Shown one piece after another: positions 1-64,000 of a stretch of 64,000 nucleotides of DNA. The notes beneath the pieces are model-generated. The model was not told the DNA's origin. It ran no database searches and saw only the letters and a program-made list of their open reading frames with translations. This DNA is from Marsupella aquatica. Its lineage: Eukaryota > Plantae > Marchantiophyta. How positions within the stretch are numbered: the first letter of the stretch is position 1; every line of letters begins with the position of its first letter. The position numbers were made by a program, and so were the translations under genes. The DNA is taken from NCBI GenBank assembly GCA_973895155.1, contig OZ316898.1, forward strand, positions 19,541,292 through 19,605,291, in the 5' to 3' direction.

Positions 1-924
1 CCCGGGGAGGCAGCACTGTATCAACATCCATACTCAAAAACAAATACTAGACTGTAAGTTATAAATAGTATAAGTGGACCCACACGAAAATGTTTGCTGG
101 GCTGTCAATCAGTCAGTGTCTATCAGACTATTCCAGCCAATCGTAATTTCGATTTCTGAGAAAGTTACTAACTTGGCCCCAAAAACACTAACAAAATTGT
201 CGATTCACCCAGCAAAGAAAAACCAAGGCCTTAACGAATAATGATGGGACATGGATCTGGTGCTTACAGACAGCTACCGTTAGGGAGAAATCTAGGCTCA
301 CCGTGATTTCCATACTTCATCCTCACTGTTGAGAACTACAGGACTGCACACACGTATAAATATGTACATTGTACCGCTCCAGATAGTAGATCGAGAGGGT
401 GCTGATCATGCAGCTAGCTAGATAGTAAACTCCACGTCAACGGCAATCTTTAGTCCACAGCCTCAGCAATCCATTGTTCAGGTACCACTTCCGCTCCGTC
501 GATCAGTTACATACATCATCGAGAGGGTTTGAGGCTCCATATGTATAGAAATCTCTATGATCTCACATTCAAGTTCATTACTAGGAATCCGGTTTCATTG
601 TATCGTTATCCACATGTCCATAATTTCGCTAGTCCATTGTTGGAAACCCGGTTTCATGGTGTACGTACTGGTCGACCACTCCGTGAGCTAGACAGTGAGA
701 CTATGGATATGATGTAGTCGTGACGAGTGGACGACAAGCATGTTCGACATATCCCTTCAATTTCGAAGGCCATGCATGCTGCGAGAGCTGCAAGGTCGTG
801 CCGTACCATCCATCTCTGCAACTGGTCTAGAGGTGAGCATCTGGACTGATCGACTAGAGATATATTACTTAACCATGCCAGGGCCTTTGCACATATCGTG
901 AAAGATCTGTTACAAAGTTTGGGA

Positions 925-3900
925 GAGGATTTTAAGATTATTTGATACAATTTCGCCTTCTCAGCGCTTTAATTTGTGCTATCAGATTCACAATTATATA
1001 AGCGAAGTTGTTGTTGTATTTAAGTAGAGTCTCTGCTGAAAGCCTCCTTGTCAATCATTAAATTATACTCTCCAACCCTGGATGCTGGGAAGCTAGTATT
1101 TCATTCTGCCATGTCGATCAAGCAGTTTAGAGTATTATTGCACTCTCGATTATCGTTAGCTGCACCACTGCCATGAGTTGTTTGGCTTAGTCTACGTAGT
1201 ATCAGGTGGCATCATTTTCCGCATTTGCAGGTTGATCGATAACACAAATCCTTAACGAGGTTCATCTTAAAATCTTGATATATGTGTTTGTCAATTTTGC
1301 ACATTTCAGGAGTTCTGTTGGCGTGCGACAGGTAACGATTTCATTAATTGATTCTGTCAACCAGAAGTGACTACGTACATAAATAGGCTCTTCATCGGAT
1401 CTTGGAGAAGAATTTGAACAGCCTCAAAGGAGACTGCTCTCTTGAACGACTTCAATTGTGCTACAGCGCATGACTAACGCTCTTTGTCGACAAGTTGCAC
1501 TCCAAGCCAGTAGCGGAGTCGCCGACTCGGTAAGCCGACCATACCAATTCCATTTGTGGGAAGTTTATATTTACCATTACAAACCACACTAACTTTCGAG
1601 AAGGAAGCCAGAAAGCAAGCTTCGGGTTTCCGCACCTTCCTATGCGAATCTCTGAAATCGATGGAGTTGCAGTAGACTCGCGTCCGCGTAGGTACTAATA
1701 AATCAACGTGAGAGAGCTTTGGAAACCAATTATTCAGTCTTTCAGCCCATCACTTCAATGAAATGGCTTCCAAAGGTCTCCGCAACATGTTACATTAATA
1801 TTCTCATGATGCATGATGGTCAGAAATGACAGCCCTACGTTTCCAATGAAAACATTTAAGTATGGCTGTCTGAATAAATAGGGGTGAATATCACTTCAAT
1901 TGAAGGTGTCTATCTGTTGCTTTTTAAGCCATCTCTCCCTGATGCAGCGTAGCCGGTCTATACTAGCACGCACTTTTTCTAGCTACGATCGTAACTTCGT
2001 GACTCACAACTTTCACTAGCACCATCGTGCAAGACCTGCCTGTCAAAGTACATGTCTACGAGACGTCCGACGATATGTTGGGGATTCTCAAGACCAAGAG
2101 GAGGGTTCCAACAGCTTTCTATGATTTCAATAGGCTTCCATTTGAACCTTGTCAACTCAATGCATGAATGTGATATAATTTTGGAAGCCGTTCGAATTGC
2201 AAGAACCTGGAGAATAGACTTTAATTGATTCTAACTTGTTGGCACCCCGAGCAGCAGACAGGAACGTACGTAGCGAGACTGCACTGCACGGAAGAAAATG
2301 TGTACAGCTCTTCCAGCGCTCTTTGCGTTCTCAATGGGCTCTCGACGGATCTCCATCGTGCTCCTCTGGCTTTTGTTTGTGGCCCGTATGGATGCTCAGA
2401 ATGGGAGCATTACCGAAGTTCAGACTCTTGTGAAGTTCAAATATTTGACGGCCTTAGATACTTGGGTATTAACCAGAGGGTACTATAGTACGTGGAAGGA
2501 CACAGACCAAAGTCCCTGTTCTTGGTGGGGAGTAACTTGCTCGGAAAATTTAACGGTAACGAGGCTTATTCTTTCGGGTTGGGGACTGACAGGACTGCCA
2601 AGTCTCGGAGTTTTGTCGAACCTTACCGATCTTCGCGAGTTGGATTTGTCATGGAATAATTTCAGAAGTAGTGTCGGTGCTTTAAGCATTAGCATTCCTG
2701 ACGACATCGGATCCTTGGTTGCGCTTACTCACCTTTCCCTTGCATATAACCAGTTCTCAGGTCCGATACCTAGTAACATTTCTGCCTGCCGCAGCCTACA
2801 GTACCTAAATATGGGATACAATGAACTTACCGGTGTGCTCCCCGATCTGAGCGTCTTGCGCAACCTACAGTATCTCTACGCCGAAGGCAATCAACTTAGT
2901 GGCCCTTTGCCGCAATGGCTAGGGCAATTACACAGCCTTCTGGCGGTGAAACTGTCGGCTAACAATTTTACTGGTAAAGTCCCCTCTCTTTCGAACCTAA
3001 CCGAGCTATTGGAGATAGTACTTGATGGCAACGCCTTTACGGGGTTTGAAGAGCCAGTGTTCCCAGGTTCAAAGAGTTTAGAGAACTTGTCCGTGCAGGG
3101 CAATCAACTAGGGGGTCCGATTCCACCTAGCATTACTAATTTTCGGAATATGAGGATCCTTAATATGTCCAACAACCAACTCATTGGCCAGATCCCTCGT
3201 GGGTTTGTGCTAAATATGAGCCAAGCCATCTGGTTGGATTTCTCTTATAATCAACTCACGGGAAACATCCCTTCGAATTTGCTGCAGCCTACTACCATTG
3301 CCGTTTATATGCCCATCTTGAGGTTCTCAAACAATCGTCTGACTGGTTCGATACCATTCGATGGAACCCAGCAATACCATTACGATACCTTAGATTTTAG
3401 TAACAATAAGCTGAGTGGATCAATTCCTTCCATTTGCAACAATGGAACTAGCTTTTTCTCCCACTTTTGGCTTCAAAACAACCAGCTAGAAGGAGACATT
3501 GTCGATTTTCTCGCGCACTCTTATTCTTGTATAGTGGACTTGCAAGTAGCAAACAATTCCTTCAGTGGGGATCTGTCGAGAATAGCTTCTATCAGTGAGA
3601 CTAGTATGGATTTGGTTAGGAACCGATCGCTACTACAAACCGTAGACCTCAGCAACAACAGTTTTTGGATGAGTACCACAGAAGCCAATCCTGATCCATT
3701 GAGGGTTTTGCTGGAGTTTTTTGTGCTCAATACATCTGTGACGAATTTTCGAATCCCAGGGAACAATTTCTCCGGAATTCGTCTACCTGCATACTTCTCC
3801 GTCGCGGCAGATTCCCTCAATTTTCTGGATTTAAGTCACAATCATCTGATGGGGAACATATCTGACGCAGCATTCAACAGCAGATGGTTCCCGGCAGTCC

Positions 3901-5327
3901 AATCTTTGAACTTGTCTAACAATGATTTGACGGGACCAATCCCGGAAGCCATTGTCATGCTTCCGAAAATAGTGCTTCTTGATCTCTCCAACAATAGTCT
4001 ATCTGGATCGTTTCCTTCCCTACTGCCAGCAAGTATCAATCTTCTCTTTGCAGGCAATGATGGACTTTGCGGTGGTCCCTTACGACCTTGTACGCAAGCG
4101 GCACGTTCACAATGGTGGATTTTGGTCGTTGCAATTGGGGGTTCTATTATAATAGTTGTGGTAAGTTGTTTGGTTGTTGCGTGGCGATGGAGAGTGTACC
4201 GCAAAATGCACCAACAAGATGCTGATTTAATCAAAACACTGCTGGAGAGAGAATCAGCATCGTTGATGTCCCTTCGCGAGCTGAAGAAAGCGACAAACAA
4301 CTTTGCTGAGGATTCACAAATAGGAGAGGGAGGCTTTGGGACTGTCTACACAGGCAAACTTAATGACGGAACCAAAGTGGCCATCAAGAGAAGCAAGTTC
4401 GAAGGATTGGAGAAGGACAAACAACGATTCTTGAACGAGATCAGGATATTGTCTCAAGTAAACCACCGTCATCTTGTGAAGCTCCTCGGTTGTTGCATGG
4501 AGAACAAGATTGCTTTGCTTGTCTTTGAATTTGTTTCAAATGGCACACTCCAAGAACATCTTCAAGGAAAGACGGAGGGTATACATTTGAGCTGGAAACA
4601 ACGGCTTCAGATTGCGATTCAAACAGCAGATTCTCTAAACTATCTTCATTCAGCTGCAAGTTTCCCAATTTATCATCGGGATGTCAAGTCGGCCAACATT
4701 CTGTTAGACAAGGACCTTAATGCCAAAGTGGCAGATTTTGGAATCTCGAAGTTGGCTCCCCTCGAAGCGACGCATGTTTCAACAGTTGCAATCCAAGGCA
4801 CCATGGGCTATATGGATCCCGAATACTACACCTCCTACAAACTAACCGATAAAAGTGACGTGTACAGCTTTGGTGTGGTCCTATTGGAACTCATCTCAGC
4901 AAAGGCTGTCATAGACTTTATGAGGGGTGAAGAAAAAACCAGTTTGGTGAATTTTGCAAGCATACACGTCGAGAATGGGGACTTGCAAGAACTGATCGAT
5001 CAGGCTCTTCTGGAGACCTACAATGATTCGACCGGTAATGGCAGGGAGTCAATCTTGAATGTGGGCAGGCTAGCTCTGAAGTGTCTGCAGATACGATCCA
5101 AGGCCAGACCAAGCATGCACGAGGTGTGGAAAGAGCTGCAAGATATGTGGCTGGCGCTTTCATGCACGTCCGAGGAATTGTGCTCTATTAATGATGAAAA
5201 GAAGGACATACTGCACAATTACGCAATTATCCTATCTGAATCTTCCCCTTCTGGATCTTCCCCTTCCAGTTGCCCTAGTTTTAGTGTACAAAGTGATGAT
5301 GGTAGTATTGAGATGTCATTCAGGTAA
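925..5327. repeat. Copy 1 of a segmental/tandem duplication (upstream region plus LRR-RLK), partner of 59668-64000+
   Basis: Sequence from GAGGATTTTAAGATTATTTGATACA at 925 recurs almost base for base from 59668; the offset in the CDS is 58735. The right boundary cannot be seen because copy 2 runs off the window. Confidence 0.97.
2298..5327 (+). CDS. Intronless LRR receptor-like Ser/Thr kinase (RD type) with a WAK/WAKL-like kinase domain; the true start may be the ATG at 2334
   Basis: 1009-aa ORF with a signal peptide (ISIVLLWLLFVA), LRRNT (W..TDQSPCSWWGVTC), many plant LRRs (LxLSxNxLSGxIP), a C-cap (GNDGLCGGPLRPC) and a TM helix. Kinase motifs: IGEGGFGTVY, VAIK, HRDVKSANILL, DFG, GTMGYMDPEY, SDVYSFGVVL. 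Confidence 0.96.
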   Translation: MCTALPALFAFSMGSRRISIVLLWLLFVARMDAQNGSITEVQTLVKFKYLTALDTWVLTRGYYSTWKDTDQSPCSWWGVTCSENLTVTRLILSGWGLTGLPSLGVLSNLTDLRELDLSWNNFRSSVGALSISIPDDIGSLVALTHLSLAYNQFSGPIPSNISACRSLQYLNMGYNELTGVLPDLSVLRNLQYLYAEGNQLSGPLPQWLGQLHSLLAVKLSANNFTGKVPSLSNLTELLEIVLDGNAFTGFEEPVFPGSKSLENLSVQGNQLGGPIPPSITNFRNMRILNMSNNQLIGQIPRGFVLNMSQAIWLDFSYNQLTGNIPSNLLQPTTIAVYMPILRFSNNRLTGSIPFDGTQQYHYDTLDFSNNKLSGSIPSICNNGTSFFSHFWLQNNQLEGDIVDFLAHSYSCIVDLQVANNSFSGDLSRIASISETSMDLVRNRSLLQTVDLSNNSFWMSTTEANPDPLRVLLEFFVLNTSVTNFRIPGNNFSGIRLPAYFSVAADSLNFLDLSHNHLMGNISDAAFNSRWFPAVQSLNLSNNDLTGPIPEAIVMLPKIVLLDLSNNSLSGSFPSLLPASINLLFAGNDGLCGGPLRPCTQAARSQWWILVVAIGGSIIIVVVSCLVVAWRWRVYRKMHQQDADLIKTLLERESASLMSLRELKKATNNFAEDSQIGEGGFGTVYTGKLNDGTKVAIKRSKFEGLEKDKQRFLNEIRILSQVNHRHLVKLLGCCMENKIALLVFEFVSNGTLQEHLQGKTEGIHLSWKQRLQIAIQTADSLNYLHSAASFPIYHRDVKSANILLDKDLNAKVADFGISKLAPLEATHVSTVAIQGTMGYMDPEYYTSYKLTDKSDVYSFGVVLLELISAKAVIDFMRGEEKTSLVNFASIHVENGDLQELIDQALLETYNDSTGNGRESILNVGRLALKCLQIRSKARPSMHEVWKELQDMWLALSCTSEELCSINDEKKDILHNYAIILSESSPSGSSPSSCPSFSVQSDDGSIEMSFR

Positions 5328-5973
5328 TCGGCCTCAGTAGTGGCCTGCATGCCACAGAGGTTGAGAAAGTTGTGGGTCAGATATATTGAGGTTCAATTCG
5401 TACGTATCAGAGAACACTGTTAAGGTCTCCCATCCTTAGTTTGAGGAACACAATGAAAAATGGTACCAGTCGAAGCACTGCAGTAACTTATCGTAGCAGT
5501 CCGAGAGCAAGCAGGTGAAGAATTGTAGAGAGCTACCCTAGGTTGAGAGAAGTCCTCACGTTTGATTGAATTGCCTGGCTTGCACGTTATAAGGGTCAGA
5601 ATTTGTGCTACACAGCTGTCTCTTGCATCAATGGGGTCTGGGAACCTCGAGCCATATATAGTCTGGTCTTTTAGGTGCAGCTACTCCTGTTCGTAGCGAG
5701 CAGGTTGGCCTTTGGGATTTGTAGGTGTACGTACTATGTACAAATTGAGTTCTTAGTTTCTTGTAGATTTAATTAATTATAAAGCCTGAATATGATCAAG
5801 AGTCCTGAATCGCTTTCTAAGAGAATTGCAACACGTTCATGTGTGTTGCAGAGTTTAACAACGTAGCCTTATAGTTCAGATCTACCTCTTGAAATCACTT
5901 TTCCTGTCATTGACAGTCTCTTGCAGAGTAGAAGCAATGTTTCTTGGTTTTTTCGTCGGTGGAGATTAAGATT

Positions 5974-5999
5974 AACCCTAAACCCTAAACCCCTAACCA
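5974..5999 (+). repeat. Short plant telomere-like/telo-box tract (AACCCTAAACCCTAAACCCCTAACC)
   Basis: About three CCCTAAA-like units read directly from the sequence. Confidence 0.6.
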
Positions 6000-6720
6000 A
6001 CTTTGGTCCCCTATTTTGGCCCTCCTTGGACTCAAACCCAACCACTTGGACGCAAAGTTAACTTGTTATGCCCATAACTTTTTGGTAAGATGTTTCTAGG
6101 TGAAATATATTAGCCCATTGTGATCAGGCCTACACGTTGCTCATGCCCAAACACTCAAATTCATCATATGTTGAGGTTCTGGGAAACAACAACAAAAATT
6201 CCTTGCACGAGCAAATTTTTGCTCATACGACCTCTAAAATTTCCATTTCCAACTTACTCCCTTGTTAACAACCTGGTCGATAACATCCATTTTTGTAACT
6301 CATGTTTTTGCCACCGAACTTGCTAGCCATTTGGAGTCATAAAAAACATAAAATATATGAAAGGCAAAAAAAACAAAAGAAATAAAACACCATTGGTGTC
6401 TAGCTAATATGTCGTGCGCATACACATCGTTACACAACATACATCGCTTGTCACATACATCCAGACATAGTCACATTGCCACATCACAAACACAAGAGAA
6501 TGGAATACAAGTGGAACTCATATCCACACATGTCCAAAACCCACAATCGTCCCCCTAGCTGGGAGTAAAGTCCCCTAACTCTAGCTAGCCATGAGTTCTA
6601 CAAGGTTGATGTACACCTTTTCAGGTGTGAAGATCAAGAGGTCGGGTGCAAGTGAGCCCCATCGATCACCTACTTGCAATCCATATCTGCAAAGAGAACA
6701 CAAATGATAACTAGTCGGCT

Positions 6721-8010
6721 TCACCGACAGTGAGGACACAACCATGATCCACTAGGAATCACCTGCAGTGGTGGTGTCAAACATGACATGTGCCATCCTC
6801 TAGAACACTTATCACAAATCAACATAGTAGCTGCTCCCTGAGCAGATCCACACAACATACATTTCAAGCCAGCACGAACATGTGCCAAGCTTGGATCTAC
6901 TGTGCTATCAATGTTGGGAAGGTGACATGGTGCACAGTTGCGCACATGATCGTTCCAAACCATACCATCGCATCCCTCCAACATCAGGACACCAGAAGGC
7001 AACACTTCATGCACACGTAAGATTGTCCGGTCTGCGGTCACATCAAGTGTTGTGGGTGCTGTCTGCTACAAATAAACATAATCACTAGGATGAAATCGGC
7101 GAATGCTTGCACGGTAACCTCCTCCACGAATAGTGGCATACCTGAGCAAAGTATCATGATGTTGGGCAATGGCAAGGTTGTCAAAAGCCATGGGCATCAC
7201 TCTCTGAAATACCCGTGCTCACTCTGAATACACCTTGACCCAAACATCAGGATCATCCAAGTTCACAACTGGTGCAGCATCATGACGAATAGCTGCTGGA
7301 AAATCTGGCTCTCTACCATAGAGCAAAAAGTAAGGTGAGAAGGATGCAAGTGATGCTTGCCGACTGAAACGGTAGCCCATAGCTAACCAAGGTAGCTGGA
7401 GATCCCAATCTTCCAGATGACCAACCTGCAAGCCATACTTACGCAATCCTCTCTTCACAGTTTGCACAACTCTCTCAGCTAATCCATCTGCCTCAGGATG
7501 ATCACGAGAGGTAGTACAATGATCAATCAAAGCTTGTTCACACAAACTCTCCACGGAACTCAGTTCCCTGATCAGTCAACACCTTAGCTGGTGCTCCAAA
7601 ATGACTGAGTACACGATCCAAAAATGTAGCAGCAACTCCTCCACTGGCTTTATCTGGCAACGCCACTAGCTCAATCCACTTGGAGAAGTGCTCCACCATG
7701 ACCAAAACATACCAATTATGACGTTGGGTAAGAGGTAATGGACCAGCAAAATCCAAACTCCAACGATATCCCAAACCCATGATCGGCAACGGGTGCAACT
7801 GGGAGTGGGAGCATTAAATGATGCTCTCACTCTATCACATACCACACACTTAGCTATCAACTGTTGGACATGAGTGCGCATACCACACCACCAATATTGT
7901 GTCTACAGCAAGCCGTAAGTGCGCTTCATACCAAAGTGACCCAACTCCTCGTGCGCATGTTGCACCAAATGTACTCGCTATGATGGTTTTGGTACCACCA
8001 ACACTCTACC
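6721..8010 (-). pseudogene. Retrotransposon integrase (HHCC zinc finger plus DDE core) fused to a C-terminal PHD finger
   Basis: HEELGHFG...CVVC zinc motif; core motifs WSLDFAGP, VLTDQGTEF and GLAERVVQ. The C-terminal CMLCGSAQGAATMLICDKCSRGWHMSCLTPPLQVIPSGSWLCPHC is a canonical C4HC3 PHD at about 6721-6870. Confidence 0.93.
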
Positions 8011-8379
8011 ATCATGCAGTACTCTCAAAAGATGGTTTCCCTCCCATCGAAACCTCTTGGCTCTCTGTAGAACCCTGTCACATTCTTTGGCATCAACACT
8101 GCCAACAATAGAACCACTACGCAGATATTCTAACACTCTCACATCATTGTGAATATCTTGCTGTCCAGAAATTACCTCACCAACATCCACATCTGAAGAC
8201 TTATTATCCACTCCATCTAATGAGGTAGAGTCCATAGATCCACCGTATACTCGCACCCAACAAAGAAAGGCAGATGCATGCCATCCTGGCACCATCTCCT
8301 TATCTGACTCATCATGCCATCTGGCTCTAGTCTCATCCTGCTGACTGGTACATGGATTGCGGCTTAATCCATCTGCATC

Positions 8380-9798
8380 CAAGTTCACTTTTCCAAGCCT
8401 ATGCATCACCTGGAAATCATACTCCTGTAACAACAATGCCCATCATGCAAGCTTCCCTGTAAGCTTGTCAAACTCCATTAACCACTTAAGAGGCTGATGA
8501 TCCGTGATCAAGGTGAAGGGGTTACCAAACAAGTAGCAACAAAAGTGTGCAATAGCCCACACTGCTGCCAAACACTCTCCCTCATAAGAGCTATACTTAG
8601 TCTCTGCTGAATTGTTTGATCTACTGGCATAAGCCACAACAAACTCATTCCCCTCATCATCCTTCTGAGTCAGCACTGCTCCAAGTCCTACTCCACTCCA
8701 ATCAGTGTGTAGCTGAAATGGTCTGCCTGAAATGGGTCTTCTCAAAATAGGGGATGATGCCAACCTTTGCTTCAACTCTTGAAAGGCATGCTCCTGGTCA
8801 TCACCCCAAGTCCATTCCTGATCCAACTTAGTGAGTATGGTTAAAGGTTTAGCAAGCTGGCTAAATCCTTTAACATACCTCCTGTAGTAGCTCGCCAATC
8901 CCAAGAATGCACGAACTCTACTCACATCAGTAGGACAAGGAATCTATGTAATGGCCTCCACTTTAGTCTGTTGTACACCCAATCCCCTTGGGTATATAGT
9001 GTGGCCCAAATACTCAATCTGGTCTTGGAAGAACTTACACTTGCTAGGATGGAGCTTCAACCCATGTGCTCTTAATCTCTCCAACACAATCTACAAGTGT
9101 TGCTGATGTTCTTCCACAGTAGAAGAATAAACCCAAATATCATCAATATAACATCTGACAAAATCCAAACCTGCAAGGATTTGATCCATGACTCTCTGGA
9201 ACTCAGCTGGTGCATTCTTCAACCCAAATGGTAAGAATAACCACTGATACAAACAATCTTTGCCATAAGAATCAATCCCCCAGAATATTGTCTTGGACCT
9301 GTCAGCATGCCTAATTGGAAGCTGATGGTACCCTACCCTCAGATCCAATGAACTGAAAACCTTTGCATGCCCCACAACATCAAAGATCTCCTCAAGTGTG
9401 GGCATGGCATATCTATCAGATTTTGTCTGGCGATTAATCCATGATCTATAATCACCACACATGCGCCTATCTGTGTAATTGCCATGCACATCCTTCTTGG
9501 CTGGCATCACTGTGGCAGATGCATACTCCCCATATGAAATCTCCACCAATCCAGCCTCCAACAAATCTTGAGTTTTGCTTTGAATCAGAGTTCTCTCCAT
9601 GTCACTGTAACGGTATGGCCTACGAAAGATTGGCACATCACTAGCCAATTCAATCTGAATACCAGGACCCTTTAATGTCCCCAAATTCTTCATGCTAAAT
9701 GCAAAACAATTCCAGTAACTCTTCAGGAATCGATGCATGCGACGTCTCTCCTTCCCTGTCAACTTAGGGCCAAGCTGTGGTTCCCAACTCTCCACCAA
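8380..9798 (-). pseudogene. Gypsy-type reverse transcriptase and RNase H
   Basis: RT motifs RMCGDYR, FSSLDLRVGYHQ, LPFGLKNAPAEFQR and YIDDI; connection VRAFLGLASYYRRY; RNase H motifs LHTDWSGVGLGAVLTQ, YEGECLAAVWAI and LITDHQPLKWL. Confidence 0.95.
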
Positions 9799-10043
9799 AT
9801 CCCTAATATCTCTTTGTAGAGTAGAAGAGATAGCCGATGATTGCTATTTAGCAGTAGATTGAGCAGTCCCTTCTTGCTCAACAATCTGTCCAGCCTTGGC
9901 CAATCCTGCCATAGGTCCATGGACTGTCTACTCGCCCCCAGCTGTGATCATTACTGTGTCAGTGGACCACAAGCTCACAAGGGATAATCAGTAATTCCAA
10001 CAGAGCGCATCCGCAACTGTTCAGCTACTCCCAAGCTGATAAT

Positions 10044-10960
10044 TCAAGTCAAACAATTCAGATCCATTGCTTGACCAAGAACTGCAGTGGTGCGAGTCAA
10101 AAATCCCATAGCACGCTCTCTCTCATCAGCAATAGGCTCCACTAACTGCTGGAGAGTTGTGTCCCACACAAGTCCAGGGCCACCTGCTCTGAATGCATAT
10201 GAAGCAGAGTGGCTTACAAGAGTGGGTAATGCACAACGTGGGCACCCAACTGCATTGACCATTGCCAATGGAGGTCTATCAGGTTGGGTCACACCCTGTG
10301 CACGACCCCCTAGATCCAAAATATCATCCACGGTCACTAAGGTTGGTGAGCGTGGAATGCTGTCAAATGCGCCCTTCAGCACCTCGCATGGGATCAAATT
10401 AGTCCACCACAAGCGTGGACGATGTGCACGAGAACCCACACGTGCAACATCCAATAACACAGCAGGTCCAATCCAAGACCTCACCTGGTGAACACTGGCA
10501 ACAATCCGAGTACAATTGTCACCTAACAATGGCACATTCTCCAAAATGTATGTTGGAGACCATGTCTGATGTAGCTGGAGATGAAGCAGCACCCGTAACA
10601 TCTCCCAAAACAATGCAAAGCGTGGATCATGAAGTCCATGCCCAACGCCAGCTCTAGATTGGCCCTGACATGGCCAATCAATAATCACCAAATCAATGGG
10701 GCCAACACGATGCAGATGATCCGCCCCCAGCAATGAAATATCAGCAGGTAGTGCATGCTGATAACCATGAACAGCATCCACTGGCAGCAACTATGGATAT
10801 CTATCCACCAACATAGCCACATGTCGCAATGAGACCCTCCGTGCTGTCTCATCTATCTCCACATACAAATAATGACGCACAGGAATTCATGCCTGAAGAA
10901 CAGCAGCCAATCCAGTGCTAATCCCACCAAAAAGATCCAACAAACAAATACCCTCTGGTG
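10044..10960 (-). pseudogene. C5 cytosine DNA methyltransferase domain (DNMT3-like motif set) embedded in the retrotransposon pol
   Basis: Reading upstream through two in-frame stops gives motif I (LLDLFGGISTG) and motif II (YVEID). Further on: motif IV (IDLVIIDWPCQG, catalytic PC), VI (YILENV), VIII (AHRPRLWWTN), IX (ERERAMGF) and X (LGQAMD). Confidence 0.92.
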
Positions 10961-11090
10961 GATACTGCCAAGCAATAGGAGTGGTATCCAATGGTGAAAG
11001 AGTCACCGGTCCATCTGCAAGAGACTGCTCTGCTCCTGACTATGGTGTAAAAGCATGACGCCATGCATCATGTACCAATCGTGCTGCTGC

Positions 11091-11760
11091 CTATGGCAAG
11101 GCCTGTGGAGTGCCCCACAGTGGTGGCACCACACTACCAATAGGTAATCCCCGCATTATGTGCTCCTCATGAGACTCCTCCAATGGTGGAACATCTGCTG
11201 CATGCGCATTACCCTCAATCAAATCATCAGGTCCAGTAATTACTCCATTGAATACTGCCAAAGACAATGGTGTGGATTTAGGGCCTCCCATAGGTCCACT
11301 AAATCTCACTGGCAATTTTCTCAATCGAGCATCGCCTAACTGCCAATCAGGTCTATATGACACTGATTCCTCCCAAAAATCAAGAATAAATCCCATGGGG
11401 TAGAGCACTGTACATCCCACCAACACATCATATGACTCTGCCTTAGTCAGAATAGCTCGCGCCTGTATTTGTGCGCTATCTGTGGTATGACCTTCCTGAA
11501 TCCTCAAATCAAGAGGTCTCCTGATAATGTGCTGTGTAGGTGTAGGTCCCCCCAATGAAGTCTGAATGGGAAAGGGACAATCCTCCAAAATCCTCTGGAT
11601 GCAATCCCAATCCACGTATGGCAGACTTACCCAACATCAAGGGTTGAGCACCAGTATCCAGTAACACTCTCTCTGGCTGATATACTGTTCCAGATGGCCC
11701 AACTAATTGGAAGATACCACTCCGATCATTATCCAATGACACAACACTAGGTTTAAACCT
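11091..11760 (-). pseudogene. Retroviral-type aspartic protease region (frameshifted)
   Basis: VLLDTGAQPLMLG active-site motif; YDVLVG flap-end motif in the next frame. Confidence 0.85.
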
Positions 11761-12119
11761 AGTCCTCTCAAATGCAGGGCATGCTGGTAAATCCACCAAC
11801 CTCGCTGCTGCTGCATGCCATGTCTCACTAGTAGCAGTAGGTGGCATGGTCTTCACTGCTTCAACATTGTAAGCTGCTTCTGCATGGGAAGCAACCACTG
11901 GAGTGTCCTCACAGAGTGTAGCTGCCAATCTGAACACTTTTGCAGGACCAACTCCCAAGTTCAACATGTCTGTCACTGAAAATAATGGGGTGCGTACTAT
12001 GGCAGTAGTTGCCTCCAGCAGAGTACCTATCATCCCTGCTGCATCACTACCTGATTCTGCCAACTTACCCAAGTCACGGTTTGTCAGAACCGGGTTCATA
12101 GAGGCAGTCTGAACTGTCT

Positions 12120-13830
12120 CTAATAATGTAAAAGACTGAGGAAGCTTTGTTTGCCGACGTGCATCCCCCTCTGTGGATCTAGCTCCACTACTGCTCCTCG
12201 GGGCTCAAGAGCTTTGGCTGCCCCACGTGTCAAAGCTGCTGATGCATCAATATGTGCAGTGCCACACATGAATCCCATGGTGGCAAGGTCTCCATCAGCT
12301 CCATAAGATGTGGAAGGACCATGGGATGTGGAAGATCCATAGGATGTAGATGCCCCATCACCAGAAGTAGGTCTCACCTGGGAACTAGCCATGGTAGCTA
12401 GCTGTTGCTCCAATTGAGCAATCTTAGCATCCTTTGGATCTATGGTTACAGCAGGGGCAGCGTCACCTCCCTGTCTCCCTGCATGTGGCATGCCACGACC
12501 ACGTCCACCACCTCTACCTCCTCCTCCTCTTCCCTAATCATGTGTACGGGATCCTCCTCTCCGTAACTCAGGATGGAGTGAGAAACACCTATCCTTGGTG
12601 TGTCCAGGAGCTCCACAATGATCACACTGTCGCTGATCAGGCGCTGATGCTCCCCTGATCCTCTATGATCTGGGCAATATCTCTGTGCATGATCCCCACC
12701 ACATGTGCAACATCCTGACTCTTGTCCAGCATTAGAGGGCATAGGTCTCTGGCTGGTAGACTCTCGTGCAGTAGGCTTCTCCCTCTGGCTCTTCCGTGCG
12801 TAGGCTGTGGTGTGGATGTAGATGCAGCCTTTGGTGCTTCCTTGGCAAATCCAGAAGTCACCACCTTTTCATTCACCATATTGAGCTCAATGCGCTCAGA
12901 AAGGGTAAAAACAACTACTAATGTGGGATCTGCATCCCTAAGTAGAGTGACATCTCTCACTCTACGTCGTAACTCTTTGTCCAAAATTGCATACCAAAAC
13001 TGGACTGCCTGAGCCTCTGTCACTCCCTTGGTGACAGTGATCAATCTGCGCATACGAGTGTATGCCTCACGTAGACTCTCTCCAGTCTTGCGCTGGAACT
13101 CCTCAAGACCCTTCAACTTATCAGTTTTCACACCCTGATAGTTCTGCTTCAGTACCTCAAAGAATTCCACCACAGGGTTAAATGCTGGTGCAACTCCAGT
13201 TCCTGCCACAATCACATCGGCAGGAGTAGCGGTGGATGCTACTGGAGTGCTGTTGATGGATGGTGTGCCACTCTGGCTAGTGCTCCTAGATGAAGCAATA
13301 GTTGTGGCAATGGGTTGGGCAGCCGCACTAGTGCCATAGGTGATGGACACATAATTAGGCGACCAATGCTGCCTCCATGCCTCAATCTCAACCAAATGAG
13401 CTTTCCAAAACTCATGGTAGTCATCCATGGGTGGCCCCTCCAAATGCTGAAATAATCCCTTCCATGCCATGAAAGGGGTAAACAACGTGGCGTTACGCAA
13501 TGTCTGCATATTGCACCACGTATCAAACTCCTGGATGAAGTCATCCAGATCAATCGTGCCAACTGCACCAGAGTATCGTCGTGGGCCCTTCGTAGCCCCG
13601 TACATCTCGTCCATATCCCACAACAAAGGTGCAACCACCTGATGACGAAGAGAATTGGTCACTGAGTCCTCATCGGAATCACTGTCTGAAGCTGCACTGC
13701 TGACCGCTACCAATGCCGCTGGCCGTAACTGCGCCCCACTCCGAGTGAAACTGGTCCGTCATCCATCGGGTAACCCAGCAGCACCAGAAGAATCCGTGGT
13801 GACCAACCTAACCTAATCTATATGCTAACC
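12120..13830 (-). pseudogene. Retrotransposon gag (frameshifted) with a CCHC zinc knuckle
   Basis: Retrotrans_gag-like segment (FQRKTGESLREAYTRMRRL...FWYAILDKELRRRV) and the knuckle CCTCGGDHAQRYC. It lies 5' of the protease on the same strand. Confidence 0.8.
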
Positions 13831-15559
13831 CTAAGGGCAATCTGTATGTGTCAACACCACAAGCACTCACCATGGTGTGTTGGGCATCACTCCAACATCA
13901 CCGGGAGAGAAATACGCAGCACAACTAGAATGTCCGGTTGCAAACCCAGATCATTCCTATGGAATCAAGCGCCCACACCAAACTAACATGACGCATAAAC
14001 AGGAAGCATGTGTGAAGAGGATCCAAAAACAAGAATGGATACCATTCAACTCTCCACACAAAAGCAAATGCAAATCAATATGACAATGTGCATAAGGTTC
14101 AAGGAAGAGCCTTCATAATAGGCTTCACAATGGCACTCCAATGTTGTAGATGAGAATCAAGGCAAAATTGGTTCAATCTGTGACTCTAGATGGACTCAAA
14201 AGTATCAAAAACTCTAAAACAACCTTTGATTTGGCCTAGAATAGGCCTCTAAACAAATCGGGAAGTGTATAAAGCCCCCTGACGCTTGAATCTAAACAAC
14301 AAGTTGTGAATGCTTGTGTGTACACAAGGTGGGATGAGAACTTACTAGTTAAGCGCTTGCGGCTGGGAATAGACCCGGGATTGGTGACCTCGTGCTTCGC
14401 CTTGCGCTCGTGACTCGGAATAGTCCCGGGATGGGTGACCTCACGATTCGCCTTATGTGCGCACAGTTGTGTGTGTACACAAAACAGAATTCGTCGGGCT
14501 CAGAAATGGCAACATTTGCCACTCGAAAGCAGCGATTTCCTTCACAAAAACGCCGTCCGACAGCATACACAATTTGGCAACATCGGCCCTCAATCCCTTC
14601 ACAAAAAACGCAGCTTCAGAAGCGTCAACGATTCATGATCGTTGACAGTTCACTTCCGCACCTGCGTCATTAGCGCCACTTTAGTGCAGATCGACAGAAG
14701 CTAACGATCAACACGATAGCCTCAACGTCCCGAACTGATTTCCTTCGATAGCCAGCCCACGATAATGTCCGAACTCAAAACCTGTCACCAATCACAGATC
14801 TGTACATCGATCGGGAAGTAGGCCAATCGGACAGCAACTCAACATCGCTACAGATCGAGATACCAACGATCTGTTCGGTAACAACACACGATTCGAGCTA
14901 CCACGAACCGTCGACAACTCAATCAATCGAACTTCTGTCCGCACAGTCCGTACAACAGATTTTGAATCTGATCTTTCAATGTAATCTCAATACAATCGGC
15001 ACAACGATCCCGGTCAACAATACCCCATCGATCCCGCACCGATCCGATCACACACGTATGTCAAGCCAACGCACCTTGCACTATTCAAGGAATCCACGTT
15101 ACACAAGCGGAGCTCACAGCCACCATAGCCACACTCAAGCTCCTCTCTCCAAGGCTCAACATTGAAAGATGACCTTTCAATGCCTCACAAGAGAGAAGTA
15201 CCCTCTCACACAAACCTAACAGAACCTTATCGGCTCATATAACACACATACCAAACATACGGATCTAGATAGTACAATACACTCTAACACTACCTAGAAT
15301 GGTGTGACAAATAACACTTTCCTAGATAACAAAAGTCCTGTTTGCTCGCATTATACAATACCTCAAGCAGGTCTTATAGCTAACAAAACGGGTATAACCA
15401 CCTTTATAATAAACCACAAATAGTTACTCGTAAAAACAAATGGGTGGTAAATTTTTTGGAATTTGTTTTTTTGGAATTTTTTATTTTTTAACTTTGTACA
15501 GTTGACATTTATTTGCACCAGAGCTAGTAATAGTATTGCCTGATACTAGGAAAAAGTTG

Positions 15560-15948
15560 TAGTGTTTTAAATTATTTTGGAACTTGTGATTTTTAATGAC
15601 ACACGTTTTAGATTGTTTTGTTTATTAGTAACAGTGAGTAAAGCTTTTAATGACACATTTTTTAGATTGTTTTGTTTATTAGGACAGGCCGGGCTGGGCA
15701 GGGATAGGCCAGGACAGGCCGGGGTCGGGCCGGGAGAGGCCGGGACAGGCCAGGGGTTGGGCCCAGACAGGCTGGGGCCAGGCCGGGAGAGGCCGGGGGT
15801 CGGGCCGGGACAGGGTTGGGGCAAGGTGTGAGCCAGCCAGGGCCAGGAAGTCATGGGCGGCCGGGCTGGGCCGGGAAGAGTTGCAAGTTAACTAACTCTA
15901 AAGCCTCTATTTGCCAAGCCTCTATTTGCCGGGCAAATCCAAACCAGG
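15560..15948 (-). mobile_element. Partial copy of the GC-rich TIR element family seen at 30346-31417, in the opposite orientation
   Basis: GGCCGGG-type repeats followed by GCCTCTATTTGCCGGGCAAATCCAAACCAGG, which approximates the reverse complement of the 30346 terminus CCCGGTTTGGACTTGTCCGACAAATAGAGGC. The left end was not located. Confidence 0.65.
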
Positions 15949-16072
15949 TGAAAATACACTTGCCATCCTCAGTGAAGATGGAGACACAATGCCCTCCAAT
16001 GCCATGATGTGGAAACAAATTACAGAGTAGTACGTTAGACAGGGCTCTGTCGAAATTGGCGAAGAGATCAAA

Positions 16073-17176
16073 ATGGGGCTCAAGCATGGGAGAAAGCCCG
16101 AATCATTCCTCTTCGGATTTTTCCCTCTACTTCTTTGGTCAGTGGCTCGGATCATTATTATTGTAGCTGAAGCTGCAGCGGGCGCAGGCTTGGAGCTGGT
16201 GAGCCCGGCGCCATGTTCCTGCAGGAATCCACTGTCGGATCCAATTCACGAAATGCATCATGGACACGACGTCGTATGGCAAATTCCGTCCCACCGCAAA
16301 GCTGTCCTGCTCTTCGCACACGGATATGGCACGGACGCGTTCGTATACTTCGCTCCAGGACCCAACTGTGAGCAATGCTATGGATTGCCTGAACATCGGA
16401 CCGTAGTCCTGGAAGCTCTCCGGAGACGGTATGCTGTCATAGTAGTGTCGGTCGATGCCGCAGATATGGAAGGCGCCGACGCGGCCATTGTGTATACCGT
16501 CGTTAAGGAGTGGATGGCAGAGCACATGTTGGACAGCCTGCCCTTGGCGGTGTGGGGTCATGCTTCAGGGACCTATCTCGCGACGGCTCTAACCCTGAGC
16601 CTTCCAATACAGGCGATGGTGCTCATGTGTGGCGAAGGGATCTTCGAAGTGGAAGAGGTGGCGACCCCGCTAAGTTTTCCACCAACGATCTTCGCGTACA
16701 TGCCTGTTGATGAATCCGATCGATTCTTGAACCACACAGGAAAGGCCAAATCAGCGATGGCGGTCCTCAGCTTGCTTGGAGTGAAAGTGGCTGACACAGA
16801 GCTTTGGCCGAAGCCGCTTTCCCCGCTCTTCTTCACGGAGCGCATTCTGTGCATGAGCGAGGAGGTGTCACGGGCGATCTATGCGGCTTATGAAGCTGCT
16901 GGATGGATAGACGCCAATGGGTATCTCACGAGAGACCCAAGCCAGGAGGACTGGCAATCCGTGTTACTGAATGCTAAAGCGCTGCCCTTATGCCCATTTG
17001 GGAAACTTTGCCTAGGTGCTCAAGTGGAGCAGGAGCTGAAGATGGCATTCGCTATGCATTCGTTCACGAGCGATGGTAATGGCGTGATTTTTCCTTGGCT
17101 GGACTCGACCATTAGCTCTTCTTCTAGTGGTGAAGCATCAATTCTTGAATCTCTCGCACTCACTGCAACGATTTGA
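16073..17176 (+). CDS. Intronless alpha/beta-hydrolase-fold protein of an uncharacterised plant family, with an N-terminal hydrophobic segment
   Basis: 367-aa ORF with VVWQIP..KAVLLFAHG, C..CYGLPEHR.VV.EAL.R.YAVI, LPLAVWGHASGT, FPPTIF.YMP.D and a C-terminal QELKMAFAMHSFTS (candidate catalytic His). Confidence 0.8.
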   Translation: MGLKHGRKPESFLFGFFPLLLWSVARIIIIVAEAAAGAGLELVSPAPCSCRNPLSDPIHEMHHGHDVVWQIPSHRKAVLLFAHGYGTDAFVYFAPGPNCEQCYGLPEHRTVVLEALRRRYAVIVVSVDAADMEGADAAIVYTVVKEWMAEHMLDSLPLAVWGHASGTYLATALTLSLPIQAMVLMCGEGIFEVEEVATPLSFPPTIFAYMPVDESDRFLNHTGKAKSAMAVLSLLGVKVADTELWPKPLSPLFFTERILCMSEEVSRAIYAAYEAAGWIDANGYLTRDPSQEDWQSVLLNAKALPLCPFGKLCLGAQVEQELKMAFAMHSFTSDGNGVIFPWLDSTISSSSSGEASILESLALTATI

Positions 17177-20100
17177 ACATTTCGGATGGTTTGAAATGGT
17201 TTCCTCTTTACCATCAGATACTCAGGTGATAATATTTATGAACTCCATCTCCCATCTCTTCAGCTCGAGATTTGCCATCATAATGCTGCTACTCAGAATT
17301 GAATTTCAATTTACTTCCCCCTAGCAGAAATTCATTTCCACCCTCTAGCTCCTAACTGCATCCATTCTCTCGCCATCCTTCCATGTTCCATCTGGACATC
17401 TTCGATCACTCTTGTTGCTGTCATTCCTCGTGCTTCCATTGCCCAACTGTGGAACCATCCCTCTCGTGTAGTTTTGTTAATTTGGTTACCATTCGCTCTA
17501 TCAACTGCTGTTGTCCTATTGTTCTCCAAAAAGCAAACCTTGCATGATTGTTGCTCCCTGCGTTCTCAACTCCCTGTGCCTCATCCCCCTTAGATTTTCT
17601 TTTTCTGGATTCAACCTCCGACCCATCTCCCTGCCGACATTATTTGTTTGGACTAGCTAGTTTCCATGCCCTCGGCTCCTGAATTTCTTTCCTTCTTGTG
17701 GCTGAATTTTCTGTCATTGGCCAGATACTCCTCTTAGTGTTTCGTGCGCAAGTGCCTTACTTTTAATTGTCTGGAAATTCTCGTCCATTCTTATTCTTCA
17801 CTGTTTTGTTCTAATATTGGTTTTATGCTGTCTTGCTTCGATTGCATTCCTGAGCTCTATATCAAATCAGTCACACCTCCTTCATCCCCCAACATTGGTG
17901 TTAACAAAGTGACTCTGAACTAGATTTTTGCAGTTCCAATCCCTCCTGTGCTGACAAAATCCCTCCTTTACTGACAAAGACTGAGCGATCTCGCTCTTTA
18001 CGGTTCATATCTCGTTTGTCATAGTTGTCTTATGTCCCGTTTTTATTTGCTTCATTTCCCTCTGGAATAGGGCTTTCTTCTCGTTCCATCTCCTTCTCTA
18101 GGTCAAAACTCCCTTAGTTTCGTATCATACAAGAAATTTTGTTTGCGCCACCGATATTCTATTGATCTTCTCAACTCACCTACAACCTCTCTACACCTGA
18201 AGAACCGTCATTTTCCCTTCAGTATGCTCGGATTATTCTTGTGCAGCATTTGTGGTTACCTGTAACTGTTCGCTCTTCCAATTTGACTTCTTCAATTGCT
18301 TCATGTATATTCTTCTAATGTTGAGTTTGCGTAATCACTACTTAGCAGCGCACACATCCAAATAAACACCTACATCCGCCAAATTGAATCACCCACTTAT
18401 CTCATTTGAACAGTTCTTCTATATGAGTTTGTGCCTTTCTATATTTTCCTGACCTCCCCTTTGAGACAATATTCCGGCTCATGAGAGTCCGTCAATAGGG
18501 AGCAGCAATTTTCTTGGTTCCTTTGCTGGAGGATGACGAGCTTTTCCTCGGTTCCTCTGTAAGCACGCTGCAGCTCTGCTTCGGTTGTTCCCATCAGATG
18601 CTTTATGGTGGTGCAAACTAAATTTTACTCGGAATCATGCTCCTTTTCCGGCCAGTTTTCAGTATCGGGAGTACTCTCTCCGTTTTGTCATTCTCTAGAC
18701 ACAGAAGGACAATCGCAATACAATGGGTCAAGAACTATTGGCGAAATTATGTGGATCTTGTTTCAGCGTCCTATGCGTTTCTTTGGAAATGTTGGCAGCT
18801 TTGCTTTCACGAAAATGCGTAGCCTGAGGCTTGTTTATAAAATAGTGCCAGAATTGTCACCGATGGGGGGCTTTTCAAGTTGTGTCTCGGGTACTGATGG
18901 CGAACGTGATGATAATTTGAATCGCAGAAATAGTCATGAAGCCCATGTCACAGGGAAAATTAAGAATTCTTCCAAATAATGATGTTTGCCTATTCATTCT
19001 TTTAACCAAGTTGTTCAGGCCCTGAGAACGATCATGGTGTATGTTTACTTTATGTAGACGAAGTTATTTCAAAGCTTCATCTATGATTCGAGAAACGCAC
19101 GAAGCAAAATTACGTTAGAGCCAACGGCTCTGGTGTACAAGATAAGTGATGTCGCCTCTGAAGGGAGAAGGGGCTCTTCAAGCTCTTGGAGTGCTCTAGG
19201 TCATGGAACTAGCCGGGTTAGGACGAGAAAAGCCCTCTTAAGTCGTAGAAAGCACATTCCAAACGGTTGTCAAAGTCTCAGGTGGCCTTCCATCGAGGGT
19301 CACCCGACTGCCTTCAGTAGAATTGACGAGTCCTGGTCCAAGGTTCAATTTTCTACTCAGTGCGATTCAGCAAGAGCTTCCAGGTTCCCTTCTAGATATA
19401 TGACAGATATCAAGTATCTCGTTACTGGATAGAACCTCTACAGCCTGTCCTTTTCAGTAATCACATTGTATGAGTACACTTTATTCTATATTCTTAAAAT
19501 TGAACAATAAACCTTTTGTTCATTCGAAAAATTGTGGTCCTTTATAATCCTCTCACAATTAAAATCATCTCGATAATGCAAATTTGGTCTCATCCTTGTA
19601 TTGTGTCAATAAGACTAAGGTTCCACTGTTTTCCTGTTCTAGCCATCTGTTTTGATTAGTTGGTTCATATGGAATGAGAGTTCATATTCAATCATCTCAA
19701 TTTTCTGCAAACGTCTTCTGGAGTCACGACGATTTGATGGTTTTTCTATGCATGACTCGAATAATTGGTGTTTGTTAATGTGTATGAGGAAAGGAACAAA
19801 CAAGTCTAACGAAGACTAAGAATTCAATTTATTTACTTATTGATAAAAACAACTTAAGAATTGATTCCAGGTAGGGTTATAAACGAGTTAAAAAGTAGAC
19901 TATGAAATTGAGCAAGTTCATAGCTTATCCCTAGTCCTGGCCAGTCTGGATGAGGTTTAGTTTTATTTATTTATAAAGGGAAACCTTGATCCAGAGCAGG
20001 TTGAAGACACCCTTGTAGACGTAAGTAACCAAAACGATGTGGCACTTTCCTCTTCCAAGTAATAGAGCAGAAAATCGAAGAGCTAAGGTAACCTCTAATC

Positions 20101-20230
20101 TGGAGGTCAATCTTCACTCAACGAAGACTACTACAGTATGTGCTACAGCACTGTCTTCCACTCAAAAACAAGGCCTGGGCTCATGCTCCAATTGCACAAC
20201 AAACAGAACAACAAGGAGAGGGGTTACTGA

Positions 20231-20406
20231 GCTCAGTCATGGCCTCTGTTGTGTTGTGATTCTCTGTGCTCGCTATTCAACTATGAGGGGAGCACTACAA
20301 TTAATCACAGTGAAGCGCTCAGTCATGACCTCTGTTGTGTTGTGATTCTCCTCTGTGCTCGCTATTCAACTATGAGGGGAACACTACAATTAATCGCAGT
20401 GAAGCG
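20231..20406. repeat. Two-copy tandem repeat, about 87-bp unit
   Basis: GCTCAGTCATG(G/A)CCTCTGTTGTGTTGTGATTCTC...TGCTCGCTATTCAACTATGAGGGGA.CACTACAATTAATC.CAGTGAAGCG occurs twice. Confidence 0.9.
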
Positions 20407-20594
20407 TGGAAAGTGCAGGCTGCCAGGAACACACTAACAGTCAGAACTTATCCATGGAATGTACTGTGTACGCACAGGATATCATTTATGCACTTAGCCA
20501 TATGTGCATAGTCTGCACTATCCTGGACACTATCTAACATGTGCAAGACAAATCTCTTATGCATTTTCTCATATGTATTGTCAGGTCACACATT

Positions 20595-20720
20595 GGACTC
20601 CTCTTAACCCACGCCCTCATACTCCAGGATTCAAGAGCATAAGTGTATGAAACTATTTTTGGACTCCTCGTAACCCAAGCCCTCATACTCCAGGATTCAA
20701 AAGTGTATGAAACTATTTTT
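20595..20720. repeat. Two-copy tandem repeat, about 63-bp unit
   Basis: TGGACTCCTC.TAACCCA.GCCCTCATACTCCAGGATTCAA...AAGTGTATGAAACTATTTTT occurs twice. Confidence 0.9.
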
Positions 20721-21859
20721 TGTAGTTGACTACTCCACTTATCAATAAATGTTTCCTATGTATGCTCTGGAGTACCTTATAAATGCATGTTAGGCTTGTT
20801 CACGGAAATGCACTTTTCACGTGCATTTACAAAGTAATTTGCTGTGATATCCTTGTGGGGAACTGCATGGCCGGCCTACACTTAACCACAGTGCGCTTAT
20901 CTGTGGGGCAGTTATCTATTTCTCAGGGTACAACTTTGTCTCGCCCAACTTTAACATGCATTTCTTAATGTCTGAGAAAACAAATAACTAGTAAGAAAAA
21001 GTGTCATCATGTAGATTTCCCTGTCATATGGTTCTGATTATATAATGTTTTGGCCTTGATGAATGTATCATTTGTCATTTGTCCCACAAATTTGCAGGGC
21101 ATCAACCTTTTGAAAGACACCCACTTACTGGATGGAGAGACCATGTGGGGTGAGTCCTGAAAAAATATATCAAGAAATATTATACACAGTTGCGCCACTT
21201 TTTAGAGTGGTTGCCATTCAAATTTGCAGGGCACAAAACTCAAAAAATACGTCAAAGTAAGCAATAAAGTCAAAGTGTGAATTGACTTTAGTGTGTCACA
21301 AAAAGTTACACCAGTGCCCAAGACAAGCAAGAATAATCACACCAGACACAAAAAGAAGTGAAAGACCATAATACAATGCACAAGAATCAAGGAGGATAGA
21401 TCAATGCAAGTAAGTATTATATATATTCACATGCAAGTTTATATTGTACATATTCAATATTATGTGCATCATAATTTTGTGTAATACTGATAAGAGTAAT
21501 TTAATTGCTAATAATATTTTGGTCACTAGATCAATTAAGAAACTATTTTCCCAATATTTGTGGTGATTTTACAGTCATTTGTAGTGTCATTTTCAATGCC
21601 AAAAAACAAAAGTAACAAGGCCGAAAGACAGTAGAAGCACATGGCATGGGCATTGATGGCAAGGTATGGGCGAGGGGCACACTCGCAATGTAGGGTAGCC
21701 CCTCTATCTCACATGGGTGGGGAGGTGGGCAAACAAGTGGAGTGATTGTAATGTGAAAAAGAGAAGACCAAAAATAGGAAAATGGGGAAAAGGGGGAGGT
21801 TAAGGTTTAAAAGGAACATAAGAGAAAAAAAAAAAAAAACCTCTCATTTTGGTATACTT

Positions 21860-23015
21860 TTGTGGTTGTCATAGCCAGTCTTTTGTGCAATGACATCTTT
21901 TATTCAAGAATGTTTTTGTGCAAGGAGAAAAAAGAAAAAAAGAAAAGTGAACTTTTGTGGTTGCCATAGCCACTATTTTGCACAATGATATCTTTCACTC
22001 AACAAAAATATTTGTGCAATAATGTATCTTAACAATTACTATTTTTATTCAATGATATCTTTTGCACCATGATCTATTTGTCAACAACATCTTTAACCAA
22101 ACAACATCTTTTATGCAGCGCACGGGGATTGAAAGGATACCGACAGAATGCTCATCTTTGCTAAACCTGAAACTGATAATATAACATTGTGCCAATTTAT
22201 AGAGTGGTCACCATTCAAATGCAAGGGCATTTTGGGTAAAACAAAACAAAGAAAAAGACTCACTCCTTTCCTTGACTTTTACTTCATAACATCTTTCAGA
22301 GAACAATAGCTTGGGTGAAACGACACCATTTTTCTTATAACATCTTTTACTTCACAATATCTTTGGCAAAATGACACCTTTTTCTTAACAACATCTTTCA
22401 CATAATGGCATCTTTGGCAAAATGATTTCTTTTTTCGTAACTACATCTTTTTACTTCGTGACATCTTTCACATAACAACATCTTTTGTGCAACACACGGG
22501 TATTTTTCCTGAACGATGTCTTGGCCGACACTATATTCTTTTCTCAATGACCTCTTGGCCAACACAACATCTTTTGTTCTCACCGACTTCTTAATTGGCC
22601 GACACAACATTTTTTTTTTCAATGACCTCTTGGCCAACGACTTCTTTTCTCTCAATGACCTTTTGGGCAACACGGCATCTGTCCACGACCTCTTGGCCAA
22701 CACTACATATTTTCTTTCAACAACCTCTTGGCTGACACAACATCTTTTTTTCTCAATGACATCTTGGCCAACACAACTTTTCTCTCAACGACCTCTTGGG
22801 CGACATGATATCTTTACTCTCAACGACCTCTTGAGCAACACGACATCTTTTCTCTCAATGACCTCTTGGGCGATACAACATCTTTTCTCTTAACGACCTC
22901 TTGGGCAACACGACATCTTTTCTCTCACCACCTCTTGCCCAACACAACATCTTTTCTCTCAATGACATCTTGGCCGACACGACTTCTTTTGTGCAACGCA
23001 CGGGTATTGAGCTAG
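21860..23015 (+). mobile_element. Non-autonomous Helitron-like element with internal minisatellite; 3' end at CTAG 23012-23015, 5' end uncertain
   Basis: Degenerate ACAACATCTTTT/GACCTCTTGG repeats end in GTGCAACGCACGGGTATTGAGCTAG|T, a hairpin plus CTAG|T typical of plant Helitron 3' termini. Decayed versions of this end occur near 22113 and 22487. Confidence 0.75.
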
Positions 23016-24210
23016 TGCCACTATGATACAGAGAAGTAGTAGGCGGCACGAGGGAACCTCTAAGAAGACTAATTTGAGAAGGAAAATTTTCCTATTCGCG
23101 AATAGAAGGGAATTGAGTGGTTGCACCCACAGCCATAAAAAGGGAGAATGAAGGGAACTGCGTAACAATTGTGGAACGTAGGCAATTTGGAGGGGCAGCC
23201 AGTTGGTACAGAGTGTGCTAAGGCCCTGTCCCAAGTACCTTATGCAAATAAGGTCCAAATATAAGAGTGGGCTTAAGCCCTATGTCAAGAGACTTTCATT
23301 CTCGTAAGAACAAGAGTACTAAGCATTTATGGGGTTCTATTTGAACACAGTAACTATGTTTATTTGTTTTTAAAAAAGGGGAAATGTGTGAAACCTCAGA
23401 GAAAGTGAATAGTTAGCCATAATATTTGAACTCTAGACTTATGAATCTCTCTACAGTACATGTTTCTCTGGCAAACTAAATTTTAAACTGGTTCTGTTCC
23501 AATTTCTCAGGGCTCAATGTACTGTCATACGCGTTTATGACAGTTGTAAGAATGATCTAACAAAATTTCCAAAGCCAGTTGCGCTGCTTGCTCTCGTGCA
23601 TTTTCAACTTAAATAAAAGAAGAGAGTAAGGAACCATCGCTTCTACTGTAGTGTGAGACTGGGTTCTCCCTGAGCAGACTCGATCAAAGGTTTGAATTGC
23701 TTTGTTTGATTTGTTTTTTCTCTGGGAACTGTAGGCATAGATTTTCTGCCGCGTTGAAATCTTTTCTGGATTGCTACAGTCTTGAATTTCTTAGGTTGAG
23801 TCCTACAATTATGACGCAGGCATGGGCCACATTCGAAAAGTTTTAGCTATCATGGGTCCCTCCCTCCCTATTCTCGTACAGTAGTCCCTGATTAGACTGT
23901 GGGACCTCACAGTGGTCAGCCTGGATATCTTTTGACAGTAGGCTTGGGACGGACTGGGCTATGTCAAATCTACTGCAGACTGGACTTGTTCAAGCTACAG
24001 CTCGAGGACACTAATTGCACAGATTGCACGTGAAGAGACAGCGCGTGTTTTTCTCTGGTCCGTTGATATGTGGAAAACACGTCGACTCTACCTTAGTATA
24101 ATTTTGTACCGTCAAACAAATTAGTCTAGTAGAAGCTCTCTGCGATTGACTCCTTGTTCTTCTCAACTAGGGGCCACTTTGGGAACATACACCTCAACTT
24201 ACCACTTTAG

Positions 24211-24490
24211 ACGAATTGGTGGTTGATGGACCCCCAAAATAAATAGTGTACTTTAGAGGAATTGGTAGTTGATCTACCCCCAAATGAAAAGTGTTATTTG
24301 ATGAGATCTGAGGTTTTGGGTAAGTTGATTTAACTTCCCACTTTACAGAAATTGGTGGTTGATGGACCCCCAAAATGAGTAGTGCTATTTGATGGGGACC
24401 CCTAAGCTTTGGGTAAGTTGATTTAAGGTCTATTGGTCACTTAGGGGTCTAATCAAGTAACACTTTTCATTTTAGGGGTCCATCAAGCAT
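24211..24490. repeat. Degenerate GAATTGGTGGTTGATGGACCCCCAAAAT repeats with one inverted copy; possible MITE remnant
   Basis: Direct copies near 24213, 24258 and 24348; inverted GGGGTCCATCAA near 24475. Confidence 0.55.
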
Positions 24491-25889
24491 AAATGGGTTT
24501 GACCCCTAAATGGACATCATGGATGTTCCACTTGAGAACAGCCAAGTTTCACTTACAGATTAGTTACTACAGAAGATGACTGTGTACTATTATAGAGTGT
24601 ATATTGGCAAAAAGCAATCGTCTGCTACCAGCTCTAGCTCGGGAATGATACGTACTTCTCCTTCGATCAAGCAACTTCAAGGTGAACAAAAAGAAATACA
24701 GTGCCAACATCCCAATGGAGGAAAGAAAACAGGGGAGAATCAGTGCACCCAAAGTACACTTGATCCCGCACTTGATGCCAAATCAGATATCAGAATACAC
24801 TCACCTTCTTTCCACTCTTTTTTTTAATATATGTTTTCATTCTTTTTAGTGTAATTATTATTCTGCCATGTTTTCACTGCTTGTTAAGCAAAGTAACTTT
24901 AGTTGGCTTGTAACGATTGAGAGTCACCATGAAATGGTCATCCATCTCCTCATCTTAGTTACCCAACACCCTTTCTAACCCTTAATGTTGGGTAGGGTCT
25001 CTTCCCTTTCCCACTTTCCCCTACCCCAAACCGCTCTGCCCTCTCCTGCATTGATTGCTTGACTCCCCTCGGCCCCTGACCGAGGGGGTGGACAAGGGGA
25101 AATGATGTTAGCCATATGAGTACAAGTAGCAGTATTACATTGCTAACTAAATGACATTGCTTGTTCATTGCTGGAACTGTAACATTGTAGTAAATATACT
25201 AGTCTAAGAATTAGTGGCAAAGTCTTACTAATAATTAAAGCGCAATGCAAAGTTACTTTCATGTGCTACTGTCTATGTATCTGACGTAACTCTCAATAGG
25301 ACAAAACTGAAAAAGGGATAGGAGCAAAAATTAACCAAGTGACATTGACTCTAAATATGGACAAAACAAAGAGTGACTCTCAATAGAAGTGAGGGTGAAA
25401 AAAGAAGAAGGATGGAGGCAATGATGAACACCAGCATTTCTTGGCAAGAAATGTTTTTGTCTTCATCTCTATTTGCTTTCAAAGAACGGGTAGTAAGGAT
25501 AGTATAACAAAAAAATAAAGAATGGCGAAGTAAATCTTAGTAAGGATACCCACCTTACTAATATGATGCAGGCCCGTTGCTGGAATGCTTGGGCTTGCTC
25601 ATTGGCAAGTTCCCTTTGAAAATTATAATAATTTCAATTGATGTAGACTGGAAGATAATGTAATTAATCCGTGGACCCCAATGTTATTTTAGAGTCAATT
25701 ATCTAGAAACTGAAGCAAAGGGGCCAATTTAAAAACACTCAAAAGGAGACTTGTCCATTTTTTGGAAAATTTTTCTTTAGAGAATGATTTATTTTCTAGT
25801 TTGAATATAATTATAATGTAAATAAAACGGGTTAATAGGAGCAGTTTTAGCTCAATCTTTTCATTTTTTGATTTGCATGTCAGTTTTTT

Positions 25890-26300
25890 ACATTCTCTTT
25901 TATGGCATGGTGTCCCAATTTTTACAAAGAAGTCGCCACAAACACGAATGCAGAAGTTCATTTTATCCCAAAACAAATCTCTTTGTGTTTGGAGCATGTC
26001 ATGATGATGTGGCATGCTGTGGAGCCAGGAACTTGGAAAGGACCCCTAATGGAGGTCTGTAAATACAACTTGGAGAGAATAATCTACTTTTTGACAAAAA
26101 TAATAAATGAAGAAATAGTGTCCCGCCTCTTGTTACGGACCCCACTAGAGGTCCCTTCCAAACTTCCTGGCACCACAGTGCACCACGTCATTGAGATGCG
26201 CTGCAAACAGGTACATATTGGTTTACAAAACAAAATTTGCTTCAACATTCGTGTTTGTGGCATGATTTTGGTAAAATCAAGGACGCCATGCCGTAAAACT
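25890..26300. repeat. Long imperfect inverted repeat (foldback) with arms of about 170 bp
   Basis: CATGGTGTCC...GCCACAAACACGAATG pairs with CATTCGTGTTTGTGGC...GGACGCCATG. GGAAAGGGACCCCTAATGGAGGTCTGTAA pairs with TTACGGACCCCACTAGAGGTCCCTTCC. Confidence 0.8.
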
Positions 26301-26817
26301 TGATGTAAAACTGTTTTAAAAGTAACCGTTTTATTTACTCTTGGTAACAAAATGTTGAAGTAATCATAGACTCGTAACCATTTGTTTAACCCCCGAATAA
26401 CCGATTGCCCACCCTCTTTATGGTCCGTAACCAATAAGTAATAACCAATAATAATTAATTAATTAATGAGAATCTATGGATGATTCGGTTTCTTGGACTG
26501 AAAAAAACTACAATAGCTTGAATCGCTCGAGAAGAAAGACAACCGTGAGACAAACAAGAAAATGGATCAAACCATATTGTCTTACCGTTGAATATATGTA
26601 TCGACTGAATGGGCATAACCCACTACGCTACAATGATTGTTCAAGGTCTCGAAAGTCTGGCCCTGGATTTGTAGTACGTACTAAGTTGTCGAATCTAATA
26701 CATGTACTTTTATGAATGGTTACCAAAAGATCTGTTACACTAGGAAAGCTTTCCGCCTATACTTCTCGACATGGAGAAAGATCTTGAGTCCGATCGAGAA
26801 ATCTCATCTACTTGAAA

Positions 26818-27030
26818 TGGACAGTTGTGAGTTTATGGGTGTTCACCAAATGTCGTGAGCCGCCGAGCATTGTTGCCCGGATTAATGTCTCAATCACTGG
26901 AGGCTTGTGCTCATTGTAATAACGGACAGTTGTGAGTTTATGGGTGTTCACCAAATGTCGTGCGCTGCCGAGCATTGTTGCCCGGATTAATGTCTCAATC
27001 GCTGGAGGCTTGTGCTCATTGTAATAGCGG
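26818..27030. repeat. Two-copy tandem repeat, about 105-bp unit
   Basis: GGACAGTTGTGAGTTTATGGGTGTTCACCAAATGTCGTG...GGAGGCTTGTGCTCATTGTAATA occurs twice. Confidence 0.92.
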
Positions 27031-28299
27031 TTGTCCAGTTCAAGATGGATGGATTTTGATTTCTTTTGACGAACACATTTAGCCCGGGGCACAAATGCAC
27101 GAGGAAAGACTAAGGGCACAAATGCACAAGGAAAAACGAAGGGCATAAACACAAAAGAACATGATGAATCTCCCGTAAGGCAGCTTGAAGTGCTACATGA
27201 TGAATCTCCCGTAAAGTGCTGCTGCAGTCGCGACTCAGTCCGACTGCTGCTCGTGGTTGGGCGTGACGTGCTCGTCGTTGGGCCAAGTTCAGAGCCTGGT
27301 GGTCCACCTTCAATCAACCAAGGCTTCCTTTGGTATGTCTTCTCCCTCACTCACTCTTGCAGCGGGATTCAGAAGGTCATCGTCTGGATTAAAGGTTCGA
27401 GCAGTGTCATCCGTCACTCGATCTGTCCCGTCTAATTTCACTGGGTGATGCCAACATTTGTCAACCATGGTTACAAAACGGAGCTCCTTCTAAGTAGATT
27501 GGCCCATGAACGACGCAATTCAACACCGGCAGTGTAGATGTGGACTTTGATCTGCCGGTTGAAGTTTTTGAGGATGAGGTCTTCGATCTGCCAGTTGATG
27601 TTTGGAACAAGCTGGCTTTTGTTCTTGTATGTCTCACATTAGACTATTTCAGAGTTTGGAGCCAAACTATTCCTGCTCAGTCTTGCCTGCATTCTTCATT
27701 TCGTTTCCATTCTGGTCCTTATGAATTGTTTGCGATTCTGCTTTCTCCTGCTGTTTCCTCGTTCTCGCTTCGGGTAATCGCTGTGTGTCATTCCTATCGC
27801 CTTCGATCAATCATTCAATGGCTGCTCTTCTTTTTCTTGTGTTCTGCTTTCAGGATCGAAGACTCTTCTGCCTTCGATCTCTCTCTCTCGGCAATCTGCT
27901 AGTCCACCTGCCGTTCTCTTTCACTTAGTAATTCTTCGCTGCTGTCCTTATGGGAATGCTATCTCTCGCCGGTAATACTCATTGTCTCCTCTTCAAAAGA
28001 GCTGTCTGTCGATGGAATTGGAATCTCTGCTTTGTGCTTTCTTTATTAGATCGACCAAAATCCACCCCCAATGCCAGATATTGACAATATCACAATACCA
28101 TGAGTCTGAAGTGCAAAAGAATGTTCGTAGAGATCTGCAGTGCTGCCCGGTGATAGCCACATAGTAGGGGACGATAGATTTTTTCACATTCCACTTATAC
28201 TTTATAATGCTCAGGGTGGGTATTGAGAGATAAATTTATTGTTTATTTGTTCTTCTTCCTCTAAAGCTGCACAATTTTTTTATGGATAAGAAATTCTGT

Positions 28300-29368
28300 C
28301 GGTGGAAACTTTTGCATCTCTGTTGGCTTAGGAAAGGGGCGGCCAGAGCCTCTGGAGTTTACATGGAAAAGGGACGGGGCAGGAAATTTTGCTTTGTACT
28401 CCAAGAACCCTGAAAATGTCATTTTATGCCTGTATAAGGATGATGACACTAAAGTGCCATCGATGGAGATTGATTTGGATCCACTCATTCATCGGACTGG
28501 AGATGTCTGGCATGTTGAATTGGAGGATATAAGTGGATTCACTCAATATGGTTATTGTTGTAAGGGAGGACTAAGTTGGGAGAGTGAAAATCTATTCCAT
28601 GGGTGCCATGTGCTCTTGGATCCCTAGTATGCAAAGCTTTTGGCTCCGTTTGAAGCTGGCCAAGAAAAGTCCTCATTAGTGGCTACTGTCCTTGGGTGAT
28701 TGAAAGCCAAAACTGTTCCATTCAACTGGGAAGATGATGCTTTCCTGCATACTCCATTAAAATGTTTGTTCGCTTATAGATTGAACGTGACAGGCTTTAC
28801 GGCAGATGAGTCCAGTGACTTGGATGAGGGTGTAAGGGGCACGTTTGATGGTCTAATACAGAAAGGTCAACATCTAGTTAATCTTGGCATTACTGCAGTC
28901 ATCCTGGAGCTCCTGGATTTGATGATCCTTTGAACCCTTTCAATTTCTTTACCCCTGCCGCCCAGCTTTGTCCTGGAGATCGACAATTTGTCAGCATGTA
29001 CGTCTCGCAAAAGAATGGTGAATCAGCTTCACAAGCTTGGCATCGAGGTCATCTTAGAAGTGGTGTTCGGTCACACTTCAGAAGGTGGAGACGAGTCACC
29101 CAAAACAGTGTCGTTTCGTGGCATTGACAATTCAACGTTCTACATTCTGAACGAATTTGGCAGGGTTGTAAAATCGGAGGTCGGAGCAGACAATGCATTC
29201 AACTGCAATCATCCCTTCGTGCAAAACTTGATTGTGGACAGCCTAAGATATTGGGTGGAGGATTTCCATGTAGATGGTTTCCTATTCGTCAATGGTTCTG
29301 CTCTTGTAACTGGGCCCCATGAGAAACCACTTTTGGTGGAAGCCATCTCTTTTGATCCTATCTCCTAA
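28300..29368 (+). pseudogene. ISA2: Isoamylase-2-type (GH13 debranching enzyme, non-catalytic subunit) pseudogene fragment
   Basis: CBM48-like PLGV...NFALYS..PENVILCLY...EIDLDP..HRTGDVWHV, then VLLDP*YAK, GIEVILEVVFGHT.EG, RGIDNSTFY, NCNHPFVQNLIVDSLRYWV..FHVDGFLFVN and PLLVEAISFDP. DGFxFxN in place of DGFRFD is the ISA2 pattern. Several stops and frameshifts; 3'-truncated. Confidence 0.85.
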
Positions 29369-30345
29369 AAGAATGCAAACATTGCATGACTCGATAGAAG
29401 TGTAGAGCCTACATGCAGTGGGGGCAAACGGCGTTAACAAATTTATTTATATCAATATCTATCCACTTTTCAATCTTATTCAAATCAAAAGAGATGGGGT
29501 CCACGAACTAATTTTTCTAATGCCCCAAATACACTACAGTGCAACGACAACTCCAATCATAGATTGTGAGGACCCACTAATTGATGGCACTTTGTAGGGT
29601 TGTTTGGCAAGCTGACATCGAGATTTTAGTCCCTTTTGACTACCTTGCCAACTGACGATGGCACTTTATGCTTGGATGGGTGTACATTCGCCTCTCTGAC
29701 ACGTTCTAGGAAAGAAGCATCTGGTGTGTACTTTAACAAGGGTTTGTACTAAGTCTGAAGAGCAGTGACGTGAAATTTTGCATTTATGACAAAAATATAC
29801 AATCATGCCACTACATGCAACATTTTGGGCCCTATTTGAGTCCTCATTTTGGTGACTTCTTTCCTAAATGGCACATCCCTGTCCAAAATGTGGTCCCCTC
29901 CTTAATCAGGGTAATTTCTACTCTATGTAAACATAAAAACACTTAATAATAAGGTAGTTGAAGGAAATGCCCAGGTAATTCATGAGCTTATTCATAAGTG
30001 TCCATACAAGCATAATTATGGAGTTTGCATTTGTGTACATGAGATTTAGTGCAGCCCGTTTTTTAATATTTTTTTGTTATATATATATTTTTAAACTAAA
30101 GGGGACAGAGCCCCATGAGGTTTAGTGCAGCCCTCTTTGCACTTACAGAACATGCAAAGAACATGCAAAATGGTCAAGGGGAAAAGGGAAGAATGGGATC
30201 CCTTCCAAGAAGCCAGGGTTTTCACTTTAGACGAGTCCATGAGCTGATACTTGAAATTTTAGTCGTGGTCAAGTTGTATGCCACTTTTTCATACAGAATC
30301 AACTACAGTAGTAATCATGAACTGTATCCACTATACAGTCTGTTG

Positions 30346-31417
30346 CCCGGTTTGGACTTGTCCGACAAATAGAGGCCTTTGGACTCGACAACCGACAAGT
30401 TGTCACCCGGTCCACCCCGGTCCCCGGTCCGGCTCCCGGCCGGTAATTCCCGGCCCGGCTACTTTCCTCCCGGCCCTTAAAGCCAACGGGAAAATCTCGC
30501 CCCGGACCAAACTCCCCGCCCCGGTCTCTACCCCCGGCCCGGTCCCTTCCCGGCCCGGCCCCGCATCCCACCCGGTCCCTTCCCCTTCCCGGCCCGGTCC
30601 CTTCCCTTCCCGGCCCTGCCCCTTCCCTCCCCCTTCCCCTCCCCCTTCCCGGCCCGGCCCTACCCCTCCCCTTCCCGGCCTCTTCCCTTCCCCTCCCCCT
30701 TCCCGGCCAGGCCCTCCCCCTCCCCCTTCCCGGCCTCTTCCCTTCCCCTCCCCCTTCCCGGCCCGGCCCTACCCCTCCCCTTCCCGGCCTCTTCCCTTCC
30801 CCTCCCCCTTCCCGGCCCGGCCCTACCCCTCCCCTTCCCGCCTCTTCCCTTCCCCTCCCCCTTCCCGGCCTGGCCCTACCCCTCCCCTTCCCGGCCTCTT
30901 CCCTTCCCCTCCCCCTTCCCGGCCCGGCCCTACCCCTCTCCTTCCCGGCCTCTTCCCTTCCCCTCCCCTCCCCCTTCCCGGCCCGGCCCTACCCCTCCCC
31001 TTCCCGGCCTCTTCCCTTCCCCTCCCCCTTCCCGGCCCGGCCCTACCCCTCCCATTCCCGGCCCTGCCCCTGCCCATTCCCGGCCCGGCCCTCCCATTCC
31101 CGGCCCGGCCCTGCCCCTTCCCGGCCCGGCCCCGCACTCGGCCCGCCCTCACCTAGTGTTTGTGAGGCCGGGCCGGGTGCGGGGCCGGGCGGGATGCGGG
31201 ACCGGGCCGGGAAGAGACCGGGCCGACCCGGTGCCGGACCGAGCCGGGAATGGAAGGGGCCGGGAAGAGTCGGGGAGGGAATGGGCCGGGCCGGGTCGGG
31301 CCGGGGCCGGACCGGGGCATAAAAAGGAATATGCGACAAATAGGGTCATTTTCGGGCGACAAATGACAAGTTGTCGTGTCCGACAACACGACAAGTTGTC
31401 CGACAGCTCAAACCGGG
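30346..31417. mobile_element. Non-autonomous TIR element with an 8-bp TSD (GTCTGTTG) and a C-rich/G-rich foldback interior
   Basis: TIR CCCGGTTTG...CAAACCGGG; GTCTGTTG at both 30338-30345 and 31418-31425. Subterminal GACAAGTTGTC palindromes; interior CCCTTCCCGGCC repeats that switch strand near 31155. Confidence 0.88.
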
Positions 31418-31807
31418 GTCTGTTGGGCAAGTTGGGTGCCTGGTAGGGCCACTTTGGGATGTCATGCACGGTGGTCCTTAATTAAGGACCCTGGACCACG
31501 GCAGGTCTGTGGCTCAGTCCCTATCGTCCCACCGACCCAATGTCTTATCAATGAACAGGTGCAAACCTCTATACCTTATTTTAGTGTTGGTGAAGTAGTG
31601 ACCAGGAAGCTACCCTTGAGAGATAGAAGGTCCATTCAAGGTACGTAAGCCCAAAATAGTAAAGGTAAAAATACTATGTAGTTATGGGCCCTTTGCACTT
31701 CCTTGGGTTTTGGGTTGTTTTATGCCCTCTGTTTGGTCTCATGCCTTTGGGGTCTGCGTCACTGTTTGACACTTTGTTCTTTTGCAGAGTGATATATGTA
31801 TATACTA

Positions 31808-32535
31808 CCATGTTCCCCCAACACAGCGCCCAGGCACTATATTCGAATAGTGGGCCATGGGGCGTTATATTCGAATAGTGCGCCCAGGGCGTTGTGTTTG
31901 AGTTTTGACACTATGTTTTGGAATTTTTTTACCTTGTGGCGTTGTGTTTGAATTGTGGCGTTGTATTTGAATAGTGGCGTTGTGTTCAAATTTAGGCATT
32001 GTGATGAATTTAGGATGTAAGCAAGAATGATAGGCATAGAATTTAGGGAGTAAGCAGAAATGAAAGGCTAATGCTTTTGGACCATTTCAGCCCTGGCCAA
32101 ATTTGGTGAAGCAAAATAAAATAACGGCTTAGAAAATCATTCTCTGATTTCTAAGGGTTGCACATGGATGTAACTATTTGCAGAGTTGCCAAGTGCCATT
32201 TCAATTGAGTATGTGTGGGAAATATTGCTCCTAGCATTGTTGTCAAGATGTGAAGATTATTAACAGCTTTTTGTTTACTTTGCTTATGCTTTGATTGTAA
32301 TTCATAAATTTGCACTTCTTGTGCTCAATGCTGTCAACATTAGGAAAAACTGAAACACAACCCTCAATATTCAAACACAATGCCACATTCGAACACAAGG
32401 TCATATTCAAACACAACGCCCGGGCATTGTGTTAACATGACGTTGTGTTCGAGTTAAAACTACTTTTTCTTACCAAGACTAAAAAATTTCAACTTTGGAA
32501 CACAACGCCCGGGCATTGTGTTCGGGGGAAGACGG
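31808..32535. mobile_element. Tc1/mariner-pogo-type MITE with TA TSD, inserted into the CTAG of a Helitron end
   Basis: TA|CCATGTTCCCCCAACAC ... GTGTTCGGGGGAAGACGG|TA, with subterminal GCGTTGTGTTYGAA repeats in both orientations. Confidence 0.82.
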
Positions 32536-34333
32536 TAGCTCAATACCCATGCGTTGCACAAAAGATGTTGTCTCCCAAGATGTCGTTAAGAAAAAAGATG
32601 TCGTGTCCTCTAAGATGTTGTTAAGACAAAAAGATGTTGTGTCGCCCAAGATGTCATTAAGAAAAATTAGGTTGTGTCCCCCAAGATGTCGTTAAGAAAA
32701 AAAGATGTGGTGTCTCCCAAGATGTCATTACTTAGAAACAAAATGGCGTGTCACCCAACTGAAGATGTCATGAAGAACAAAAATGTTGTGTCGCCCAATG
32801 TGTCATTAATAAAGAAAAAAGATATCCAAAGATGTTAAGAAAAAAGATGTTGTGACACCCAAGATGTCCTTAAGACAAAAGACATCATGTCAACCAAGAT
32901 ATTGTTAAGGAAAAAGATGTTGTGGCACCCAATATGTCCTTAAGAAAAGAGATGCCACGCTGCCCAAGATGTCGTTAAGAGAAACATTGTCATTAAGTAA
33001 AAAGATGTTGTTAAGACAAAAGTTGCACAAAAGATGGTGTGGTGAGAACGGGGGTGAGAAAAAATGTTGAGGTGAAAATAGATGTTGAGGTGAGAAAAAG
33101 AAGTTGAAGTGAGAAAAAGATGTCAAGGAGAGAAATGTTGAGGTGAGAAAAAGATGTTGAGGTGAACAATTGAAAGATGTTGATGAGAAAAGGAGATGTT
33201 GAGCTAAGAAAAAGAAGTAGAGCAAAAACTATGTAAAGGAGAGAAAAGATGGCGATGTGAGAAAATATGTGAAGATGAGGAAAAGATGTTGAGGGTGAGG
33301 GAAAGATGTTATGGTGAGATAAAAATGTGAAGGTGAGAAACAGGTCAGATGTCGAGGTGAAAACACATGTCAATCAGAAAAAGAGATGTTGAGGTGAGAC
33401 AAAGAAGTAAAGGTGAAGAGAAGATATCAAGAAGAGAAAAAACATGGCAAGGTGAGAAAAAGACATTGAAGAGAGAAAATATGTCGAGGGTGAGGGAAAG
33501 ATATTGTGGTGAGATAAAGATGTCAAGGTGAGAAAATATGTCAAGTCAGGTGAGAAAATATATTGAGGAGAGAAACAAAAATCAAGGACCTAAACGATGT
33601 TGAGGGTGAGAAAAAATTGTCGTGAGATAAAGATGTCAATGTGAGAAAAGACGGCGAGATGAGAAAAATATGTCAAGGCAAGGTAGAGTTGTTGTGGTGG
33701 TGTGCAACAACTTATGCACTGCACATAGATGGAGACTGAGATAATAGTCACCGCAACATAGAGTCCAGCACAACAAAGTGACAAAAAAATATGTTTTTTA
33801 TTTAAAAATTTTAGAGAAATTAATATCATATATATAATTTATACTCAAGTTTTTTCAAAACTTTAAAGTTATTATCCAATTCTTTAAGTCTCAATTTTAA
33901 TAATTAGCTTTTAATTAGTTGTCAATTGTTAGTTTTTATATTGGTTGGGTTTGGGTAGGCTATGGGTAGCTTGGGAAGAGGTCATTGAGATTAATAGAGA
34001 TATGGATGGATCCTACAATTGCAGAAAAACAAATTTTTACTTAAGACCCAGGATTGTTCCCATTTTTTCTTGAGTTTGTAAATAATACCATATCCATTTT
34101 TAGAGGATATGGTATATAGTGACTTGATACTCTTGCATACAACAGGGTTAGGTACCTTTTTTGTCTTTTGTTTCCACCATTAGATTCTTTTTTGTGTGAA
34201 AAGTGCATGCAACTTACAGGGTTAGTTACATTTTCTGTTTTGTGTGTCCACCACATTTTTTGTTTTGTGTGTCCACCAATTCATTACTCTTTGTGTGACT
34301 CTTCCTGTACTTTTTGGTTCACTCTATATTTAA
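32536..34333 (-). mobile_element. Helitron-like non-autonomous unit 1 of a head-to-tail pair (same family as 21860-23015)
   Basis: (C)TAGCTCAATACCCATGCGTTGCACAAAAG is the reverse complement of the Helitron 3' hairpin end. The AAGATGTTG/GAGGTGAGAAAA minisatellite interior is colinear with 34334-36485. Confidence 0.75.
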
Positions 34334-36485
34334 CTAGCTCAATACCCGTGTGTTGCACAAAAGATGTAGTGCTGCCCAAGATGTCGTGTCCTCTAAGATA
34401 TCGTTAAGATAAAATATGCTGTGTTGCTCAAGATGTCGTTAAGAAAAAATATGTTGTGTCGCCCAAGATGCCATTAAGAAAAAAAATGTGGTGTCGCCCA
34501 AGATGTCGTTAAGAAAGAAAATGGTGTGTCGCCCAACTGAAGATGTCAAGAAGAAAAAAAATTGTGTCGCCCAATGTGTCATTAATAAAGAAAAAAGATA
34601 TCGTGTCACCCAAGATATTGTTAAAAAAAAAGATGTTGTGACACCCAAGATGTACTTAAGAAAAATGATATTGTGTCACCCCAAGATGTCCTCGGGGATG
34701 TCCTTAAGACAAAAGATATCGTGTCAACCAAGATATTGTTAAGAAAAAAGATGTTGTGGCACCCAATATGTCCTTAAGAAAAGAAATGTCACATTGCCCA
34801 AGATGTCATTAAGAGAAAAGTTGTCGTTAAGTAAAAAAGACGTTGTTAAGACAAAACTTGCATAAAAGATGTTGTGGTGAGAAAAAGATGTTGAGGTGAA
34901 AATAGATGTTGAGGTGAGAAAAAGAAGTTGAAGTGAGAAAAAGATGTCAAGGAGAGAAATGTTGAGGTAAGGAAAAGAAGTTGAGGTGAACCTTAAGATG
35001 TTAATGAGAAAAAGAGATGTTGAGCTAAGAAAAAGAAGTAGAGCAAAAACTATGTCAAGGAGAGAAAAGATGACGATGTAAGAAAAATATGTGAAAATGA
35101 GGAAAAAATGTTTAGGGTGAGGGAAAGATGTTGTGGTGAGATAAAAATGTGAAGGTGAGAAACAAGTCAGATGTCGAGGTGAAAACAAATGTCAATGAGA
35201 AAAAGAGACATTGAGGTGAGACCTCGGGTGAGACAAAGACGTCAAGGTGCAAAAAGGATGTTGAGGAGAGAAAAAACATGGCGAGGTGAGAAAAAGACGT
35301 TTAGGAAAAAAAATATGTCGAGGGTGAGGGAAAGATTTTGTGGTGAGATAAAGATGTCAAGTCAGGTGAGAAAATAAATTGAGGAGAGAAACAAAAATCA
35401 GGGACCTAAACGATGTTGAGGGTGAAAAAAATTGTCATGAGATAAAGTTGTCAATGTGAGAAAAAATGGCGAGATGATAAAAACATGTCAAGGCAAGGTA
35501 GAGTTGTTGAAAAATATGTCAAGGCAAGGTAGAGTTGTGGTGGTGTGCAACAACTCATGCATAGAAATTGGAGACTGAAATAATAGTCACCCCAACGGGG
35601 TATTTACAAATGACAGGAAACAGCAAACAGTAACAGAAAACAGAAACTGATAACAAGAAACAAAAACTGGTAACAGGAAAATGAATGATAATATTTTTGA
35701 AATTGTTTTTTGGGAAAAAAAAAAGTTTTTTTTTCAAAATTTTATTTACTTTGCTAGCGCCCGGCGCCGGTAATGCTAGCGCCCAAAGTTAGCCAAAAAA
35801 TGTTGTAACTTAGATTTTTTTGGAAAATGAGACTTTTTAGAAAATATTTTGACATGGTTATTTTTCTTGGTAACAGTAACTTTTTGCTGGTAACAGGAAA
35901 ATTTTTCCTAGTACTAGTAAACCTGTTTCCTGTCACGCGTGCCATACCCACCGCAACATACAGTCCAAGCACAACCAAGTGACAGAAAAAAATATGCTTT
36001 TGATTTTAAATTTTTAGAGAAATTAATATCATACATATATTATTTATACTCAAGTTTTTTCAAATCGCTAAGGTTATTATCCAACTCTTTAAGTCTTAAT
36101 TTAATAATTAATTTTTTTTATCTTGGTTGGGTTTGGGAAGGCTATGAGTAGCTTGGGCAGAGGTAATTGAGATTAATGTGGATGGATCCTACAGTTGCAG
36201 AAAAACTATTTTTTACCTAGGATTGTTCCCATTTTTTCTTGATTTTATAAACAATACCATATCCATTTTTAGAGTATATCGTATATAGTGACTTATGATA
36301 CTCTTGCATACAACAGGGTTAGGTACCTTTTTTGTCTTTTGTTTCCACCATTAGATTCTATTTTGTGTGAAAAGTGCATGCAACAGCCAACAGGGTTAGT
36401 TACGTTTTTTGTTTTGTGTGTCCACCAATTGATTACTGTTTGTGCGAAAAGATTTCTTGTACTTTTTGGTTCAGTGTATATTTAA
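34334..36485 (-). mobile_element. Helitron-like non-autonomous unit 2 of the head-to-tail pair
   Basis: A|CTAGCTCAATACCCGTGTGTTGCACAAAAG at 34334. Both units end on the plus strand in CTTTTTGGTTCA.T.TATATTTAA. Confidence 0.75.
35597..35949. mobile_element. MITE with an 8-9 bp TSD (Mutator- or hAT-like) inserted in Helitron unit 2
   Basis: TIR GGGTAT.......TGACAGGAAACAG / CTGTTTCCTGTCA.......ATACCC. Flanks are CACCCCAAC and (C)ACCGCAAC. The empty site GTCACCGCAACATA is present in unit 1 near 33747. Confidence 0.82.
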
Positions 36486-36700
36486 TTTGCTTTTGGTTTT
36501 ATCCCTTCTCTGTATTGATTACTTCTTTTCTTGGCACTGTATTTTTGAATGAGGCATAAAAAAGCGCAACCTTGTATTATAGAAGTTAATTTGCTTTTGG
36601 TTTTATCCGTTCTCTTTATTGATTACTTCTTTTCTTGGCACTGTATTTTTGAATGACGACCACAACATAAAAAGCGCAACCTTGTATTATAGAAGTTAAT
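36482..36700. repeat. Two-copy tandem repeat, about 105-110 bp unit
   Basis: TTAATTTGCTTTTGGTTTTATCC...GCGCAACCTTGTATTATAGAAGTTAAT occurs twice. Confidence 0.9.
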
Positions 36701-37889
36701 ACCTCTGCCCAGTTTGCTAGCATAGGACTTAGATGTCCATCTCCTACTGTAGTTGAGTACAGTCAGCTCATAATAGGTCTCGTTATGAGCAGTAAGTCAT
36801 TAAATCACTGATATTAAACATAGATAGTGCACGTTGTAAAAGGTTAAATCTATATTAAAGTTAACACATTTGTTGTGGAAGGTTGATCTCCTAGAGGGCA
36901 AGGAAATTTGGGTAGGGAAACCTTTGTACCAAACCTTCTACCTACGAAGTGTTTGAATACCAAGGTTTTTGTTGGAAGCAAAACTTGCACCTCAATGCCA
37001 GCTTGTATGCAAATGTGCATGCAAATGAGTATCTTGCATTGGTGCCATTCAACATTGCGCCAAAAACCATGCAATGAATATAACATTGCGAAAGAACCCA
37101 AGAAGACCCAAGAGCTAGAAAAAGCCCAAGAGTATGTGTCCCAGTGTATTATTGACAAAGGAACCAAAGCCTTACTGAGCAACAAACCAAAGGCTGCAGC
37201 TGATATAGCTCAATCCGGAGTAAACCGATTTGGAGGGTCACAATTTAGTGAAATTTGGTCACAATTTAGTGGAATTTATTTTGACTAGACTAAAACCAAC
37301 AGCCTTGGCAAGACAAAGGAAACTGAATGTCTGAGCCCTTTCTTGTGTAACTGACACCCAGTACCAAAAGAAACCAGTGAGGATTGAGACAGGACAACAA
37401 GGCGCGATAGGGAAAGCAAGTGGGCATGCAAGGTACAAGGAATGGAATGTGTAGGTTCCATGCTCAAGCAGTTTTAATCTCAATCCCACTCAGACCCAAA
37501 CAACAATGTTTAACCATAGCAATACCTACTGTATTCCTCTTGGACATTGTTTCTTGTGGTGAAGCACAAACCTGTTCTACTTAGCACATAGTCAGGTATA
37601 TATGGGAGGCCATTCTCTGTCATTAAATCGGGCATTAAATGCAAATTGCATACATAAAAACCCCTTCAGTTAATTTGGAGGTATTGTCCTGGGTAGTTGT
37701 AAGGTTCGGGCAGACCCTAGGCTCCATATCAATCACTAATTTAAAGGGCCCACTAATTGACATGTAGGATCAGCACATTGCAAGCAAAGCACAAACTAAG
37801 TTTAAGGGTTAATAGGGTTTGGGGATTTTAAATAGTTACCCCATACTGTCCTCAATGGCAATGTGAACATTGTCTACTTACAGGTCAGA

Positions 37890-38520
37890 GAGCATTTTTT
37901 CAATGAGTCAGAGTATTTTTTGCTAACCCAGGCCGTTCAGGCAAGGGTAAATGGCCAACACTAGTGGTTTTCAAAGACATTATCAATGGAGACTGTCTTC
38001 AGATTGCACTTAACATTGTCTTTCAGCAAGAGTATTTTTTGGCTCACATTTGCCAGTTTGGCATGGGTGAATGGCTGCCACTGATGGTTTTTGAAGACAT
38101 TGTGGAGATTGTCTGATGATCCACCACACAACATTTTTTGGCAAGAGTGTTTTTGAATTGCTCACTGGCAAGTGGTTCAGGCGGGGTGAATGACTGACAA
38201 TGGTGGGTTTTGAAAACAATGTGGGCGTTGTCTTCAGATCACACTTTAAATCACTTTTCATCAAGAGTATTATTTTGGCTGCCCACCCAAGCCATTTTGG
38301 CATGGGTGAATGGCCTGGTGGTTTTAGAAGACATTCTGGGGATGGTCTTCTAATCCCACTTAGCATTTTCTTGGCACGAGTTGCTTTTGCTCACCCATGC
38401 AGTTTGAGCAACTAGGGGTGCAAGAGGGGCAACACTAGTGGATTTTGAAGACATTGTGGACATTACAGTTTAAGGTCACACTTCAGTGTTTTTTTCAGCA
38501 AGAAGAGTTTTTGCCATTAG
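37890..38520. repeat. Degenerate tandem array, about 120-bp unit, about 5 copies
   Basis: Recurring GGGTGAATGGC...GGTTTTGAAGACATTGTGG...TCTTCAGAT.ACACTT...CAAGAGTATTTTTTG. Confidence 0.75.
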
Positions 38521-39019
38521 GGTCCCAGAAAAGATCTACTGGCAGGCAATGGCCAAAATGTGGAATAATGTTTATGAATCACATGAGTATCTTCACTTTG
38601 TGATTACCCTTATCTTGTAGGGGTCTTGGTAACTGCACATCAAACTATGACATATACGGTGCACCGCATCCCTCCATACCATGATAAGCCTGGTTATTTT
38701 TGTTAAATTAATGAGTGCACACCTTATATTACCACATTTTGATGTGTGATTACCAACAGGAATCTTGTAGTTTGGGCTGACAGAGCGGATCCCAAAGGGG
38801 ATATGAGGCACCTATCCCAACAATGACGACAACAACCAGCCCCATTCAATGCCTACAGTTTGACCTTTGCACAGTCACATCAAAACTAGGCAAAGTTCAT
38901 ACTTCAGGTCTTGTAGTCACTATGGACCAAGTTTGGTCCTAGTATGCCCGAATCATGTTTTAGGAGAACCCTTACACAAACATTGTGTATGGCTCATTAA
39001 GAGGGGGTACGTTGATCAG

Positions 39020-39175
39020 GTAAAAAAATTATGCACGGGCTGATCAGGCAAAGTTTTTGTACCTGGGGGTCCACAAAGCAGATCCCTCTGATCGATCAGG
39101 GAAAAAAAGTACGCAAGGGCTGATCAGGCAAAGTTTCTATTGGGGTTTCTATTTGGGGGTCCACAAAGCATACCC
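39020..39175. repeat. Short degenerate duplication
   Basis: GGGCTGATCAGGCAAAGTTT...TGGGGGTCCACAAAGCA occurs twice. Confidence 0.7.
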
Positions 39176-39743
39176 CTCTAATCCACCCGCCCTCTGGCTT
39201 TACAAGATATCTGGGGCCCATTAATTTGGGCCATAATTGGGCCATGGGTTGGGCCATTGTCACTACAGTCGACCGTGTCTAAGTGCAGACTCCCGGGAAG
39301 ACACCCCGAGCCTGCAGTTATACACGGTATGCACTATGTAATAAGTGCATAATATTCATACTGTGCACTTATGGGTATGTGCCAGCTTTCGAGATTGGCG
39401 CATGCACTTATGCACGGAAGCTCGCGATTTTGATCAGTATGCAGTGACAAAGGATAAAAGCATGTGCTGTGCATTTGACAGGTTGAGTTTGCACCAGACA
39501 ATGTATGAGAAGATGCAAAAATTGAAGCAAATGGCAATTGAAGTCCATGACACACAATCAAATGCCCAAATGAATGAAACGTAAGAAAGAAACTATGTTC
39601 TAGGAGTGTGATTAGCTAGAAAAGACATTCCAAATGAACAGATGGAATGCTCTCATACAAAATTCAGTTCCTGTTGGACTGAGACATTGATCTGTTTACT
39701 TGGAAACAATCTCCAATCTACATGTCAACTTCTCAACATAGAT

Positions 39744-40193
39744 CTACTGACGTCCATTCTGAATGTGCCACTGCTCTAGTGACAAAGGCGGTTCCTCCAA
39801 ATCTATACGGAAGGGCTCCTCTGATATAAGCTTCCCAGTGCACATAGTAGCGGACAGCCAGTCCCAATGCACAGTGTAAATTCGCTCAGACAACCTACTT
39901 TGGCAATGCGCACAGATGCAGTGTGCTGCCTTGATGGAATCATAGATCGTTGTCACCACATGGGAAGTATCCTCATTGATTTCCGACGTAAGAATCCCTC
40001 CAAGCATCTCAAACCGTCATTTCAGAATGACATATCTCCCATGCCTGACTCTGCCATCGTAAATCATCACTGCCCTGATACCTTCAAATGGCTTGTACAG
40101 CCCACATACGCGAGCTGCTTCCTGGCTCTCAGTCAGGACTCGTTTGCGCTTCCATTGCCTTGCCTCCTTGTTGCTGCTTGCACTGGTTGTCAT
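39744..40193 (-). pseudogene. Single-BRCT-domain protein inside the pogo element (one internal TGA at 40017-40019)
   Basis: MTTS...WKRKR...PFEGIRAVMIYDG...ILK*RFEMLGGILTSEINEDTSHVV...IYTVHWDWLSATMCTGKLISEEPF matches the BRCT signature F.G...GG....T.HVV...V...WL. Confidence 0.8.
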
Positions 40194-40455
40194 TGCGAAG
40201 GCACCGCTAGCTTCCTTCCCCATCGCCAACTCCCAAAGACTCACAAAAAAGGTGAGAAGAAATGCAACATAAAAAACTCCAAAATGACCCAAAAAGCATT
40301 GTGCAAGCCCGACTCCTCCCGGGCACAAGTGAGGCCTTCCTGCCAATGCATTCTCCATTATTGCAGCACATAACAAAAGTGCAACACATGCAGCTAGAGC
40401 ACTTACAGACAAAATTAGGGCTCCAACAACTCCATATTGGTGAAGTAGAATTTCC

Positions 40456-41473
40456 TCATCCAAGGAGTTCGCCCGGGGGCACGACACTGTTATCGGGAAT
40501 TGCAGCGCCATCCCTTGTGAGTTCCTCATTGTCAAGCCCACAATTTGTAGCAAAGAATTGGTCAATGTTCGATTGCTTCAAGTTGTTGAGGTGTTCTCTC
40601 AAGAAAAACTTCTTGATTTTGTTCAACTCCAATGTCAGCGCATATGTATCATACTCCTGTTGCTGAAGAAACTTTGTGACACCCTCAAACTATGCGATGC
40701 CTGCTACAAATGAAATGTGGGGCTCAAGCACTGTCTCCCCATCTGGTACATCTTGAGGCTCATCAGGATTCACATCTCGAGCCTCAGATTCATTTGGGAC
40801 CTCATCGTCATCGTCTGCAATGTGATCAACCAAAAAATTTGCAATGTCTTTATCGTCAACGGGAAATGTGGGAGCATTTCGAACGTCGTCTGCAGCTAAA
40901 TACTCTTGTGCATCAAGCGTCACAGGATATGACAACTTTAATTGCACCAGATGATCTGCTAGGTCCTCCAAACTCTCACGCAAGTCCTGATCATCTACTG
41001 TCGCCTCCAAGTCCAAATCTATGTCCCGTCTGCAACGATTTGGCCTCCGATCCTGGTAAGTCACCAGTTGACAATGCTCCCAACATTTGCGGATTGTTTG
41101 TTGAGTGACTCCATCACTCCATGCTCGAACGACCATTGTCACAACCTCATATACATCCATTTTAAATAGTTGTGAATTGTCAAAGTCTTGCAACTGCTTC
41201 TTGATGAAAAATTTTCGATACCAACACTTGAAGTTCTGAATAATTCCACCATCCATAGGCTGAAATCTACTTGTTGTGTTGGCAGGGAGGAAGAAAACTT
41301 TCACCACCTTCAATTGGTCAGCAACAGGGCCCAAGAGGTGGCCGGGGGCATTGTCCAGGAGGAGAGCCACATTTGTTCGACCCAAAGCCTTCATGTGCTC
41401 CTCGAATCTCAGGATCCAAGCTTGGAAAATGGTCCCTGTCATCCAGGCCTTCTTGTTGGCATACCATTGAATT
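40456..41473 (-). pseudogene. pogo transposase, 3' half (DDE_1 domain, DD33D)
   Basis: WYANKKAWMTG, LLLDNAPGH, FLPANTTSRFQPMDGGII and IRKCW. Reading through the TAG at 40690 gives the C-terminal LKQSNIDQFF. Confidence 0.93.
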
Positions 41474-44400
41474 TAGAAACCGGGGCAATTTAGACCAAAC
41501 CTTATAGGACTAAGGCCACTAAGTCCTTTTTTACAACTTCAAATGACTCGGAACCATTGCACCGGTTCACATGAACACTACAAAAGACTGTGAGTGCTTT
41601 TTGGTTTAGGATAAGACTATGAAAAGTTTCCACGTACCCTACTTTGTGAAAGGGTGAACACTCTCGCACATGAGTGTTGTAGGGTTTAGTTGTGGGCCTC
41701 AATTTGATAATGGGCATATGGGGGGTTTACGTCCGCTATATTGAACACGTACAAACTCACTACATGTCTAAATGCCCTAATGTCTCATATACTCCATAGT
41801 GGGTTTAGGGGGGGTTTACGTCTCAAGGGTGGGCCGGTTATATGTGAAGGGTGTGGGTGGTCACCACTAAAGGGGGTTTAGTAGGGTTTATATGTCAAGG
41901 GTGGGCCGGTTAGGTCTCAAGGGGGTGGGGGTCACCAACATCCCGTTCTATTCAAGTTTGCCAAGCCAAGAATCGGGTGCACGCATACCCAAGATTTTTG
42001 GGCTAGCATGATTTTCAATTCACAGCCGGCTCTACTTCACCAACATCCGGCTTTATTGAACTTTTCCAAGCCAAGAAAAATTTGCTGAAATACCCAAGAT
42101 GGCCATGCAGTAACACTTCAATGTAGTGGTGTCTCACTTTGGGTGACACTCAACGGCTCACTCAAACGGTAAGGTTGAGTGGCTCCCCTTAATGACTTAA
42201 GTCCCCTAATCTAGTAAAGAGGCACTAAACTGGTCTTTGGGAGTGACTTTGGAGTGTTTGGGCCATCGTCATTGGACGCAAAACGTGAGGGGTCCAAGGT
42301 TCGGGGTTTTACGTTGGATTTAGGTTTTGGCTGTAGGGCTAAGAAGGTTGTGGCTGCTGCAACCTTCGATCGGAGCTAGTTGTGAGGGCTTCATTCTTCG
42401 GGGATTTTTGAGAGAAGGGCCTCTCATTGTTGCACAATTCTCCTGACCCGCACTGCCGATGTGTTGTGGCTGCACCCAGAGCGACTTGGTGTTGCCATTT
42501 GTTTCAAGAAGGTTGTGCTACCATCGCGAGCTATTGAGGAGAGGGCCAGTTGCTTGCAAAAGGATTTGTAGATTGTGTCGGAGGTCTAGATTTCTCCATT
42601 TCTACCAAGAAACGACGTGCAACAAGGCAATGTGGAGCGCAACGGCAATGTCCAGGGTAGTCCTGAGTGCTTAGGTCATTCCATTCCTTATGAGAAATGT
42701 CGTGCGGCAGGGCAATGTGCAGCGCAACGGCAACAATGTCGAGGGCACTCCTTAGTGCTTAGGTTTTCAGTGAGTTGCAGTTTGGGAGGAGCTATGATCT
42801 GGGGACTGAGGCGCTGAGGGTTTAGCTGAGGGGAGGAGCTGTGATCTGGGAAGGTGTTGCGGTGCCAAGGTCTATTGTAAGGTGAGGTGATTGTTGCGGA
42901 AGTTTAACTGTAGTGGGTCCTTAAGGTCGCGGAGGCATTCAAAGGAGGCGTGAGCAGGGCGGCAATCGTTTGTTGCTGCGGAAGGTGGACATTGGAGTTG
43001 TGAAGGCGCTGTGGAAGGCGACCACTACGGAAGGTGGACTGCAGTGGGTCCTTAAAGCTTGCGGAGGCATTGAAAGGAGGCTGAGCAGGGAGGCAATCGT
43101 TGCTGCTGCGGAAGGTGGACATTGGAGTTGTGAAGGAGGTCGTGGAGCTTAAAGAGCAGTTGCAAAATCGGGAGCCGGTTGTTTGTTAGGAGGAAGCAGT
43201 TGACAGTGCTGCCATTGGTTATCAGTGTCATCAGCCAAAGGTTAGTCCCGGCCATGCAGCTGAAAGTGCGCTTCTTTCATCCCTTTTCCAGCAACTTTAG
43301 TTCCACATTGTTTTGTTGGGTTGTCTGTTGAATACTTTCATTGCCTCTACAGGCTGAAGGTTACTATAGGCCCTGGCTTGCGCACCCACTCCTTACACTC
43401 ATGCCCAAAAACCAAACAACAAGTAGCAGAGCTCAAGCAGATCCGCTCCGCTCTGTTCTCAACTGGCTGCGTAGTAGCTACATCTCCTCTGGTCCATCCT
43501 ATTTTGAGCAATGTCATACCTCCATAGCATACAGCTTGCCTGATTGAATGGTACATTAGGTTCAGCACATTCTCCCTATGGCTGAAGAGTTATGGAAAAC
43601 CCCAACACAATGAAATTCGTTATGATTTGTCTTGGCAGTCGAAGCTGCTGAAATTGCCGATTCTGATTGGATTCGGTAGGAATTCAGAATTTGTTGAGTT
43701 TGTTTGTCGCTGGATATGAGTTATTCAAGACTCCATGATTTGAGAGAAGCCATTTAGCATCCCTTGTAGATCCTGGTACCATCTGACATTGTGAGGGCTC
43801 GAAAGCCTCAAGTGACCGGGCCATCGTTGTATGCAAATTTTTGTTGTTGTATTCATGTACATCCCTGCTTGGATGAGGCGTGGTGTTGCTTGTAATCATG
43901 TATTTCTTCACACTAGAAAAGCAGTCTGTCATATGAGGTTGTCGGGATTGTCTTCCGGTCAGTCATCTTACGTCTTTGTGTTGTTTTGCGTTTCAATGAA
44001 GGGCACTAGCAAGTAGCAAGAGCAGCGAGCTGGTGATTTGCACCTTAGGCTTGGGCTATGGAGGGAGTTGCTGCAGCACCACGACAGAGAACGAAAGCAT
44101 GGGTAACATTACCACTATAGTTGTTGAAGAAAATACCTTTACCTGCTGCCATTTAAGCCGAGTGCACCGCCTTAAGTTTAAAGATCCCATTGCTGGTAAG
44201 ACATCATGGCTACATTGCTTTTCGATGTTGTCCTCTGTCCTTTTGTGGGATTCAGCTTGAGCTAGCTGAATCCAATCTAGGAGTTGTTGCGCTAAGGTGA
44301 GACTTTGAGTTTAGGGTTGCTTCAGTGTCCGAGTAGGTTTTCTCTTTGCGTCGGCAGCTAGAAGGTAAGCTCGGGGGCTTTACAAAGGGTTAGTGTTGCG

Positions 44401-46302
44401 GACTTTCCCTCCTGGATGTTGTGTGTCTTCATTTGCAACTTGTTTGTGGACCTGTGATCCTGAGACTGTCAAAATTGTTGTGGCCGCACTGACAACTTGA
44501 TGACGCATTTTGTGGATGAACCGTTAGTAATCGCGAGTACAGCTCTCCAACAATTGCACTTACCATTTTTGACCACCTTGCATGATGTCCATCCGTGGGC
44601 TGGACCCCAAGAAGTAGATTTCGGTAGATTTTGTCTCTGCCCCCGGTCCTCATTTTGTGCAATGTCCGCCTGGCACTTGGTTCTTGATCCCTACATTATC
44701 GTCTGTCGCTCGGCTGCTTGCGGAAGGGATCAAACAGATTGGAGGTGCTTGGTCTTTTCATTTTGAGTGTCAAAGTTTAGGAGGACAGCTTGCACCATCG
44801 CCAACAAGAATGACCTGCTTGCAGAACAAGAGGGACGAGCGTGAGCTGCTTGCAGGATAGGAGATTGACCGCGAGCACGAGCTGCTTGAAAAATAGGAGA
44901 CTGAGGGCAACCTGCTTCTTTGTTGCTACTCTGGTTGCGCTGCTACATTGGTTGTTGATCTTCACCCACCCACTTGCCTACTCAATTGACAGAGTACAGC
45001 TTTGTCTCTGCGTCTGTTACTGCTGTCTTTGTCCCTCCCCTTGAAATTGTGGGCCTTAAAAGGTCAGTAAGTTGGCTTATGTAGTTTTTATGTCCCTCCG
45101 CTATGTCAATGCGTGTTTCATTGCATCAGGGCATCAGTCGCTGTTTGCCTATAACCGGACTGTTCATTCTCTGTCCACTCATTTGATGTAATTCTTCCCA
45201 TTGCCGCCCAATGCTATGGCACCCATGCTACAATTTGTGGTTTTTGTCTAAGCACAAATCCTCTCTGTGCCTGGTCTCTGTGTCCCGTCATTTGGATTGA
45301 TTGTGTAGACGTTTCCTCTTCTCCTAGTCCTTGTCATCCACCAGCCAAAGCACATTGGATTGTTTTCAAAGGCGGGCTGTGTAGTTTGGAGGGTTTGATC
45401 TATGCAGCGGATTTGAGCAGATTGGCGGTTGTTAGTTTCTTCTTGTAAAACCTGTCTGTCTTTTCTGCTTTTGGCCATGCTCCTTCACTTCTTGCTGCAA
45501 GCTCAATGTGCTTCAACTATGGCAATATTCACTTACCCTATCCCAACGGCACTGCCGTGAGCTGTAGGACAGCCAACAGAAGCAGATTGTATCGATTGCA
45601 TGTAAGTCAGGGTATTTTATGTATTGCAGAACAACTGTCCAAGTATGCTGCAATGGCCGGTCTTGCGCAGCTGAATGAGCCAATTTCATTTTCCCTGTGC
45701 ACTTCTATTTCTCAGAGAATTCCCTGGTCATGCTCATTTCCCCCAGAGTTAGAAAACAAAGAAGAAGAGCTGACTAATTGTAATTCCAATCCATATCCTG
45801 ATCGGTCAAGGATTGTTCACTACATTGGCCTTGTCATTGGCCGAGGTCACCAAATTTTGCTTGGTTTCATTCCTATGGAGCACTGCTGTGATGGATTTGT
45901 CGTAGCATTCTGCAAACTCTCACGGTTTGCTTATGGCCATTATTTGCAATTCGCTGCTACTAATATGTCTTCTTCTGAGCAGCATACACCAGAAGTAAGC
46001 AATAGTGGAGGTTTAACTGCACATCAACACATCTACTGAACTACCTCTCTGCTGCTCACTGGAGGGTGAGACTTTCACTCTTTCTGGATATTGTAGTTTG
46101 TAAGCAAGTTGATTAGGAGTGTTTCATGCTATGTTTACACTGTGACCCCTAGCTGGAACCAATGGAATGACACAGTGAGTGGGAACTGATAATTTAAGGT
46201 TGGTTGCTGTTGGTGAGGCAAGTACAGCTCCAGCTCATCTTGCTGATCGAAGGTGCTTATCAGAGGACGTGAACACACGACATCTCCACAAAAGCAACAC
46301 TT

Positions 46303-46752
46303 ATGGTGAGGACCCGCAACGCTGAACATGTGCGGCTTGCACACAAGGCAGAGATGTTGCGCCTTGAGTATGTCAGACTTGGGATCCTTCCAGCCCAGTC
46401 TGCATGGTACTTTGAGTACCCAGTTGTTGCCAGGAACAACTACAGCCGGCCTGTACCTGCTTCTCCACCCTTCCCAACATCCTTGGTATTTCTGTCTCTA
46501 GTACATGACCCGCCACAAATTAGGGCCCAAGGGTGTGTGCACAGTTGCCAATATGACTGTCCTGCCTGTAGGGCTTCTGGCCTAGAGTTGGATGACCGTT
46601 CTCTTGGATGTCAGTTTTTTCACAGAGCACAATGTATCATCTGGAACCACTCGCCATCCTGTAGTGTGCCTGGCGATGTCACTTGTCCTGCCCTCCCAGA
46701 CCCCACCACCGGTCACTTTGGTGTCTACACATGTTTGGATCACACGCTCTAG
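46303..46752 (+). CDS. Small protein with a divergent PHD-like zinc finger (CACTA cargo)
   Basis: CPAC...C(QFFHRAQ)CIIWNHSPSC...YTCLDH resembles PHD spacing (Cx2C...C..Cx4H..C...YxCx2H). It has an MVRTR-type start and is co-oriented with the other cargo ORFs. Confidence 0.55.
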   Translation: MVRTRNAEHVRLAHKAEMLRLEYVRLGILPAQSAWYFEYPVVARNNYSRPVPASPPFPTSLVFLSLVHDPPQIRAQGCVHSCQYDCPACRASGLELDDRSLGCQFFHRAQCIIWNHSPSCSVPGDVTCPALPDPTTGHFGVYTCLDHTL

Positions 46753-47421
46753 AGGACCACTTGTCACACCGCATGCACAAACCAGAGACCATTGACCTAT
46801 AACTTAACACTTTGACTTGAACAGAGAGGATATTTACTTAAGATTTTGAATTATGACCAATTTTGGGTCCAGGGTTTAGGGTCAACAGTACATAACTTAT
46901 CCTATTATGGCTGCACTAAGTACAATATCCTAATTTAAGAGGCTAGCAAGCTCACTTAAAAGTCTCCTTTCAAAGACTGGAATTAATGGGCCATGTGATA
47001 ACCTGGAAAAAGTGATTTCTGCCTAACTTATTTGTCTCATTCACTATCATAGCCTATTTAGGATGTATAAATTACAACCCTGATCACAGTGCTTGATACC
47101 AATCTTGTTCAAAAAATGTCTGTTTTACATGTCACGACTGTTATATGTGATTCAAATGCATTAAATCTTGTTGCAGATCTCCTTTGGTGAATCATAGCCA
47201 CAAAATTGAGGTGTAGGTGGAGCTATTGTACGAGGGGATCAGTTTTTAGTGTGGGCTCAACAAACCAAAAAGTATGTCTACTCTGCACATGTGTGTGAAC
47301 ATTTCATTGCAGTAGCAATTGCCACTCTAGTCTATATGCTACACTGTACTTTTTGTACACTGCACTAAATTGTATTGTCTGTGCACTCTGCTAAATTGTA
47401 CTATCTGTCTCATGCGTAGGC

Positions 47422-48102
47422 ATGGCACGCCCTAAAATCCGAGCCAAGAAGCGGGGGACAGAGGTGAGCAACACAGGTGTAGTTGGGCCAGATGGTAGTA
47501 ACTTCTCCGCAAGTCAGATTTTCCAGAAGGCAGCTCATTGTTGTGCCATTTGTGACGATGGTGGTGGCTTAGCCATATGTGAGGGCCCTTGCATGAGGCA
47601 TTTCCACCTCAACCCGGAGTCTGACCTTGCTGCAGAAAACAACTGTCCAGGGGTGGGCCTCCCGTCAGCACACCAAGGAGGCTGGATGTGCACTGATTGT
47701 TTGGAGAAGCAGGCTAAGTGTGCACAGTGTGGGAAGTTGGGGTCTTATGAGGGCTCTGTTGATGCTCCACCACTTGTTAGGAAATGCCCTGACAGATATT
47801 GTGTGAGGTTCTTTTGTTTTTCATGTTTGCCCGATCTTGCCACAGCTTGCCCACTTCATAAGTGCAAGGCATGTGGTCAGCACGATGAAGATTTCTGGGT
47901 GGACATAGTCCACTGTGTTAGGTGTCCCACCATGTGGCACTTTCATTGTTTGAAGGAGCGTCAAGCAGAAGGCTATGCTTGTGACAGACACATCTATGAT
48001 CACTCTGCACATGGTGTTGATCGATGGATCTTCTATTGTCATCGCCATGCCATAGATCCTACTTTGCACACTCCCATGAGAGATCACATTTCTTGGCTTT
48101 GA
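47422..48102 (+). CDS. Stand-alone EDM2-type composite PHD finger protein (CACTA cargo)
   Basis: Intact 226-aa ORF with an N-terminal basic NLS-like stretch. CAICDDGG.LAICEGPCMRHFH, WMCTDC, CAQCGKLGS, CPLHKCKAC, CVRCPTMWHFHCL and IFYCHRHAIDPTLHTPMRDHI parallel the EDM2 PHD region as recalled (CAICDNGG..CCEG.C.RSFH, CPLHKC..C, CRRCP..YH..CL, IYC..HEID..L.TP.RDH). Confidence 0.85.
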   Translation: MARPKIRAKKRGTEVSNTGVVGPDGSNFSASQIFQKAAHCCAICDDGGGLAICEGPCMRHFHLNPESDLAAENNCPGVGLPSAHQGGWMCTDCLEKQAKCAQCGKLGSYEGSVDAPPLVRKCPDRYCVRFFCFSCLPDLATACPLHKCKACGQHDEDFWVDIVHCVRCPTMWHFHCLKERQAEGYACDRHIYDHSAHGVDRWIFYCHRHAIDPTLHTPMRDHISWL

Positions 48103-48700
48103 ACCTGAATAATGTACATGCATAGTGCACCTGATGTGGATACCTTGGAGATTGCAGACATTCCAATTTTGAGAAGAAGGACCTCTGTAGGAGAGGATGC
48201 TTAGGCAACAAGTACCCTAAGTTCATTACTTGTTCCTGGGTACATGCCTTCAAAAACTTCCCTTAAGCCTTCTAGGAACTTTTTTAACTCTGCAATCATT
48301 TTGATCACGACTTACATGACACTGCTTAAATTAAATCAGGACTTCTCATTATGAGCATATAAGTTACAAGGCTATTTAATTTGCGAGAATTCCCTTAAAG
48401 TGTACCAACATTTTGTATTCTCATTGAATGTCTGCCCATTTACAACATCTGTATGTGGCATCACAAAACAATTGCACTTGTCACCTTCAATATTGTGAAG
48501 GCACATATTCAAACTATGAGGTGCATGCTTGCAGGTGTCTAGTATGTTTGTCCCAATATTTCTCCCGTTTGGAATCGGAGCAGAGACTCACCAGACGACT
48601 GGACTGGACCAAGTTATAAACGCAGCATTTTAAGGGCCCTCCGATTATCAGGTGAACGCATTATCTTATGGTCTGCAGTGATTAGGTGGCCCGTGTGTAC

Positions 48701-49549
48701 ATGGCCTCTAGGAAACGTACAAAGGTTGACCACCCACCTCTGTTGGCTGGAATCAAAGCCATTTTGATTCCTGGCCACTATGGGTTCACCCAAGTGAGTT
48801 GGCCAATCGTACAAAAACGATTCTCAGAGTTCCATGGGACTGAAGTCAAGGACATCACTCCACAGACTACACATGTTGTTGCGGGGACATGGCTGGATGT
48901 GATGAACAAGTGGTCATGGTCCTTCATTGATTCTGCCATTACCAACCAAGGTCTAAAAGTAGTTGAAGTCTCTTGGCTGACCGATTCTGTTAAACATAGG
49001 TGTGTACAGAGTACTGAGCAATATGAGTTGTGGGAGAGTGAGGAGGCCACTGTAGAGGCTTTGGATGAAAAGGAAGCCTATGAAGCAGCGGCAGAGAAAC
49101 CCAACTTTGCTTCTGTCCAATATGGACCTGTTATCAACATAGGACACCATCCTATGCGTGCAGATGCTATATTGAATGAGCATGGCAAGGAGAGAAATAC
49201 CATTATGAAGGGGTTCAGTGTGGTATTTGCAGAAGAAGGAATTGGGGAGACTAAGTGCAGACTGTACAAGTCCATAGTTGTTGAGCTAGGTGGGACAGTG
49301 GAGGAGAGTCTAACATAAACCTCCACTCATGTTGTAGGTCTGTCATACATGAAAATATGCAGAAAATTCTTTAAGACAATAGTGCGTGATTTTGTCATGA
49401 ACAACAATCTTTGGGTGCTTTCCCCTGATTGGCTTCTGGAATCAGCAGCTAGAGGGAAGCGACAGCATGCTTGGGACTTTGATATTTTTGAGGCCTGGCC
49501 CTCCAAGATTCAGCGGAGATGTATGCTTAGCAAAGGTGGGAGAGAGTGA
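48701..49549 (+). pseudogene. Tandem-BRCT protein (CACTA cargo) with one in-frame TAA at 49316-49318
   Basis: BRCT1: FHGTEVKDITPQTTHVVA...VVEVSWLTDSVK. BRCT2: MKGFSVVFAEEGIG...VELGGTVEESLT*TSTHVVG...VLSPDWLLESAARG. The 49349 ORF is in frame with the 48686 ORF. Confidence 0.85.
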
Positions 49550-49725
49550 GGAGTAGGAGTCCCTCATATTTTTGTATAAATCACAATTTTGTAATAAATG
49601 TGATCCTTGAACTAACTCATCTTGTCATGGTTGGTCGCAGTTGAAGTGATTGTTGTTTCCTGCTGCGTGGGGTGTGACTGTGAATCTACTTGCTGGGCTC
49701 TGTTTGGTTGAAGACTTTGGTGGGT

Positions 49726-50259
49726 ATGCTGCCTCTTCCAGACCGTCAGGCCCTATGTAGGGTCCTCCTACGGGTTGCATCGTGCATGGCTACTGCTTGG
49801 GCTTACTTGTGTGGATTGGTAACCAGACAGAGTGTAGCTCCATCCGAGATAATGCCTGTAGACCTTGGATGTGTTGTGAATGTTGTGGTGAATGAGGATG
49901 CACAGTCGGAAGAGGACATTTACTTTTCAACAGATGAGTTAGACAAGCACGATGCTGTAGGTGGTTCCTTGTTGCCTGATTTGGCAGATGATATAGTTCT
50001 TACACATGTCTGGCCGAGGGTTCTTGTGGTGTTTGGCGCACAAGATATCTGCAAATATAGACTAATTAGTACCCAGTGGAGGGACTTGGTAGCAACATGT
50101 GCACCATGGAGGGCACTGCTGCCACTGCTTGTAGGCACGGATCGAAGACCACCATGGCATGAGCAGGGTTTAGACCTTGATGACTTAATGTACATGCCTG
50201 AGTACCTCAGGGCTGAGTGGCATCGACAACAGGATTGGTATCCGTATTTGATGTGGTAG
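49726..50259 (+). CDS. F-box-like protein with no recognisable substrate-binding domain (CACTA cargo)
   Basis: SLLPDLADDIVLTHVWPRV...CKYRLISTQWRDLV fits the plant F-box consensus LP.LPDDI...I..R......R.VS..WR.LV. The start codon is uncertain. Confidence 0.7.
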   Translation: MLPLPDRQALCRVLLRVASCMATAWAYLCGLVTRQSVAPSEIMPVDLGCVVNVVVNEDAQSEEDIYFSTDELDKHDAVGGSLLPDLADDIVLTHVWPRVLVVFGAQDICKYRLISTQWRDLVATCAPWRALLPLLVGTDRRPPWHEQGLDLDDLMYMPEYLRAEWHRQQDWYPYLMW

Positions 50260-50585
50260 TAAGATGAGGACATCTCACACCGGTCTCGCACCTGGCACCT
50301 GTGTCTATGACTATACATGATTGGACTCTGATATGGTCATGGATGTACGTGCAGAGGCAGTACATGTGAGGACAGCGGAGGAGTTGACACCCTCGAACAT
50401 TTAGGAATTTTGTCTCATTCACTTGAGAATAGGTACATGACTCAGGCACCTATATTTTTTGTTTTTTTGTTTTTTTGGAACGTTACGTATTTTGGCAAGT
50501 ACAGTCGGGGGTGAAATCCTTAACAGGAAGTGTATTTTTCACTTGCATAATAAAATGATAGGGTGCTGAGTGCGTGTGTATAGTG

Positions 50586-53500
50586 ATGGCTCCAAGGTTG
50601 CCTCTTCACAACCCATTTAGGATTAGGCATCATGATTCTAAATTGTGGATGCGTGAACAAGCCCGGGCCGCCCAAGGTAGGAGTAGGAGGATGAGATGCC
50701 CATGCACACAGTGCCAAGGATTCAAGTCGTTGAGTTTGAACGCTGTGCACCTTCACCTGCTGCGGCATGAAAGGCACCCTCGGTGGAGGGTTTGGAATGT
50801 ACCAGCAGAAGAAGACTCCTCTGATGAAGAGTGGAGAGCTGACTTTGTGGATTCTAATACAGCTAGGCGTAGAGACTACGTAGAGCAAGACATAGACTGT
50901 GCAGAGGATGGTCCTGGGGTCCAACATGAGAACGTGGATGACCAAGATGTAGAGGCAGAGGCAGTCACTGAGGACGGTGGGATGGATGTCCCAAGAATGG
51001 TTCAAGAGATTTTTGAAGACCTTGATGCTTTTTACGACACAGTGGAATCAGAAGAGGACAATGAACCGCAGCCACACATTGGCGACGGCCAAGCTGAACC
51101 TAACTTTGACATTGGGGAAGGTGCAGCAGAGAGGGAGTGGGTGTTTGGGGGCCCAAAACACATCAAAGAAGCTTGCATTCCTATCTACGAGGGGTCGAAC
51201 TGCTCCAAGCTGGGTTTTGTCGTGTTGTTGTTGAACATATGTGGCAATCACAATGTTCCCAATATATTTGTGACAGAGTTGTTGACCTTCCTGTGCCGAA
51301 ATGTGTTACCAGATGGTAATTCAATTCCAAAAAATATGTACGAGGCTAGGAAATTGATGTCTAACCTTGGGCTGAACTATGTGTCTATTGACGCATGCCC
51401 TGATGGGTGTGTTCTCTTTCGCAAAGAGCATGCAGATAAATTGACATGCCCTCATTGTGGTAAGCACAGGTACAAGAATGTAGGGAAATGTACACATCCT
51501 GCCAAGGTTCTTCGTCATTTTCCTCTCATTCCTAGACTACAACGTCTGTTTAGATGCCCTGCCATTTCCAAGCTGATGACATGGACTCCTGATAACAAGA
51601 GCAGTGATGGCCTGCAGCGTCACATTGGAGATTCCAACCATTGGAAATTTGTTGATGAGAGGTGGCCACAGTTTGCTGTAGAGAAGCGGAACTTTCGATT
51701 TGGTCTATCACTGGATGGAGTAAACCCATTTGGAGACAAAAACAACCGTTATTCATGTTGGCCGGTTACGCTGCTAAATTACAACCTTCCCCCATGGATG
51801 ACTACAAAGAGGTTTTTTGTCATGATGGTGCTGTTAATCCCTGGACCAGCTTCTGTGACCGAGCAATTCATAGATATCATGTTGGCTCCAGCAGTGGAAG
51901 AGTGGAAGACTTTGTGGATAGAAGGGGTGTTAACCCATGATGTTCTGAAGGGGCTTCTTCGACCCAGCCCCTTTAGACTGCATGCAATTTGTTTGCTGGA
52001 TATAGCAGATTACCCAGGCCATGGCATCATATCTGGACGAGTGACAAAGGGCTATGTGGGGTGCACACCATGTGGGAAAAATGTGACAAGTGAGTGGTCG
52101 CATGCCCTGCACAGTATGAAATTTCAGGGGCATAGAAGGTATCTGCCTGTTGATCATCCTTACAGGCACACACGGTCTCAAATTGCACACTTCAACAACA
52201 AAATAGAGCTTCGTGGCCCACCACAGAGGGTCACCAGAGAGCAAGTCCTGAGGTGGGCAGCCAAGAAGGCTGATTGGGACAAGAGAAGTGCCACTGATCG
52301 AGAACCTGAGGATCCAGTGGTGAAACACGGTGTGAAAAGACAGACCTTGATGGACTTGGAGTTGGAGTACTGGAGGGTAATGTACTTAGCCTCCAGCCCC
52401 TGTATGATTGCAATTTTAGATTGGAGCAATGGTGGATTGATGTTGGTTACAATCCTCCTATGTGGTTAATTAGTGTTTCTGTTGTTGAATTCTTTGCTTT
52501 GTGGAGTGCAGGAATTCGAGCCCAGCAAACACAATGTGGACGTCATGCACATTGAGAAAAATATTTGTGAGAGCTTGCTGAAGTTCTTGTCGGGTGAGAA
52601 AGATACAGGAGCAGTTCGAGCTGATATGCAACAGAAGGGGATTCGCCCTCACCTTTGGTTGAAGCCCCATGCAAGCAATCCCAATGTACTTCTCAAGTTC
52701 CAAGCTCCCTATGTGTGCACACAGGATGAATGGAAGACATTCTTGTATAGATTGAGCTGTCTGAAAGTGCCCTCTGGCTATGCTGGTGCCTTCAAGAAGC
52801 ATATTACAAAGAATAAACTTGGCAGTATGAAAACACATGACTACCATGTGTTGATGCAGCACATTTTGCCCCTATGCCTCAGAGGTCTCATGCAGAAACC
52901 AGTCCGTAATGTCATTCTCCGACTGTGCAATGTATTTCGCCGTATATGTGTGAAAGTGTGGGATCCCCAAGGATTGGAGCAGTTGAAGCAGGATGCTGCT
53001 TATGTCCTCTGTGACTTGGAGATATACTTCCCCCCTGCTTTCTTTGATGTTATGACTCATCTCCTAATCCATGTGGTAGAAGAGCTAGGGCAGTATGGGC
53101 CAGTCAGTACCAGATGGATGTACCCTATGGAGCGATACATGAAGTTGTTGAAAGGTCATGTGAGAACATACTACAGGCCAGAGGCTTCCATGGCATTGGG
53201 GTACATTAAGGATGAGACGTTGGGATTCCTAACAGAGTACATGGCTGGGTCTGGTGAAGCTATGACAAGAGTTTGGAAATCTGGTGAAGATGATGGAGTG
53301 AGTGGCGAGGTTGTTGAAGGTGTGGGACGTGCTGTTCAGCTGCCTGTTGTGATTCGAGACAAGGCTCATTCATATGTGCTGGCAAACACAGAGCCTATGC
53401 AACCATGGTGGAGGTGAGTGATTGAATTGACTTGCCTTTGTTGTGATGCTTCTTGTCTGTTCCAAGGGTGATCTTAGGTTGTCATGTGTTGTTTAGACCT

Positions 53501-54286
53501 AACTATGCCTGTACCTCATATTGCAGGGAATATGATATGCAAAAAGCTGCACACTCTGGGCAGCAGGATCCCTTCCCACAGTTCGAGCAGTGGATTCGGG
53601 TGACAATTCGAGAGCATAGTAGACATCACCCAGATATGGAGAAGGATTTGTATCTTCTATCTGTGCCACCGCGATTGTCTATTCTGACCTACAAACGGAT
53701 GAGAGCTTATGGAAATCATTATCGAGTGAGGGATGAGCAGGGTGACCATTATGTATCATATGATTGTGGTTTGATTTCTGTGTTTGAGCAGAGAACCTCT
53801 GAAGAACAGAGGGGGTGGATGAAGATGGGTTACGTGGGGGAGTTGACCGACATTTGGGTGTTGAATTATGGTAACACAAGTGTCCCAGTGATATTGATGA
53901 AGGGATCATGGGTGAAATCAGAGTGGCAGAGACCAAGGGCCACCATGAAGCGTGATCATGATGGGTTCTTGTTGGCCAATTTTAGGTCCAGAGTACCAGA
54001 ATGGTCTGAGCCTTTTGTTTTCCCTAGCCAAGTTGAACAGGCTTTCTTTGCAGATGTGGAGGAGTCACATGGCTGGAGGGTGGTATGCCATAGCCAAGCA
54101 CGGAACAGGCGGATGGATGGAAGTAAAGTAGAGTTCAGTTTGGATGACCATGCTGCATTCGAGCATCGTAGTCATGAGACTGTACTTCCAACTCGGGCAG
54201 GGACTAACTACATCCCCTTAACATTGAGAGAGACATATGATGAACCTGGGCAAATGGAATATGATGAGGTTGATGATTTGCAATAG
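50586..54286 (+). CDS. CACTA TnpD/Tnp2-type transposase; predicted exons 50586-52376, 52512-53413 and 53527-54286 (about 1150 aa), apparently intact
   Basis: RCPC..C transposase-associated domain, IDACPDGCVLF, LRHFPLIPRLQRLF, GLSLDGVNPFG, YNLPPW, DIADYPG, DVMHIEKN, MKTHDYH, FPPAFFDVMTHL..H, WMYPMERYM and EPFVFPSQVEQAFF. GT-AG junctions keep the reading frame. Confidence 0.93.
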
Positions 54287-54463
54287 GCAACAACTGGCGA
54301 TTGGCAAGTATGAGGTTGAGGATGACTACCTGCACAGAGTCATAGAACGGGAATTGCTGCCTAGAATGATGTTTAGGATAGTTGGATATGCATGAAATTG
54401 ATTGATACTTTGAATTTAGTGTGCTGATTCTCCCTATTTGGTTGTGGGTGCTGTGCAGAAGCT

Positions 54464-57400
54464 ATGGGGGAAGAGGGTGATGACATGGAGACAGACATGG
54501 GGCTTGGAGAGTGGGGTGAAGAGGAAAGATTGGATATGGATGGAGACCCAGATGCAGGGGGCTCACAGAAAAATGCACCTGTGCAAGATGCACAGGGCCC
54601 TCATCAAGTCCCAAGTAGGTGGGCAGCTAGAGAGAAATCACATAATCCATACCCTAGAAGGAGCCAGAGTTATTGGCAAGGGACGCCTGATAATTATGAT
54701 GATGACTATGATGGAGCAGAAGATGGATGGGATGAATATAAACACCCAGAGCGTGGTAGAGACGGGTACAGAGGGCAATGGAAAGGTGAGGAGGATGATT
54801 GGACAAGTAAGTGCCTTGTGCTAGTGATTTTGTGATGGTAGTAGAGATTTAGCTCAATATGCACTTATCTGATGTGTAGCTAGGGCAAAGAGTTTATCTT
54901 ACAGGTCCATGAGTGTGGCATGTACCTGTTGGTATGCAGACTCTGATTGGGACAATCACGAAAACAACAAAGGCCATCCACGTTCAGATAGGAGGCAATC
55001 ATTCACAGGCGGGAGAAACGCCCCTAATTCATCAAGACAAAGCAATAGGACAGGTGGTCCAGAACCATCTATGCGCCAAGGGAGAGGTAACTTGGTCATT
55101 GCAAAATTGCTCTGAAGTCCACTGTATATTTGGCAGCGGGATTTATGATTCATACTTACCTAATGTAAGTGACTGTAAATGGATCCTGTAAATGTGCAGG
55201 GACTCCAGGGAGGTTTGGACAATGCAATCCAGGCCGTGGGGGGAGATCAGGCCGTGGAGGGACCCCAGGCCGTGGGGGGACACCAGGCCGTGGAGGGACA
55301 CCTAGTAGCGCTTCAGGGAGTACCAAGGCAGGAGACAGTAACAAATTTGGTAAAGTAGAAGTGAATTCCGAAGGTTGGATAACTCCCACATGTGATGGTA
55401 AGAACCGTTGGCATTCTGACCTAAGAGGAGAAGTATTGCGTTGGTTAGATTTGAGCATTACAGAGTTTAGGAGTCAGAACAAAGCTGATTGGGCTGCTAT
55501 CTGCAAGGACATTCTTGAACGGTGGGACTATGTTGGTAATGATGGTAAGGGCCCAGTTGAAGATTGCATATCAGATTATGCAATGAGGATTTTGAAACAA
55601 GAGAGGCATAGGTTGAAAAGGATGTGGATAGACAATGGTTCTAACAGGAGAATGCCACCACCCCCATCATTGGAACTGGATCAATGGACACGGTTAATTA
55701 AAGGGTTCATGTCGGAGGCTGGACAGAGCAAGAGTGAACTGATGTCAAATGCTCGAGGCAAAGTGAAACACCTTTCACAGGCTGGGAGAGGAAGTTATGC
55801 TCCAGTGAAAGAACAATTGGTAAGGCAGTGACATGCCTGATAGTAAGCCTCAAACTTATCATCTTGCTACCATTATTACATTTTCATTGACAATCAACAC
55901 TTGGTTTCATTCATATGTATGTTGATGTGGACTGCAGAAGAAATTGACAGGTGAAGAACCATCAGCACAAGAAGTGAGAGAGGAGTTCATGAAACAAAGG
56001 AGTGAGGTGACAAGTGTGACTTCCAAACAGGTGATTATGTTGTAATTATGTATGTTCTATGACTATTTGGCCTTGAGCATCAGAAAGAAATGTAGTAGGA
56101 AGTAAGCAACCAGTTCTTGGGGACAGTTATCTGAGATATGTAAGCTGTGTTATGACAGGGAACTGTTACAACTCTCACAGAGATGTGTGAACGGTTGAAG
56201 TCATTAGAGTGTGGACTCCCTCGAGTGGAAAGTAAATTGGCTGATCGTTTGGATATTGTGGAGGCATCTGTAGCGAACCTTCTTGCATCAGTGGAATCTA
56301 ATTTCAAGCTTGTGATTGAAAAATTGGGTGGTTCCCAACCAAACAATGAGGGCAACATTATACAAAGTGTGCCCTTGTTAACAAAAAAGGGAATTGGCAA
56401 ATCTGACACAGGTATGGAAATGACACCAGCCCATTGTTCATTGTGTCCTATGTTCAAATGTTAGAAGTAAGTTTTCATGAATTGAGTGAATGGTTTGAAT
56501 GCAGGAAGAGTGGAGGCAGAGAAGGACCCTGTAATCAGTAAGTAGAAGGGCAAGAAGGTTGCTGAGACAGGTAACCTGCTATGATCCAGTACATTACATT
56601 TGAAAAGTGCATGGAGTTTTGTGAAGCTTAAGCCGGTTGGAGGTAATCTTTTCTGTAAGAACTGGTTGGATGAACTGGGATCTGAAGTGACATCATGATT
56701 GATGTATCAGGTGATTCAAAGAGCAATAATGAAGAAGATGTGCCCAGTGCCTCAGTGACCATAGCCAAGGAGGTATCAGGTAAGCTGATGCTTTAAATTC
56801 CTCTATATGAATGTTGAGCAACAATTCAGTGGTTAATAGATTCAACCTGAATATTGTGGTGTGTTTATTGATCAACAGAAGCAGACATGGAGCATATGGC
56901 AATGGCAAAGAAGGGGAAGAAGGCTGTTCATAATGGTAAGGAGATAGTGACAACTTTGTGGTTGGTGACATGTACATTTAGCACATGTGATGAGTGATTG
57001 ACTTATGTTGGACATGACACTGAATTGTAGTTGATGCAGAGTTGACAGACTCTCAACCAAGTGGGAGCAGGGTGAAGCGACGTCGAAACTTGGGAGCAAC
57101 ATTGGATGCAAGTAAGATTGTAGATGCTTCAATTGAAGCAAGTACAATGTTGGCAGATACTGAGATGATGTCGCAGGGAAATCCTGCTACACAATCAGAA
57201 GTGTCAAATATGGATGCAGATTCTTTGAAGAAGAGTGTAGCCAATTCTCGATCACCAGCACAAAACACTCGTGCCAAAGTCATGACTCGCAACCAAGGTA
57301 TGAATAATGTCATGTATAAGCCACCCAGGAAAGCCAAGAAAAACAGCCAGGGTAAGGTGGAGGTGATAGCCACAGCAGAGCCAGTCCATAATCTTCTATC

Positions 57401-57635
57401 ATGGGAGGATGACTCGCAGGTATGTGTGGGTACAGACATTTTGCGACCGGATCATGCAAAATTCCATGGCAAAGTGGTCCCGGATGACCATGTAGTAGTG
57501 TTGTTGACTACAGTGATTGTATCTGATTGTAATTTGCCATTTCCGAATAGAGACGATGATCCACCTCAGGAAATAATTGCAGATGCAGTAGGATCTCTTG
57601 TGCTCTGGCCATCAGAGTGTGTTAGTCTACAGTGA
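54464..57635 (+). CDS. Multi-exon CACTA TnpA/Ptta-like accessory protein (exon structure approximate)
   Basis: Acidic N-terminal exons, GRGGTP repeats, a Ptta-like segment (ILKQERHRLKR...PPP.LELDQW..LI....SEAGQ.KSE....ARG) and a last exon FHGK.VP...V.V....LPFP....I.DAVG..VLWP typical of En/Spm Tnp1-like C-termini. Numerous GT/AG-bounded exons. Confidence 0.75.
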
Positions 57636-58154
57636 CTGAATGCAAGTGTAGATAGAATCATGTGAATTGTGTCACATTTTGACATTGCCTTGGAAAGATC
57701 CAATAAATATCTGTACCAATTTTTCCATTTGGTAAAGAGGATGAAGGAGACGTTGTGTGTGACATTGATATTTCTGAATTCTGTATGTATGAAACAAGTG
57801 ATTGATGTCAAACTATGGCTCTATGGTGATTGTCTATGATACTTGAATCTATTTTATAATTTCAGTATTAGTGTGTATGGTATAGAGGAATACTTTGTGA
57901 CCTTCTTTGTAGTCTATGAAGTTTGAATCTGTGAATTCATATTAGTGTACATGGTATAGAAGATGGCTTTCTGAAACTATGTATTCTAATGTTAACATGA
58001 TGAATGGTGGACTTATAGAGTGAGTTCATTCCAAGTACACAATAAAACATGAATGCAATATGTTATTTGTGCACAAGAGTGGGTTCATTCCAAGTAGTAT
58101 AGTGGGGTCTTCATCACTCATATCCAGTTGACATGAAAGACTTATACATACCCC

Positions 58155-58295
58155 ACAAAATATATTTAAAGACTACCCTCCATAACCTTTTTAGTCGTTC
58201 CCAACGACTCATCATCGCAGCCCACAAAGTATATTTAAAGACTACCCTCCATAACCTTTTTAGTCGTTCCCAACGACTCATCATCGCAGCCCATA
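58155..58295. repeat. About 71-bp tandem duplication in the CACTA 3' subterminal region
   Basis: TATATTTAAAGACTACCCTCCATAACCTTTTTAGTCGTTCCCAACGACTCATCATCGCAGCCCA occurs twice. Confidence 0.9.
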
Positions 58296-58531
58296 AAAGA
58301 CTAAAAATGACTCACCAAAGCTACCCACACAAAGACTAAAATAGACTAAAAAATCCAGTCTATTAAACGACTTATAAACCAGTTCTATAAAGGACTCAGT
58401 TTATTATAGTAACAAAACATACGATTCGCAGTCCTATAAAGGACTGGAGTCCTTCCCAATCGTTTCCAAGTCCTATACGGTACTGAATAGTCGTTTAATG
58501 GGGTCTAAATACCCCCCTGTTTCTACTAGTG

Positions 58532-59257
58532 TTCCCAGGTTGTTAGGCCGTTTGATTTTGCGCTGTGTGAAGCTTATTTCTCAGACTTGTTGATCACTAG
58601 AGGGGGGAGCTTCATACTCCCATCCATGTTCGACATTAATGCAATGGTAATTCGGTCCTTGCATTTCTTCTGCCCATTCACGGCTTTGTCCTGCAAGGTC
58701 TTGTTTGGTTGCAGCTTGTAAAATAACCCAGTCTCATCCATGTTAAACACATCTCTGTCTTCAAAAACAGAGATGGTTGCCTTCAAGGCAAGAAATTGGT
58801 TCCAAACTCCCTCTGTGATCACGCATGAATCACCTTCGCCATGTAGGATTCGCATCGAAATGTTATGTCGTCTCTTAAACCCTGTCAACCATCCTGTTGA
58901 GAACTTGCATTCCTTCAGTGCAGGGTTACTTACTTGTAGAGCAATGTACATCTCCCGTGCTTTCTCCATTAGCAGCTCATCCTCCTGCGCAGTGAGAAAC
59001 CAGCGGTACATGGCCTCCTCCACAACCGGCACTCTGGGGTTCTTGTTCCTCTTCACCTCGTTGCTGGTGACACCCGAGAGCAAAGCAAAGCTCTTCTTCA
59101 ATACTCTGCCAACAGTTGTCTCGTGAACTTTCTCCCCAAACGTCGCCTGTACCCACTCAACCAAATCCTTGTTAGTCAGCCCATTATTCTGTTGCTTGTG
59201 CTTACAAATGTCGCGCTTCTGCTTGTGGCTCAAGGTCGTCAACTTCTTTCCCCCCAT
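58532..59257 (-). pseudogene. pogo transposase, 5' half (CENP-B-type HTH domains and the first catalytic Asp)
   Basis: LTTLSHKQKRDIC, VEEAMYRWF, FSTGWLTGFKRRHNI, VFNMDETGLFY, KDRIT...NMDGS.KLPPLVINKS. Confidence 0.93.
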
Positions 59258-59667
59258 GATGACAGTGCTTCAGAGAACAGTGTGCTGCCACACACTGTTT
59301 CCTGTGTTCGCTGTTGCTCTTTGTCAGTCCTAAACCTCGATCCCCTTCACATTCTCTCGTGTAAACCTCGTGATTGTGCTGTCAGGTCACACATAACTTG
59401 CTCGTACCCTAAACCCTCGTACAGGCCCTGCCCAAATGCTTTAGTGCACCTTAGTACTGTATCTGTTTGTTTGCAGCATTATTATGGATAAGTACTTGTA
59501 AGTACTCTATGTAATTCTGTCCAGCACTTATAAATAAAAGCATCTTGTCTACGGGAAACACTAATTGATAAATGCATGTGAACTCTTATAGACGGAATGC
59601 AGTTAAGAATCTTGTTGTTTAGTGACGCCAAGATGCTCTTATAAACGGTGCATTTTTGAGGATTTTT

Positions 59668-62600
59668 GAGGATTTTAAGATTATTTGATACAGTTTCGCC
59701 TTCTCAGCGCTTTAATTTGTGCTATCAGATTCACAATTATATAAGCGAAGTTGTTGTTGTATTTAAGTAGAGTCTCTGCTGAAAGCCTCCTTGTCAATCA
59801 TTAAATACTCTCCAACCCTGGATGCTGGGTTCCAAGCTAGTATTTCATTCTGCCATGTCGATCAAGCAGTTTAGAGTATTTTTGCACTCTCGATTATCGT
59901 TAGCTGCACCACTGCCATGAGTTGTTTGGCTTAGTCTACGTAGTATCAGGTGGCATCATTTTCCGCATTTGCAGGTTGATCGATAACACAAATCCTTAAC
60001 GAGGTTCATCTTAAAATCTTGATATATGTGTTTGTCAATTTTGCACATTTCAGGAGTTCTGTTGGCGTGCGACAGGTAACGATTTCATTGATTCTGTCAA
60101 CCAGAAGTGACTACGTACATAAATAGGCTCTTCATCAGATCTTGGAGAAGAATTTGAACAGCCTCAAAGGAGACTGCTCTCTTGAACGACTTCAATTGTG
60201 CTACAGCGCATGACTAACGCTCTTTGTCGACAAGTTGCACTCCAAGCCAGTAGCGGAGTCGCCGACTCGGTAAGCCGACCATACCAATTCCATTTGTGGG
60301 AAGTTTATATTTACCATTACAAACCACACTAACTTTCGAGAAGGAAGCCAGAAAGCAAGCTTCGGGTTTCCGCACCTTCCTATGCGAATCTCTGAAATCG
60401 ATGCAGTTGCAGTAGACTCGCGTCCGCGTAGGTACTAATAAATCAACGTGAGAGAGCTTTGGAAACCAATTATTCAGTTTTCAGCCCATCACTTCAATGA
60501 AATGGCTTCCAAAGGTCTCCGCAACATGTTACATTAATATTCTCATGATGCATGATGGTCAGAAATGACAGCCCTACGTTTCCTATGAAAACATTTAAGT
60601 ATGGCTGTCTGAATAAATAGGGGTGAATATCACTTCAATTGAAGGTGTCTATCTGTTGCTTTTTAAGCCATCTCTCCCTGATGCAGCGTAGCCGGTCTAT
60701 ACTAGCACGCACTTTTTCTAGCTACGATCGTAACTTGGTGACTCACAACTTTCACTAGCACCATCGTGCAAGACCTGCCTGTCAAAATGTCTACGAGACG
60801 TCCGACGATATGTTGGGGATTCTCAAGACCAAGAGGAGGGTTCCAACAGCTTTCTATGATTTCAATAGGCTTCCATTTGAACCTTGTCAACTCAATGCAT
60901 GAATGTGAGATAATTTTGGAAGCCGTTCGAATTGCAAGAACCTGGAGAATAGACTTTAATTGATTCTAACTTGTTGGCACCCCGAGCAGCAGATAGGAAC
61001 GTACGTAGCGAGACTGCACTGCACGGAAGAAAATGTGTACAGCTCTTCCAGCGCTCTTTGCGTTCTCAATGGGCTCTCGACGGATCTCCATCGTGCTCCT
61101 CTGGCTTTTGTTTGTGGCCCGTGTGGATGCTCAGAATGGGAGCATTACCGAAGTTCAGACTCTTGTGAAGTTCAAATATTTGACGGCCTTAGATACTTGG
61201 GTATTAACCAGAGGGTACTATAGTACGTGGAAGGACACAGACCAAAGTCCCTGTTCTTGGTGGGGAGTAAGTTGCTCGGAAAATTTCACGGTAACGAGGC
61301 TTATGCTTTCGGGTTGGCGATTGACGGGACTGCCAAGTCTCGGAGTTTTGTCGAACCTTACCGATCTTCGCGAGTTGGATTTGTCATGGAATAATTTCAG
61401 AAGTAGTGTCGGTGCTTTAAGCATTAGCATTCCTGACGACATCGGATCCTTGGTTGCGCTTACTCACCTTTCCCTTGCATATAACCAGTTCTCAGGTCCG
61501 ATACCTAGTAACATTTCTGCCTGCCGCAGCCTACAGTACCTAAATATGGGATACAATGAACTTACCGGTGTGCTCCCCGATCTGAGCGTCTTGCGCAACC
61601 TACAGTTTCTCTACGCCGAAGGCAATCAACTTAGTGGCCCTTTGCCGCAATGGCTAGGGCAATTACACAGCCTTCAGGCGGTGAAACTGTCGGGTAACAA
61701 TTTTACTGGTAAAGTCCCCTCTCTTTCGAACCTAACCGAGCTATTGGAGATAGTACTTGATGGCAACGCCTTTACGGGGTTTGAAGAGCCAGTGTTCCCA
61801 GGTTCAAAGAGTTTAGAGAACTTGTCCGTGCAGGGCAATCAACTAGGGGGTCCGATTCCACCTAGCATTACTAATTTTCGGAATATGAGGATCCTTAATA
61901 TGTCCAACAACCAACTCATTGGCCAGATCCCTCGTGGGTTTGTGCTAAATATGAGCCAAGCCATCTGGTTGGATTTATCTTATAATCAACTCACGGGAAA
62001 CATCCCTTCGAATTTGCTGCAGCCTACTACCATTGCCGTTTATATGCCCATCTTGAGGCTCTCAAACAATCGTCTGACTGGTTCGATACCATTCGATGGA
62101 ACCCAGCAATACCATTACGATACCTTAGATTTTAGTAACAATAAGCTGAGTGGATCAATTCCTTCCATTTGCAACAATGGAAGTAGCCTTTTCTCCCACT
62201 TTTGGCTTCAAAACAACCAGCTAGAAGGAGACATTGTCGATTTTCTCGCGCACTCTTATTCTTGTATAGTGGACTTGCAAGTAGCAAACAATTCCTTCAG
62301 TGGGGATCTGTCGAGAATAACTTCTATCAGTGAGACTAGTATGGATTTGGTTAGGAAGCGATCGCTACTACAAACCGTAGACCTCAGCAACAACAGTTTT
62401 TGGATGAGTACCACAGAAGCCAATCCTGATCCATTGAGGGTTTTGCTGGAGTTTTTTGTGCTCAATACATCTGTGACGAATTTTCGAATCCCAGGGAACA
62501 ATTTCTCCGGAATTCGTCTACCTGCATACTTCTCCGTCGCGGCAGATTCCCTCAATTTTCTGGATTTAAGTCACAATCATCTGATGGGGAACATATCTGA

Positions 62601-64000
62601 CGCAGCATTCAACAGCAGATGGTTCCCGGCAGTCCAATCTTTGAACTTGTCTAACAATGACTTGACGGGACCAATCCCGGAAGCCATTGTCATGCTTCCG
62701 AAAATAGTGCTTCTTGATCTCTCCAACAATAGTCTATCTGGGTCGTTTCCTTCCATACTGCCAGCAAGTATCAAGCTTCTCTTTGCAGGCAATGATGGAC
62801 TTTGCGGTGGTCCCTTACGAGCTTGTACGCAAGCGACACGTTCACAATGGTGGATATTGGTCGTTGGAATTGGGGGTTCTATTATAATAGTTGTGTTAAG
62901 TTGTTTGGTTGTTGCGTGGCGATGGAGAGTGTACCGCAAAATGCACCAACAAGATGCTGATTTAATCAAAACACTGCTGGAGAGAGAATCAGCATCGTTG
63001 ATGTCCCTTCGCGAGCTGAAGAAAGCGACAAACAACTTTGCTGAGGATTCACAAATAGGAGAGGGAGGCTTTGGGACTGTCTACACAGGCAAACTTAATG
63101 ACGGAACCAAAGTGGCCATCAAGAGAAGCAAGTTCGAAGGATTGGAGAAGGACAAACAACGATTCTTGAACGAGGTCAGGATATTGTCCCAAGTAAACCA
63201 CCGTCATCTTGTGAAGCTCCTCGGTTGTTGCATGGAGAACAAGATTGCTTTGCTTGTCTTTGAATTTGTTTCAAATGGCACACTCCAAGAACATCTTCAA
63301 GGAAAGACTGAGGGTATACATTTGAGCTGGAAACAACGGCTTCAGATTGCGATTCAAACAGCAGATTCTCTAAACTATCTTCATTCAGCTGCAAGTTTCC
63401 CAATTTATCATCGGGATGTCAAGTCGGCCAACATACTGTTAGACAAGGATCTTAATGCCAAAGTGGCAGATTTTGGAATCTCGAAGTTGGCTCCCCTCGA
63501 AGCGACGCATGTTTCAACAGTTGCAATCCAAGGCACCATGGGCTATATGGATCCCGAATACTACACCTCCTACAAACTAACCGATAAAAGTGACGTGTAC
63601 AGCTTTGGTGTGGTCCTATTGGAACTCATCTCAGCAAAGGCTGTCATAGACTTTATGAGGGGTGAAGAAAAAACCAGTTTGGTGAATTTTGCAAGCATAC
63701 ACGTCGAGAATGGGGACTTGCAAGAACTGATCGATCAGGCTCTTCTGGAGACCTACAATGATTCGACCGGTAATGGCAGGGAGTCAATCTTGAATGTGGG
63801 CAGGCTAGCTCTGAAGTGTCTGCAGATACGATCCAAGGCCAGACCAAGCATGCACGAGGTGTGGAAAGAGCTGCAAGATATATGGCTGGCGCTTTCATGC
63901 ACGTCCGAGGAATTGTGCTCTATTAATGATGAAAATAATGACATACTGCACAATTACGCAATTATCCTATCTGAATCTTCCCCTTCTGGATCTTCCCCTT
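59668..64000. repeat. Copy 2 of the segmental duplication (partner of 925 onward), running off the window
   Basis: Near-identity to 925-5265 with a few small upstream indels. Confidence 0.97.
61033..64000 (+). CDS. LRR-RLK paralog (copy 2), 3' end outside the window
   Basis: ATG at 61033 corresponds to 2298. It is colinear with copy 1 and no indel or stop was seen; it is absent from the ORF track because its stop lies beyond 64000. Confidence 0.93.
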   Translation, partial: MCTALPALFAFSMGSRRISIVLLWLLFVARVDAQNGSITEVQTLVKFKYLTALDTWVLTRGYYSTWKDTDQSPCSWWGVSCSENFTVTRLMLSGWRLTGLPSLGVLSNLTDLRELDLSWNNFRSSVGALSISIPDDIGSLVALTHLSLAYNQFSGPIPSNISACRSLQYLNMGYNELTGVLPDLSVLRNLQFLYAEGNQLSGPLPQWLGQLHSLQAVKLSGNNFTGKVPSLSNLTELLEIVLDGNAFTGFEEPVFPGSKSLENLSVQGNQLGGPIPPSITNFRNMRILNMSNNQLIGQIPRGFVLNMSQAIWLDLSYNQLTGNIPSNLLQPTTIAVYMPILRLSNNRLTGSIPFDGTQQYHYDTLDFSNNKLSGSIPSICNNGSSLFSHFWLQNNQLEGDIVDFLAHSYSCIVDLQVANNSFSGDLSRITSISETSMDLVRKRSLLQTVDLSNNSFWMSTTEANPDPLRVLLEFFVLNTSVTNFRIPGNNFSGIRLPAYFSVAADSLNFLDLSHNHLMGNISDAAFNSRWFPAVQSLNLSNNDLTGPIPEAIVMLPKIVLLDLSNNSLSGSFPSILPASIKLLFAGNDGLCGGPLRACTQATRSQWWILVVGIGGSIIIVVLSCLVVAWRWRVYRKMHQQDADLIKTLLERESASLMSLRELKKATNNFAEDSQIGEGGFGTVYTGKLNDGTKVAIKRSKFEGLEKDKQRFLNEVRILSQVNHRHLVKLLGCCMENKIALLVFEFVSNGTLQEHLQGKTEGIHLSWKQRLQIAIQTADSLNYLHSAASFPIYHRDVKSANILLDKDLNAKVADFGISKLAPLEATHVSTVAIQGTMGYMDPEYYTSYKLTDKSDVYSFGVVLLELISAKAVIDFMRGEEKTSLVNFASIHVENGDLQELIDQALLETYNDSTGNGRESILNVGRLALKCLQIRSKARPSMHEVWKELQDIWLALSCTSEELCSINDENNDILHNYAIILSESSPSGSSP

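Follow-up and report, generated by a model that had tools for sequence, protein, structure and literature searches.

A DNMT3-like methyltransferase within a Gypsy-type retrotransposon lineage of liverworts that shows split terminal repeats

Results and Discussion

A 64,000-nucleotide stretch of DNA (the window) was found to contain, on its minus strand, a Gypsy-type retrotransposon that encodes a C5 cytosine DNA methyltransferase (DNMT) and that, judged from its sequence, is a decayed, dead member of a high-copy liverwort lineage. The explanation considered best overall, with a probability of roughly 0.6, is a DNMT-carrying liverwort Gypsy lineage that would make its reverse transcriptase (RT) and integrase by readthrough, methylate its own DNA and insert through circles cut inside the LTR. 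This kind of element is already known (KnitGypsy-Dnmt3), and its occurrence in land plants has not been reported before in the literature found. A literature search, made largely without subscription papers and Repbase Reports, found no report of DNMT-carrying Gypsy elements in bryophytes or land plants and none on the PHD finger, readthrough site or self-priming of such elements. A 2019 review, in the part available (PMC6338049), describes them as absent from land plants such as tracheophytes.

The element spans positions 15309 to 6410 on the minus strand, exceeding the 6721 to 13830 given originally, and is flanked by a 4-bp target-site duplication (AATA on the plus strand; 15310 to 15313 and 6406 to 6409). 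Pfam domain matches gave the minus-strand order gag, protease (PR), C5 DNMT, RT, RNase H (RH), integrase (INT) and PHD finger, in agreement with the original prediction of a methyltransferase after the protease and a PHD finger after the integrase. The 5' untranslated region (13760 to 14970), which holds a 51-nt tandem repeat (14353-14454), differs among copies according to depth and repeat search; depth over this region drops from ~2e5 to 5e3-5e4 (run X1). Gag (12200 to 13760, with the gag-like match at 12637 to 13758; 62% to a natural relative) comprises a capsid-like region, zinc-knuckle remnants and a Gly/Arg-rich stretch and is frameshifted, as is the aspartic protease (11330 to 11790; LLDTGA, DTG motif near 11660) near 11588. 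These are followed by the DNMT (approximately 10044 to 11000; PF00145, E 1.6e-6, above the curated cut-off), RT with a YIDD motif (9091 to 9843; PF00078, E 1.7e-16), RNase H (8443 to 8943; PF17919/PF17917), an integrase with a zinc-binding part and a D,D(34)E core (7219 to 8000, with the integrase match at 7219 to 7813; frameshift near 7800) and a C-terminal C4HC3 PHD finger (about 6721 to 6870, at most to 7065; PF00628, E 1.8e-11). Compared with uninterrupted natural relatives, ORF1 of the window copy has 5-6 stops and several frameshifts and ORF2 has 9 stops; within the DNMT there are two stops, with another at the end of the domain, and 11 residues are missing between motifs IX and X. The canonical Ty3/Gypsy traits present are the DDE integrase, TG...CA ends, a polypurine tract (PPT), the target-site duplication and the order PR-RT-RH-INT, but a search of the window for terminal direct repeats, i.e., the two ordinary LTRs of canonical elements, found none. 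No relatives of the element were found among the viral contigs searched.

A neighbouring ISA2-like gene fragment matched Calypogeia at 73% and Marchantia and Riccia at 57-62%, and was sister to Calypogeia in a tree (support 100/100). Because of this grouping the host can be named as a liverwort, which makes the land-plant host originally proposed more specific; a charophyte host was ruled out by the same gene placement. The 56 DNMT homologues found include sequences from Marchantia, Calypogeia, Sphagnum and Closterium, the DNMT occupies the same slot in relatives from these genera and Klebsormidium, and relatives with this element type also occur in Riccia. In both the DNMT tree and the RT tree (FastTree, SH-like support), the window groups with elements from liverworts and mosses; together with the homologues, these trees bear out the proposal that the DNMT-Gypsy architecture reaches embryophytes. 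Several of the loci entering the counts given here are probably one insertion assembled twice.

As predicted, methyltransferase motifs are recognizable in the window copy, namely I (LFGG), IV (PCQ), VI (ENV), VIII (AHRPR), IX (ERERAMGF) and X, and across the family the catalytic motifs P/E-C-Q and EN/EH-V/A are found in 68/77 and 59/77 sequences, respectively. In profile comparisons, DNMT3A (E ~1e-21) was well ahead of the best DRM-type chain (2e-11) and M.HaeIII (3e-9), with DNMT3A/B/C ranking above DRM and bacterial enzymes. A structure predicted from an alignment had a pLDDT of 92, and all 30 Foldseek matches listed for it were DNMT3A/B/C; the fold comparison rests on this alignment-based model, the single-sequence fold having a pLDDT of 33. 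By profile and predicted fold, the family enzyme is DNMT3-like, an affinity taken from these comparisons. A bacterial Dcm-type or DRM-type enzyme was ruled out by the profile ranking and the Foldseek matches. Values of dN/dS between families (0.10-0.23, at a distance where dS is near saturation) indicate purifying selection on the DNMT. Among 81 sequences (80 loci and the window), protease precedes the DNMT in 65 and RT follows it in 66. Across the clade, 22 proteins have the DNMT before RT and 38 have it after RNase H and ahead of integrase, and at least one relative (P0133, PR-RT-RH-INT-PHD) lacks it; the DNMT is therefore dispensable in the clade.

The single continuous PR-DNMT-RT-RH-INT-PHD frame of the original prediction was not recovered, as a conserved stop closes the Gag-PR ORF (ORF1) behind the DNMT, making the enzyme the last domain of that ORF. 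In the window, this stop (9844-9846, minus strand) is a TAG followed by CAA TCA (9838 to 9846), with RT in the same frame. CAR-YY follows the stop in 23/28, 3/3 and 1/1 copies of three families vs. 5/583 decay stops, and the protein of an 83%-identical relative ends at the same residue as the window ORF1; for the window's own family, stop conservation rests on this one relative (two records) along with the other families. The Sphagnum-like (moss-like) family mostly has CAR-YYC, with the full CAR-YYA in 1/28 copies, and carries an ATG two codons past the stop, which would permit reinitiation in this family. In one family (31 loci, about 42% identical), no stop is conserved downstream of the DNMT (CAR in 0/31), and in Klebsormidium and Closterium gene models the DNMT continues into RT; the Gag-level arrangement is therefore lineage-specific. 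Six decayed copies of the family without this stop showed no evident frameshift between Gag and protease, and such a frameshift was rejected for that family. The tobamovirus type I readthrough signal, given as UAG-CAR-YYA in the available part of PMC3542737, is matched in full by the window and by relatives L028, L030 and L031 (4/4), but here the signal would determine how much Gag-PR-DNMT is made relative to RT-integrase, and the moss-like family departs from it. Tj1/Tosmo also have an in-frame stop between two ORFs (PMC10085805, PMC6317226, available parts); theirs separates Gag from protease, whereas that of the window lineage follows protease-DNMT.

Most ribosomes would probably terminate after Gag-PR-DNMT, so that the DNMT would be both produced and packaged in Gag-like amounts; the remaining minority would read through into RT-RH-INT-PHD. 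Synthesis of RT-integrase through reinitiation, splicing or an internal promoter is unlikely: the early ATG and imperfect motif of the Sphagnum-like family would suit it, and Ogre elements, which remove the PR-RT spacer by splicing, offer a precedent, but the linker is in frame and open save for one stop in families where it measures 321, 438 and 447 nt, and the window, L028, L030 and L031 combine the full motif with the lack of an early ATG. The notion that an ordinary Gypsy element holds the DNMT as a separate insertion or as a captured host gene, the former raised with the original prediction as an outcome that would count against it, is highly improbable and already refuted for the window's lineage. 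While the two DNMT slots in the clade and P0133 could be read in its favor, slot and in-frame spacing are constant across families and shared by sister copies, the DNMT is under purifying selection, its tree broadly tracks the RT tree, its depth equals that of the rest of the element and the repeat search of the window found no repeats or duplication around it.

The ends of the element are organized as two repeat halves. In the window, half B (14982 to 15309, minus strand) is the 5' end, starts with TGTCA, has a high copy number and is delimited by a depth peak and by joints at 14982 and 15307-15310; half A (6410 to 6546, minus strand) is the 3' end, ends with ACGACA and is marked by diverse loose ends at 6410. 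Contigs from the window's own family contain both repeat junctions (6546-14982 and 15309-6410). Full relatives read B1–internal–PPT–A1–(2 nt)–B2–A2 with 4-bp duplications, and their A1/B2 junction is near-palindromic (GACA.GC.TGTC, with a CA·GC·TG core); short B–internal–A copies are represented by the window copy, L022, L017 and L029. The 4-bp duplication is exact in 7/8 complete long copies and 2/4 short copies; the long copy L047 has no target-site duplication. The PPT (6547 to 6556, at a place matching that in relatives) adjoins A and the primer-binding site adjoins B, at the inner borders and not at the integrated ends. On the 3' side 14 A-xx-B junctions were counted, and A precedes B in 0/30 visible 5' B copies. 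The junction spacer is no longer GC in 9/14 copies, eight of these showing C-to-T-type changes, and CpG o/e in the element is 0.33. Relatives of the window element share split direct repeats with the tyrosine-recombinase retrotransposons Ngaro/PAT/VIPER (A1-ORFs-B1-A2-B2; PMC6681497, available part), from which the window element differs in its DDE integrase, TG...CA ends, PPT and 4-bp duplications. Scanning of both ORFs in L028 and L031, other than the 701-aa gag frame in the latter, gave no match to a tyrosine recombinase family; L028 has two further frames of 166-169 aa in antisense, outside the ORFs scanned.

Neither the split repeats nor a self-priming site had been part of the original prediction. 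A primer-binding site for self-priming is predicted at 14971 to 14981, and a predicted 12-nt self-primer in B (15159 to 15170, both on the minus strand) is complementary to the bases just past B's end, a match longer than in all 200 control windows (maximum 9). A complement of 10-17 nt is present at the same place in B in 12/22 copies, and its sequence is specific to each of the four families concerned; in 7/22 copies not all controls were beaten, and four of the copies that beat them match another site in B. Inspection of the window by eye revealed no TGG tRNA-type primer-binding site after B. Half B likely holds the promoter and R/U5, a promoter role being suggested by TATA boxes in relatives; no TATA box was found in B of the window copy. 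In the available parts of the sources, Tf1 provides a precedent for self-priming (PMC10085805), and Tf1/sushi and plant Tcn1 chromoviruses have a self-priming site beside the 5' repeat (PMC10085805, PMC6317226), which in our element is seen at the sequence level; unlike it, they have ordinary LTRs and a chromodomain. A Pfam scan of the window and relatives found no chromodomain at the integrase C-terminus, where the PHD finger is located instead. This finger lacks, in the window, the aromatic-cage Trp two residues before the His. It is not special to the window element, since Klebsormidium, Coleochaete and chlorophyte relatives also carry it, and it is ancestral to the whole green-lineage clade.

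In the proposed life cycle, transcription would start in B1 and end in B2, and the RNA 5' end would prime its own minus strand as in Tf1, which is likely. An ordinary cDNA with a true LTR, A-GC-B, would be formed and its ends joined, and the DDE integrase, whose D,D(34)E triad is present in the window element, would cut the internal palindrome with a 2-nt stagger, giving two CA-3' ends and a permuted insert; this step is somewhat favored. At the B2-A2 junction, the PBS-side end of B is joined precisely to the PPT-side start of A, and integrase can cleave palindromic LTR junctions (PMC1905944, available part). The short form in the window would very probably reflect either a one-LTR circle or recombination between A1 and A2 at a later time, and would not replicate in cis. 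There is an even chance that, as originally proposed, the packaged DNMT would methylate the cDNA, and slightly better odds that the PHD finger would bind the unmethylated H3 tail and tether integration to such chromatin. The circle model leaves the 3'-side bias unexplained, as each circle has two equal junctions, yet 14 were seen on one side vs. 0/30 on the other.

This bias, together with the common short copies that have a duplication and resemble plain TG...CA elements, fits the reading that tandem insertion, nesting or recombination of ordinary elements gave rise to the B-A-B-A ends as a by-product and that integration uses normal linear ends. That reading is nonetheless quite improbable: a short copy would have no terminal redundancy for strand transfer, the B1...A1-xx-B2-A2 order with a single duplication recurs in two distant families, the junctions exist in the window's family, the PPT and primer-binding site sit at inner borders and, in the available part of the K. 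nitens report, elements there also have DIRS-like repeats. An asymmetry of some kind is needed for the 3' bias, and it could come from a DNMT whose main job is to protect the integrase-cleavable junction, and so to choose which junction is cut, or to act on host chromatin at the insertion site. Such a role is rather unlikely; the junction contains CG and CHG cytosines, its spacer has decayed largely by C-to-T-type changes and split repeats co-occur with the DNMT in K. nitens and bryophytes, but host methylation after insertion can cause the same decay, as the depleted CpG would suggest.

The closest known system is KnitGypsy-Dnmt3 of Klebsormidium nitens (de Mendoza et al. 2018, PMC5890265, available part), a Gypsy element with an unrearranged DNMT3-related domain in its polyprotein. 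Shared features are this domain, the Gypsy domain set, purifying selection and DIRS-like repeats, which on the K. nitens side are taken from a figure legend, with identical repeat order assumed. K. nitens protein P0125 (PR-DNMT-RT-RH-INT) falls in the window's DNMT clade (97% SH-like), and in the RT-RH tree K. nitens rows are spread over several branches with weak deep support. By contrast with KnitGypsy-Dnmt3, the window element has a liverwort host and relatives in Marchantia, Calypogeia, Riccia and Sphagnum, its family is very abundant whereas few copies were reported in K. nitens (PMC5890265), and a conserved stop parts DNMT from RT. No mention of a PHD finger was found in the available main text of PMC5890265, and no self-priming or integration model was found in the available part of that paper. 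The EpiLTRs of Cymbomonas and Euglena (bioRxiv 10.64898/2026.05.21.726589, available part), which carry DAM, a DNMT4-related DNMT and a chromodomain, are likewise LTR-type elements with both a DNA methyltransferase and a chromatin reader, but the window element has a DNMT3-like enzyme and a PHD finger and no DAM.

Conclusions

Taken as a whole, a green-lineage Gypsy-like clade abundant in liverworts and mosses may, as a tentative and somewhat doubtful proposal, follow a route undescribed for integrase-bearing retrotransposons, in which a self-primed ordinary cDNA would be circularized and cut at the LTR palindrome to give permuted ends; in bryophytes, a readthrough stop would load Gag-level DNMT, new copies would be methylated and the mark may choose the junction. 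If true, circle integration cut inside the LTR links LTR and DIRS-type replication. Because of the split ends, finders requiring two LTRs (methods of PMC6317226, available part) would miss the clade. ORF1 sequences are annotated as ordinary methyltransferase genes and can inflate DNMT counts. Methyltransferase-carrying retrotransposons move from an algal curiosity to land plants, including Marchantia polymorpha. Methylation mutants exist in this species, so why a transposon should carry an enzyme for its own silencing becomes a testable question.

Structure, decay and host of the element

Six-frame translation and Pfam searches showed that the minus strand carries a Gypsy-type element (15309 to 6410) encoding gag, a protease with the motif LLDTGA, a C5 DNA methyltransferase (DNMT; PF00145, E 1.6e-6), reverse transcriptase (RT), RNase H, integrase and a PHD finger (E 1.8e-11). 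With stops translated as X, DNMT motifs I, IV (PCQ), VI (ENV), VIII, IX and X are visible, and the predicted Gypsy element with a DNMT and a C-terminal PHD finger is real. The copy in the window, however, is dead. Compared to uninterrupted natural relatives, ORF1 (gag-protease-DNMT) has 5 to 6 stops and several frameshifts and ORF2 (RT-RNase H-integrase-PHD) has 9 stops, and 11 residues are deleted from the DNMT near motif X. Moreover, CpG o/e is 0.33 in the element versus 0.71 in the neighbouring kinase gene, which is the expectation after long methylation.

A land-plant host, as originally suggested, was supported by a single gene fragment, an ISA2-like sequence (28265-29365) that shares 73% identity with Calypogeia fissa and 57-62% with Marchantia and Riccia, and which an ML tree of 19 rows placed as sister to Calypogeia (100/100) within a liverwort clade (100/98). 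This fragment is interrupted by three in-frame stops, and its branch is longer than that of the Calypogeia match; it could be a pseudogene or be affected by assembly errors. Inverted arrays of a 35-nt repeat (22400-23016 and 32557-35545), approximately 10-12 kb apart and with an inverted end match of 53 nt (89%; 22964-23016 and 34333-34385), may be the ends of foldback-type elements flanking the ISA2-like gene.

Among other features of the window, an LRR receptor kinase gene is duplicated together with its upstream DNA (925-5265 and 59668-64000, 98.7% identity, 58.7 kb apart), the second copy continuing past the window edge. A pogo/Tc5-type transposase on the minus strand is in two parts, HTH plus DDE start (40690-41472) and DDE rest (58574-59269), with some 17 kb of other DNA separating them; within this gap, on the plus strand, lies a CACTA-type transposase (Transposase_21, DUF4218, DUF4216) with adjoining NSD-like PHD and BRCT stretches (47395-54286), which together may form a large CACTA element carrying chromatin readers as cargo. 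Degenerate, GC-rich tandem repeats (GGCCGGG/CCCTTCCC) are found at 15680-15870 and 30450-31330.

Affinity and descent of the methyltransferase

Searches of solved structures placed DNMT3A/B/C on top, both with the single sequence (6e-8) and with a profile (1e-21). In the profile search, the best DRM-type chain reached 2e-11 and M.HaeIII 3e-9. The AlphaFold model of the DNMT domain from L028, a natural locus of a related element, had a pLDDT of 92, and the 30 structural matches listed for it were exclusively DNMT3A/B/C. Between families, dN/dS was 0.10-0.23 for the DNMT and 0.05-0.12 for RT, with distant-pair dS close to saturation; in decayed close copies it reached 0.2-0.55, in DNMT and RT alike. 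In FastTree analyses of RT-RNase H (114 rows) and of the DNMT (77 rows, near-duplicates excluded), the window joined Calypogeia, Marchantia and Sphagnum-like elements with 99-100% SH-like support. Since both trees place the window alike, the DNMT has travelled together with the element. Retrotransposon DNMTs are reported to methylate CG sites de novo (PMC5890265, accessible text).

Distribution and architecture of the family

The window DNMT matched 56 longer proteins (best identity 83%) from Marchantia, Calypogeia, Sphagnum, Closterium, Cymbomonas and unnamed records. With ORF2 from an intact relative as the query, 465 proteins matched, and the 120 matches listed added Riccia, Klebsormidium, Coleochaete, Haematococcus and Tetrabaena. 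In a set of 175 element proteins, 22 have the DNMT upstream of RT and 38, among them those of the chlorophytes Tetrabaena and Cymbomonas, have it between RNase H and integrase; one has protease and RT without a DNMT, and 95 end in a PHD finger. The second arrangement characterizes a sister group (P0042, P0046, P0118, P0169 and 34 other proteins) whose DNMT is homologous, indicating that the domain switched slot within the clade. In a further set of 80 loci plus the window, RT follows the DNMT in 66 and protease precedes it in 65; missing neighbours mostly reflect contig ends or a distant family, and one locus, L015, has an internal deletion.

In three public sequencing runs containing window-family contigs, summed contig depth of the coding region over the flank, which does not equal copy number, was around a thousandfold in X1, several hundredfold in X2 and more than a hundredfold in X3, showing the family to be very abundant. 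P0196, from the cluster of P0076, is ORF2 of a plant-type element labelled as uncultured cyanobacterium, probably from a mis-binned eukaryotic contig. P0192 has about 610 residues without a DNMT match between RNase H and integrase, which we read as a different accessory domain or one that has diverged strongly.

A conserved stop between DNMT and RT

One continuous protease-DNMT-RT-RNase H-integrase-PHD frame, for which a test was originally suggested, is not supported, as a conserved stop separates two ORFs in the window, in L028 and in Sphagnum-like copies. In the window, TAG CAA TCA (9846-9838) is followed by RT in the same frame, and the protein of the closest relative terminates at the same residue. 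L028 consists of two ORFs of 1369 aa and 1047 aa with one stop codon between them. Of 48 ORF1 proteins caught by the pattern, a set skewed by the length limits of the homologue search, 43 terminate 71-156 residues past motif X. A stop plus CAR-YY directly upstream of RT was found in the window and in 23/28 Sphagnum-like copies (full CAR-YYA in one), and stop plus CAR-YYA in all three copies of the L028 family; only 5 of 583 decay stops are followed by CAR-YY. The tobamovirus readthrough signal is UAG-CAR-YYA (PMC3542737, accessible text), and the sequence context suggests stop-codon readthrough into RT. No such conserved stop was found among 31 loci of a fourth family, and gene models of Klebsormidium and Closterium run continuously from DNMT into RT. 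In fission-yeast elements, a stop separates Gag from protease, as far as described in the available part of PMC10085805, whereas here protease and DNMT are on the abundant side of the stop.

Element ends, probable self-priming and a possible replication route

The window copy extends from TGTCA (15309) to ACGACA (6410), with AATA duplications on both sides and no terminal repeats. Window-family contigs contain two joints, from 6546 to 14982 and from 15307-15310 back to 6410, the latter with GC-type letters between. Both are explained by the layout of complete relatives, B1-internal-PPT-A1-(2 nt)-B2-A2, where B and A are the repeat halves found at the 5' and 3' ends and 1 and 2 their first and second copies. 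The PPT adjoins the start of A, and B2-A2 joins the end of B to the start of A. Excluding seven pattern matches away from repeat borders, the A1-B2 junction reads GACA.GC.TGTC in 5/14 cases, a C-to-T-type variant in 8/14 and TC in 1/14. Exact 4-bp duplications flank seven of eight long copies (the exception being L047) and two of four short B-internal-A copies, the other two having one mismatch. The B-to-UTR path of L028, which lies at a contig end, probably reflects a collapsed repeat. A short B-A derivative lacking the internal region, nested in another copy (L023:5538-5819), resembles a miniature non-autonomous form.

In 12 of 22 copies, the 10-17 nt directly past B1 complement a site 140-183 nt into B, the same self-priming layout as in Tf1 (PMC10085805, accessible text). 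The complementary sequence differs in each of four families, and 15/22 copies do better than every one of the 200 control windows, four of these at a different site. Seven of the 12 copies also have a TATA-like box 26-35 nt upstream; none was found in the window copy.

Based on this layout, the LTR seen by reverse transcriptase would be A-GC-B, so that PBS and PPT would be correctly positioned and the cDNA ordinary. Joining of the cDNA ends would form the B-A junction, and staggered cleavage of the internal palindrome would leave two CA-3' ends with 2-nt overhangs, the look of a processed integrase substrate. Insertion of the cut circle would then yield the permuted form, and the short B-internal-A form could derive from a one-LTR circle or from A1 x A2 recombination. 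The ability of HIV-1 integrase to cleave its palindromic circle junction is described in the accessible text of PMC1905944. None of the 30 visible 5' B copies, some of them duplicates, is preceded by A; apparently only one of two equal junctions is used, and the circle model leaves this one-sided use unexplained.

The PHD finger and comparison with known systems

C4HC3 is retained in 76 of the 95 PHD fingers, and the residue two before the His, which in other PHDs is part of the K4me3 cage, is Gly in 69 of these 76 and aromatic in none. Among the 60 of 89 matches listed, the best are fingers of CHD4, ATXR5, DPF3, KDM5, PHF21A and UHRF1, mostly readers of unmethylated H3K4. Because writer and reader are on separate products, the PHD finger would steer the integrase, not the DNMT.

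KnitGypsy-Dnmt3, with a DNMT3 in Pol and DIRS-like repeats, is of the same kind as the window family according to the accessible text of PMC5890265. EpiLTRs, in the descriptions available, combine other methyltransferases with a chromodomain, whereas the window element combines a DNMT3-like enzyme with a PHD finger. In the accessible part of PMC12344493, streptophyte elements appear solely through citation of the 2018 work. In the literature covered, with subscription papers, Repbase and figures outside its scope, we found neither a bryophyte report of DNMT-Gypsy elements nor an account of their PHD finger, stop, priming or integration route. As read from sequence, these elements range into land plants and carry a PHD finger, a conserved stop, split repeats and a self-priming complement, and for the last four we infer the functions proposed here.

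Follow-up and report, generated by a model that had tools for sequence, protein, structure and literature searches.

The window, by which we mean the whole stretch of 64,000 nucleotides from the liverwort Marsupella aquatica that was analysed, holds a pogo and a CACTA transposon, each with a gene for BRCT domains, so the question is why transposons of two superfamilies should carry a DNA-repair docking domain. Plant transposon cargo known so far mostly fights silencing. A sequence-only reading of the window had likened all three BRCT repeats to the N-terminal BRCT of DNA polymerase lambda (Pol lambda) and had proposed capture, or exchange between the two elements, of a module acting on end joining. 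Our own answer, offered tentatively, is that each of the two nested transposons carries its own BRCT-only gene, broken here, which likely derives from Pol lambda and when intact would serve as a Ku decoy.

Two nested elements and their BRCT genes

The two elements do not adjoin each other: the CACTA element (about 41474-58531, ~17 kb) is inserted within the pogo transposase gene, where it splits the minus-strand reading frame (Table 1). By Pfam, DDE_1 positions 1-27 lie in the half at 58532-59257 and positions 43-177 in the half at 40456-41472, and the CENP-B-type HTH (two HTH domains) together with the DDE_1 transposase places the outer element in the pogo class. In this copy the transposase carries two stops and the frame break at the CACTA junction. 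The pogo BRCT gene starts 230 bases past the transposase stop codon and lies inside the candidate end at 39266. No intact partner matching that end was found in the window sequence, and the opposite end is at best the 11/16 remnant, with a 98.7% duplicated host segment beginning 18 bases away. A receptor kinase gene and an alpha-amylase-family gene are the land-plant host genes in the window.

The inner element belongs to the CACTA (En-Spm) class by its TnpD transposase, whose reading frame is open for 1150 codons once two GT-AG introns are skipped. The right end is intact and followed by TTC, a candidate target duplication; the left end is short of six bases at its tip and of one base of the target. 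Between these ends the tandem-BRCT gene stands in a same-strand run of a Cys/His-rich ORF (without a convincing Pfam match), the PHD, BRCT and F-box-like ORFs, and then TnpD. We considered and rejected a Pack-CACTA identity, because TnpD is open and the cargo consists of whole domains with intact relatives, not of fragments.

Table 1 Positions of the transposon features in the window
Feature	Position	Strand	Evidence and remarks
pogo candidate 3' terminus	39266..39291	.	CAGT start after TA; sequence
pogo single-BRCT gene	39744..40223	-	Basic leader; CxxC subfamily; in-frame TGA 40017-40019
pogo transposase, 3' half	40456..41472	-	Pfam DDE_1 E 1.9e-25; internal TAG 40690-40692
CACTA left end, damaged	41474..41640	+	Matches right end from 7th base; terminal six bases absent
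Cys/His-rich ORF of the CACTA cassette, family unknown	46303..46752	+	ORF list; deepest contig cover of the stretch
PHD-finger ORF	47422..48102	+	Three NSD-like PHD matches, Pfam E 1.2e-5 to 5.4e-3, each below cut-off
CACTA tandem-BRCT gene	48701..49549	+	Pfam BRCT; basic leader; in-frame TAA 49316-49318
F-box-like ORF (weak)	49684..50259	+	Pfam F-box E 0.068
TnpD transposase, three exons	50586..54286	+	Pfam Transposase_21 E 4.7e-59, DUF4218, DUF4216
TnpA-like exon	55169..55831	+	Pfam Transposase_24 E 0.014
CACTA right terminus	58513..58531	-	Begins CACTA; then TTC
pogo transposase, 5' half	58532..59257	-	Pfam HTH_Tnp_Tc5 E 2e-9, HTH_ABP1_N, start of DDE_1; stop 58577-58579
pogo possible 5' terminus remnant	59634..59649	.	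11/16 bases match the other end

Both genes code for real BRCT domains, and these lie where the sequence-only reading had placed them. The CACTA gene matched Pfam BRCT with two repeats (E 4.2e-13, 49.8 bits against a cut-off of 21.3). The pogo gene fell below the same cut-off (E 0.003, 18.1 bits) and was confirmed by its predicted model, a confident BRCT fold (pLDDT 95) that superposed on the PARP4 BRCT with Z 12.8 and rmsd 2.2 Å over 93 aligned residues. The basic leaders reported for both are there as well (RKR and KRKR). However, the reading frames are not open: each gene holds an in-frame stop, TAA in the CACTA gene and TGA in the pogo gene, and the pogo gene begins at an earlier ATG, at 40223, not at the 40193 given before. 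A 30-base intron spanning the TAA was rejected, since the repeat alignment is contiguous there. The layout said to be common to the three repeats holds for the G, G, G, HVV, WL and E positions, but identity is just 19-20%, and the pogo and CACTA BRCT proteins barely match when compared directly (E 0.005). Neither gene contains a Pol X catalytic domain; solely BRCT matches were obtained, and both ORFs stop after the BRCT.

The stand-alone BRCT family and its likely donor

A profile of the three window repeats was searched against 1.84 billion representatives and returned 271 matches, 150 of which were listed; type labels were assigned to these 150 by eye after viewing the sequences. The top 10 of the 150 listed matches are all small stand-alone BRCT proteins, as are 20 of the top 30. 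By label the 150 comprise 16 tandem-type, 10 CxxC-type (P0096 included) and 7 proteins of a third, single type, 1 Mesotaenium fragment, 4 proteins with Pol X domains, 57 multi-BRCT hosts, 6 without class and about 49 single-BRCT pieces, which mostly group with Pol X-bearing proteins. About 30 stand-alone relatives occur among the matches listed, at 23-61% identity, and the named members among them come from Riccia fluitans and R. sorocarpa.

The two window genes belong to two distinct subfamilies of this family, as the pogo repeat groups with the CxxC-type proteins and each CACTA repeat with its own counterpart in other tandem proteins. Among the matches listed, the CxxC is conserved in 9 of the 10 relatives, and Trp motifs and a linker helix are conserved too; the linker of the tandem type has about 60 residues. 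AU tests, run on a 42-row subset of 98 columns from which very long branches and near-duplicates had been left out, rejected trees that place the pogo repeat together with one or the other group of CACTA repeats (p 0.005, 0.002), so a recent exchange between the pogo and CACTA elements of the window has to be given up; convergent capture is a possible alternative.

Several relatives deserve individual mention. P0001, an intact relative of the CACTA tandem gene, is open and 61% identical, with two one-residue gaps and no frameshift; its predicted model (pLDDT 31) is too poor to read the packing of the repeats. In P0050 a BRCT is joined to a piece 16/29 identical to the DDE region of the window pogo, which, judged from the sequence, hints at a pogo linkage elsewhere and may also be a chimeric gene model. 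The metagenome relative L001 has an in-frame stop like the window genes. Scanning metagenomes gave one 1404-base contig, with no informative surroundings, for P0154 and no match for A1, and the viral scans for relatives gave no match. Word-based searching found one relative of the tandem protein in 530 candidates and none of the pogo BRCT protein in 23.

To identify the donor, the subfamilies were scored against host profile sets of six sequences each, retrieved with the window's own profile, the Pol lambda set being animal-type. Pol lambda was the top host profile in all 4 subfamilies, clearly for the CxxC/pogo type (101/92, the host set after it reaching 69), with 111/112 against 82 for the Riccia type, and narrowly for the tandem type (114/99 against 94 for repeat 2, 82/80 against 79 for repeat 1). 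Domain by domain, Pol lambda was the best of 7 equal-depth host sets for 27 of 43 domains, including the window pogo repeat and 7 of the 10 CxxC-type domains. The CACTA repeats of the window itself scored highest on TOPBP1-like and BRCA1-like sets, not on Pol lambda. The Atlas model of the Riccia member P0024 had a streptophyte Pol lambda cluster as its nearest neighbour (TM 0.65), with Pol lambda again in rows 2, 3 and 7. Against the PDB, a family profile of 15 sequences, the algal fragment included, scored 38.7 bits on the human Pol lambda BRCT, level with one TOPBP1 repeat (40.1), followed by BRCA1 (34), Lig4 (28) and TdT (26). The three-repeat profile put tandem proteins (BRCA1, TOPBP1, Rtt107) on top, and single-sequence PDB searches of the window BRCTs returned only these three, at E 0.03 or worse. 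In the structure search of solved structures PARP4 and XRCC1 ranked high, and Pol lambda was not found among the best 50 matches.

The trees, made by quick methods for the 88-row alignment and without a full-length plant Pol lambda, leave the donor unsettled: FastTree recovered the family as one group (support 0.94), IQ-TREE grouped it weakly (38/90), a mixture-model tree split it, and the AU tests did not reject other donors, TOPBP1-like and BRCA1-like included. The architecture agrees with a Pol lambda origin in its basic leader followed by one BRCT of about 95 residues, as in the N-terminal NLS-BRCT part of Pol lambda, and in the helix-1 Arg and hydrophobic residue retained in the pogo and Riccia types. 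It differs in the lack of polymerase domains, in the CxxC insert or second repeat and in being transposon-borne; the comparison as a whole rests on animal-type sequences and one algal fragment. We therefore consider Pol lambda ancestry of the pogo-type BRCT quite probable, and that of the tandem type slightly favoured. The likeness to Pol lambda first seen by eye is thus borne out for the pogo type and is weaker for the CACTA type.

Predicted Ku contact and a proposed role in break repair

According to PMC12056208, human Pol lambda uses R57 and L60 to dock on the Ku70/80 bridge, its isolated BRCT reaches damage in a Ku-dependent manner, and catalytically dead Pol lambda suppresses gap filling unless R57 is mutated. 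Arabidopsis Pol lambda has an NLS and a BRCT at its N-terminus and is cited as active at transposon excision sites (PMC4444747). Given the recruitment of the bare human BRCT to damage and the block of gap filling by catalytically dead Pol lambda, a nuclear BRCT protein with no enzyme attached is a natural candidate for a Ku competitor.

At the positions equivalent to R57 and L60, the pogo repeat of the window carries R and I, CACTA repeat 2 carries K and L, and CACTA repeat 1 carries S and I. By alignment the Ku-contact residues thus appear to be fully retained by the pogo repeat, half retained by repeat 2 and lost from repeat 1. Among the matches listed, the pair is present in 7/7 Riccia-type domains and 4/10 CxxC-type domains (the pogo repeat included), in 2/15 first and 2/9 second tandem repeats, and in 4/70 domains of multi-BRCT hosts.

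On the tentative decoy reading, the stand-alone family would derive from the NLS-plus-BRCT front of Pol lambda, and an intact BRCT protein is predicted to dock on Ku at the breaks made by the transposase. There it would crowd out the true Pol lambda, so that less gap-filling end joining takes place where the element was excised. An element that moves by cut and paste multiplies only if the break left at the donor site is mended by copying that element back in. From this general knowledge of such elements we infer the advantage, namely that damped end joining would favour copy-back of the element from the sister chromatid and thus raise its copy number; the genes would then have served transposons for a long time as accessory genes. 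The tandem type may have shifted to other partners.

Such a shift is taken further in the alternative that these are working accessory factors with a non-Ku partner, in which the PHD reader and the F-box-like adaptor would help to tether or degrade chromatin or damage-signalling proteins. The tandem gene does lie within a PHD-BRCT-F-box cassette, the R57/L60 pair is mostly gone from the tandem repeats, the window CACTA repeats are nearest to the TOPBP1-like and BRCA1-like sets, and the Trp motifs, the linker helix and the CxxC point to new surfaces. With BRCA1, TOPBP1 and Rtt107 the tandem type shares its two repeats, but it has no further domains, a long linker and unmatched pocket residues. 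The phosphoserine pocket of BRCA1 and TOPBP1 is formed by a Ser-Gly that follows strand 1 together with a Thr-x-Lys of helix 2, and in the alignment BRCA1 VSGL and TLKY face eeGv and sisi-like columns, so the phospho-binding pocket is not matched. Moreover, the single-BRCT types retain the helix-1 motif of Pol lambda. We regard a non-Ku partner as a real contender that is nevertheless unlikely.

The decoy reading can also be put in a broader form, that in early-diverging land plants at least two superfamilies of DNA transposons maintain a diversified set of Pol lambda-derived Ku decoys which steer the repair of their own excision breaks; in this generality it is doubtful. If true, transposons would have gained, through cargo that acts on break repair, a new means in their conflict with the host, eukaryotic transposons would encode modulators of end joining, and a small natural end-joining inhibitor would be worth trying in plant gene targeting. 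Decoys or not, these proteins form a stand-alone BRCT family that appears to be undescribed and whose members are liable to be misread as host repair genes in catalogues.

Copies, decay and precedents

Seven sequencing runs from five studies cover the stretch, and copy data came from contigs of four of these runs (X2, X4 and X5 among them). In run X4 the depth was 62 for the flank contig, 130-232 for the pogo contigs and 21,000-36,000 for the bins of the CACTA BRCT gene; these are summed depths, not copy numbers, but they leave no doubt that the CACTA BRCT gene is highly repetitive. In X2 and X4 the tail of the pogo transposase is bridged to the start of the BRCT gene by contigs that differ at 29-41 positions per about 320 bases, which indicates that the transposase-BRCT link is common to divergent pogo copies. 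CpG depletion was 0.23-0.39 in the CACTA cargo and 0.29-0.38 in TnpD, 0.59 in the pogo BRCT gene and 0.54-0.55 in the pogo transposase, and 0.70 in the host kinase gene, so each BRCT gene resembles the element that carries it and differs from the host gene.

In the CACTA BRCT gene, the 40 majority differences listed out of 53 divide into 9 synonymous and 31 non-synonymous ones (neutral expectation 22%, p 0.52) and are evenly spread over codon positions, and 8 of the 31 non-synonymous ones give the P0001 residue. The TAA is absent from these 40 differences, so many CACTA copies may share it; the tallies in X2, X4 and X5 hold one further T-to-C change each beyond the differences listed. Of the 13 codons changed in the pogo BRCT gene, 11 are non-synonymous and 2 synonymous, and the TGA is probably present in a divergent pogo contig as well. 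Thus constraint is not apparent among the copies amplified recently, while the deeper family does show signs of it: among the matches listed, about 30 clusters less than 50% identical retain whole domains, the two-repeat layout and the subfamily motifs. The likely reading is that the genes are transposon accessories of long standing, probably Ku decoys derived from Pol lambda, which are dead in the copy studied here.

The same data bear on the view that the BRCT genes arose from one or two captures of host fragments, have since been copied with the elements as neutral passengers and are now decaying like most Pack-type captures. The in-frame stops in both window genes and in L001 agree with it, as does the neutral-looking variation among copies, and a contig that skips 44960-49683 across a weak joint would represent elements without PHD and BRCT; pseudogenisation is also named as the commonest fate of captures in PMC13317346. 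Against it stand the roughly 30 divergent clusters and P0001, which has kept its frame at 61% identity. Neutral variation is, moreover, the rule among dead copies of every cut-and-paste gene, and we hold the passenger view to be rather improbable. Least probable is that the BRCT proteins promote end joining by attracting Ku, Lig4 or Pol lambda partners to the gaps at integration sites, perhaps while attached to the transposase: the Arabidopsis Pol lambda BRCT is cited as a Lig4/XRCC4 binder, and the Pol lambda mutant integrates transgenes poorly (PMC4444747), but no enzyme or transposase-binding domain is attached to the window proteins, reading through a single plain intron from the pogo transposase to the BRCT gives no in-frame fusion, and a weak, word-based search found no longer or fused form in 7993 candidates.

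Capture of a host domain as an accessory gene is known. Like the Ulp1/KAONASHI and VANC genes of MULE/VANDAL elements and the captures of Pack-CACTA (PMC13317346), the BRCT genes are host-derived domains beside a transposase within a terminal-repeat element; unlike those, the cargo here is a DNA-repair docking domain present in two superfamilies. A repair-docking family in two superfamilies appears to be undescribed: searches of paper listings found no literature on BRCT as transposon cargo, though bioRxiv supplements and Repbase records may bear on novelty, and BRCT is absent from the main text of recent papers on captured transposon accessory genes and from one supplement. Single RTT107_BRCT matches do occur, without comment, in 1 of 775 CACTA, 1 of 337 hAT and 1 of 1846 MULE active clusters (PMC12973397, Table S6).

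CACTA left end and cassette

At the left end of the CACTA element the six terminal bases are missing, together with one base of the target site, which is the kind of loss that an aborted excision would leave. The copy in the window is probably immobile, although the frame of its transposase TnpD is open. Among the cassette ORFs upstream of TnpD, the Cys/His-rich ORF had the deepest contig cover in the window, up to 170,000 in sequencing run X4, which is a summed depth and not a copy number. This cover was far above that of the left 3 kb of the element, so the cassette may be common to several element subfamilies.

Features discussed in this part
Feature	Position	Strand	Remarks
LRR receptor kinase segment, first copy	925-5265
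LRR receptor kinase segment, second copy	59668-64000		98.7% identical to first copy
C5 cytosine methyltransferase-like ORF	10047-10790	-	Pfam DNA_methylase, E 1.6e-6
35-base repeat arrays	22.4-23.0 kb; 32.5-35.5 kb	opposite orientations
Left CACTA end	41466-41480
Cys/His-rich ORF	46303-46752	+	no convincing Pfam match
Three-PHD ORF	47422-48102	+	no introns; basic leader

CxxC motif of the BRCT relatives

A CxxC motif in the helix-2 region, usually followed by Pro-x-Arg, was found in nine of ten relatives. The CxxC set consists of the single BRCT behind the pogo transposase and the small stand-alone relatives P0011, P0021, P0022, P0034, P0041, P0064, P0082, P0083 and P0096 from the profile search.

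Neighbouring repeats and genes

The second LRR receptor kinase copy starts 18 bases from the possible pogo 5' end. The 35-base repeat arrays flank the alpha-amylase-family gene region, one on each side. The window also holds a Ty3/gypsy-type retrotransposon (about 8-14 kb), and the methyltransferase-like ORF is placed between its protease and reverse transcriptase; captures of such ORFs have been described in algal retrotransposons.
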